47,722 nucleotides of DNA, from the sequence record SRR20825019_53; one strand, given 5' to 3'. Numbering within the stretch: position 1 is the first letter of the stretch; each line of letters starts with the position of its first letter. Below the pieces are notes generated by a model. The model had not been told where the DNA came from, searched no databases, and worked only from the letters and a program-made list of their open reading frames with translations. A program made the translations under genes and the position numbers. This document shows positions 1 through 47,722 of this stretch, piece by piece.

Positions 1-105
1 TGTATATCTAAAAAATTGTTTATTAACTTTTTAGATCATGCATCTGTTTTTACAACTTTATAAAGAATGTGTTTGGAAATATATACCTAAAAAAACTTGT
101 TTTAT
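1..105 (+). pseudogene. possible IS982-family transposase relic (fragment, truncated by window edge)
   Basis: Frame 1 reads CISKKLFINFLDHASVFTTL*, resembling the IS982 segment (DKG)YISKKLF..L..RG; lies just downstream of the tRNA-Leu 3' end; very short match. Confidence 0.3.
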
Positions 106-121
106 AATAAAATACATGTCA

Positions 122-207
122 TGGTACCCGCGGCCGGACTTGAACCGGCATGGGCTAATGCCCCACGGATTTTAAGTCCGTTATGTCTACCATTCCATCA
201 CGCGGGC
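122..207 (-). tRNA. tRNA-Leu (anticodon TAA)
   Basis: Reverse complement GCCCGCG...CGGAC-TTAAAA-TCCG, long variable arm, GGTTCAAGTCC T-loop, CGCGGGT-ACCA end. Confidence 0.97.
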
Positions 208-260
208 TTTTTAAGTAAGCTCAAGCTAGAAAATAGCCAAATTATGCAATAAATCAAGAT

Positions 261-950
261 TTATTCTAGTATATCTTTCATACTATATAAATTAGGCTTA
301 TTTTGTGAGTAGAGCCATAAAGCAGCTTTTATTGCACCTTCTGCAAATATAGATCTATTCAAAGCCTTGTGAGATATTGTAATTATTTCATTATTTCCCA
401 TAAGATGTATATCATGTATACCTGGAATATTACCTCCTTTTATACTTATATTATCTATTTTATTTATGCTATTTTTATCTTTAGGTAAGTTTTTAATAAT
501 TTGATCTTTTAAGAATAAAGAAGTACCTGATGGCTGATCAACTTTATTTTTATGGTGGATATCTAATATAGATATATCATATAGATCAGATATTATTTTT
601 GAGTAATTTTCTAATAATTTAGATATTAAATTTATACCTGTACTCATATTAGGGGAGTATAAGATAGGTATTTTTTTTGAGGCTTTATATATTTTTTCAA
701 CTTGTTTTTGATTATATCCAGTAGTACCTATAACAAGTTTAGTATTGTAAAAAGTTGAATATTTAAGTAAATCTTCTAGCAAGGAAGTACTGCTAAAGTC
801 AATTACCAATTTATTATTTTTACATAATTGTTCAATGCTATAATTTTTAGATTTAGTTTTAAGGTTAAAATATTGATGAATATTATTAATATTAATAATT
901 TCTTTGGCCATTTTGCCGTTTGAACTTGTAAGGCCAATATTTTTTAGCAT
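261..950 (-). CDS. dapB: 4-hydroxy-tetrahydrodipicolinate reductase
   Basis: IDFS, VIGTTG, SPNMSTG, HHKNKVDQPSGT, R..FAEGA..AA motifs. Confidence 0.95.
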   Translation of the reverse strand: MLKNIGLTSSNGKMAKEIININNIHQYFNLKTKSKNYSIEQLCKNNKLVIDFSSTSLLEDLLKYSTFYNTKLVIGTTGYNQKQVEKIYKASKKIPILYSPNMSTGINLISKLLENYSKIISDLYDISILDIHHKNKVDQPSGTSLFLKDQIIKNLPKDKNSINKIDNISIKGGNIPGIHDIHLMGNNEIITISHKALNRSIFAEGAIKAALWLYSQNKPNLYSMKDILE

Positions 951-997
951 TTTAAATATAATGAATTATTGAGAAAAATTAAAATTTGGTAATTATT

Positions 998-1459
998 TTA
1001 AAGGCCTTTTAGAATATTTATAATTTCAATATCTTTAAGTTTTGAACTACCCCTATTAATTAAGTAATTTCTGATTAACTCTATAATTTCTACTTTAAGA
1101 TTTGTAAGTATTTTATATTCTGATTTAGTTAGTAATTGATTAATTATTTCATTATTATGAGCTTTTTTATTGCTTAGAAATTCATCAAGTTCTTTTTGTT
1201 TTTGTATTAAAATATTAAAGCGAGATGTTTTACTTTCTTCTATAATTTTATTTGAATCAATTTCTGCTTTTTGAAGCTCATTTTTAATATGATTAAAATT
1301 GAATTCAGCTCTTGATTTTAGGCTTACTGATTTATCAATATTTTTTTTGATATTTTGTATTTTTAAATCTAAAATGCTAATAATATTTTTAATAAAAGAC
1401 CTAGAAGTAAGTGCAATAAATATTAAAAATATTATAGCATACCAAGTATATTCACTCAT
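998..1459 (-). CDS. atpF: F0F1 ATP synthase subunit b
   Basis: N-terminal TM segment plus long coiled coil; last gene of the atpI-B-E-F'-F cluster. Confidence 0.85.
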   Translation of the reverse strand: MSEYTWYAIIFLIFIALTSRSFIKNIISILDLKIQNIKKNIDKSVSLKSRAEFNFNHIKNELQKAEIDSNKIIEESKTSRFNILIQKQKELDEFLSNKKAHNNEIINQLLTKSEYKILTNLKVEIIELIRNYLINRGSSKLKDIEIINILKGL

Positions 1460-1950
1460 TATTTTTGATTTTCTTTTTGATTATAAATCTCATTTAACTC
1501 TTTAAAGCTAGGTTTAGACTTTAGAATTTTTTCAAGAATTAGAGATGAAATTTCTAAAACTATTTCTTTCTTATTAGAGTTTATAAGCTCTATTTTTCTA
1601 TCAATAGATTTTTTAGCTTCATTATATTCATTTTTTAATTCTATATTATGTTTATCTATTTTACTTTGAGCAATATTATTAAATTCAGATAACTTTTCAG
1701 AAAGCTTTGAATCTGATTCTTCATATGCATTTTTAATTAACTGTTTTGTTTGTACAGATAATTTTTCTGCTTCAATATTTAAATTCTCTGCTTCTTTAAT
1801 TTTCTTTTCTACAATATTTGCCCTTCTTTCAATTGTACCTATTAATCTTGGAAGAAAAAAATATTTTAACGAAGAATAAATAGATATAAAACAAAGCAAA
1901 AACCAAAAAACTTGGGATGGGTAATATAAAATATTTAATTGCGGTAGCAT
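1459..1950 (-). CDS. atpF2: F0F1 ATP synthase subunit b'
   Basis: MLPQLN...YPSQVFW N-terminus typical of alphaproteobacterial b'; LPR motif then coiled coil. Confidence 0.9.
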   Translation of the reverse strand: MLPQLNILYYPSQVFWFLLCFISIYSSLKYFFLPRLIGTIERRANIVEKKIKEAENLNIEAEKLSVQTKQLIKNAYEESDSKLSEKLSEFNNIAQSKIDKHNIELKNEYNEAKKSIDRKIELINSNKKEIVLEISSLILEKILKSKPSFKELNEIYNQKENQK

Positions 1951-1966
1951 TATATACCACAGAAAA

Positions 1967-2191
1967 TTAAATAAAAATTAGTAAAATAGCTATTACAAAA
2001 GAAAAAAGTCCCATAGCTTCTGCAAGACCCGCTCCAATAAACGCCATTTTTTGAAGTTGATCTGCAGCTGATGGATTTCTTGCTGTAGCCCCAAGAAGTG
2101 CTGTAAAAATACTACCAATACTAATAGCAGCACCGCACATCCCAATTGACATAAGTCCTATTCCTATATATTTCAAAGATACTATATCCAT
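1967..2191 (-). CDS. atpE: F0F1 ATP synthase subunit c
   Basis: 74 aa, ARNP loop, proton-binding Glu in GLAEAMGLF. Confidence 0.98.
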
Positions 2192-2221
2192 TATAACCTC
2201 AAATTTAATAATATAAAATTT

Positions 2222-2947
2222 CTAGTGCATATTTATTGCATCATTTAAATAAACGCAAGCTAAAATTGCAAAAATATAAGCCTGTAGTATAGAGATAAAA
2301 ATTTCAAATCCAATTAAAATCACAATTAAAGGAATTGGAATGGGATTTATTACTGAAGATGATATGATAAAACCTGCTATTACTTTAATAAGAATATGTC
2401 CTGCCATCATGTTAGCACTTAATCTTAGTGATAGGCTTACTGGCTTTGATATAAATCCAAAAAATTCAATTATAATCATTAAAGGACTAAGCCATAATGG
2501 AGTACCGCTTGGTAAAAATAATTTAAAAAATTTTAAACCATTATATGTAAATCCAGTAATAATTATTACTATAAAAAGTAATAGTCCAAGTGAATATGTT
2601 ACTGATATATGGCTTGTAGCAGTAAAACTATATGGCAGCATCCCTAGAATATTACAAAGTAAAACAAATAAAAAAATACTAAAAATTAAAGGTATAAATT
2701 TTCTGTTCTTTGAACCTAAATTAGAATCTATCATCTCAGTGATGATTTCAACTAGATATTCTGCAGCCATTTGTAATCTTCCAGGTATGATCTTACTTCT
2801 AATTGTTGAAGCTATGAAAAAAAACATAATCATAAAAACTGAAATGCTCATAACTAAACTTGAATTAGTATATGGAAGGTATAATTTTCCTAATGAAAAA
2901 TCTATTAAAGATTTTAATTCAAACTGACTTAACGGGTTTTTTGACAT
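2222..2947 (-). CDS. atpB: F0F1 ATP synthase subunit a
   Basis: NPLSQF, PGRLQ, SLSLRLSANMMAGH, ILQAYIF motifs. Confidence 0.98.
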   Translation of the reverse strand: MSKNPLSQFELKSLIDFSLGKLYLPYTNSSLVMSISVFMIMFFFIASTIRSKIIPGRLQMAAEYLVEIITEMIDSNLGSKNRKFIPLIFSIFLFVLLCNILGMLPYSFTATSHISVTYSLGLLLFIVIIITGFTYNGLKFFKLFLPSGTPLWLSPLMIIIEFFGFISKPVSLSLRLSANMMAGHILIKVIAGFIISSSVINPIPIPLIVILIGFEIFISILQAYIFAILACVYLNDAINMH

Positions 2948-2954
2948 TATAATA

Positions 2955-3215
2955 TTATTTTATTTTAAATAAATTTTTAAATCCTGAAATAAATCCTAGT
3001 ATTGAAGAAATTATTATAAATATTGGTTTGGTACCTATTTGGCCATCTATGATATATCCAATAATGAGTCCAACTATAGTTCCAGAAAATACTTCAACAG
3101 CTACTATATAGTTATCATTAGAAGTTTTTTCTATATTATTATTTTTGTTTTTAATATTTTTTTTTAATTCAGAAATTTCATCTTTTAATTTTTTTGTCTC
3201 ATTTTTTTGAAGCAT
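2955..3215 (-). CDS. atpI: AtpZ/AtpI family protein (start moved to ATG 3215)
   Basis: E..SG.IVG..IGY.ID...GTKP.F...G...GF.N pattern; directly upstream of atpB. Confidence 0.85.
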   Translation of the reverse strand: MLQKNETKKLKDEISELKKNIKNKNNNIEKTSNDNYIVAVEVFSGTIVGLIIGYIIDGQIGTKPIFIIISSILGFISGFKNLFKIK

Positions 3216-3216
3216 A

Positions 3217-4449
3217 TTATTTTTTATATTTTGAAATTTCTGAATCAATATTCTTAGATAGCTCTTCAAGACTATATGAACTTTTATATATAGATTCACC
3301 TATAAAAAATGTTGGCGTACCAACAAATTCAGGATGTTGAGTAACTTCTCTTGTAGCTACAAATAGCGCTTCTCTTAGATCTGTATTTCTAAGACATTGC
3401 TTATATTTTTCTTCAGATACCCCTCCAAGTTTTGCAATGTTAAATAAAAGGTTAATATAATTACTATTAAACGCCCAAGCATCCTGCTGAGTATATAGAA
3501 CATCTAAAAATTTTAAAAATTTATCAGGTTCTGCACAATGAGCAAGTATTACAGCATCCTGATCCTGTTTTGTACCGATAAATTCTCTTATAACATAAGC
3601 TATTTTTTTAGTATCAATATATCTCTTTTTAATATCAGGGAAGATATATTTTCTGAAATATGAGCAATGCGGGCATGTAGGAGAAGAATATTCGAATACT
3701 CTTACTTTTGAATTTTTATCACCAAGGATAATATCATGCTTTTTAAACATATATAAAGCATTTTTATTTTTATTCTCAGGATTATCTAAATCATTAATTT
3801 CTTCATTATGTTTAAAAATCTCAATATCTTTTTTTTCATTTTCTCTGATATTGTTTCTGTTTAAAGGTTTTACAACATTTTTGTTTATATCTAGTATATT
3901 TGTTTGAGTCTTTGTTTTTTGATTAATTTCTTTTTCTGTAGAATTTTTATTAATTTTTACAGTTTTTTCATTATTTAGATTTTTGTTTTTGTCATTTTTT
4001 AATGTTTTTCCGCTTTTTATTAATTCATGATTTTGTGTTATTTTTTGATTTGTTACTAATTCATTATTTTTTATATTGTTTGTATTTTTGTTGTTATTAT
4101 CTTCTTTATTTCTATCAAACTTTTCTTTTTTCTCATTAATTTTGGCCTCTTCTAATTTTTTTAATTTAGTATCTTTTTCTTTATTTATAATATTATCACT
4201 ATTTGTAATTGAGGGGGAGCTAGATTGATTAGTTTCAACTTCATATTTGGTGTTGTTATCATTATCAATTTTATTTGTAATGTTATCTTTTTGTTCCGGA
4301 TCATTTTTTATATCTTTAATTCCAGAACATTCTCTGACTTTATTAGTGTATTCGTTGATTTGTTTTTGGGCTGGAGTTTTAAAGCTAGGTCCTTCCATAA
4401 ACCCCTGTAGTAAAAAACTAAAAATAGCAAGTTTTATAAATTTTCTCAT
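3217..4449 (-). CDS. DsbA-family thioredoxin-domain protein with signal peptide and long low-complexity linker (start moved to ATG 4449)
   Basis: LGDKNSKVRVFEYSSPTCPHC active site, GTPTF cis-Pro loop; same position as the DsbA-like gene upstream of the F0 genes in Rickettsia. Confidence 0.9.
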   Translation of the reverse strand: MRKFIKLAIFSFLLQGFMEGPSFKTPAQKQINEYTNKVRECSGIKDIKNDPEQKDNITNKIDNDNNTKYEVETNQSSSPSITNSDNIINKEKDTKLKKLEEAKINEKKEKFDRNKEDNNNKNTNNIKNNELVTNQKITQNHELIKSGKTLKNDKNKNLNNEKTVKINKNSTEKEINQKTKTQTNILDINKNVVKPLNRNNIRENEKKDIEIFKHNEEINDLDNPENKNKNALYMFKKHDIILGDKNSKVRVFEYSSPTCPHCSYFRKYIFPDIKKRYIDTKKIAYVIREFIGTKQDQDAVILAHCAEPDKFLKFLDVLYTQQDAWAFNSNYINLLFNIAKLGGVSEEKYKQCLRNTDLREALFVATREVTQHPEFVGTPTFFIGESIYKSSYSLEELSKNIDSEISKYKK

Positions 4450-4569
4450 AATAACGATGAATAAATTAAAAGCGGCATTATAATATTTTTTTAGATACAA
4501 AAATCAATTATTAAATAATAATAATTTTATATTAATTTAAAACTATAAAAATAATTTAAAATATATTTA

Positions 4570-7233
4570 TTAAATGTTATCTCTTAAGGCTTTTTGTAAT
4601 ATTGATCCATTAAATATTAGGTCCATTTCATACTCTGTATATACTTCAAGTTTAAGCTTAATGTTTTTATCTTCATTTTGAATATTTTTAATTGAGCATT
4701 GTAATTCAGACAAAGGTAGAATTTTACTATCTATTTTTTCTAAATTAATTATTTCGCTGCCATCAAGTTTAGATATATCAAGATCTTTTTCTTGATAGCT
4801 AAGTGGTATAACACCCATTCCTATTAGATTAGATCTGTGGATTCTTTCAAAGTTTATTGCAATTACTGCTTTCACTCCTAGAAGTGAGGTTCCTTTAGCT
4901 GCCCAATCTCTTGATGACCCCGTTCCATATTCTTTACCAGCAAATATTACAAGGGGAGTTTTTTGTTTTAAGTATAATTTTGATGCTTGATATATACTCA
5001 TATCTTTGCCATCAGGATAATATTTAGTATAACCACCTTTTGATTCAGGGCATATTTTATTTTCAAGACGAATATTTGCAAGTGTTCCTCTGATCATTAA
5101 TTCATGATTTCCTCTTCTAGAACCATAGGAGTTAAAATTTTCTGAATTTATATTTTTAGATTTAAGATATTTACCAGCTTCAGAATTTAAGGGGATAAAT
5201 CCTGCAGGAGATATATGATCTGTTGTGATGGAATCGCCAAGTATTGCAAGAATTCTTGCATTTTTAATAGATATATTTGAATCCATATTAGGAGTAAACT
5301 CATCTAAGTAAGGAGGTTTTTTTATATAATTATTATCTTTATCCCATTTGTAAGATTTGTATTCTGGGATTTTAATAGAATTCCAAAATTCATCACCTTT
5401 ATAAATATCTTTATAATTTTCTTTATAAAAGTCTGGATTATTAATTTTAGATAATTCTCTTTCAATTTCTTTAAGGGGTGGCCATAAATCTTTTAGAGTA
5501 ATTTTTTTTTCATCATTTTGATTGAAATTAGCATTAGTTATATCAATATCTATTCTACCAAGTAACGAATATGCAATAACAAGAGGAGGGGAGGCTAAAT
5601 AATTAGCTTTAATATGCGGATGAATTCTTCCTTCGAAATTTCTATTACCTGATAATATTGAAGCTACTGTTAAATTTTGAGAAATAATTTTTTCTGATAT
5701 ACCCTGTTTTAGGTCACCAGAATTACCAATGCAAGTTGTGCATCCATATCCAACTATGTTAAATCCCAGTTTTTCAAGATAAAAATCAAGACCTAATTTT
5801 TTTAAATACTCAGTGACTACTTTAGATCCAGGAGCAATTGAGGTTTTAATCCATTTTTTTGGATATATTCCAAGCCTGTAAGCCTTTTTAGCAAGAAGTC
5901 CTGCTGCTATCATCACAGAAGGGTTGGAAGTATTTGTACAGCTGGTAATTGCTGCAAGAACTATGCTTCCATCATTTATGTCATTTACTATTTGTTTTTT
6001 GATATTAGTATTTTCTGTATTATAATTTTGTATAAAATTATTTTTAGTTTGATTAAGTAACACAAGATCTTGAGGCCTTTTAGGTCCTGATATACATGGT
6101 GAGATTTCAGTTAAATCTATTTCAATTAGATTTTTATTTGGCTTAAAGTTATTGTCATTCCATAAATTATTTATTTTTAAATATTTTTCAACTAATTCTA
6201 TATGATTTTTTGATCTACCTGTTGAATGCATATATTTTATAGTCTCTTCATCTGCAGGGAAATATCCACATGTTGCTCCATATTCAGGAGCCATATTGGA
6301 AATAGTTGCTCTATCTTGAAGAGAAAATAATTTTACAGATGGCCCTATAAATTCAACCATTTTACCTACTACATTTAGTTTTCTTAGTTTTTCTGTAATA
6401 TGTAATACTATATCTGTTGCTGTTATACCTGGCTTAATTTTCCCTATAAAATAAACAATAGCAATTTCTGGTATTTTTATATTTAATGGGAAACCTAGCA
6501 TTGCAGATTCTGCTTCAATTCCACCAACTCCCCATCCAAGAATAGATAAACCATTAATCATAGTTGTATGACTATCTGTTCCTACAAGTGTATCTGGATA
6601 TATTATTTTTTTATTTTCTATTTCTTTAATAGATGCAATTTCTGCTAAATATTCTAAGTTAATTTGGTGGCATATACCTTTTCCTGGGGGAACTAGTTTG
6701 AGCTTATTTATATTTTGCTGACACCATTTTAGAAATTTATATCTTTCATAATTTTGTTCATACTCTTTTTTTAAGTTATATATTTGAGCGTTATTAGTAC
6801 CAGAATAAATTGCATTTACAGAGTGATCTACTACTAGAGTTACTGGTATTTTTAGACTTAGTTTATTGGTCTTTATATTCAATTTGCTAGCTGTTTCTTG
6901 AATGGTTGCAAAATCTACAAGAGCAGGAACGCCAGTAAAATCCTGCATGAGAATTCTAGATGGATAAAATTCAATATTAGTATCTTTAAAGTTACTATTA
7001 AAAAAATCTTTTATAATATTGGGGCTTTCTTTTTGTTTGACCTTTTCTAGATTTTTACTGTTTAAATTTATTTTAAAATTTCTTAGGATATTTTCTAAAA
7101 TAATTCTTTTAGTATAGGGTATTGTATTTATATCAACATTATTTTCTTGGCATGCTTTTTTGATATCATAATATTGATAATTTACATCTTTTATATTAAA
7201 GTTAGATAAATAAAATTCTTTATCTTGGGGCAT
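4570..7233 (-). CDS. acnA: aconitate hydratase A
   Basis: QDFTGVP, GICHQ, GTDSHT, ITSCTNTSNP, GCTTCIGNSG, TTDHISPAG, GSSRDWAAKG. Confidence 0.98.
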   Translation of the reverse strand: MPQDKEFYLSNFNIKDVNYQYYDIKKACQENNVDINTIPYTKRIILENILRNFKINLNSKNLEKVKQKESPNIIKDFFNSNFKDTNIEFYPSRILMQDFTGVPALVDFATIQETASKLNIKTNKLSLKIPVTLVVDHSVNAIYSGTNNAQIYNLKKEYEQNYERYKFLKWCQQNINKLKLVPPGKGICHQINLEYLAEIASIKEIENKKIIYPDTLVGTDSHTTMINGLSILGWGVGGIEAESAMLGFPLNIKIPEIAIVYFIGKIKPGITATDIVLHITEKLRKLNVVGKMVEFIGPSVKLFSLQDRATISNMAPEYGATCGYFPADEETIKYMHSTGRSKNHIELVEKYLKINNLWNDNNFKPNKNLIEIDLTEISPCISGPKRPQDLVLLNQTKNNFIQNYNTENTNIKKQIVNDINDGSIVLAAITSCTNTSNPSVMIAAGLLAKKAYRLGIYPKKWIKTSIAPGSKVVTEYLKKLGLDFYLEKLGFNIVGYGCTTCIGNSGDLKQGISEKIISQNLTVASILSGNRNFEGRIHPHIKANYLASPPLVIAYSLLGRIDIDITNANFNQNDEKKITLKDLWPPLKEIERELSKINNPDFYKENYKDIYKGDEFWNSIKIPEYKSYKWDKDNNYIKKPPYLDEFTPNMDSNISIKNARILAILGDSITTDHISPAGFIPLNSEAGKYLKSKNINSENFNSYGSRRGNHELMIRGTLANIRLENKICPESKGGYTKYYPDGKDMSIYQASKLYLKQKTPLVIFAGKEYGTGSSRDWAAKGTSLLGVKAVIAINFERIHRSNLIGMGVIPLSYQEKDLDISKLDGSEIINLEKIDSKILPLSELQCSIKNIQNEDKNIKLKLEVYTEYEMDLIFNGSILQKALRDNI

Positions 7234-7380
7234 ATAGTTAGTTATATAAGTTAATAGAATATTTTAAATTTAGTATTAAATATTTAGTTTAGTTATAGAT
7301 TAGTTTTATGCAAGTAAAAACTTGATATATAAAAAAGAAGATTTATTTTCAAAAAAACTATATTTAAATTTATAATATTC

Positions 7381-8022
7381 ATGTTAACATGTTATAAAGC
7401 AGGGATTAAAATTGGAAATGAATTTCTATTTAGAAATATTTCATTTACATTAATGCCTGGATCTTGTGTATATTTAAATGGAAAAAATGGAAGCGGTAAA
7501 ACATCCTTACTAAGATCAATTGCGGGAGTTAGGGATATTGATGAGGGTGAAATTTTATTTCAAACTTTAGAAAGTAACTTAAGATTTATTAAAAGGGATA
7601 TAAATCAAAATTTATCAAATAATTATCCTATCATAAATTACATTGCTCACGATATTGGTGTTGAATTAGATTTTAGCGTGAATGATAATTTAAAATTTTG
7701 GTCAAGATATTTTAATAGTCAAAAAGCGTATGAAGCAGTAATTGAATTTTTTAATTTAAAAAATATTATTCATGAAAAATTACATAATCTTTCAAGAGGT
7801 ACTCAGAAAAGGGTTGCTATTGCTAGGTTAATGCTAATTCCTTCTTCAGTTTGGATACTTGATGAAATAGAAGTTAATATGGATAGTGAAGCATTAAGTA
7901 TGTTATATAATTGTATTATTACTAAGCTAGGTACTGGAGGTATTATTATAATATCTTCTTCTAAAAAAATTAATGCTTTTAATTTTTACCGGATTGATAT
8001 GGATGCTTTTAAAATTAGATAA
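7381..8022 (+). CDS. ccmA: heme ABC exporter ATP-binding protein CcmA
   Basis: Walker A GKNGSGKT, V.DNL.FW, LSRG.QKR, WILDE; followed by a CcmB-like membrane gene. Confidence 0.88.
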   Translation: MLTCYKAGIKIGNEFLFRNISFTLMPGSCVYLNGKNGSGKTSLLRSIAGVRDIDEGEILFQTLESNLRFIKRDINQNLSNNYPIINYIAHDIGVELDFSVNDNLKFWSRYFNSQKAYEAVIEFFNLKNIIHEKLHNLSRGTQKRVAIARLMLIPSSVWILDEIEVNMDSEALSMLYNCIITKLGTGGIIIISSSKKINAFNFYRIDMDAFKIR

Positions 8023-8053
8023 TTATTAAATACAAGATATTTTAGATTTCATT

Positions 8054-8686
8054 ATGATCAGGTTTCATATAAAAATATTGTCAGAAGTTTATTCTGTAGT
8101 TAAACAAATTTTGTCATATTTAGTTATATGTTTATTTTGTTTTTCTTTTATCTTAGATGCTGAAATTCTCAGAAACGTTATTAAAGGGAGTTATATAATT
8201 TTATTTCCAATTTTTTTAATTAGTTTTTCTCAAGATGTTATAAGAGGATATAAAAATAATGGCATTTTGGAATCAATAGCTACAAATATAAGTACAAATA
8301 AAATATTAATAGATTTTTATATATCTTTATGTTTGGTATTTTTTGCTACACAATTAATTTCTGCAATTATAATATCAATTTTATACGAGTTTAATATAGT
8401 TGAGTTATTTTATTTAATTTATGTATCCCTTCTTAACTTATTACTTGCAAGTGCTATTACTGTTTTTAATAATGTTATAACGGCATTTTTTAATAAAAAA
8501 GTAGTTTTTTCTTATTTATTTATAATGCCGCTTATTATACCAAATCTTATCTTATCAGGAATTTCTATCTGTGATGTTTCAAATTATTATAATTATTTAT
8601 TAATAATACTTGGTTTAAATTTAATATTAATTCCATTTTTATATTTGCTTTCAAGTTATATTTTTAAAGATATATATAAAGTTTGA
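8054..8686 (+). CDS. ccmB: heme exporter permease CcmB (divergent)
   Basis: About six TM segments, G.LE and MPLIIP.LI motifs, directly after ccmA. Confidence 0.75.
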   Translation: MIRFHIKILSEVYSVVKQILSYLVICLFCFSFILDAEILRNVIKGSYIILFPIFLISFSQDVIRGYKNNGILESIATNISTNKILIDFYISLCLVFFATQLISAIIISILYEFNIVELFYLIYVSLLNLLLASAITVFNNVITAFFNKKVVFSYLFIMPLIIPNLILSGISICDVSNYYNYLLIILGLNLILIPFLYLLSSYIFKDIYKV

Positions 8687-8803
8687 ATATATGTAGATAA
8701 TATTAATATTTAATAAATTTTAATTACAGAAATAGTAAAAAATAAATTGTTTTATCAGTTATGGTTGTTTAGAATTAATAATCATTATTAGAAGTTAATT
8801 ATT

Positions 8804-9205
8804 ATGGGCGGATTATTTAATAAGTTTCTATATATTTCTTTAAGGTTATATAGATATCTTTTTAAAAGTAAGATGGGACTTTTTGTTTATGCTATTTTTA
8901 CCAAATGGTACATGATGGTCACTATAGGAAGTATTATAGTTACATTTTTAGTATTTCAGGGGTTTTTTAAATTGGGTATAATTCAAAAGGCTGAAAAAGT
9001 TATGATACATGCTATAAATTCAGCAAAAGCAATTTCTTATGAGTGCGTGCCTAAAATATTAAGAATAGGAGAATTTTGGTATTGTATGCAGAATGCTGGA
9101 GATTATAAGGAAACTGATGAAGAAAAAAAATTATATGAATATGGAGATAAGATTCAAAAAAATATCATTCAGGATGATAATCTTAACAATCCTTATTCAC
9201 AATAA
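8804..9205 (+). CDS. Rickettsiaceae conserved membrane protein (DUF2670-like)
   Basis: MG.F..AI.TKWY, KA....C..K, FW.C...G.Y and C-terminal NPY pattern recalled from the Rickettsia DUF2670 family. Confidence 0.7.
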   Translation: MGGLFNKFLYISLRLYRYLFKSKMGLFVYAIFTKWYMMVTIGSIIVTFLVFQGFFKLGIIQKAEKVMIHAINSAKAISYECVPKILRIGEFWYCMQNAGDYKETDEEKKLYEYGDKIQKNIIQDDNLNNPYSQ

Positions 9206-9240
9206 TTATATCTATGAGCTATAATATAATTTTTTAATAT

Positions 9241-10329
9241 TTACTTTTTTCTGTGAAATAGGCTCACTGAAATTATCGAAAATGGAAATAAATACATCAA
9301 TATATAGCATGACTTATGAAGGCTCGACATTTTTTGTAATCCAAAATGTATAATACATAGTAAAATTGATATAAATAAAGCTATAATGTAATTTTTGTAA
9401 GAAGTTTTTCTGCTATAGGGGGCTTTAACCAGAATTTCAAAACATATCACTGAAAGTACTAGATTATAAAATGGCCATGTAAGCCTCATATGTCCTTCTG
9501 ATATTAATTTTAATTTGTCTTTTTCATTATATTCTTTATCTGGGTATATCAAATCTTTAATGTAATATTCATAAAGATTTTTAATAATTAACTGAGATTT
9601 TTCATCAAAATCATATTTTGGTATTAAGCTTACTTGCATTTTATTAAATCTAATATTGTGACAATTTCCTCTACTATCTACTGATTGGTGATATCCATTA
9701 TTTAAAGTTATATGAGGTCTAGATTCAAGAAGCTCAACTCTGCATTCTTGTGCAAAATATAATAATGGACTTTTATCACTTTTATCAATTATTACTATAC
9801 CTTCAAAATGATTAGCAGATTTTTTCTTTTCAACATATATAGTCATATGTTTAGTTATGCTATTAAATAATTTTTCTTGTACGAAATTAGCAGAGATGTA
9901 ATTATTTTTAAAATTATTAATTTTTTCTTTAAGAAGTAAAAAAGATTGGGGTAGCAGTAAAAAAGTTATTAAATATGAAATTAGGGATATTATTGTCATG
10001 AATAAAATAAATGGTTTTAATATTTGCCTGCTACTAATCCCTAGTGAGTATAATGCAATTAATTCACGAGAATTATGCATTTTATTATAGATATTTAAAG
10101 TAGTTACTACTGCTATTAATGGAGATACTATATAGATAATAGAAGGAATTATTAAAAATGATGTCATAAATAATTCAATAACTCCAACACCTTTATTAAT
10201 TAATTCAAAAAATTTTAATATTTGAATCAGCCATACAAGCCCAACAAGAATAATTAGTAATGAACAGTAGGGAAATATAATATTTTTGAATATATATCTT
10301 TGGTATAAATATTTTATACTATTAATCAT
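9241..10329 (-). CDS. lptF: LPS export permease, LptF/LptG family
   Basis: Three TM + periplasmic beta domain + three TM; ELIAL.S.GIS motif; E.H.RL..P. Confidence 0.88.
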   Translation of the reverse strand: MINSIKYLYQRYIFKNIIFPYCSLLIILVGLVWLIQILKFFELINKGVGVIELFMTSFLIIPSIIYIVSPLIAVVTTLNIYNKMHNSRELIALYSLGISSRQILKPFILFMTIISLISYLITFLLLPQSFLLLKEKINNFKNNYISANFVQEKLFNSITKHMTIYVEKKKSANHFEGIVIIDKSDKSPLLYFAQECRVELLESRPHITLNNGYHQSVDSRGNCHNIRFNKMQVSLIPKYDFDEKSQLIIKNLYEYYIKDLIYPDKEYNEKDKLKLISEGHMRLTWPFYNLVLSVICFEILVKAPYSRKTSYKNYIIALFISILLCIIHFGLQKMSSLHKSCYILMYLFPFSIISVSLFHRKK

Positions 10330-11384
10330 AAATATTTTTTTATATTGTTAACATAATTTACCAATAATGATTTTTTTTCCTTTTTTAAGTCTTTAGAATT
10401 ATTTGTTAGTATATCTAAAGAAGATAAAAAATGATAAGTAAAATCAATTAAAGGTAGTTTGATTTTGAGTTTAGTTAGATAATTATAAATGTAAGTAAGA
10501 TTTTCTTTTCCTTCTACTGAGTTATTTTCAACTATATTATCTTTTTCTGTAGAATTATCATTAATAATATTAGTAGCAATATTATATCCATACTTAAAAT
10601 TTCTAGTTTTTTTGCTAGATGAAGATAAGATTAAATCTGCATATAATATATTTAAAACATCTTTAATTTCATCTTTGTTATTATTAATATTACTTTTAAG
10701 CATATTAATTTCATCAATTCCTTTAGCGATTATGCATGATATGGCATTTTCTCCCATATTAAAACCTTGAAAAATACCAGCAGCAATTGATATGATATTT
10801 TTCATAACAGATGCAATTTGTACTAAAGTTAGTTGAGTTGAAGTGATAATGTTAAAATTATCATTACTTAGTAATTTTTTTAGAATTTTAGAGGTATTTT
10901 CATTGTTGCTAGCGATTACTGCTTTTGTAAACAAGTTTTTTGCTAGTTCATCAGCAAGATTAGGTCCTGAGATGAATGCAACAGAATCTTTTTTTAATGT
11001 TTTAATAGTTGTATCTGTAAGTAACTTATTATTTTCATTAATAGCTTTTGTTGCTATTAATATTATAGCTTTTAAATTGATATGTGACTTAATTTCAAGA
11101 AGCGTTTTTGTAAAATATGGCGAAGCTACTGATATGACAATTATATCAAGATTGGATAATTTCTTATAATCTAAAGATGCTTTTATTTTTTTTGGTAATA
11201 ATATTCCAGGTAGGGATAAGTTATTTGTATTATTTGAATTAATATCATCTATTTTATTTTTATTTTTTGAAAATAAAATTATTGATTGAATATATTTTGA
11301 TTTTGCAAAAATGCTTGCAAGAGCAGTACCAAATTTACCTGCTCCTATTATTCCAGCCTTGTATAAGTCATATGCTTTACTCAT
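10326..11384 (-). CDS. gpsA: NAD(P)H-dependent glycerol-3-phosphate dehydrogenase
   Basis: IIGAGKFGTALA, ATK, SGPNLA.E, KNIISIAAG, DLIL...RN. Confidence 0.93.
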   Translation of the reverse strand: MSKAYDLYKAGIIGAGKFGTALASIFAKSKYIQSIILFSKNKNKIDDINSNNTNNLSLPGILLPKKIKASLDYKKLSNLDIIVISVASPYFTKTLLEIKSHINLKAIILIATKAINENNKLLTDTTIKTLKKDSVAFISGPNLADELAKNLFTKAVIASNNENTSKILKKLLSNDNFNIITSTQLTLVQIASVMKNIISIAAGIFQGFNMGENAISCIIAKGIDEINMLKSNINNNKDEIKDVLNILYADLILSSSSKKTRNFKYGYNIATNIINDNSTEKDNIVENNSVEGKENLTYIYNYLTKLKIKLPLIDFTYHFLSSLDILTNNSKDLKKEKKSLLVNYVNNIKKYL

Positions 11385-12621
11385 ATAACTCAGCTTTCAT
11401 ATGGTTAATATTATAATCTCTCAGTTTTGCTTTAACTATTTTTCCTGGTGTAACGTCACAATCAAATTTAACTTTGATAAAATTTTCTGTATGACCCATA
11501 TTAGATTTTTCTGTAAGAACATTAACAGTTTGGTTAATATGTTTTTTATAAAATTTCTCTTTAGCAAGTTCACCTTCTTTAATAAGAAGTTTGGCTCTTT
11601 CTTTACGAATTTCTTGATCTATCTGGGGCATTCTAGATGCTGGTGTATTATCTCTTTCTGAATAAGGAAAAACATGAAGATATTGTAAATCTGCTTCATC
11701 TACTAATGAGCATGAATTTAAAAACATTTCATGAGTTTCAGTCGGAAAGCCTACAATAATATCTGCTCCAAGTGCTACTTCTGGTCTAATAGATTTAATT
11801 TTGTTAGCAAATTCAATTACTTTTTCTCTATTATGTCGTCTTTTCATTATTTTTAGGATCTTATTATCACCTGATTGAAGACTTATATGAAAGTGTGGCA
11901 TTAATATTTTGCAATTAGACATTAAATCAAAAAGCCCTTCATCTATTTCAGCAACATCAATGGATGATAATCTTAGCCTTTTTAATTCAGGTACTAGTCT
12001 TAATAACCTTTCTATTAACTCAGCAAGAGTAGGTGAACCTGGAAGGTCTTTACCATAATCTGAAATATCAACACCTGTAAAAACAATTTCTTTAAAGCCT
12101 TTATCAAGTAATAATTTTACATGATCAACAATTACTCCGACCGGAACTGATCTATTATTCCCTCTTGCATAAGGTATTATACAAAATGCGCATCTATGAT
12201 TACAGCCATTTTGTATTTGTATAAATGCTCTTGATTTACCAGAATAATCAGTAACTAAATGATGAGCGGTTTCTTTAAGTGACATTATGTCGCTTACTAT
12301 TACTTTTTGTGAGATATTATAGTTTTCTTTTAAAAGTTTTTCTTGATTCCCAAGTACTTTATAAACTTCTTGCATATTTCCAAAACTTTCTGGATCTATT
12401 TGAGCTGCACAACCTGTGACTATTATTTTTGAGTCTGGATTTTTATTTTTAATTTTTTTAATAGCTTTAATAGCTTCTTTATGTGCTTGTTGAGTAACAG
12501 TACAAGTATTAACTACATGTATATTTTCTTCATTTAAACTACTAATATGATTTTTAATAATTTCACTTTCAAAAATATTTAATCTACATCCAAATGTTGT
12601 GATTTTATCATCTTTATTCAT
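11377..12621 (-). CDS. mtaB: tRNA t6A37 methylthiotransferase MtaB (start moved to ATG 12621)
   Basis: TFGCRLN.FES, NTCTVT, TGCAAQ, radical SAM CNHRCAFC, HVFPYS.R; follows dapF. Confidence 0.95.
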   Translation of the reverse strand: MNKDDKITTFGCRLNIFESEIIKNHISSLNEENIHVVNTCTVTQQAHKEAIKAIKKIKNKNPDSKIIVTGCAAQIDPESFGNMQEVYKVLGNQEKLLKENYNISQKVIVSDIMSLKETAHHLVTDYSGKSRAFIQIQNGCNHRCAFCIIPYARGNNRSVPVGVIVDHVKLLLDKGFKEIVFTGVDISDYGKDLPGSPTLAELIERLLRLVPELKRLRLSSIDVAEIDEGLFDLMSNCKILMPHFHISLQSGDNKILKIMKRRHNREKVIEFANKIKSIRPEVALGADIIVGFPTETHEMFLNSCSLVDEADLQYLHVFPYSERDNTPASRMPQIDQEIRKERAKLLIKEGELAKEKFYKKHINQTVNVLTEKSNMGHTENFIKVKFDCDVTPGKIVKAKLRDYNINHMKAELYE

Positions 12622-13423
12622 AAAAAAATAACCCATCAATTACTTTTTTAGTATTTCCAGACATTTTTATAGAATTATTAGTATAATGCATATTTAAATA
12701 TCCAAGTTCAAAATATACTTTGGATTTTTCTTTTACAAAGCCCATTTTATGAGCAGCTATAAAACTAGCGCAAGCACCGCTACCGCATGATAATGTAAAG
12801 CCTACACCTCTTTCCCATACTTTAAGAAATATATCCTCATTATGTATTTCTACAAAATTAACATTTACTCCATCTTTAAATAATCTGCTTTGTACAATTT
12901 TATTACCAAGAATTTTTTTATCTTGATATGTTAAATTTTCACTAAATATTACTAAGTGAGGATTTCCCATATCTACACATATTAGATCTTTAGGTTTAAG
13001 TTCATATTCAGAAGCTAATTCCCATAAAGAAGTTAAGTTTGGCATCCATTCTTTATCAAAACTGGCTGATTTTATTATTACTTCTGCTTTATTATTAGAT
13101 ATATATTTAGTTACTACAATATTATCATGAACAAATAATTGTGATTCTTTTATGTTGTATTTATTATAAATTATTTCTGCTAAACAAAGAGAGGCATTCC
13201 CGCAAGCTAGGGCTTCTGAGCCTGATGAATTAAATATATGCATATCAAATTCAGATTTTATATTTCTTTTTTTATATAGTATAAACTGATCGCAGCCTAT
13301 GCCTGTTTTGTAGTTTGATGCTTCTTTAACAAGCTTGTTAATATCAATATTTTTTATATTAGATTTATCTATTATGATAAAATCATTACCAAGGCTGTGA
13401 CATTTATAAAAAGGAATTTGCAT
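12614..13423 (-). CDS. dapF: diaminopimelate epimerase
   Basis: K.H.LGNDF, GIGCDQ, ACGNA, MGNPH, VWERG.G.T.SCGSGA. Confidence 0.97.
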   Translation of the reverse strand: MQIPFYKCHSLGNDFIIIDKSNIKNIDINKLVKEASNYKTGIGCDQFILYKKRNIKSEFDMHIFNSSGSEALACGNASLCLAEIIYNKYNIKESQLFVHDNIVVTKYISNNKAEVIIKSASFDKEWMPNLTSLWELASEYELKPKDLICVDMGNPHLVIFSENLTYQDKKILGNKIVQSRLFKDGVNVNFVEIHNEDIFLKVWERGVGFTLSCGSGACASFIAAHKMGFVKEKSKVYFELGYLNMHYTNNSIKMSGNTKKVIDGLFFYE

Positions 13424-13494
13424 AATATATGTTAATATTCTTTAAAAAAAGCATTTTATATCTATTTTTATCTAGTCTAGCAATAATTTATTGT

Positions 13495-14502
13495 TTAACT
13501 GATATTATTTTTATTTTCTAAAAGATTTATTTCTTTAAATATTTTATTTAGAGTTTTTTTAATATTAAGATTTAATTCTGATGAGATGATTATAGGAGTT
13601 AATTTAGTTTCTTCTTTAAAAATCTCTTTTAGAGTATTAGCATATTCATCATCTACAAGATCTGATTTAGTTAAGCAAATTATTTCTTTTTTTTCAGTAA
13701 GAGATTTTGAGAAATTGAGTAATTCAGATCTAATTTTTCTATAATTATCAATTATATCACTACTTGTAATATCTATAAGATGTAGAATTATTTTACATCT
13801 TTCTATGTGTTTTAAGAATTTGGTGCCAAGACCTATACCTTTATGAGCACCTTCAATTAATCCAGGGATATCTGAAAGAAGTACTTCTTGTCCGTTTAGT
13901 TCAGCAACTCCTAATTTGGGAGATAATGTTGAAAATGGATATGAAGCAATTTTAGGTCTTGCATTAGTAACTTTTGAGATAAAAGTTGACTTACCTGAAT
14001 TAGGAAATCCAATAATACCGCAATCAGAAAACATTTTTAGTTTTAACCAAATCCATATCTCATCTCCTTTTTGTCCAGTTTGAGCATATTGGGGCGCTTG
14101 GTTTACAGATGTTTTAAAATGAGCATTGCCAAGGCCACCTTGTCCGCCTTCTAGTAATAAATATTCTTGATCATTTTTAATAAAATCAAAAATTAAGTTA
14201 CCTTGGTCTGATATGAGTTGGGTACCTACTGGAACATATAATATGAGATTTTCACCTGAAGAACCTGTTTTGTTATTACCAGATCCATGTTTGCCGCTTT
14301 CCGCTTTAAAATGATGTTTATATCTATAACTTATAAGACTGCTTATATTTTGATCTGATTTAATTATTACATCACCCCCATTTCCACCATTTCCACCATT
14401 AGGGCCTCCGTATGGAATGAATTTTTCTCTTCTAAAGCTTCTACATCCATTTCCACCATTTCCACTTTTAATGTTAATTTTTACTTCATCTATTAGTTGC
14501 AT
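13495..14502 (-). CDS. obgE: GTPase ObgE
   Basis: Gly-rich Obg fold (FRREKFIP.GGP.GG.GG), GFPNSGKS, YPFST, DIPGLI.GA, TKSD. Confidence 0.98.
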   Translation of the reverse strand: MQLIDEVKINIKSGNGGNGCRSFRREKFIPYGGPNGGNGGNGGDVIIKSDQNISSLISYRYKHHFKAESGKHGSGNNKTGSSGENLILYVPVGTQLISDQGNLIFDFIKNDQEYLLLEGGQGGLGNAHFKTSVNQAPQYAQTGQKGDEIWIWLKLKMFSDCGIIGFPNSGKSTFISKVTNARPKIASYPFSTLSPKLGVAELNGQEVLLSDIPGLIEGAHKGIGLGTKFLKHIERCKIILHLIDITSSDIIDNYRKIRSELLNFSKSLTEKKEIICLTKSDLVDDEYANTLKEIFKEETKLTPIIISSELNLNIKKTLNKIFKEINLLENKNNIS

Positions 14503-14535
14503 CTTCGTATTTTTACTAAAAATTTTACAGAATAT

Positions 14536-15264
14536 TTAAATTTTAGATATGCTTGCTATATAATTTACTTTAGTATTTTGAGACAAGCTCCACTTATTTT
14601 TAAATATATTGTAGCTTATACCATTTATTTTTTTAACTTCTAGTCCATATTCTTTGAAATATCTATTTAGTTCTGAAGGTTTTACAAATTTTTCATATTG
14701 ATGGGTATTTTTAGGAGCCATTTTTAGAATATTTTCTGCAGCTATTATAGCAAGTAAGTAAGAAATATAGTTTCTATTAATAGTAGAAATTATAACTAAA
14801 CCATTTTTATTTAATAATTTTGAGATTGACATGCAAAAGAGCTCAATATCTGAAACATGTTCAATAACTTCAAGGCAAATTACTACATCATATTGATTGC
14901 CATTTTTTGCATAAGCTTCAGGTGTATTACAGACAAAATTTATTTTTAAGTTTTCAGATTTAGCATATTTTTTTGCTTCAATGATGGCTTCTTTAGATGC
15001 ATCAATTGCTGTTAGATCTGCATTTAATCGAGCAAGTGGTATGGATGCAATTCCTCCACCACATCCTATATCTATGAATTTCAGTCCTTTATAGAAATTA
15101 TTATTATTTTTAATATTAAAGTGGTTTAAAACTGATTTTTTTATAAAGTCTAGCCTTGATTCATTCATATTATGAAGTTGACTAAATGATTTATCTTCAC
15201 TTATCCAGTCATTAGCAAGTTTAGAAAATTTTGATATTTCAGATTCTGAATCTGTTTTTTGCAT
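14536..15264 (-). CDS. ubiG: ubiquinone biosynthesis O-methyltransferase
   Basis: EI.KF..LA..W, DIGCGGG, LEVIEHV, STINR, TH.Y.KF.KP.EL, VNY; divergent from lysC. Confidence 0.95.
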   Translation of the reverse strand: MQKTDSESEISKFSKLANDWISEDKSFSQLHNMNESRLDFIKKSVLNHFNIKNNNNFYKGLKFIDIGCGGGIASIPLARLNADLTAIDASKEAIIEAKKYAKSENLKINFVCNTPEAYAKNGNQYDVVICLEVIEHVSDIELFCMSISKLLNKNGLVIISTINRNYISYLLAIIAAENILKMAPKNTHQYEKFVKPSELNRYFKEYGLEVKKINGISYNIFKNKWSLSQNTKVNYIASISKI

Positions 15265-15380
15265 ATTAAATAGATGCTTAAATTATTGGTTTAAAGTAGT
15301 ATATATTATTAATTGTTTGATTCAAAATCAATAGTTGATAGAATGCCGCTTTTTAAATTAGGAAAAAATCTTAATATAAA

Positions 15381-16559
15381 GTGGAAATAATAATATTAAA
15401 ATTTGGCGGAACTTCACTTGCAGATATAAATTGCATTAAGAAGGTAGCAAATATTATCAAAAATAGATCAAAATATTGCATGCCTGTGATAGTAGTTTCT
15501 GCTATGTCTGGATCAACTAATAAATTACTTACTTTTTGTAAGGATATATTAGAAAAAAACAATGAAAATATAGCAATGGAATATGATGTTGCTATGTCTA
15601 GTGGTGAGATTGTATCAGCTGCACTTTTAAGTATTGCCCTTCAATCGATAGGTCTTTCATCAAGATCCCTTCAGTCATGGCAGGTAGCAGTCAATGTAGA
15701 TGAATTTTTTTCTCAAGCTAGAATAAAAGATATTGAAGTTAGAAATATAAAAAATCTACTGAGTAAGGGAATCATACCTGTAATTACTGGATATTATGGT
15801 ATAAATGAATTTAATCAAATAGCAACTCTAGGGAGAGGAGGCTCTGATACTTCAGCTCTTGGAATTGCTGCAGCTCTTGGTTGTAAATCTTGTGAGATAT
15901 ATACAGATGTTAATGGTATATTTGATATAGACCCGAGATATTCAAAATATGCTTCATTGGTTACTACTATTTCTTATGAAGAATGTTTGGAGTTTTCATC
16001 TTTAGGTGCAAAGGTTATACATCAAAGGGCAGTAAAGATTGCAATGAAAAACAATATTGATATTAAGATATTAAATACTTTTGATAATAAAATAGGTACA
16101 GTTATAACAAATAGTAAAAATATTATGGAAAAAACATATATAACAGGCATAGCATTTAATAAGGATATTTTAGTTGTAAAGATTTTCTCAAATAGTAAAG
16201 ATAGCTATTTAAATATTCCTTCAAAATTTTCTGAAAAAAAAATCTATATACATTCTATTCATTATTCAGGGAATAGTACTGAGATTATTTTTCCATTAGA
16301 AGAGTTAGATAGGGTTAAAAACTGTCTCAGTAATATTGATGAGAAGATTAGTATTAATACTAATCTTGCTATAATATCGATAGTGGGAGCTGGTCTTCAG
16401 GGTGATACTAATTTAATTAGTAAAATTAATAATATTATTGAAAATGAGAAAGTTAATTTAGTAAGTATGATTAGTTCAGAGCTTAAAATAAGTATGCTAG
16501 TTCCTGAAGAAGAAATTGATATTGTAAAAAAATTACATGATCAATTAATCAAAAAATAG
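15381..16559 (+). CDS. lysC: aspartate kinase (GTG start)
   Basis: KFGGTS, VVSAM, TLGRGGSD, IYTDV.G, C-terminal ACT domains (SIVGAG, SELKIS). Confidence 0.97.
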   Translation: MEIIILKFGGTSLADINCIKKVANIIKNRSKYCMPVIVVSAMSGSTNKLLTFCKDILEKNNENIAMEYDVAMSSGEIVSAALLSIALQSIGLSSRSLQSWQVAVNVDEFFSQARIKDIEVRNIKNLLSKGIIPVITGYYGINEFNQIATLGRGGSDTSALGIAAALGCKSCEIYTDVNGIFDIDPRYSKYASLVTTISYEECLEFSSLGAKVIHQRAVKIAMKNNIDIKILNTFDNKIGTVITNSKNIMEKTYITGIAFNKDILVVKIFSNSKDSYLNIPSKFSEKKIYIHSIHYSGNSTEIIFPLEELDRVKNCLSNIDEKISINTNLAIISIVGAGLQGDTNLISKINNIIENEKVNLVSMISSELKISMLVPEEEIDIVKKLHDQLIKK

Positions 16560-16641
16560 ATATCTATTCAAATTTAAAAATATTAACTTTTACAAATATT
16601 ATTTTTTGTATTGAGAAGTATTCTATAAGTAAATTTTAATT

Positions 16642-17094
16642 TTATTCGTATTCTTTAAAATAATGATATTTAATATGAGACCTATTATATTCTGTTAAAA
16701 TAGTTCCTATTTTATCATGTCTTGTATTTATCCATTTTTGTTTTTCACTTTTACTTAATATAACGCTTCCGTGATATAGAGAATTACAAATACCAGTTTT
16801 TAAAATAAATTTTTGTAAGTTCTTTTTAAAATGTTTTATCATTGAAATAATTGTTTTTACGTGTTTTTGAGTATTATTTATTTCAAGTATATTTTGATAA
16901 TGACTAATTTTTTTATTTAGTGATAATAGTTCACACGGGGTTATTAATATATTTATATTATCACTTAGCTGATTATATAATCCATCTCCATAATATTTAT
17001 ACAGAAAATTATTTTTATAGAATATTTCAATGGAAACTAACTCTCTTAAAAGTGATTTATAAGAGTTGATAATAGTAGAATATTTTATTTTCAT
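16642..17094 (-). CDS. hypothetical protein
   Basis: 150-aa ORF with ATG start filling the gap between lysC and the ABC exporter; no recognisable motif. Confidence 0.55.
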   Translation of the reverse strand: MKIKYSTIINSYKSLLRELVSIEIFYKNNFLYKYYGDGLYNQLSDNINILITPCELLSLNKKISHYQNILEINNTQKHVKTIISMIKHFKKNLQKFILKTGICNSLYHGSVILSKSEKQKWINTRHDKIGTILTEYNRSHIKYHYFKEYE

Positions 17095-17248
17095 ATTTAT
17101 TATTTATAGTTAAATAAACATAATATGAAGCATATTTAAATTTGTTATAGGTTATATTGTATTAGACAATAATTTTTTTAGACTAGGTTAAATTTACTTA
17201 GATACTACGTTCTATAAAATTATTTTATAAAACTTAATTCTAGAAATC

Positions 17249-18901
17249 TTAACTAACTTTGATTATTTTACTTACTTTACTTATAACTTCAGACCTATGC
17301 GCAATTATAATGCAAATTTTATCTTTTAGTAATTCTCTAAGATCATTGAAAATACAGGATTCTAATTCAGAATCTATGCAGTTAGTGGCTTCATCTAGAA
17401 TTATTATATCTGGAGCACTTAATAAAGTTCTTGCAAGGGCAATTCTTTGCTTTTGACCTGCTGATAATTTAATTCCATTATTGCTATTATCATGATAAAT
17501 TATTTGTTTTTTTGATTGAATTAAATCTTCAAGTTTGCAAATTTTTACTATTTTATCAAACTCTTCTTTGCTTGCATTTGGATTAATGAATTTGATATTA
17601 TCAATAATTGTGCCACTAAAAATTATAGGTTCTTGGGAAATATATTTTATAATATTTCTAAGCTTATTTATTCTAATATCATGAATATTTGTATTGTTTA
17701 TAGTAATTTTACCAGATTCTGGCTCATAATATCTTACTAATAACTGAGCCAAACTAGTTTTTCCAGATCCTGTTTGTCCTTTGATTAAGTTAAAACCTTT
17801 GCTAAAATCTGCATTAAAATTTTTAAAAATAAAATTATTGGGACTTGATGGATATGAAAAACAAAGATTATTAATTTTCACTGTATGAATATTTTCTAAA
17901 TCTTGGTTTTTAGTAATGTTAATTTTGAAAAATTTATCATTTCTATCTTCAAGGTTATGATTTTGGATTAATTGAATTATACGTGAAATTGATTCTAGAT
18001 ATTTAGGAAATGAACTTAGTATTTCTGAAATACCAATTACTGCAAATGCTGAGTTAAATAAATATAGTATATAAGCTGTAAGTTCTCCTTTAGATATTGA
18101 TAGGTTTTTTGAAAAAATAGTACCAATTAATATTATAGAAATAACAATTAATAACATTAACAATATAGTTAGTGTAAAAAAAAGAGATATTATTAAAATC
18201 TTTTTTTTTGAAGATAAGAAATAATCATCATTAAGCTTTTTAAATTTATTAAATTCTCTTTCTTGTAAATTAGATCCATATATAAGTTTAATGGCTTTTA
18301 TATTAATATCTATTGATTCTAATATTTTCGAGAATTTAAGAATTGAGTTTGATGATATATTTTTTAAAGATTTAAATAGATAAAAAAATGGTATTGTTGA
18401 AATTATTATTCCTAAACTCATTATTAATGTAAGTTTTATATTTATAATTAACATCATTATTATAGATGAGGTTAATAATAGAATGTTTCTAGATAAATAT
18501 GAAAAGCATTCTACTATTATATTTTTAAGATGAACTGGCGAGCTATTAAATATATCTAAAATTTCTGATGATTTTAATTCTTCAAAATTTTGTATTTTCA
18601 TTTTTAGTATTTGATTTAAAGCTTGGTTTCTTATTTGTAGAATTATTCTTTCAGATATTAGATTTACTTTGTATGATCTAATAAAGCTTGCAACACTAAA
18701 AAAGATAATAATTAGGAGTAGTTTTAAAAGAGTATATATAGTTTTTGATTCTTCATTTGAATCAATTAATATTTTAATTTCATTGATAAAAAATAAAAAA
18801 GAAATTGCTATAGATATTATTGCAATAATTGATGTTACTATATCAGATGATTCATTTTTAATATAAGGCTTTAGAATTTTTAATGCGCTTATTTTTTTCA
18901 T
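17249..18901 (-). CDS. ABC exporter, fused permease/ATPase (MsbA/MdlB-like)
   Basis: N-terminal TM domain; GQTGSGKT, SQEP, LSAGQKQR, ILDEAT, IAHR. Confidence 0.92.
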   Translation of the reverse strand: MKKISALKILKPYIKNESSDIVTSIIAIISIAISFLFFINEIKILIDSNEESKTIYTLLKLLLIIIFFSVASFIRSYKVNLISERIILQIRNQALNQILKMKIQNFEELKSSEILDIFNSSPVHLKNIIVECFSYLSRNILLLTSSIIMMLIINIKLTLIMSLGIIISTIPFFYLFKSLKNISSNSILKFSKILESIDINIKAIKLIYGSNLQEREFNKFKKLNDDYFLSSKKKILIISLFFTLTILLMLLIVISIILIGTIFSKNLSISKGELTAYILYLFNSAFAVIGISEILSSFPKYLESISRIIQLIQNHNLEDRNDKFFKINITKNQDLENIHTVKINNLCFSYPSSPNNFIFKNFNADFSKGFNLIKGQTGSGKTSLAQLLVRYYEPESGKITINNTNIHDIRINKLRNIIKYISQEPIIFSGTIIDNIKFINPNASKEEFDKIVKICKLEDLIQSKKQIIYHDNSNNGIKLSAGQKQRIALARTLLSAPDIIILDEATNCIDSELESCIFNDLRELLKDKICIIIAHRSEVISKVSKIIKVS

Positions 18902-18975
18902 TAAGTTGATGTCAAAAAATTTTAAATAAATTAATTATAAAAGAGTAATATGAATATGATAAATAGTTATTATTT

Positions 18976-19299
18976 TTAATATTTTTTTAATGTTAGTTTT
19001 ATTTTAATTAAGTTACTTAAATCTTGATTCATAACTTCTTCAATAGCTTTATTATCTTTATTTAACCATTTACCTTTTATAAGTTTAAAATGATGAGGGC
19101 CGCTTACTGGAGAAGATAGCCAAATTTCTCTTACTGAAGGCTGTTTATTAAATACATATTGTCCTTGTTTTGTAATTATATTTACAATATCTTGCTGAAA
19201 ATCGATATCAAGTACACCATCTTTATCGCTTTGTTCAAGATAATTTACAATTTCTTCAAAAATTGATTGTACAATAATTTCAAATTCAGATTCTTCCAT
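18976..19299 (-). CDS. cyaY: iron donor protein CyaY (frataxin)
   Basis: Acidic N-terminal helix; YVFNKQP..REIWLSSPVSGP.HF. Confidence 0.96.
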   Translation of the reverse strand: MEESEFEIIVQSIFEEIVNYLEQSDKDGVLDIDFQQDIVNIITKQGQYVFNKQPSVREIWLSSPVSGPHHFKLIKGKWLNKDNKAIEEVMNQDLSNLIKIKLTLKKY

Positions 19300-19392
19300 A
19301 TAAGATTAATTAATAAAGTTTAAATAGTAGATAAATTGTAAATCATTAGTTAATATAGATATTAAATGTAAATTTCAATTTTTTGATATAGA

Positions 19393-19836
19393 TCATATAC
19401 CGCTTATAAATTTTGCAAAATCGTGAGCTGAGTTAAAATCTTTATATACTGATGCAAATCTAATATATGCAACTTGATCAATTTTTGATAAGGATTTCAT
19501 TATCATCTCTCCAATTTTGATTGTACTAACTTCTTTTGATCCAATTGATTCAAGTGATCTTATAATTTCACCAACAATTTCTTCTATTTGTTCGTTACTG
19601 ATATTACGTTTTCTGATAGCCATTGATATAGATCTAATAATTTTTTCTCGGTCAAATATCTTTTTCATTCCAGAGCGCTTTACAACAAAAAGCCTACGAA
19701 CTTGAACCCTTTCAATGGTTGTGAATCTTGAATTACATTTAGGGCATGACCTTCTTCTTCTTATGCAAGTAAGATCATTATTCCCCCTTGAGTCTCTTAC
19801 ATATGTTTCAAAATGTCCACACGAACTACATTTCAT
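19393..19836 (-). CDS. nrdR: transcriptional repressor NrdR
   Basis: MKC..C, V.DSR, IRRRR.C..C..RFTT.E, ATP cone, [10 protein letters not shown]. Confidence 0.98.
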
Positions 19837-21064
19837 ATAACTTAAATTTTTTGCATAAATTTTGAACTTTATTGATTATAGATTTTTGAGCATCTATATC
19901 ATTTGTATTTTGGCTTAACATGTCAAGGCTATCTGCTATGAGATTTCCAGTGATTTGAAATTCATTTTCTTTAAATCCTCTTGTTGTGCATGCAGCAGTT
20001 CCAAGTCTAATTCCTGAAGTGATAAATGGTGATTTTAAATCAAAAGGTATAGTATTTTTATTGCAAGTAATTCCAATTGACTCAAGAAATGATTCAGAAT
20101 CTTTACCTGTAATATTTTTTCGTGATAAATTTACAAGCACGATATGATTATCAGTTCCTCCAGTTACAATATCATAACCTCTTTCAATCAAAGTTTTCGA
20201 AAGGGTTTGAGCATTTTTTATTACTTGTTTCATATAATTTCTAAAATCATCAGATAAGGCTTCTTTAAATGCAATAGCTTTAGCTGCAATTACATGCATT
20301 AAAGGACCTCCTTGAAGTCCTGGAAAAATAGATGAGTTAATTTGTTTAGAGAGTTTTAAATCATTAGTAAGTATAATACCTCCTCTTGGTCCACGTAAAG
20401 TTTTATGAGTGGTTGATGTTACAATATGAGCATGATTTATAGGGTTATCATGAAACCCAGTTACTATTAAGCCTGCAATATGAGCAACATCTGCAAGTAA
20501 AAATGCACCAACTTTGTCAGCAATTTTTCTAAAACCTTCAAAGTCAACTTTTCTTGAATAAGCAGAACAACCTGCAATTATTAATTTAGGTTTATGTTTA
20601 ATTGCAAGACTTTCTACTTCAGAAAGGTCAATTAGATGGGTTTCTTTACTTACCCCATATGCAACTGAGTTGAACCATTTGCCTGAAATATTTGGTAAAG
20701 CACCGTGGGATAGATGTCCTCCGCTACTTAAAGACATTCCAAGTATAGTATCACCTGGGGATAATAATGAGAAAAATACAGCGAGATTAGCTTGAGATCC
20801 TGAATGAGGCTGAACATTAGCATATTCTGCATTAAATAATTTTTTTATTCTTTCAATTGCAAGATTCTCAGCTTCGTCAATATAACCACATCCGCCATAA
20901 TATCTTTTACCAGGGTAACCTTCTGCATATTTATTTGTTAATACTGATCCTTGAGCATCCATAACTTGTTTACTTACAAAATTCTCAGAAGCTATCAATT
21001 CAATTGATTTTAACTGTCTATCTTGTTCTTTATTAATTATTTTTTCTATTTCTGTGTCTTGCAT
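19826..21064 (-). CDS. glyA: serine hydroxymethyltransferase
   Basis: [42 protein letters not shown]. Confidence 0.99.
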
Positions 21065-21148
21065 ATTATGTATAGTTTGTTCTTAAATTTATTTATTATC
21101 ACTTATTATATTATTACTATAATATTTATTACTAAAATGTTTGCTGAA

Positions 21149-21784
21149 TTATTTATTACTGTAATTTTTAACAATAAAATTTTCAGCAAAACTTATACCT
21201 TCCATATCAATTGAATGTTTTAAATTTGATACAGATAGAGTATCTACTTTATAGTCATTTTTCATAAGTTTGTCTTTAGAAATATTTAGATTGCTATAAT
21301 CAACGACATCATCATCTGTTCCATGAATTAGGCAAATAGGTGTATTATTTTTAGATAGATTATAAGGGAGTATACATGACCCTGAAAATCCAACAGTTGA
21401 AAGGAGTTTGCTTTCGAGAGATAATGTTATATAAAGCGCAAGCATACATCCCTGTGAAAATCCCACCAAAATCAAATCTTTATATCCAAGTTTTAGTTCG
21501 TTTAATTTTTGCTCTATTATATTAAGCGTGAGTTTATATTTATCTTCAAGTTCTTTTCTAATACTTGTTTCGTCTCTATTTTTTAAACTAAACCATTGAT
21601 ATCCTATGGGTGCTTGGTCAAATAATTCTATACCGTTTGGAGCATAAAAATATGTATCATCTAATTTGTGACTAAAAATATTTGCTATATTAAGCATATC
21701 TAAACCATCTGATCCAAGTCCATGAAGCAGTATCATTAACTTTTTTACTTTTTTGGTTTTAGGTTCAATTATGAGATGATCCAT
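21149..21784 (-). CDS. phospholipase/carboxylesterase (alpha/beta hydrolase)
   Basis: LLHGLG, GYQWF, GFSQG nucleophile elbow, HGTDD.VV, catalytic His. Confidence 0.92.
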   Translation of the reverse strand: MDHLIIEPKTKKVKKLMILLHGLGSDGLDMLNIANIFSHKLDDTYFYAPNGIELFDQAPIGYQWFSLKNRDETSIRKELEDKYKLTLNIIEQKLNELKLGYKDLILVGFSQGCMLALYITLSLESKLLSTVGFSGSCILPYNLSKNNTPICLIHGTDDDVVDYSNLNISKDKLMKNDYKVDTLSVSNLKHSIDMEGISFAENFIVKNYSNK

Positions 21785-22416
21785 TATGCAGTTTTGTTTT
21801 CGTAATTACAATATTTAGATATTAGGCATTCAGAGCATTTTGGTTTAGCTGCTTTACAGACATATCTTCCATGAAGAACTAGCCAGTGATGAGCGTTTAA
21901 CTGCCATTTAGTAGGGATATTTTTTTTAAGATCTAATTCAATTTTATCTGTATTGTTTGATTTAGATAAATCAAGTCTGCTTGATAGTCTTATTACATGA
22001 GTATCTACAGGTATTGTTGGTATACCAAAAGCTATATTTAGTATCACATTAGCTGTTTTTTTACCAACTCCTGGTAAAGCAGATAAATTTTCAAGGTTAT
22101 CTGGGATATGACTATTATATTTACTTACAAGAATTTCAGATAATGCTATTATGTTTTTTGCTTTTGAATTAAATAAACCAATTGTTTTTATATATTCTTT
22201 GAGCTTTTCTTCTCCAAGTTTTAACATTTTTTGAGGAGAATCAATTTCTTTAAATAATGATTCTGTAGCTTTATTTACTCCTTTATCTGTATTTCTTGCA
22301 GATAATACTACTGCTACTAATAATGTATAGTTATTGGTATAGTTTAGTTCAGTAGAAGGGGAAGGGTTTGATTTACTAAAAGTTTCAAAAATTTTATTTA
22401 CGTTTGAGTTAGGCAT
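21784..22416 (-). CDS. nth: endonuclease III
   Basis: LLVAVVLSA, HhH LPGVGKKTA, VDTH, C-x6-C-x2-C-x5-C Fe-S motif. Confidence 0.98.
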   Translation of the reverse strand: MPNSNVNKIFETFSKSNPSPSTELNYTNNYTLLVAVVLSARNTDKGVNKATESLFKEIDSPQKMLKLGEEKLKEYIKTIGLFNSKAKNIIALSEILVSKYNSHIPDNLENLSALPGVGKKTANVILNIAFGIPTIPVDTHVIRLSSRLDLSKSNNTDKIELDLKKNIPTKWQLNAHHWLVLHGRYVCKAAKPKCSECLISKYCNYENKTA

Positions 22417-22473
22417 TTTGCAAAATTATCTATTTATTGATATATTATGTTTCTTGAAATATAAAAAAATATT

Positions 22474-22785
22474 ATGACTAATCAAGTAATATTAGAAAAA
22501 ATTGATAAAATTATTAAATCTAACAACATAGTTCTTTTTATGAAAGGTTCTAAAAACTCACCTATGTGCGGTTTTTCAAGTGTTGTTGTAACAATTCTTA
22601 AGAATCTAAATGTTGAGTTCTTAGATATTAATGTTCTTGAAGATAATGAACTTAGAGAAGGAATAAAAAAATATACAGACTGGCCAACTATACCTCAATT
22701 ATACGTAAATTCTGAATTTATAGGGGGTTGTGATATAGTTAAGGAGCTATATATGAATGGAGAACTAAATTCTTTATTGAAATAA
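22474..22785 (+). CDS. grxD: monothiol glutaredoxin Grx4
   Basis: FMKG, CGFS, WPTIPQLY, GGCDI. Confidence 0.98.
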   Translation: MTNQVILEKIDKIIKSNNIVLFMKGSKNSPMCGFSSVVVTILKNLNVEFLDINVLEDNELREGIKKYTDWPTIPQLYVNSEFIGGCDIVKELYMNGELNSLLK

Positions 22786-22934
22786 TTTTCACTTAATAAT
22801 TCATAGTTAATGTATGTATTTAATAGTACTTCATTTCAAGTATTAACTAAAGCAAAATAGTAAGCTAGTTAATAATTCTGATCATAAATAATTTATATTA
22901 AATTAAATCAATTTGTAAATGTTGTATGAACAGT

Positions 22935-23157
22935 TAATACTATACTTGATTAATACTCCATAAACTGAATAAAAATGAATTTGAATAACATTTCTATACT
23001 ATAAGCACTTAAATCTATATTCTATCTTTATCCTCTATAATAGTTTTATTATATCCTTTCAACCAATTACTTCCTTAAATTTCCTATAATTATGATCCAT
23101 AGATGTCAAATGGTCAAAGCATATAAAATATACTTGCATGCTATTTGGTCTTTCTAT
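22935..23157 (-). pseudogene. degraded IS5/IS1182-type transposase, N-terminal (DUF772-like) fragment
   Basis: Manual minus-strand translation: MQVYFICFDHLTSMDHNYRKFKEVIG*, then after a frameshift AYSIEMLFKFIFIQFMEY*; matches the family pattern Q....LD.L....H.YRKF / Y....LFK....QFME.LS. Confidence 0.65.
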
Positions 23158-23356
23158 TTATATGAATCTAATCTCATTGTAATTTTTGTATTCCTTTCTT
23201 GTAAAATACAAAATATTAATTAATAGATTCATGTCTTTTATATAATACTCAAGTCCATAAATGGAGTGTAAGAAAAAAATATTTAGTTTTATTTATTGAT
23301 AATTAAAATAAATTACAGTATTATAAAGTTAATTAAATTTAGTAGTGATATAATTT

Positions 23357-24508
23357 ATGTTTAGTAGAATATTTGGTTGTATAAAAAAATTTAATAACCA
23401 TAAACATAGTGCAATATTCTTTGGATATAGAAATTTTGGAGAACAAATAGAGGCCAAATTTATAGATCCTAAGTCAGATCTTGGTTTTAAAAGGTTGTTC
23501 AGAGACGAGTTAGTAATAAAATCTTTTATATCTGATTTTCTAAAAATGAATGTCAAGGAAGTGGAGTTTTTAGATACTCAAAATGATTACTTAGTACCAG
23601 TAAGTATGAGTGTGGATGTAAAATGCCGGACTGAAGAAGGTGAAACTTTTATTGTAGAAATGCAAAGATTTAACAATAAATATCAAGCTAATCGGGATTT
23701 TTTGTTTAAAACACAGGTGTATGTTGCCAACAATTTGCTTGAAACTTTTAAAGGTAACTCTAAGGCTATATTTTCAAGTATGGCTAGTGAAAACGCATTA
23801 ATGATGGATGAATTGGGTAAAATGAAAACTTCTTATTCTGAATTAAAACCAGTGCATTTAATTGCAATAATAGCTCCAAATAAAGATGGATTGCAGTCTT
23901 ATAAGTTTTTTGATGACGAGGTTCCTTTTAAAAGATATAAATTTCTAAACGAGGGGTTTTTGGATGAGGAGCGTAATGAAGATATGGGGCAAAAAGAGTT
24001 TCCAAATTCATTGTTTAGTCTTGCATTTTTAGAATTAAATAAGGTACATTTGGAAACTATAAAGGATTCCCATATCAAAGAATGGCTAGAATGTTTAAAA
24101 GATATACACTTAAAACATGAAGAGCCTGCAGGGTTGACTTCAGAGGGTGTTAAAAGGGCCTACTCTGTGTTAGATAAGGGTAAATTGACACCTGTTCAGC
24201 AGATGGAGATGGAAGATAAATTTTTTGAAGCGCAGGTGGTAAGAATGCAGGATGCTCAAGAAGTAAGAAAAGAGGAAATAATCAAGACAATTAAAAAAGA
24301 TATTATTACATACGATATGTTAACCAAAAAGAGTTTTACGCAAGAGGAAATAAAGAAGACTATGTCAATTACGCAAGATGAGATTGATATATTTTCCAGA
24401 AGTATAACAGAAGATGAAGAGATTATAGTAGAAGAGGTTCTTCCTTTAAGAATGACTGAGATTGAATTAACAGGAATCTCTGATAGTATCTTCATAGGTT
24501 CTAAATAA
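23357..24508 (+). CDS. Rpn family recombination-promoting nuclease / PD-(D/E)XK putative transposase
   Basis: F.DP..D.GFKRLF, VDVKC, FIVEMQ, Y..LKPV, FLEL.K, W...L motifs; codons look more G-rich than neighbouring genes. Confidence 0.92.
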   Translation: MFSRIFGCIKKFNNHKHSAIFFGYRNFGEQIEAKFIDPKSDLGFKRLFRDELVIKSFISDFLKMNVKEVEFLDTQNDYLVPVSMSVDVKCRTEEGETFIVEMQRFNNKYQANRDFLFKTQVYVANNLLETFKGNSKAIFSSMASENALMMDELGKMKTSYSELKPVHLIAIIAPNKDGLQSYKFFDDEVPFKRYKFLNEGFLDEERNEDMGQKEFPNSLFSLAFLELNKVHLETIKDSHIKEWLECLKDIHLKHEEPAGLTSEGVKRAYSVLDKGKLTPVQQMEMEDKFFEAQVVRMQDAQEVRKEEIIKTIKKDIITYDMLTKKSFTQEEIKKTMSITQDEIDIFSRSITEDEEIIVEEVLPLRMTEIELTGISDSIFIGSK

Positions 24509-24678
24509 ACTATTTATTTAATTTTAAATTCTAATCTTTGTTGGTATTTTTAAACTTACACTAATTTATGATTATTACTATTTAGTGTTTGGTGGATAGA
24601 TCACACGGATATTTTGTTTCAACACTACTAACATTAATGTGTAATTTTAAGAAATTTTTTTGCAATTTAATTTTTTTA

Positions 24679-25008
24679 AACTGAATAACTTGTTAAAATT
24701 TCTTGGGTATGCACCTAACAATTTATAGGTGATTGGTGCCCTTTATGTACTAAGCCAATTAAATACTACTAATTGTTAAATACTTATCAACAATACACGT
24801 CCGCCTAATATCTATTATCTACCATTCCAATTAAAGAATTTTTTTAATTTTTTCTTATTTCTGTAAATTTTCTTATCCCCCTCTGATATAACAGTGTATA
24901 AAAATTGTTTTGACACATATCCTTCATCACTATAAGTTGTGCTTTAAACCCTTAGATATAAATATGCACAAATATATCATCTCGAATTGTTAACTTAAAA
25001 TATCTTCC
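24679..25008 (-). pseudogene. degraded IS982-family DDE transposase, C-terminal fragment
   Basis: Minus-strand pieces FKLT..DD, SKGL, YSDEGYVSKQ, LYQRGIRKFTEIRKN*KNSLIGMVD, VFN, LVHKGHQSPINC*VH, in the order of the IS982 pattern GDKGYISK..L..RG...IRKNMKN...HTRHRSPIN; many stops and frameshifts. Confidence 0.75.
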
Positions 25009-25090
25009 TTAGATGTTTACAAAAGACTTATAGTTCAATAAATCTTGAATCTTTGTAGAGTAAAGTTTTCTAATGAAAGCCTTGGTGTAC

Positions 25091-27751
25091 TTAGATATTA
25101 GAAATTTTACTCTGTATTTTATACATTAATTCTAATGCTTCTTTAGGAGTTAGGTTATCTGGATTAATGCTGCTTATTAAATCAAATATTTCATCATGCT
25201 TAGTACTTTCTTTGGTGATTGGTTTTTCTTCATTATTAGATGATGCGTGAATTATTTTCTTAGAATTATCCTTATTATTTTCAGAACTTTCTAAGTTACT
25301 AAGTATTTCTTTTGATCTTTCTATGACCTTTTTAGGAAGTCCTGCAAGTTCAGCAACATGTATTCCGTAAGACTGACTTGCTCCTCCCTGAATCATTTCA
25401 TAAAGGAAAGTAATTTTATCTTTTTGATCATCAATTGCAGCTGAATAATTTGCTAAACAAGTAAGATCTTTTTCTAGGGAAATAAGTTCATGATAATGAG
25501 TTGCAAATAAGCATCTACATTTTAAGATATTATGAATATATTCAAGGCATGACCAAGCAATTGATATTCCATCATAAGTTGAAGTACCTCTTCCTACCTC
25601 ATCAAGAATTATTAAAGATTTTTCTGTTGCTTGGGCCAGAATTGATGATGTTTCTACCATTTCTACCATAAAGGTGGATTGACCTTTGCTTAAATCATCA
25701 GTTGCTCCAATTCTACTAAAAAGTTTATCAACAGTACCAATTTTGGCATGTGATGCAGGTATAAAGCATCCAGCATGAGATATAATAGCAAGTAAAGCAT
25801 TTTGTCTTAAAAAAGTACTTTTACCAGCCATGTTTGGGCCTGTTATTAGCCATAGCCTATTATTTTCTGATAGGTCGCAATTATTAGCAACAAATGACTG
25901 ATGAGTATTTTTAAGTGAATACTCAATACTTGCATGTCTTGCTTGTTTAATACAGAAAGAATTATCATCTGTAATTTCGGGTCTTATATAATTATACTCT
26001 CTTGATATCCAGGCAAAGCAATTAAAAACGTCTATTACAGCAAGGTTATGAGCTAGTTTCATAAGCTTTTCAATATTTTCAGCAAGTATTTTAGTAATTT
26101 CATTAAATATTGATAATTCTACTTCAATTAACATTGACTTTGATGTAGCTATTTCTTCTTCAAGTTTTTGAAGTTCGGGTCTTGTATATCTTTTATAGTT
26201 ATTTAAAGATTGCCTTTGAATAAATAATGTTTTATCAATTTTATCTTCATTTCTGGATGTTACTTCTACATAGTATCCTATCATATTATTTTTGCTGATT
26301 TTAAGATTATCAACTTTAGTTTCTTCTCTGTATTTATTTTGTAACTGATCTATATATAGAGTGCTTGATGTTAACATATTTCTGAATTTTGCTACATCTT
26401 TATTATAAGATTCTTTGATATAACCCCCATCACTAATAGAGTTAGGGCAATCTTCTTCTATAGAATTGTCTATAAGAGATACTATCTCATAAAAATCTGA
26501 AAAATTACTTATGATTTTATTTATAATTTCTGGGATATTTATTTCTGAATTTGAAATAATATTTTTTATTATATCTGCTTTTTTAATTGTTTCTTTTATT
26601 TGTAATAAATCTTTTGGGCTGCCTTTACCCATAAGAATTTTTGAAAGTGATTTTTCAATGTCATATGTTAAGCTAATAATCTCTCTGATCTCATCGTTTA
26701 CTTTGGGAATTTTATAGAAAAATTCTGTGGTTTCTAGGCGTTGATTTATTTGGTTAGCTTTTCTTAATGGGGATGAAATATATTTGTATAGCAATCTTGA
26801 TCCTGCTTTAGTTTTAGTATGATTAATAGTATCTAGTAAGCTTCCTTTATATTTACCAGACATGGTTGATGTAATTTCAAGATTTTTTAAAGTAGATTCA
26901 TCTATAAGCATAAAATCATCATATTTAATGATCTTAGGATAGGGAAGATGAGGCATGCTTGATTTTTGGGTAACTTTTAGATACTCAATAAGTCCACCAA
27001 TTGATGATATTTCAGGTTCGTTTAAAGAACCAATTGAATCAATAACATTAATATTATAGTAGTTTTTAATAATATTTATACATTTATCAATTTTAAAATA
27101 GCTTTCTACTTGGAAAGTTAACTGGGTTTTATAATTATTAAATAGGTTATAAATATCTAGGTTAAATTGTATTTTTTCACTTATAATAATTTCTTTAGGT
27201 TTTATCCTTGCAAGTTCATCAGGAATATTTTCTTTTGGTATAGTATAGACAGATAATTCACCAGTATTTATATCGCATTTAGATATAGATGACTTATTTT
27301 TGTCAATTACTACAGATATAAGATAATTAGGTACTGAATCATTTAATATTGAATCTTCTGTAACGGTTCCAGGGGTAATAATTTTAACAACTTCACGTCT
27401 TACTACTTCTTTATTGCCTCGCTTTTTAGCTTCTTCAGGAGTTTCAAGTTGCTCGCATATTGCAATTTTATATTTATTTTCTAGTAATTTGAATAAATAT
27501 GATTCAAGAGAATGATGGGGCACACCGCACATGGGTATATCTTGATTTTCAGTTTTTCCTCTTTTAGCAAGAGCAATGCCGAGTATTTTACTTGCAGTAA
27601 TTGCATCATCATAGAATAATTCATAAAAATCTCCCATTCTAAACAAAACTAGGCATTCAGGGTTAGCTATTTTAGCATCTAAATATTGTTTCATCATAGG
27701 GGTTGCCTTGTGATAATTATATTTATTTTTCAAATCGACGTTATTTTGCAT
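25091..27751 (-). CDS. mutS: DNA mismatch repair protein MutS
   Basis: TPMMKQY, FRMGDFYELF, TPGT, GPNMAGKST, STFMVEM, LDEVGRGT, ATHYHEL. Confidence 0.99.
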   Translation of the reverse strand: MQNNVDLKNKYNYHKATPMMKQYLDAKIANPECLVLFRMGDFYELFYDDAITASKILGIALAKRGKTENQDIPMCGVPHHSLESYLFKLLENKYKIAICEQLETPEEAKKRGNKEVVRREVVKIITPGTVTEDSILNDSVPNYLISVVIDKNKSSISKCDINTGELSVYTIPKENIPDELARIKPKEIIISEKIQFNLDIYNLFNNYKTQLTFQVESYFKIDKCINIIKNYYNINVIDSIGSLNEPEISSIGGLIEYLKVTQKSSMPHLPYPKIIKYDDFMLIDESTLKNLEITSTMSGKYKGSLLDTINHTKTKAGSRLLYKYISSPLRKANQINQRLETTEFFYKIPKVNDEIREIISLTYDIEKSLSKILMGKGSPKDLLQIKETIKKADIIKNIISNSEINIPEIINKIISNFSDFYEIVSLIDNSIEEDCPNSISDGGYIKESYNKDVAKFRNMLTSSTLYIDQLQNKYREETKVDNLKISKNNMIGYYVEVTSRNEDKIDKTLFIQRQSLNNYKRYTRPELQKLEEEIATSKSMLIEVELSIFNEITKILAENIEKLMKLAHNLAVIDVFNCFAWISREYNYIRPEITDDNSFCIKQARHASIEYSLKNTHQSFVANNCDLSENNRLWLITGPNMAGKSTFLRQNALLAIISHAGCFIPASHAKIGTVDKLFSRIGATDDLSKGQSTFMVEMVETSSILAQATEKSLIILDEVGRGTSTYDGISIAWSCLEYIHNILKCRCLFATHYHELISLEKDLTCLANYSAAIDDQKDKITFLYEMIQGGASQSYGIHVAELAGLPKKVIERSKEILSNLESSENNKDNSKKIIHASSNNEEKPITKESTKHDEIFDLISSINPDNLTPKEALELMYKIQSKISNI

Positions 27752-28056
27752 AAAAGATATTCGTTAAATAAGTTACTTTTATAACATTTATATATTGGTG
27801 CTTCAAGGCAGTTTGAGAAAAGATTTTGTATAATTAATTAAAAATAATATAACTTCTAAAATAATTTAGAATATTTTAGTTGTAAATAAATTTAATATAA
27901 TTGCATAATTTAAGAATTTTAAATCTATAATAATTGAAATGGATATATCTAATAAATCATAATGATAAAAGAATTTATATTATCTAAAAATATTAATTAG
28001 TAATTGCTTGATTTTTATATCATAAAATATATCTTACAAAAAATATTTAGAAGGTA

Positions 28057-28133
28057 GGGCAGTTAGCTCAGTTGGTTAGAGCGTTACGTTGACATCGTAG
28101 AGGTCGGTGGTTCGAATCCACTACTGCCCACCA
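28057..28133 (+). tRNA. tRNA-Val (anticodon GAC)
   Basis: GGGCAGT acceptor stem, TTACG-TTGACAT-CGTAG anticodon arm, GGTTCGAATCC, ACTGCCC-ACCA. Confidence 0.97.
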
Positions 28134-28420
28134 TTTTATTCTTAATGTTTTTATTACATTAAATTTTTATTTATTATTACTAATAAATTGTATTATAACA
28201 ATTATCTAATTGTTTTATTAAGTATTAGTTAATTATTTATGCTATTTAATCAACTCTTATATTGATACTAGAACCATACTAGTCTATATTACTTATTTAT
28301 TATTAATAGATGGAGTAATAAATAGTGTTAACTATTTATTTTGCTGATAATTTTGTTGTGTTTTAGATAAAATGGCTGGTATATTTCATTTTATACTTGA
28401 TTAATTTTTTAAAACGTGAT

Positions 28421-28496
28421 AGGAGTGTAGCTCAATCGGTAGAGCGCCGGTCTCCAAAACCGGAGGTTGCGGGTTCGATTCCTGTCGCTCCTGCCA
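28421..28496 (+). tRNA. tRNA-Trp (anticodon CCA)
   Basis: AGGAGTG...CCGGT-CTCCAAA-ACCGG, GGTTCGATTCC, CGCTCCT-GCCA; canonical position before secE. Confidence 0.97.
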
Positions 28497-28518
28497 TTTT
28501 ATAGTTTTGATTAATATT

Positions 28519-28701
28519 ATGTACAAGTTTTTGTCTCAAGTAAAGCAAGAAATGGGAAGAGTTTCGTGGCTTTCTCGTAAAGAGTTAATTTCCACTCTTG
28601 GGATGGTGCTTGCTTCTGTTGCAATAGTAAGTCTATTATTTTTATTTGTAGACTTTGTTTTACACAATTTTGTGAGTTTTATACTCAATATCGGAAAGTA
28701 A
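28519..28701 (+). CDS. secE: preprotein translocase subunit SecE (ATG 28519; TTG 28507 also possible)
   Basis: F..QVKQE..RVSW.SRKE followed by one TM; between tRNA-Trp and nusG. Confidence 0.93.
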   Translation: MYKFLSQVKQEMGRVSWLSRKELISTLGMVLASVAIVSLLFLFVDFVLHNFVSFILNIGK

Positions 28702-28711
28702 GGTTATTATA

Positions 28712-29248
28712 GTGGAACATAAATGGTACATAATTCATACCCTTTCTGGGGGAGAAAGAGAAGTTAAGAGAATGATTCAAGATCAAGCTTCTAAAAATGG
28801 TATGAGTGATTATTTTCAAGAGGTTGTTATACCTTCTGTTGAGATTTCTGAAATACAAAGGGGAAAGAAGGTTAAAGTTGAAAAGAAAATTATGCCAAGT
28901 TATATACTTGTAAAAATGAAAATGGATGATAAAGCTTGGCATATGATCAATAAGATCCCCAAAGTAACCGGTTTTTTAGGTAATAGGGCAAGGCCTAACC
29001 CAGTTCCGGAGTCTGAGGTAAAAAGAGTATTTGATCAGTTAGAAGTAACTGCAAAAGATGCAGCTCTTGCTAAGAGATTTAATATTGGTGAAGAGGTAAA
29101 GGTTGTAGATGGTCCTTTTGAATCTTTTGTAGGAGTTATTGAAGAAGTTGAAGAGGCAAAATCGAGATTAAGGGTTTCTGTGACAATTTTTGGAAGAATT
29201 ACTCCTCTTGATCTAGCTTTTGATCAAGTAAAAAAAAATAACAATTAA
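28712..29248 (+). CDS. nusG: transcription termination/antitermination factor NusG
   Basis: WYIIHT.SG.E, P.Y..V.M, VTGF, KOW motif DGPF..F.G, IFGR.TP. Confidence 0.98.
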   Translation: MEHKWYIIHTLSGGEREVKRMIQDQASKNGMSDYFQEVVIPSVEISEIQRGKKVKVEKKIMPSYILVKMKMDDKAWHMINKIPKVTGFLGNRARPNPVPESEVKRVFDQLEVTAKDAALAKRFNIGEEVKVVDGPFESFVGVIEEVEEAKSRLRVSVTIFGRITPLDLAFDQVKKNNN

Positions 29249-29289
29249 ATATAATATAGTATAATAATTTGAAGAGGTAGATTTTAAAG

Positions 29290-29724
29290 ATGGCAAAGAC
29301 AGTAACAGGATATATAAAATTAACTATACCAGCAGGTAAGGCAAACCCGTCTCCACCTGTGGGTCCAGCCTTGGGAGCTAGGGGTTTAAATATAATGGAT
29401 TTTTGTAAGGCGTTTAATGCAGAAACTCAGTCTTTAGAAGCTGAAACTCCTGTGCCAGTAGTTATAACAGTTTATAATGATAAGTCTTTTCAGTTTGTAA
29501 CAAAAACTCCACCTGCATCTTTTTATCTCAAGAAATTTGCTAAAATTAGCAAAGGATCTCAGGCAACTAAGAAAGATCAATCAGTAGGTAAGGTGACTAT
29601 TGAAGATTGTAAAGAAATAGCAAAAATAAAAATGAAAGATCTAAATGCAAATACTGAAGATGCGGCTGCAAAAATAATTGCAGGTACTGCAGAATCTATG
29701 GGCCTTGAGGTAGTATATGAGTGA
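29290..29724 (+). CDS. rplK: 50S ribosomal protein L11
   Basis: [39 protein letters not shown] upstream. Confidence 0.99.
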
Positions 29725-30448
29725 TATAAAACATTCTAAAAAACTTTCTAAAAATCGCGAAAAAATAGAATCAAAAATTTTATCCGGTAAAACATATACT
29801 ATCGATGAATCAGTTAAGATACTTAAAGAAGTTTCGTTTACAAATTTTGACCAAACTGTTGAAGTTGTAATGAATTTGGGAGTAGACCCAAGACATTCAG
29901 ATCAAATGGTTAGAGGTATAGCCTCTATGCCTTCTGGAACCGGAAAGAACGTAAAAGTTGCAGTAATTTGTAAGGATACTAATTCTGATATTGCAAAAGA
30001 AGCAGGCGCTGATAGGGTTGGAGCAGAAGATTTAATTGATGAGATTAAATCAGGTAAAATAGAATATGATATATATATAACAACTCCTGATATGATGTCA
30101 TTAGTAAGTAGAGTGGCCAGAATACTAGGTCCAAAAGGATTAATGCCAAACCCAAAAATTGGTACTGTGACTACAGATATAGCGAAATCTGTCAAGAACA
30201 CAAAGAGTGGCCAGGTTGAGTTTAAAGTTGATAAGAATGGTATTATTCATGCAGGTGTTGGTAAGTTATCTTTTGATGATAAAGATATTATATCTAATAT
30301 AAAATCTTTAACAGGTTCTGTAGTAAAGGCAAGGCCATCTGGGGCTAAGGGTAATTATGTAAAATCTGTTCATTTGTCAAGTACAATGGGTCCTGGTATA
30401 AGTGTGGACTTAGCTTCACTTGAAATATCTTCTAAAACAAGAGGTTAA
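29717..30448 (+). CDS. rplA: 50S ribosomal protein L1
   Basis: [36 protein letters not shown]. Confidence 0.99.
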
Positions 30449-30449
30449 A

Positions 30450-30956
30450 ATGTTAAAATCAGAAAAACAAAAAGTTGTAGACACTGCATCATCTATATTT
30501 AAGGAGCATAGCTCTATCATTGTAACCAAGTATCAGGGTTTAGATGTAGGGATGATTTCTGATTTAAGATCAGAACTTGCTCAAAATGGTTGTAAATATA
30601 AAATAATAAAAAATAGTTTATCAAAAATAGCTATTAAAGATTCGGGTGTTTGTGATATAAGTGATTTCTTTACAGGGCCTGTGGCTATAGGATATTCTAA
30701 TGATCCAGTTTCTTTAGCAAAGGGACTTGTAAAATTTGCTAAGGATAATGACAATCTTAAGATAGTAGGAGGAATAATAGATAACCAAATCGTTAATCAA
30801 TCAGAAGTAAATGATCTTTCTAAACTTGCTTCTATTGAGGAGATTAGGGCTAAATTATTATATATGATTTCTGGTGCTGGTGGTAGGTTAGCGGCAACGC
30901 TAAATGCACCTGCTCTTCAGTTAGCTAGGGTTATAGGGGCATATGTTAATAAATAA
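30450..30956 (+). CDS. rplJ: 50S ribosomal protein L10 (start moved to ATG 30450, SD GAGGT at 30441)
   Basis: Y.GL.V...LR, IKNSL..IA, F.GP.AI; position after rplA. Confidence 0.96.
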   Translation: MLKSEKQKVVDTASSIFKEHSSIIVTKYQGLDVGMISDLRSELAQNGCKYKIIKNSLSKIAIKDSGVCDISDFFTGPVAIGYSNDPVSLAKGLVKFAKDNDNLKIVGGIIDNQIVNQSEVNDLSKLASIEEIRAKLLYMISGAGGRLAATLNAPALQLARVIGAYVNK

Positions 30957-30977
30957 ATTTAATTAATGGTAACTAAT

Positions 30978-31349
30978 ATGGCAGACTTAACAAAAATAGT
31001 AGATCAGCTTTCTAAACTAACAGTAATGCAAGCAGCTGAGCTTGTAAAAATTCTTGAGGAAGAATGGGGCGTTAGCTCTGCACCAGTAGCTATGGCGTCA
31101 GCACAAGCTCCTCAGGCTCAAGAAGCTCAAGAAGCAAAGACTGAATTTGACGTTGTGCTTACAGATGCAGGTGCAAGTAAAATAGCTGTAATTAAGGAAG
31201 TTAGGGCTATTACTCAGCTTGGTCTTAAAGAAGCAAAAGACTTAGTTGAAGCAGCTCCAAAACCAATTAAAGAGGGTGTTTCTAAAGCTGAGGCTGAAGA
31301 GCTTAAAGCTAAGCTTGAAGCAGCTGGGGCTAAGGTAGATTTAAAATAA
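30978..31349 (+). CDS. rplL: 50S ribosomal protein L7/L12
   Basis: [36 protein letters not shown]. Confidence 0.99.
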
Positions 31350-31370
31350 TCCCTTAATAATCAGAATTTT

Positions 31371-31409
31371 AGCAAAAATAATGATATCCATTGAATTTTT
31401 TGCTTTTTT
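31371..31409 (+). terminator. hairpin plus T-tract in the rplL-rpoB spacer (possible attenuator)
   Basis: AGCAAAAA (31371-31378) pairs with TTTTTGCT (31397-31404), inner AATG/CATT stem, followed by TTTTT; AU-rich and weak. Confidence 0.35.
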
Positions 31410-31493
31410 AAGCAGAATTCCTTGTGATATTCTTATTTTTGTTTGATGATATTTATTATCTTTACATCCTTTTAATTACTCATTTTAGCAATA

Positions 31494-34400
31494 ATGCAAG
31501 AAAACATAACTCTAAACAGGCGTTTTAGGAAAGATTTTGGTCAAACAGATGTGGTGGCAGCTATTCCTAACTTAATTGAAGTTCAAAAAAATTCTTATGA
31601 TAGAAATTTTCTTCAATTAGATATACCTGTTGATAAAAGATTGAATAGCGGTTTACAAGCAGTTTTTAATTCAATATTTCCAATTGAAGATCCATTAGGT
31701 ACAGCAAGCCTTGAGTTTGTTAAGTATCATTTTGATCTACCTAAATATGATGTTGAAGAATGTTCTCAAAGGGGGGTAAGTTATTCTGCTCCACTAAAAG
31801 TAACTTTAAGACTGATAGTATGGGATGTTGATGAGGATACTGGTTCTCGTGATATTAGAGGTATAAAAGAGCAGGAGGTTTATATGGGAGATATACCTCT
31901 TATGACAATTAATGGAACATTCATTATCAATGGAGTAGAAAGAGTTGTAGTTTCCCAAATGCACAGATCACCAGGTGTATTTTTTGATCATGATTCAGGT
32001 AAAACCCATTCATCTGGTAAATTTCTTTATTCAGCAAGAATAATCCCGTATAGAGGTTCTTGGATAGATTTAGAATTTGATGCAAAAGAGCTAATGCATT
32101 TTAGGATAGATAGAAGAAGAAAATTACATATTACTACTTTACTTTTTGCTCTTGGCATGTCTAAATCTGATATAGCTGATTATTATTATGATAAAGAAGA
32201 ATATGTAAAAACTAAAACTGATTGGAAAATAGAGCTTAAAGAAAATAGTTTTGATGCGCAAAGTATAGCTCATGATCTTGTTGATGATGCTACTGGTAAA
32301 AAGCTTTTAGAAAAAGGAAGTAGAGTTAACCCAAGAATAATTAAAAAGCATCTTGAAAATGGTGTAAAATTTATCAGATTTACAGAAGAAGATTTAGTTG
32401 GTAAGTATTTAGCTGAAGATATTGTTAATGAAGAAACAGGTGAGATAGTAGCCCAAGTTGGAGAGTATATTACAACAGAGATAATTGCTCAAATTAATGA
32501 ACTAGGCCTTGAGAAGTTACCAGTTATTAAATTTGGATTTCAGCAAGGTTCATATTTATTAGATACTATGAACACTGATAAAAGCACTGATTTTGAAAGT
32601 GCGACTCTTGAAATATTCAAGATATTAAGACCAGGAGAACCTCCTACCTTAGAAGCTGGTCAGGCATTATTTAATAATTTATTTTTTGATCAAAGTAGAT
32701 ATGATTTATCTGATGTTGGTAGGCTTAAACTTAATACTCGTACTTTATTAGATATTCCTGAAGATACAACTATTTTAACTAAAGAAGACATTAAAACAGT
32801 TATTAAGATTCTTATCGAAATTAAAGATGGAACTGGTTCAGTTGATGATATAGATCATTTAGGTAATAGAAGAGTAAGATCTGTTGGTGAGCTTATTGAG
32901 AACCAATTTAGAATTGGTCTTTTAAAGATGCAAAAAACAGTTATTGAAAAAATGGGAGTGGTTGAGGTTGATACAGTTATGCCTCATGACTTAATAAATC
33001 CAAAAGCTTTAGTTTCTGTTGTTAGGGAATTTTTTGGTACATCTCAGTTATCGCAGTTTATGGATCAAACAAATCCATTATCTGAAATTACACATAAAAG
33101 GAGAATTTCTGCTTTAGGCCCAGGAGGTTTAAACAGAGAAAGAGCTGGTTTTGAAGTTAGGGATGTTCATCCTACTCATTATGGTAGAATATGTCCTATT
33201 GAAACACCAGAAGGTCAAAATATTGGTTTAATTAACTCTCTTGCTACTTTTGCAAGAGTGAATAAGTATGGTTTTATCGAAAGTCCTTATAGAAAGGTTT
33301 TAAAGGGTAAGGTTACAGGGGAAGTAGTATATTTATCTGCTATTGATGAACTTGAAGTCAAAATAGCACCAGTTGTTGAGATTGATAATAATGGTAGTCT
33401 TAAAGGTGATCTTATAAATTGTAGGGTTGATGGTGATTTTGTAATGGTTCCTCCTGATGAAGTCGAGTATGTTGATGTTGTGCCTATGCAGCTTGTATCT
33501 GTTGCGTCTGCCATGATTCCATTTCTTGAGAATAATGATGCAAACAGAGCATTAATGGGAGCGAACATGCAGCGTCAAGCTGTACCTTTATTGAGAAGTG
33601 ATGCTCCGCTTGTTGGTACTGGAGTTGAAGGGATAGTTGCTAAAAATTCAGGTGCTGCTTTAGTTTCACTCGAGGACGGTGTAGTTGAGATGGTAGATTC
33701 ATCAAGAATTGTAATTAGAGGTATTGAAAGTAGATCAGATGGTTCTCCTGGAGTTGATATATATAATTTAGTTAAATTCAGAAGATCTAATCACAGTACT
33801 TGTATTAATCAAAAGCCACTAGTTAGAATAGGCCAGAATGTTAAAAAGGGAGAGATCATAGCAGATGGTCCTAGTATGGATAGAGGTGAAGTTGCTCTTG
33901 GTAGAAATGTACTTGTAGCATTTTTATCTTGGAGTGGTTACAATTTTAAAGATTCAATTGTAGTTTCTGAAAAACTAGTAAGTAAAGATGCATTTACTTC
34001 AATTCATATTGAAGGATTTGAAATTATTGCAAGAGACACAAGGCTTGGTCCTGAAGAAGTTACTAGGGATATACCAAATATTACTGATGAACAATTATCT
34101 CATCTTGATGAGGTTGGTATTGTAAATCTTGGTGCAGAAGTTGAAGCTGGTGATATTTTAGTTGGAAAAGTAACTCCAAAGAGTGAGTCACCAATGACTC
34201 CAGAAGAAAAATTATTAAAAGCTATTTTTGGAGAGAAAGCTGCTGATGTTAGAGATTCTTCTTTAAGAGTGCCTCCTGGAGTTTCTGGAACAGTTGTAGA
34301 AGTTAGAGTATTTTCAAGAAGGGGTATTGAGAAAGATGAACGTACTTTGTTGATTGAAAAGCAACAAATTGATCAGCTTACTAAAGATAGAGATGATGAA

Positions 34401-35594
34401 CTTAAAATTATTGAGTTTTTTGTCAAAATGAAATTTATATCTTTGTTTAAAGGTCAAAAAGTTGCAAAGTCTCCAAAAGCAATAAAAATTAGTGGAGTTT
34501 TAACAGAGGAAATCATTAATAATACTTCTTTAGCTAATTTAAAATTAATTAATTTTGAAGAAGAAAGTCTAAATCAATCTTTAAATCTTGTAATAGATCA
34601 TTATGAGAGTAAAAGAGATGAAATTAATGATAAGTTTCATAGTAAAGTACAGAAACTTCAAAGTGGAGATGATTTGCCTCAAGGAGCGCTTAAAGTTGTA
34701 AAAGTATTTATAGCAACAAAACATAGGCTTCAATCTGGAGATAAAATGGCTGGTAGACACGGAAACAAAGGTATTGTTTCAAGGATAGTACCTGAAGAAG
34801 ATATGCCATTTCTTGAGGATGGGACCGTTGTAGATATATTATTAAATCCTCTGGGTATACCTTCAAGGATGAATGTAGGACAGGTTCTTGAAACTCATCT
34901 TGGATGGGCTTCTGTTAATTTAGGTAAAAAGATCGATGAGATGCTTGATGATTATCATAGTTCTAAAGAAAATGTTGATGATCTTAAAGTATATGTTGAA
35001 AAAATCTTCGGTGAAAATAGTGAAGTCTGTAAGAAAGTTAAAAGTATGTCAGATGATGAGTTTATTAAATTCGTTCGTCCTATGAAAGATGGAGTGAGTT
35101 TTTCAACTCCTGTTTTTGATGGAGCTAAAGTTGATGATGTTGAGAATATGCTTTTATTGTCAGGAGTTTCAAAAACAGGTCAATCAAGGCTTCTTGACGG
35201 GAGGACAGGTGATTATTTTGATAGAGATGTTACCGTTGGTTATAAATATATGCTTAAACTTCATCATTTGGTAGACGATAAGCTTCATGCAAGATCAATT
35301 GGTCCTTATAGTTTGGTTACTCAGCAGCCACTTGGTGGTAAATCACATTTTGGAGGTCAAAGATTTGGAGAAATGGAATGCTGGGCGTTACAAGCATATG
35401 GAGCAGCATATACTTTACAAGAAATGCTTACAGTTAAGTCAGATGATGTTACTGGAAGAATAAAGATATATGAATCAATCATTAAAGGAGATAGTAATTT
35501 TGAGTATAGTGTTCCGGAATCATTTAATGTAATGGTAAAAGAGCTCAAGTCACTTTGTTTGAACATTCAGTTTAAACAAGATAGTGAAGAATAA
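31494..35594 (+). CDS. rpoB: DNA-directed RNA polymerase subunit beta
   Basis: [44 protein letters not shown]; own stop codon (not fused to rpoC). Confidence 0.99.
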
Positions 35595-35614
35595 GTTTTA
35601 AAGGGATAAAAAAT

Positions 35615-38600
35615 ATGGCACAAGAAATTAATTTTTATGGTCAAGTAAATAATGTCCAAGAATTTGACAGTATTAAGGTAAATATTGCAAGTCCTGAAGA
35701 TATTAGATCAAGTTCTTATGGAGAGGTTAAAAAGCCTGAAACTATAAATTATAGGACATTTAATCCTGAAAATGATGGTTTATTCTGCGCAAAAATTTTT
35801 GGTCCTGTAAAAGACTATGAATGTAGATGCGGTAAATATCGCAGAATGAAATATAAGGGTATAACTTGTGAAAAATGTGGAGTTGAAATTACTACTTCAA
35901 GAGTAAGAAGAGATAGGATGGGTCATATTGAGCTTGCGTCTCCTGTTGTACATATTTGGTTTTTAAAAACTATTCCTTCAAGGATTAGTACTCTTTTAGA
36001 TATAACATTAAAAAAGCTTGAGAGGATTTTATATTTTGAAAATTATGTAGTAATTGACCCAGGTGTAACACTTCTTAAAGCTGGTGATTTACTTTCAGAG
36101 AGGGAATTTGCTGATGCTCAGGATGAGTATGGTGAAGATAGTTTTGTAGCCATGATGGGAGCAGAGGCTATTGAAAAGTTACTTAAAGATATAGATCTTG
36201 AGGTTCTCAAAGATTTGCTCAGAGAGGAGCTTGCAAATACTAATGCAGAAGCTAAAAGAAAAAAAATAACAAAAAGATTAAATTTAGTAGAGGATTTCTT
36301 AGATTCAGGCAATAAACCAGAATGGATGGTTCTTAGAGTACTGCCTGTAATGCCACCAGAGCTAAGACCTCTTGTTATGCTTGATGGAGGACGATTTGCA
36401 TCTTCTGATTTAAATGAGTTATATAGGAGAGTAATAAATAGAAATAATAGATTAAGTAGACTACTAGAGCTTAAGGCTCCTGAGATCATTGTACGAAATG
36501 AAAAAAGAATGTTACAAGAATCAGTTGATGCACTTTTTGATAATAGTAAAAAGGGAAGAGTAGTTAAAGGAAGTACAAAAAGGCCTTTTAAATCTTTAAG
36601 TGATATGCTTAAAGGTAAACAAGGAAGATTTAGGCAGAATTTACTTGGTAAGAGGGTAGATTATTCTGGAAGATCTGTAATAGTTGTTGGTCCTGAACTG
36701 AAGTTACATCAATGTGGTATACCTAAAAAAATGGCTCTTGAGCTGTTTAAACCATTTATATATGCAAAACTTGAAATGTATGGTATTGCAACTACAGTTA
36801 AGGCTGCTAAAAAAATGGTTGAGCAAGGTAAAGCTGAAGTTTGGGATATTCTTGAGGAAGTTATAAGGGAACATCCTGTATTATTAAACAGGGCTCCAAC
36901 TCTTCATAGGCTTGGTATACAAGCTTTTGAACCTCAATTAATAGAGGGTAAAGCTATATCATTGCATCCTTTGGTTTGTGCTGCTTTTAATGCTGACTTT
37001 GATGGAGACCAAATGGCTGTGCATGTTCCTTTATCTGTAGAAGCCCAGATAGAGGCAAGAGTACTTATGATGTCTACAAATAATATTCTAAGTTCTGCCA
37101 ACGGTAAACCTATTATAGTACCTGAAGAGGATACAATTTTAGGAATTTATTATCTAACATTATCAATTGATAATGAACCAGGTGAGGGTATGGCTTTTTC
37201 AAAGATGTATGAAGTTATGCAAGCTCTTCATTATAAAGCAATAACAATTCACACAAAAATAAAATTTAGAATAAAATCAAATAACAAGGACTCTCCTTAT
37301 GAGATAGTAGAAACTACTCCGGGAAGGTTGATGATATATGAAAATATTCCAGTATATGCAGATATTAAGTTTGAACTGATAAATAAAAACATGACCAAAA
37401 AAGAGGTTTCTGTTCTTATTGATAGTGTTTATAGAAATTGTGGTCAAAAAGCTACTGTTATATTTGCAGATAAGCTTGTGGGTCTTGGTTTTAAATATGC
37501 AACAGAGTCTGGAGTATCTGTTGGAATTGAAGATATGGTAGTTCCTAATTCTAAATTTGAGCATATAAATAAAACTCAAGAAGAAATTAAAGTTTTTGAA
37601 CAGCAATATTCAGAAGGTCTTATTACATATAAAGAAAAATATAATAAGGCAATTGATGCATGGTCTCATTGTACAGATCAGGTTTCAGATGATCTAATGA
37701 AAAAAATAGCTAGAGGTTATAGGCTTGAAGAGGATATTAGTAACCAACGAAAGTTAAATTCTGTTTATATGATGGCAGTTTCTGGAGCTAGAGGTTCTGC
37801 AGCTCAGATTAAGCAGCTTGCGGGAATGAGGGGTTTAATGGCTAAACCTTCTGGTGAGATTATAGAAAAGCCAATTACTTCGAATTTTAAGGAGGGCCTT
37901 ACTGTGCTTGAATATTTTAATTCGACTCATGGTGCTCGAAAAGGTTTAGCAGATACAGCTCTTAAAACTGCTAACTCTGGATATTTAACAAGAAGGCTTG
38001 TTGATGTAGCCCAAGATTGTGTAGTAACACAAGCTGATTGTAATACTGAAAATGGAATTATTATAAGGCCAATACTTGATGGTGGAGAAGTAGTTGTATC
38101 TATTTCTGAGCTTGTACTTGGTAGAACTATTATTGGTAATATTTATCATCCAGTAACTGGTGATTTAATAATTGAAGAAGGATATTTAGTAGATGAGGTT
38201 GCTGCTGAAAAAATTGAGCGTGCTTTAGTAGATTCAGTTAAAGTAAGATCTGTTCTAACTTGTGAAGTAGAAGATGGTTTATGTGCTAAATGTTATGGTA
38301 GGGATCTTGCAACTGGAGACCAAGTTGCAATTGGTGAAGCTGTTGGTGTTGTTGCTGCCCAATCTATAGGTGAGCCAGGTACTCAGCTTACAATGAGAAC
38401 TTTCCATATAGGTGGTACTGCTACAAGAAGAGCAGAAGCTTCTTCTATTGAGGCTCCATATGAAGCAGAAGTAAAAATAATTAATGAGAATTATGTTACT
38501 AATTCAGAGGGGCAAAAAATTGTTATGAGCAGAGCTTGTGAAATATTACTACTTGATGTCAAGAAGCAAGAAAGGGCAAGATATAAAGTTCCTTATGGTT

Positions 38601-39781
38601 CTATTATGCTTATTAAAGATGGTTCTAAAATTAGTCAGGGTGATAGACTTGCTGAGTGGGATCCTCATACACTTCCAATTATTACTGAAAAATCAGGTAA
38701 GATTGAGTTTCAAGATATTAAAGAAGGTGTTTCTTTAAGGGAAGTGCAAGATGAAACAACTGGTATAACTAGTAAAGTTATTACTGAGCAAAGACAGCAA
38801 ACTTCAAAACAGCAAATAAGACCAAGGGTACATATATTAGATGATGAAGGTAATACTATAATACTTGCAAATGGTCTTGAGGCTAAATACTATATTCCTG
38901 TTGGAGCTGTACTTAATGCTTCTGATGGAGATAATATCAATGCAGGTGATGTAATAGCTAGAATACCAAGAGAATCTAGTAAAACAAAAGATATTACTGG
39001 TGGTCTTCCTAGGGTTGCTGAGATTGTAGAAGCTCGTAAGCCAAAAGATAATTCAATAATTGTTGAAACAGACGGTAGGGTTGAGTTTGGTAAGGATTAT
39101 AGAGCTAAAAGAAAAATTAATATTATAGGTGATGATGGTGAGATAAATTCTTCATATATCATACCAAAAAGTAAACATATTATTGTTAATGAGGGCGATT
39201 TCGTTAAGAAGGGGGATATTATAGTTGATGGAAGCCCAGTGCTTCAGGATATACTTAAAGTTATGGGTGTTGAAAAACTTGCAAGATATATGGTTGATGA
39301 AGTTCAGTCAGTTTACAGGCTTCAAGGTGTTAAGATTGATGACAAGCATATTGAAGTTATTATTAGGCAGATGCTTCAGAAAGTTGAGATTAATGATACT
39401 GGAGATACAACTCTTCAGATAGGTGATAAAGTTAATAAATGGGAACTTGCTGAAATTAATGAAAAATATGCTAAAAAAGGTTTAAAAGGTGCTAAGGGAG
39501 AATTGATTCTTCAAGGTATCACTAAAGCATCTCTTCAGACAAGGTCGTTTATATCAGCAGCATCCTTCCAGGATACAACAAGAGTATTGACAGAGGCTGC
39601 TATTGCAGGAAAAAGTGATAAGTTAAGAGGCCTCAAAGAAAATGTTATTGTAGGAAGGTTAATACCTGCAGGAACTGGTTTTTATGCAAGAATAGCAAAG
39701 CGTCAAGCTCAAGAAAAAGATAAAGAATATTTAGTTAATTCTTCTTCTGAAGAGGAGCATATTCTTGATAAGAAGGATTAA
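35615..39781 (+). CDS. rpoC: DNA-directed RNA polymerase subunit beta'
   Basis: Zn-finger Cys, [45 protein letters not shown]. Confidence 0.99.
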
Positions 39782-40010
39782 CTTGCTTTTATATTACGCG
39801 TATTAGTTTAATTACCTTAATAATTTATTTATTAAATTAATAATAATTACTATTCTTGAAACTATAATTAAATAACTATTATTTAATGCTAGGTTTTATT
39901 TTGCCAGGAATTTTTTCTGAGATAAACAGGCTGATTCATAATATTATAAAATAAATTTTACTCAAGTTTAATTTTTATGCTATTCTTTGTAATAAATTTA
40001 TAATGACCAT

Positions 40011-43000
40011 ATGTATAAAGATATCTTAGCAGAAATTTCGTTAAAATTTGGCAATTATTTAAGTAAATCTGATGCTTATGAATGTATAAAAGGATTTATA
40101 TTTGATGGATCAATTTTTAAATTAGATCTTAAGGAATTTATAGAGATTCTAGATATAATTGATTTAGAAGTTAGGGAGTTACTTATAAAATCATCCTCAA
40201 AAGGTGATATTGAAGTTATTAATTATTTATTTAGTTTAAAAGATAAAGCTTGTAGTGATAGTTTTTTATATAATAGATATACATTACTGAATTCTTTCAT
40301 AAAAGCAGCTGAAAACGGCCATACGGATATATTGCAATATATTTTAGATAGAATAAATGATAAAAAATTTCAAAATATTATTATTCATTCGAGCGGTAAC
40401 TCGCCATTTAAGTTAGCTGTTATAAATGGACATCTTAATACAGTAAAATATATAGCTTGGTTAACTGATCTTAAAGAAGTTGATTACTTAATTCATTCTA
40501 TTGATAATGATTATAAATACATAACTCAGTCAATAAAAAATGGTCATATTGAGACTATAAGATATTTAATAGAGCTTTGTGAGGATAATGATTTAAAACA
40601 AAATATGATAAATAGATGTAAAGAAATTTTTTTTACATCAGCTGTTGAAAATGGCCATATTGAAATTGTTAGGTTTCTTTTAAAATTGGTTCTTACTTCT
40701 AAAGGAGCCAAGAAAATGGTTTTAGATAGGTATGATTTAAGAGAAATACTAGGAGATGGAGTAGAAGCAGTATTATCAGTAGGATTTGGTGTTTCTTTTA
40801 GAATTGCATTAAATAGAGGACATGAAGAAGTAGTGAAATATTTACTAAATTCTACATTATCAAAGAAGAAATGGGATAAAATTATAAACTCAGAGGATAA
40901 TAGTTTTTATATTGAAGCTGCTAATAGTGGAAAAATAGAACTTCTTAATGAAATACTTAACTATACAAAAGATGAAGGTTTTAAAGAAGAAATGATTCTT
41001 ATATGTAGATCTATTTCTTTTAGAGATGCTGCTAAAAATGGTAAAATTGAAGTATTAAATAAATTGCTGGAACAATCTAAGGATCAAAATGAAAAAAATG
41101 CAATTATACATTTTAATGGAAATAATCCATTTTTAAATGCTGCATTTAGTGGTAATTTAGAAGTAATGAAGTATTTATTGGAAATAGCTCAAGATTCTGA
41201 TAAAAGAGAAGAAATGCTTCATTGTAATAATGAAGAACCATTTAGACTTGCTTGTAGCAGTGGAAATTTTGAAGTTATAAAGTATTTTTTAGATCTTGAA
41301 CAAGATAAAGAAAAAAAAGAAGAAATTATTCATCGGGACTCAGATATTTTGTTTCGTTTTATAGTGATGTCTGGAAAGCTAGATCTTGTTAAGTATTTTA
41401 TTGAATTGACTCCGGATCCAGAAAAAAGAGATAAAATGATTCATTCAAATTGTGACGAAGCTTTTAGGGTGTCTGCTGCAAATGGGTTTATAGATATCAT
41501 GAAGTATTTAGCTCAATTAACAAGTGATCCAGTTAAAATAAAGCAAATGATCAAAGCGGATAATTATGCTTGTTTGCGTTATGCTTTTAGTAAGGGTCAA
41601 TTAAATGTACTGAAATATCTACATGATATAGGAGGTGAAGATGTGACTAATGAAATGTCTGATTCAAAATATGAGTATTTAAGTATTAATAACGGACAAT
41701 CACAATCTATTATATATAACATCACTAAAATTCTTAAATATGATATAATAAAATATTCGATGGAAAATCTTAAGGAACTAAATGAATGCCAATTTCTAAT
41801 ATTATCTGATAAAGATTTTATGAGCTTTTTATTAGAACAAGCTTATGAATTAATTAAATCAAATAGTTTTGAATCATTTGATGATTTATTTACAGTCTAT
41901 TTCTTAGATATTGGTATTTGTGATGGTTTCAATGAGTTAATTGATTTATTTTTTAAATCTTTAGATAATAATAACATTCTAAAACTAAAGAAAGATTTTA
42001 TAAATGAAAAGCAAGATATAGTAGGTTCTTTAGTGGGTAGCCTTATAGATTTAAGTCTAAGAAATAATAATCTAGAGGCTGTAAAATGTATGCTGGGGTT
42101 TTTTAATGCTAAGTCAGATTATTTTAACCGCTTTGTTAGTTCTAGGCTTTATCACTTTGCATATGAAAAAAACACACTAGCTACTTTTAAGTATTTATTT
42201 AGTTTTGATATAAATATTGAGACTAAATCAAAGGCTATAAATGAATATTTTAAAGTAGTATATTTACCAAGTGGTTTTGTTAATTATAATATTGATTTTA
42301 GTTCTGTAAAATATTTGATTTCACTTACTGATGAAATGCATGCAAATAAGAGGATTGAAATTATGCATAATGCATTTGGTAATGCTTTTTATAAAGGGTC
42401 ATTAGATACTATGATACATATACTAAAGCTTGAGCCAAGAAATCATGAAGGAATTATAAATTCAAAATTTAATCTAAATTATAATTTACCATATACTCCA
42501 TTATATACATCTAATGTTGTTGATTTTGCAGAAAAGATCAAACATATTTGTATATTGTCTCCATTTCATGACTGGACTAATGAGTTTGCTGAACTTAAAC
42601 CGCGATACATAAATATAGAACAAGAAATAAAACCTTATCTTGGTATTAATATCAAGTCTTTAAAAAATTTTGCTACTTGTTGTAAAAATTTGTTTTCAGC
42701 AGTAAGTAATGTAAATCCTAACAATATAGAAAAGTCTAGTTTTTTTAATTTACCAGTAGAAATTATATATAAAATAGCTGGATATGTTGCAGAAGTTGAA
42801 ATTGAAGATTATGTCAGAATAAAATCATCTATTTCAGCATTTACTTATAATGAAGTCAATTATAACAGTGAGTTTAAAGGATTTATTTCAAGATATGAAG
42901 AATTATTAGAAGCAGTTTCTTGGAATAATAATGGTGATATAGTATCTAAAGATAAAGAAGCTGAAGTAGAAACTAGTCAATATAATAGATTAGCTTCTGT

Positions 43001-43136
43001 TTTAGGTCCACTATTAGGAAGTATGAATGAACTTATTAATAATGGATTAAATTATCATTGGGAAATTGGTGAAGCTCTTAATAGGCAAATAAATTCGGTA
43101 GGTGATTCTTCAGATATGGAAGGTGATCAGGGTTAA
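40011..43136 (+). CDS. ankyrin-repeat protein with C-terminal F-box-like motif (candidate host effector)
   Basis: 13 clear F..A..NG..E..KYL repeats plus about 3 degenerate ones; FFNLPVEIIYKIAGYV near the C-terminus. Confidence 0.88.
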   Translation: MYKDILAEISLKFGNYLSKSDAYECIKGFIFDGSIFKLDLKEFIEILDIIDLEVRELLIKSSSKGDIEVINYLFSLKDKACSDSFLYNRYTLLNSFIKAAENGHTDILQYILDRINDKKFQNIIIHSSGNSPFKLAVINGHLNTVKYIAWLTDLKEVDYLIHSIDNDYKYITQSIKNGHIETIRYLIELCEDNDLKQNMINRCKEIFFTSAVENGHIEIVRFLLKLVLTSKGAKKMVLDRYDLREILGDGVEAVLSVGFGVSFRIALNRGHEEVVKYLLNSTLSKKKWDKIINSEDNSFYIEAANSGKIELLNEILNYTKDEGFKEEMILICRSISFRDAAKNGKIEVLNKLLEQSKDQNEKNAIIHFNGNNPFLNAAFSGNLEVMKYLLEIAQDSDKREEMLHCNNEEPFRLACSSGNFEVIKYFLDLEQDKEKKEEIIHRDSDILFRFIVMSGKLDLVKYFIELTPDPEKRDKMIHSNCDEAFRVSAANGFIDIMKYLAQLTSDPVKIKQMIKADNYACLRYAFSKGQLNVLKYLHDIGGEDVTNEMSDSKYEYLSINNGQSQSIIYNITKILKYDIIKYSMENLKELNECQFLILSDKDFMSFLLEQAYELIKSNSFESFDDLFTVYFLDIGICDGFNELIDLFFKSLDNNNILKLKKDFINEKQDIVGSLVGSLIDLSLRNNNLEAVKCMLGFFNAKSDYFNRFVSSRLYHFAYEKNTLATFKYLFSFDINIETKSKAINEYFKVVYLPSGFVNYNIDFSSVKYLISLTDEMHANKRIEIMHNAFGNAFYKGSLDTMIHILKLEPRNHEGIINSKFNLNYNLPYTPLYTSNVVDFAEKIKHICILSPFHDWTNEFAELKPRYINIEQEIKPYLGINIKSLKNFATCCKNLFSAVSNVNPNNIEKSSFFNLPVEIIYKIAGYVAEVEIEDYVRIKSSISAFTYNEVNYNSEFKGFISRYEELLEAVSWNNNGDIVSKDKEAEVETSQYNRLASVLGPLLGSMNELINNGLNYHWEIGEALNRQINSVGDSSDMEGDQG
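40182..41625 (+). repeat. protein-level tandem ankyrin-like repeats, mostly 37-aa (111-nt) period
   Basis: Example unit FRDAAKNGKIEVLNKLLEQSKDQNEKNAIIHFNGNNP = 37 aa; repeats are diverged at DNA level. Confidence 0.8.
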
Positions 43137-43232
43137 ATTACTATATTTTAAGTAATTACTAAATATATATTAATTATAATAGTTATTATAATTTTAATAT
43201 AGACCTACTGTTACATATTACTTAGTTTTATT

Positions 43233-44027
43233 TTATTTGAGATTAACTAAATTGTTAGCTTTAGAGAATAATTTAAAAAAATTATAAGTGGTTTCTTTTT
43301 GGATTATTTCTAAACTAGTATTTTTTACATCTGATAAATATTCAGCAACATATTTTAAATAGCTTGGTTCATTAACTTTACCTCTTAATGGAACTGGAGC
43401 TAAATATGGAGAGTCTGTTTCTATTAGTAAATATTCAACTGGAATATTTTGGGTAATATTTCTTAGCATTGTTGCATTTTTAAAAGTAATTATTCCAGAT
43501 ATGGAAATATATATTCCAAGATTTATAGCTTTTTTAGCTAGTTTCTCTGATGAACTAAAGCAATGTAGAACTGCACTAAATTGTGAGTTTTTCATTTCAC
43601 TTTCTAGTATATCAATCATATCATTATCAGCATCCCTTGAATGTATTATAAGCGGAAGCTTTGTAGATCTTGCAGCATCAATATGTTTAATAAAGTTTTC
43701 TTTTTGTTCTTGTTTTGAAGAATGTAAATAATAATAATCAAGTCCTGTTTCTCCTATTCCAATTATTTTTTCATGTTTTGCAAATTCAATTAAAGATATA
43801 TAAGTATCTTTTGGCTTGTGGAATTTAGCTTCATGAGGATGCACTCCGCATGAACCAAAGATATTGTTATATCTTTCTATGATATCAATTATTTCATGCA
43901 TTTCAGAAAGTTTAGTACAAATAGTTTGCATATATTTGACATTAGCTTTTAAAGCATTGTCAATAATATTATCTAGATTTGATATAATATCTTTTGAATT
44001 TAGATGGCAATGTGAATCTATTATCAT
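43233..44027 (-). CDS. tatD: TatD family hydrolase
   Basis: IDSHCHL, GVHPH, IGETGLDY, IIHSR, LHCF, ETDSPYLAP. Confidence 0.97.
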   Translation of the reverse strand: MIIDSHCHLNSKDIISNLDNIIDNALKANVKYMQTICTKLSEMHEIIDIIERYNNIFGSCGVHPHEAKFHKPKDTYISLIEFAKHEKIIGIGETGLDYYYLHSSKQEQKENFIKHIDAARSTKLPLIIHSRDADNDMIDILESEMKNSQFSAVLHCFSSSEKLAKKAINLGIYISISGIITFKNATMLRNITQNIPVEYLLIETDSPYLAPVPLRGKVNEPSYLKYVAEYLSDVKNTSLEIIQKETTYNFFKLFSKANNLVNLK

Positions 44028-44090
44028 ATTTTATATTATAAAATTTACTTTATATTTATATATTTTAATTATTTAATTTATAAATTTTGT

Positions 44091-45620
44091 CTATTTTATT
44101 CTATTAAAAATTGGTGTTGGTTTTTTTAATAATTCGTTGTTATCATAGGCAAAATCTATTGATAAATTGTTAATTTTCCTTAAGTTAAGAGGGGTATTAA
44201 TTTGATCAAGCAGTTTATCAGCAGAGCTTGGTATAAAAGGATATAATAAAATAGCTATATATCTAAGAACTTCAACAAGTATATATAAAGTTGTATAAAG
44301 CTTTTTATGATTATTTTTTATTAACTCCCAAGGTTTAGAATTATCAATATATTGGTTAGCATCATTTACAAGTGAAATTACTTCTTCAATAGAATTACTA
44401 AAATTATGATTATCCATAAATTTAGTGTAATTATCCTTTGTTTTAAGAGCTTTTTTTATTAAATCACTTTTATAAATTTCTAACAAATCTTCATGGTTTT
44501 TTGGAATAATTTCTTTTGAAAGATTGTAATTTACTATAAATGAAATTGTTCTTTGAAAAAGATTTCCTATTTTATTAGAAAGCTCAGAATTTACTCTGTT
44601 TTTTAGAGCAATTTTTGAAAAATCACCATCATTTCCAAATGTAATTTCTCTTAGCAAGAAGTATCTTACTTGATCAATTCCATATTCATCTATGAGTTTG
44701 AATGGATCTATGACATTTTTTAAAGATTTGGATATTTTTTCTCCTTCATTAGTCCACCAACCATGGGCTATTATTTGCTTAGGTAAAGCAAGATTTGCAG
44801 CCATTAAAAAAGCTATCCAATAAACTGCATGAAAAATTAATATATCTTTACCAACTATATGTAGGTCGCAAGGCCAATTTTTATTAAAATCACTTGAGTT
44901 AGTGTCTGGATAATTTAGGTTTGAAATGTAATTAGTAAGGGCGTCCATCCAAACATAAATTACATGTTTGTTATTATTTGGTACTTCTATACCCCACTTA
45001 AAAGAAGTTCTTGATATGGATAAATCTTGTAAGCCTTTCTTTACAAAACTAATAACTTCGTTTCTTCTAGATACTGGTTTTATAAAATCAGGGTTTTGTT
45101 CATAAAAATCTAATAGCTTGTCTTGAAATTTTGATAAAGCAAAAAAATAGCTATCTTCTTCAACCCATTCTACAGGTGATCCATTAGGAGCTTTGCCATC
45201 TTTAATATCATTTTTACTATAGAATGCTTCATCTCTAACTGAATACCATCCTGAATATTTTGATAAATATATATATCCAGCTTTTTCAATATTATTCCAA
45301 AAATTTTTTACTGAATTAATATGGTTTTTATCAGTTGTTCTTACAAAAATATCAGAAGATATATTAAATTTTTTAGTAAGATCTTTAAAATATTGTGATA
45401 TGTTATCAACATACTCTTTAGGGCTTTGTTTTTTTAAAGATGCAGATTTTTCTACTTTTTGTCCATGCTCGTCTGTTCCTGTTGCAAAAAGTACTTTATT
45501 GTTGTTAATTCTATTAAATCTAGCTAAACAATCTGCAGCAATTGAAGTATATGCGTGTCCAATATGAGGCAAATCATTGACATAATAGATAGGAGTTGTA
45601 ATGTAGAAGTTTTTACTCAC
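44091..45620 (-). CDS. metG: methionine--tRNA ligase (GTG start)
   Basis: YITTPIYYVN..PHIGHAY, TGTDEHG, YVW.DAL.NY, GKDI..FH, KISKS. Confidence 0.98.
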   Translation of the reverse strand: MSKNFYITTPIYYVNDLPHIGHAYTSIAADCLARFNRINNNKVLFATGTDEHGQKVEKSASLKKQSPKEYVDNISQYFKDLTKKFNISSDIFVRTTDKNHINSVKNFWNNIEKAGYIYLSKYSGWYSVRDEAFYSKNDIKDGKAPNGSPVEWVEEDSYFFALSKFQDKLLDFYEQNPDFIKPVSRRNEVISFVKKGLQDLSISRTSFKWGIEVPNNNKHVIYVWMDALTNYISNLNYPDTNSSDFNKNWPCDLHIVGKDILIFHAVYWIAFLMAANLALPKQIIAHGWWTNEGEKISKSLKNVIDPFKLIDEYGIDQVRYFLLREITFGNDGDFSKIALKNRVNSELSNKIGNLFQRTISFIVNYNLSKEIIPKNHEDLLEIYKSDLIKKALKTKDNYTKFMDNHNFSNSIEEVISLVNDANQYIDNSKPWELIKNNHKKLYTTLYILVEVLRYIAILLYPFIPSSADKLLDQINTPLNLRKINNLSIDFAYDNNELLKKPTPIFNRIK

Positions 45621-45662
45621 TTTATTAAAATATAAATTTAAATCATATAACTACAAACATAT

Positions 45663-47621
45663 ATGCAAGTTGTCAAAGTCTTATTGCCACAAACCAAATT
45701 ATTTCCACTTAATTATATTACTGATCTTGAAGTTAGTTTAGGGGATTTAGTACTTGTAACACTTAAGGATAAAAAGATAACAGGAATAATTATTGAACTT
45801 GATGTTAAAACAGATAACTTAGATAAGTTAAAGAAAATAGTAAGTAAAAATAGTTTTGAATTAAATATATCACTAAAAGAAATAGAATTTATAAAAAAAC
45901 TGGCAAAATACTATGTATCAGAACTTGGTTCAGTTGCTAAGATGGTTCTTCCTGTAGAGCTCAATGAAAAGCCTTATTATATGATAGAGCAAGTGATTGA
46001 AAACGAATTTAGTCTTGCAAGTCTTAATAACGATCAAAAAATAGTTTATGAAAAAATATTAAATTCTACTGATAATTTAAAAAAATATAGTACAGAATTA
46101 ATTCATGGAGCGACTGGTTCTGGTAAAACTGAGATTTATTTTAATTTGATAGCTAGGGCTCTTAAGGATGGCAAGCAAGTATTACTTATGCTTCCTGAAA
46201 TTGCTCTAACTCAACAATTATTAAGGAGATTTAAAGAAAGATTTTGTTTTGAACCGGAAATATGGAATTCTTCTATTAAGAAATCAAGTAAGAAAAAAAT
46301 CTTAAGGGGTATTATATCCGGTACTGTAAAATTCATTATAGGTTCAAGAAGTAGTTTAATGCTTCCATATAATGATTTAGGATTAATTATAGTAGATGAA
46401 GAACATGACAGTTCATATAAGCAAGAAGAAGGAGTTTTATATAATTCAAGGGATATGTCAGTTTTAAAGGGAAAAATTTTTGATTTTCCTGTGATATTAT
46501 GTTCAGCTACTCCATCTCTTGAATCATATTATAACTCAACTACTTCAAAGTATAATTTACATTATATCAGTAGTAGATATCAAGCTTCACTTCCTGAAGT
46601 TAATATAATAGATATGACTAAAGATTCATTGCCTTTAGGTCTATGGATTTCTGAAACTTTAAAAAAAGAAATTGCAAAAAATCTATCAATTAACAAACAA
46701 ACTTTAATATTTATTAACAGGAAAGGTTATGCTCCTTTGGTGTTGTGTAGGGATTGCGGATATAGATTTGAATGTAGTAAATGTTCATCTTGGTTAGTTC
46801 TTCATAAAGGAAAAAAAAGACTTAAGTGTCATCATTGTGGATATATTACTAGTTTGGTAGATTTATGTCCTGAATGTAATATGAATGATACTCTTGCAGC
46901 TTGTGGTCCTGGTATAGAAAGAATAGAGGAAGAGTTAAAAATTTATTTTAAAGATGCTGTAATAAAAACTATTACTAAAGATATTTCTTCAAATAATGAT
47001 CACATCAATGAAATAATTAAAAATATAGAAAATCATGAAGTAGATATAATAATTGGTACACAAATAATTGCAAAAGGATATCATTTTCCGAAAATTACTT
47101 TAGTTGGTGTGATTGATGCAGATATTGGTTTCTACTCACCTCATGTAAAATCAGCTGAAAAATCTTTTCAATTAATTCATCAGGTTGGTGGTAGGGCAGG
47201 TAGAGAAGCTCATAGTGGTAAAGTGTTTTTACAAACATATTATCCTGATAGTAAAGTCTGTCTTAGCCTAAAAAATGGTGATATAAAAGGATTTTATGAT
47301 TTTGAGCTCGATATAAGAGAGCAATCTTTAGCTCAACCATTTTTTAGGGTAGTAGTAATAATTTTATCTGGAAAACAAGAGGTTAATGTTAAGAATTATG
47401 CAAGAGTTTTTGCAGAAAAAATGAATAGTTCAGACTATAAAATATATGGTCCAATAGAAGCAAGTATTTATAAATTAAATAATAAATTTAGATATAAAAT
47501 ACAAATTCATTGTAAGAAAAATTATAAAATTCAGGAAAAAATTATGAATGTTATGAGTAATATGAAGACTAATAATTCAGTACATATTAAAGTTGATATA
47601 GATCCATATACTGACTACTAA
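45663..47621 (+). CDS. priA: primosomal protein N'
   Basis: GATGSGKTE, PEIALT, DEEHD.SYKQ, SATPS, four CxxC pairs, QVGGRAGR, DIDP end. Confidence 0.98.
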   Translation: MQVVKVLLPQTKLFPLNYITDLEVSLGDLVLVTLKDKKITGIIIELDVKTDNLDKLKKIVSKNSFELNISLKEIEFIKKLAKYYVSELGSVAKMVLPVELNEKPYYMIEQVIENEFSLASLNNDQKIVYEKILNSTDNLKKYSTELIHGATGSGKTEIYFNLIARALKDGKQVLLMLPEIALTQQLLRRFKERFCFEPEIWNSSIKKSSKKKILRGIISGTVKFIIGSRSSLMLPYNDLGLIIVDEEHDSSYKQEEGVLYNSRDMSVLKGKIFDFPVILCSATPSLESYYNSTTSKYNLHYISSRYQASLPEVNIIDMTKDSLPLGLWISETLKKEIAKNLSINKQTLIFINRKGYAPLVLCRDCGYRFECSKCSSWLVLHKGKKRLKCHHCGYITSLVDLCPECNMNDTLAACGPGIERIEEELKIYFKDAVIKTITKDISSNNDHINEIIKNIENHEVDIIIGTQIIAKGYHFPKITLVGVIDADIGFYSPHVKSAEKSFQLIHQVGGRAGREAHSGKVFLQTYYPDSKVCLSLKNGDIKGFYDFELDIREQSLAQPFFRVVVIILSGKQEVNVKNYARVFAEKMNSSDYKIYGPIEASIYKLNNKFRYKIQIHCKKNYKIQEKIMNVMSNMKTNNSVHIKVDIDPYTDY

Positions 47622-47722
47622 TTTATACTGTTTGAACTTAATATATTAACTCCAATAATTACATTAAGGTAATCTATTAAATTAAAATTCTATAATATGA
47701 CTACCCCATGGGTAAGTTTTTT

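What the first reader, a model, noticed from the sequence alone, without database searches (positions are those of the whole stretch)
33948..37129. Apparent reciprocal charge swap at the RNA polymerase active site: beta E813K plus beta' Q504E
Seen: RpoB reads GYNFKD (AAA codon at 33948-33950, K819 here) where bacteria almost always have GYNFED. RpoC reads PIIVPEED (37121-37132) where E. coli has PIIVPSQD; counting from NADFDGD puts the second Glu at E. coli Q504. Established: beta E813/D814 line the NTP/Mg-II site, E813K is a known catalytically impaired E. coli laboratory mutant, and beta' Q504 (Arg783 in Thermus) lies in the same secondary-channel/tagetitoxin pocket. Inference: an ancestral beta-Glu / beta'-basic or polar contact has been inverted to Lys/Glu, a natural intersubunit compensation at an almost invariant catalytic position. 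The paired change argues against a single sequencing error.
Basis: partly seen in the sequence, partly recalled or inferred. Interest (0 to 1): 0.82.

Follow-up and report, generated by a model that had tools for sequence, protein, structure and literature searches.

The report
RNA polymerase with a swapped active-site charge
This bacterium's only RNA polymerase has replaced a nearly universal acidic residue beside its catalytic magnesium with lysine and placed a glutamate on the facing subunit, and the same pairing has evolved separately in two other lineages, which points to a real compensating change rather than an error.

Summary
RpoB (31494-35594) reads GYNFKDS, with AAA at 33948-33950. 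RpoC (35615-39781) reads PIIVPEED. Aligned to E. coli K-12, these are beta E813K and beta' S503E/Q504E.

The change is not unique, and it is coupled.
- In RpoC and RpoB trees, beta' E504 occurs in three separate clades. These are the window's deep Rickettsiales clade (6 RpoC, all EE; 6 RpoB, all K813), a second Rickettsiales clade of 9 genomes, and one 57% GC metagenome contig.
- The second clade is all E504, with beta 813 = A in 5, K in 1, S in 1 and E in 2. The metagenome contig has E504 with K813.
- Outside these clades, 137 of 137 related RpoB keep E813, and 0 of 199 related RpoC have E504.
- In a sample of 401 genomes of the order, the 4 with E504 were exactly the 4 that lack E813.
- Position 813 is the only one of 508 conserved RpoB columns that changes in all three lineages.

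Published work places residue 504 within salt-bridge reach of E813.

Best reading: beta' E504 supplies or balances the charge at the Mg-II/E-site pocket. This frees beta 813, and here it yields an ion pair of inverted polarity. Distances, raw reads and enzyme activity could not be tested.

The parts
31494..35594 (+). rpoB, RNA polymerase beta subunit, 1366 aa, intact
   Evidence: ORF and translation. NCBIfam TIGR02013 rpoB scores 1756 bits against a cut-off of 801. It deviates at only 7 of 369 columns that are >=99% conserved in 137 relatives.
33948..33950 (+). AAA codon = Lys819, the column of E. coli beta Glu813 (first residue of the acidic pair E813/D814)
   Evidence: Sequence read. Alignment with E. 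coli K-12 RpoB: column 813 is E in 137 of 137 background sequences and K in all 6 members of the window clade.
33951..33953 (+). GAT = Asp820, the column of E. coli beta Asp814, retained
   Evidence: GYNFKDS.
35615..39781 (+). rpoC, RNA polymerase beta' subunit, 1388 aa, intact
   Evidence: ORF and translation. NCBIfam TIGR02386 rpoC scores 1733 bits against a cut-off of 963.5. It deviates at 4 of 360 columns that are >=99% conserved in 199 relatives.
36989..37009 (+). NADFDGD, the catalytic Asp triad motif (E. coli beta' N458-D464), intact
   Evidence: D460, D462 and D464 are all Asp, and N458 is Asn.
37124..37129 (+). GAA GAG = Glu504 Glu505 of the window RpoC, the columns of E. coli beta' S503 and Q504
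   Evidence: Sequence. In the alignment, column 504 is K in 120, Q in 78 and M in 1 of 199 background RpoC, and E in all 16 sequences of the three variant clades.
37130..37132 (+). GAT = Asp, the column of E. coli beta' D505. Simulations of the Thermus enzyme have this 'switch' Asp hydrogen-bonding the backbone of the beta-813 equivalent. Retained.
   Evidence: PMC3533926, passages read.
28712..31349 (+). nusG-rplK-rplA-rplJ-rplL directly upstream, the canonical housekeeping context of rpoBC
   Evidence: Pfam hits to NusG/KOW, L11, L1, L10 and L7/L12.

Best explanation
The window carries the ordinary housekeeping rpoBC operon of an AT-rich (27.6% GC) Rickettsiales bacterium. Its RNA polymerase has a rewired pocket next to the second catalytic magnesium, the Mg-II / NTP entry 'E-site'.

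In nearly all bacteria this pocket is lined by beta Glu813. Across from it sits beta' residue 504, which is Gln, Lys, or in some lineages Arg. Here the carboxylate sits on beta' (Glu at 504, and Glu at 503) and beta 813 is Lys.

What is shown: beta' Glu504 is rare. It arose at least three separate times among the sequences examined. Only in those backgrounds does beta 813 lose its otherwise invariant Glu. It is Lys in the window clade and in a 57% GC contig, and Lys, Ala or Ser in 7 of 9 genomes of a second Rickettsiales clade.

What is inferred: Glu504 keeps a negative charge in the pocket, so that Glu813 becomes dispensable or even unfavourable. In the window lineage Lys813 pairs with Glu504. 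This recreates, with inverted polarity, the Glu813-Lys504 ion pair expected in its sister group. Catalytic Mg-II would then be held by beta' Asp460/Asp462 and the retained beta Asp814, the 'MG2h' position of Turtola et al.

A likely consequence, not tested, is altered Mg2+ dependence, intrinsic RNA cleavage or fidelity, and altered binding of E-site ligands.
For: 1. Reality and context.
- Both genes are intact, lie in nusG-rplKAJL-rpoBC, and score far above the equivalog cut-offs.
- E813K is the only radical change among the 7 deviations at 369 ultra-conserved RpoB columns.

2. The same pair occurs in relatives from other assemblies.
- P0098 and its 3 cluster members, plus P0114, all have NFKDS.
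It reads PIILPEED, as do P0141, P0246, P0265 and P0267.
- The clade is deep: window RpoC is 67-71% identical to its members. The pair has therefore been kept for a long time.

3. Independent origins.
- RpoC tree, 199 sequences: E504 falls in exactly 3 clades. The window clade has support 1.0 and is sister to 107 sequences reading DK. The G001 clade has support 1.0 and is sister to sequences reading SQ or SM. L013 is sister to 8 sequences reading SQ.
- RpoB tree with column 813 masked, 154 sequences: the same 3 clades appear.

4. Coupling.
- All 9 genomes of the G001 clade have E504. Their beta 813 is K in 1, S in 1, A in 5 and E in 2.
- All 20 more distant relatives in which both states were read have Q, K or M at 504 and E813. 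Fisher p = 2.3e-5, not corrected for phylogeny.
- In one 401-genome sample of the order, E504 was found in 4 genomes. A non-Glu codon at 813 was found in those same 4: NBN in 3 and AAA in G001.
- L013 has K813 with E504 on one contig.

5. Rarity.
- The E504 pattern was found in 0 of 400 other genomes of the class sample and 0 of 225 other genomes of the phylum sample.
- The general motif matched 74 of 81 class genomes and 329 of 401 order genomes.

6. Specificity.
- Of 508 RpoB columns that are >=97% conserved, only 813 deviates in all three lineages.
- In RpoC, column 504 is the only one where all three converge on one residue that is absent from the background.

7. Proximity, from papers.
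- Beta' D505 hydrogen-bonds the main-chain NH of the beta-813 equivalent in Thermus simulations (PMC3533926, passages).
Against: - No distance was measured. No tool here gives coordinates, so contact between Lys813 and Glu504 rests on published modelling of other residues at those positions.
- Ala813 and Ser813 with Glu504 cannot form an ion pair. Two genomes (G404, G407) keep Glu813 together with Glu504. The salt-bridge part of the model therefore applies only to the Lys variants, and the 'one carboxylate is needed' rule is an induction from few lineages.
- In the G001 clade the two Glu813 genomes are nested among Ala813 genomes. The order of events there is unclear: either reversion or several parallel losses.
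- The ancestral state of 504 for the window clade is ambiguous (K, Q or E), because the clade is sister to the whole DK group.
- The scans used degenerate DNA motifs. Gln, Asn, His, Asp and Tyr at 813 were not scanned in the order sample. Denominators are samples of incomplete genomes. No general-motif control was run for the phylum sample. Only three independent events underlie the association.
- The published preprint 10.1101/2024.06.20.599782 judges Glu813 less well placed than Asp814 to hold Mg2+ #2 for cleavage. Glu813 may therefore be less critical than its conservation suggests.
- Raw reads for the window were not available.
Confidence: 0.7

Rival explanations
1. Charge balance after an adaptive change at the E-site. 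In this reading Glu504 was selected first for another reason, for example to alter the binding of a secondary-channel ligand, a regulator or an inhibitor, or the handling of NTPs. The resulting excess of negative charge (Glu504 plus Glu813) was then relieved by replacing Glu813 with a neutral or basic residue. Glu504 does not take over any metal-binding role; the pocket simply tolerates one net charge.
For: In the G001 clade all 9 genomes have Glu504 while position 813 varies among E, A, S and K. This fits 'Glu504 first, then adjustment'. Residue 504 lies in the E-site, which overlaps the tagetitoxin site and holds non-cognate NTPs and backtracked RNA (10.1101/410746 and 10.1101/2024.06.20.599782, passages). 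Two of the three lineages also changed the Mg-II 'switch' residue beta N1099 (PMC3533926).
Against: No ligand or selective agent is identified. GreA is present in all 4 clade genomes tested and in the control, so loss of a cleavage factor is not the trigger. Sequence data cannot separate this model from the main one, because both predict the same covariation.
Confidence: 0.2
2. Relaxed selection in reduced endosymbiont genomes. Here the changes at beta 813 and beta' 504 are unconnected, slightly deleterious substitutions fixed by drift, and their co-occurrence is a coincidence of shared ancestry.
For: The window (27.6% GC, with an ankyrin-repeat protein next to rpoC) and the G001 clade (about 30% GC, assemblies of 1.1-1.8 Mb) look like host-associated Rickettsiales. 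The G001 clade has many further changes near the active site.
Against: The window RpoB deviates at only 7 of 369 ultra-conserved columns and RpoC at 4 of 360. In 401 genomes of the same order, no genome outside the four E504 genomes showed a non-Glu (NBN) codon at 813. The 113 sister RpoB and the 107 sister RpoC of the window clade are all E813 and K504 respectively. The third lineage, L013, has 57% GC. The pair is retained across a clade whose members are only 67-71% identical.
Confidence: 0.05
3. Sequencing or assembly error, or a non-functional gene copy, in the window.
For: Raw reads could not be inspected and no whole genome is held for the window. A second, normal rpoB elsewhere therefore cannot be excluded directly. 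One other genome (G002) carries K813 only in a split second rpoB-like copy.
Against: Both ORFs are full length and lie in the canonical operon. The same two changes occur in five other RpoB and five other RpoC sequences of the same clade from other assemblies. All 31 genomes around G001 have one rpoB match each.
Confidence: 0.03

Closest known systems
E. coli RNA polymerase acidic pair beta E813/D814 with beta' Q504 of the E-site (Turtola et al. 2018, PMC6237748 / 10.1101/410746; preprint 10.1101/2024.06.20.599782)
   Same: Same enzyme and same two positions. The Asp triad, D814, N458, R425, R731, K598, and trigger-loop residues Q929, M932, R933 and H936 are all retained in the window.
   Different: E. 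coli has Glu at 813 and Gln at 504. The window has Lys at 813 and Glu at 504. The published E813A enzyme had 'significantly compromised catalytic activity', whereas here a non-acidic 813 is the natural state of what looks like the housekeeping polymerase (canonical operon; no whole genome is held for the window).
Lineage-specific basic residue at beta'504 (the Q504R substitution 'mirrors variation between species'; Lys504 in 120 of 199 relatives here)
   Same: An ion pair across the same pocket between 504 and 813 is proposed in print for Arg504-Glu813. The window clade's sister group has Lys504 with Glu813.
   Different: The polarity is inverted: the base is on beta and the acid on beta'. That Thermus has Arg at this position is recalled, not checked here (one search was uninformative).
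E. coli rpoB laboratory mutant at E813 (Lee, Kashlev, Borukhov, Goldfarb 1991 PNAS)
   Same: Same position. The paper is listed as reference 48 for beta E813, 'Ec slow elongation', in PMC3533926.
   Different: It is a single mutant without the beta' change. That the substitution was E813K is recalled. The paper is not held and the term E813K occurs in 0 papers of the library.
Yeast RNA polymerase II Rpb2 E836A (Kireeva et al. 2012, PMC3533926)
   Same: It is the homologous Mg-B residue. Its loss makes the enzyme slow and error-prone, which shows what an uncompensated loss costs.
   Different: It is a eukaryotic enzyme and an engineered single change. Natural Ala813 occurs here only together with beta' Glu504.

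Membership tests
Bacterial RNA polymerase beta subunit (RpoB, TIGR02013) | Full-length match to the equivalog model above its curated cut-off | tested here: met
   1756 bits against a cut-off of 801, covering residues 10-1359.
Bacterial RNA polymerase beta subunit (RpoB, TIGR02013) | Acidic pair Glu813-Asp814 (E. coli numbering) beside Mg-II, described as invariant in evolution (PMC3533926) | tested here: not met
   Asp814 is kept and Glu813 is Lys. This is the anomaly itself. All other evidence still places the protein as the orthologous RpoB.
Bacterial RNA polymerase beta subunit (RpoB, TIGR02013) | Canonical genomic context rplKAJL-rpoB-rpoC | tested here: met
   Pfam hits on the five upstream ORFs.
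Bacterial RNA polymerase beta subunit (RpoB, TIGR02013) | Single copy in the genome | not testable with these tools
   No whole genome is held for the window. All 31 genomes around G001 have one match each.
Bacterial RNA polymerase beta' subunit (RpoC, TIGR02386) | Full-length match above the cut-off and the NADFDGD Asp triad | tested here: met
   1733 bits against a cut-off of 963.5. NADFDGD lies at 36989-37009.
Compensated (coevolving) intersubunit residue pair | The two changes co-occur in independent lineages more often than expected | tested here: met
   Three clades in both trees. Non-Glu813 is seen only with Glu504. Only three independent events underlie this.
Compensated (coevolving) intersubunit residue pair | The side chains are in contact in the structure | not testable with these tools
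   Only published statements on Arg504-Glu813 and on D505 with the 813 backbone are available. No coordinates were available.
Compensated (coevolving) intersubunit residue pair | The second change restores the activity lost by the first | not testable with these tools
   This needs purified mutant enzymes.

The most novel reading that the evidence does not exclude
The negative charge that all cellular RNA polymerases keep on the second-largest subunit beside Mg-II (beta Glu813 / Rpb2 Glu836) is positionally portable. It can be moved to residue 504 of the largest subunit. This has happened at least three times in nature, leaving beta 813 free to become Lys, Ala or Ser. Such enzymes would have a differently built Mg-II/E-site. 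Their Mg2+ affinity, intrinsic cleavage, fidelity and sensitivity to ligands of the secondary-channel pocket would probably differ from those of every polymerase studied so far.
Probability: 0.4. Interest if true: 0.8.

Novelty: new variant of a known kind. Interest (0 to 1): 0.72.

Why it matters
Beta Glu813 belongs to the five-residue acidic cluster that binds the catalytic magnesium ions of all multisubunit RNA polymerases, and it is treated as invariant in the literature read here. Natural, long-lived enzymes that lack it, always in the presence of one specific change on the other subunit, act as a ready-made double-mutant cycle. They show which part of the Mg-II site is truly indispensable (Asp814 and the Asp triad) and which part is an exchangeable charge. 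They also make a debated point testable: whether Glu813 holds Mg-II in a 'structural' position as opposed to the 'hydrolytic' one. The natural variants K813/E504, A813/E504, S813/E504 and E813/E504 give a graded series to express and assay in E. coli. The result also warns annotation pipelines and drug-target work that this pocket is not uniform in Rickettsiales. In the paper library available here, the terms E813K, Q504E, K504E and E813R turned up no RNA polymerase paper, and E813Q, E813A and Glu813 turned up only the two mutational studies already cited; none describes a natural loss of Glu813.

Tried and rejected
- Whole-genome relatives of the window: no genome is held for it. I used loci found by pattern scans as entry points instead.
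- Raw reads and expression: no sequencing run was listed for window:33500-37500, and no RNA holder was listed.
- Idea that loss of the Gre cleavage factor accompanies the change: rejected. PF01272 was found in G001, G404, G225, G406 and the control G013, 5 of 5.
- K813 in a Deltaproteobacteria MAG (G002) as a counter-example with PSQD in RpoC: rejected. The Lys sits in a second, split and divergent rpoB-like copy downstream of a normal full-length rpoB.
- Six of the 8 stretches from the genome-contig scan were chance matches outside rpoB.
- Linking RpoB and RpoC proteins from the protein database by accession: none were given. I linked P0098 with P0247 only through the identical longest-contig length of 17087. 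The RpoB partners of P0141, P0246, P0265 and P0267, and the RpoC partner of P0114, remain unlinked.
- PDB sequence search to read the Thermus residue at 504: the table gave no residue information.
- Lee et al. 1991 could not be opened by PubMed id or by PMC id.
- Earlier findings of this scan: nothing relevant.
- Not attempted: a complex prediction, because beta/beta' is a textbook pair and the tool returns no residue distances.


Full report
**1. Observation**

The window holds an intact rpoB (31494-35594, 1366 aa) followed by an intact rpoC (35615-39781, 1388 aa).
- Bases 33948-33950 are AAA, which is Lys819 in WSGYNFKDS.
- Bases 37121-37132 are CCT GAA GAG GAT, which is PEED within PIIVPEED.

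I fetched the E. coli K-12 rpoBC locus (L078) and checked numbering on it. E. coli beta reads GYNFEDS with E813, and beta' reads IIVPSQD with Q504. In multiple alignments the window Lys falls in column 813 and the second window Glu falls in column 504. The only slip is that its 12 bases cover PEED rather than the whole octapeptide.

Both proteins are clear orthologues:
- TIGR02013 rpoB, 1756 bits against a cut-off of 801.
- TIGR02386 rpoC, 1733 bits against a cut-off of 963.5.

The genes sit in the canonical nusG-rplK-rplA-rplJ-rplL-rpoB-rpoC arrangement. The window has 27.6% GC. The nearest RpoB in the protein collection is only 74% identical over residues 700-1000 and belongs to Rickettsiaceae-type bacteria such as Tisiphia and Rickettsia.

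**2. How unusual it is**

- Among the 120 nearest RpoB, 118 have Glu at 813 and 2 have Lys: P0098 (GHNFKDS) and P0114 (GNNFKDS).
- Among the 120 nearest RpoC, positions 503-504 read DK in 67, SQ in 48, TQ in 3, TK in 1 and EE in 1, the last being P0141.
- A degenerate DNA scan for WxGxN[FY]KDxI over genome contigs (one genome per species) gave 8 stretches. Six were chance matches outside rpoB, one was a Rickettsiales MAG (G001), and one was a Deltaproteobacteria MAG (G002).
- In G002 the Lys lies in a second, split and divergent rpoB-like copy next to a normal rpoB. Its RpoC reads PSQD. It is not a working counter-example.
- A stricter scan of metagenome contigs gave one stretch, L013.
- At the protein level these motifs fit 149 of 154 and 143 of 154 of the RpoB sequences I had collected.

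**3. The partner change recurs**

- G001 has NFKDS in RpoB and PVIDPDED in RpoC, that is D503 and E504.
- L013, a 9.9-kb contig of 57% GC, has GYNFKDS and PVIVPSED, that is S503 and E504, on the same contig.
- P0098 has three cluster members, all GHNFKDS.
- A search seeded with P0141 found P0247, whose longest contig (17087 bases) equals that of P0098. It reads PIILPEED, as do P0246, P0265 and P0267.
- Of the 63 RpoC new in that search, the reads were DK 50, SQ 6, EE 4, TQ 2 and SK 1.

**4. A second clade shows the order of events**

The 30 nearest genomes to G001 include a tight clade of 9: G001, G403-G407, G225, G344 and G324. Their identity to G001 is 85-100% over 800 residues of RpoC. The next relatives are at 65% or less.
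- All 9 read PDED, that is E504.
- Their beta 813 is Lys in G001, Ser in G405, Ala in G403, G406, G225, G344 and G324, and Glu in G404 and G407. The codons are AAA, TCC, GCC/GCT and GAA.
- The 21 more distant relatives read SQ in 15, TQ in 4, SM in 1 and SK in 1.
- In the 20 of them for which RpoB was also read, all have Glu813. G410 lacked an RpoB read and G007 lacked an RpoC read.
- The paired table is 7/2 against 0/20. Fisher p = 2.3e-5, not corrected for shared ancestry.

A position that is otherwise invariant thus takes four states inside one small clade whose members all carry Glu504. This argues that Glu504 came first and released 813 from constraint. The two Glu813 genomes are nested among Ala813 genomes in both trees, so either Glu was regained or Ala arose several times.

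**5. Independence**

RpoC tree: FastTree with LG+gamma on 199 distinct sequences, using an 800-residue region and rooted on the G002 sequence. It places Glu504 in exactly three clades:
- The window clade (P0002, P0265, P0267, P0247, P0141, P0246), with support 1.0. It is sister to 107 sequences that all read DK, with parent support 0.92.
- The G001 clade, with support 1.0. It is sister to four sequences reading SQ or SM.
- L013 alone, sister to 8 sequences reading SQ, with support 0.97.

RpoB tree: 154 sequences with column 813 removed, rooted on E. coli. It gives the same three groups. The window clade is sister to 113 Glu813 sequences.

The window is the deepest branch of its clade and is only 67-71% identical in RpoC to the other members. 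The Lys/Glu pair has therefore been maintained over a long divergence.

Because the window clade is sister to the entire DK group, its ancestor may have had Lys, Gln or Glu at 504. 'Glu813/Lys504 became Lys813/Glu504' is plausible but not established.

**6. Wider samples**

I used a DNA motif for the RpoC segment NN[IL]L-x4-G-x-P-[hydrophobic]2-x3-E-D.
- Order of G001: Glu504 was found in 4 of 401 genomes (G001, G225, G344, G324). The same motif with any codon at 504 matched 329 of 401.
- Class: 1 of 401, which was G001 itself. The general motif matched 74 of 81 in a smaller class sample. Every listed row other than G001 read CAR or AAR by eye.
- Phylum: 1 of 226, again G001. No general-motif control was run there.

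In the same 401 genomes of the order, an RpoB motif with codon NBN at 813 (Ala, Ser, Gly, Val, Thr and others) matched 3 genomes: G225, G344 and G324, all GCT. Within that sample the four Glu504 genomes are therefore exactly the four without Glu813 (one search gives p = 9e-10, uncorrected for ancestry).

Limits:
- Gln, Asn, His, Asp and Tyr at 813 were not scanned there.
- These are samples of partly incomplete genomes, so absence means 'not found in those searched'.
- One genome counted in the class tallies (G450) is flagged as unpublished. It contributes one ordinary Gln504 row, and no claim depends on it.

**7. Specificity within the proteins**

- Of 508 RpoB columns that are at least 97% conserved in 137 background sequences, 813 is the only one that deviates in all three lineages.
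- In RpoC, column 504 reads K in 120, Q in 78 and M in 1 of the 199 background sequences. It is Glu in all 16 sequences of the three clades.
- The window enzyme is otherwise conservative. It deviates at 7 of 369 RpoB columns that are at least 99% conserved: T141V, D192E, L409T, E813K, I818V, I1243L and L1339F. It deviates at 4 of 360 RpoC columns.
- Beta' R425, N458, D460, D462, D464, K598, R731, Q929, M932, R933 and H936 are all kept.

This speaks against general decay. So does the absence of any other non-Glu813 in the order sample, and so does the 57% GC of L013.

**8. What the literature says about the two positions**

I read passages, not whole papers.

Turtola et al. 2018 (PMC6237748 and its preprint 10.1101/410746):
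- The acidic cluster is beta' D460/D462/D464 plus beta E813/D814.
- The second metal has been seen at two positions, between E813 and D460 ('MG2s') and between D814, D460 and D462 ('MG2h').
- Beta' Q504 lies in the wall of the E-site, which overlaps the tagetitoxin site.
- They list E813A among variants with significantly compromised catalytic activity.

The 2024 preprint 10.1101/2024.06.20.599782:
- Q504R mirrors natural variation between species and raises cleavage five- to tenfold.
- E813 substitutions inhibit cleavage less than D814 substitutions.
- D814 is better placed than E813 to hold Mg2+ #2 for cleavage.

Kireeva et al. 2012 (PMC3533926):
- They call the Thermus equivalents of E813/D814 apparently invariant in evolution.
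- In simulations of the closed complex, the Asp equivalent to beta' D505 hydrogen-bonds the main-chain NH of the E813 equivalent.
- They name beta N1099 as a further 'switch' residue.
- Yeast Rpb2 E836A is slow and error-prone.

PMC5856549 links E813A/D814A to loss of Mg-II retention.

Residue 504 and its neighbour 505 are thus published as lying directly opposite beta 813. I could not measure a distance myself.

**9. Mechanism proposed**

Shown: a rare Glu at beta'504 and loss of Glu at beta 813 are tightly associated, with three origins.

Inferred: the pocket needs at least one carboxylate contributed by 813 or 504. The pairs observed here are:
- E813 with Q, K, M or L at 504.
- A813 or S813 with E504.
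- K813 with E504.
- E813 with E504, rarely.

I never saw K813, A813 or S813 with Q or K at 504 in an intact gene.

With Glu504 present, Glu813 is redundant or electrostatically unfavourable, and it is replaced. When the replacement is Lys, as in the window, an ion pair with Glu504 is expected. It would have the same combined side-chain reach as Glu813-Lys504 in the sister group. Mg-II would be left to D814, D460 and D462.

A close variant of this reading cannot be separated by sequence data. In it, Glu504 was selected for some other E-site property and the change at 813 merely rebalances charge.

GreA is present in the four clade genomes tested and in the control, so loss of that factor is not involved.

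**10. Novelty and verdict**

No RNA polymerase paper in the searchable library contains E813K, Q504E, K504E or E813R. E813Q, E813A and Glu813 occur only in the two mutational studies above. None describes a natural loss of Glu813. The library lacks most subscription journals. Lee et al. 1991 is not held, so the identity of the classical E. coli mutant is recalled only. Earlier findings of this scan held nothing on the subject.

I file this as a new variant of a known kind: an orthodox bacterial RNA polymerase with a naturally relocated or inverted charge at the Mg-II/E-site pocket. It is supported by convergent evolution and awaits structural and enzymatic tests.

Noticed in passing
L002 1-2834 (- strand), genome G002: A Deltaproteobacteria MAG carries a second rpoB-like copy directly downstream of a full-length rpoB (3508-7662, NFEDS). 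The copy is split into two ORFs of 549 aa and at least 404 aa (Pfam Rpb2 domains 2, 3, 45 and 6). It reads NFKDS and diverges strongly after the motif. It looks like a decaying or neofunctionalised tandem duplicate.
   Followed up: partly
L079 4207-9964 (genome G404, contig C82): In G404, one of the two genomes that keep Glu813 with Glu504, a 5.9-kb island sits between rpoB and rpoC. It encodes a cytidylyltransferase-like protein, two HIT-domain proteins, a CYTH (triphosphate tunnel) protein and three ORFs without a Pfam hit. In G225 the two genes are adjacent.
   Followed up: partly
RpoC alignment column E. coli R1174 (window RpoC; L013; G001 clade): Beta' R1174 is Arg in 191 and Lys in 2 of the background sequences. 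It is Lys in all 6 members of the window clade, in L013, and in 5 of 9 members of the G001 clade. This is a second, conservative change shared by all three Glu504 lineages. Its location relative to the active site was not examined.
   Followed up: no
RpoB alignment column E. coli N1099 (G001 clade, L013): The Mg-II 'switch' residue beta N1099 (Thermus N872 in PMC3533926) is Thr in all 9 genomes of the G001 clade and Ser in L013, but stays Asn in the window clade. The G001 clade also changes beta N673, N677, M681, G682, Q686 and L1101, and G001 itself has beta' R933N.
   Followed up: partly
P0098 cluster and P0114 (relatives of the window RpoB): In the window's sister lineages the Tyr three residues before Lys813 (E. 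coli Y810) is also changed, giving GHNFKDS and GNNFKDS. The window keeps GYNFKDS.
   Followed up: no
window 40011-43136 (+) and 23357-24508 (+): A 1041-aa ankyrin-repeat protein lies immediately after rpoC, and a PD-(D/E)XK transposase-family ORF lies upstream of mutS. Both are typical of host-associated Rickettsiales.
   Followed up: no
L030 (G368); rows G090 and G043: Other rare states occur at beta'504 among Rickettsiales: Met (PSMD) in G368, and Leu (codons CTA and TTG) in two genomes of the order sample. G368 keeps Glu813. RpoB was not read in G090 or G043, although neither matched the non-Glu (NBN) 813 pattern.
   Followed up: partly
P0017, P0256, P0249 (listings): Rickettsia-like RpoB and RpoC proteins are recorded under insect or tick names (Pseudolycoriella hygida, Chrysoperla carnea, Ixodes persulcatus), the first two on contigs of 140-190 Mb. 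This means symbiont DNA either integrated in or assembled with the host genome.
   Followed up: no
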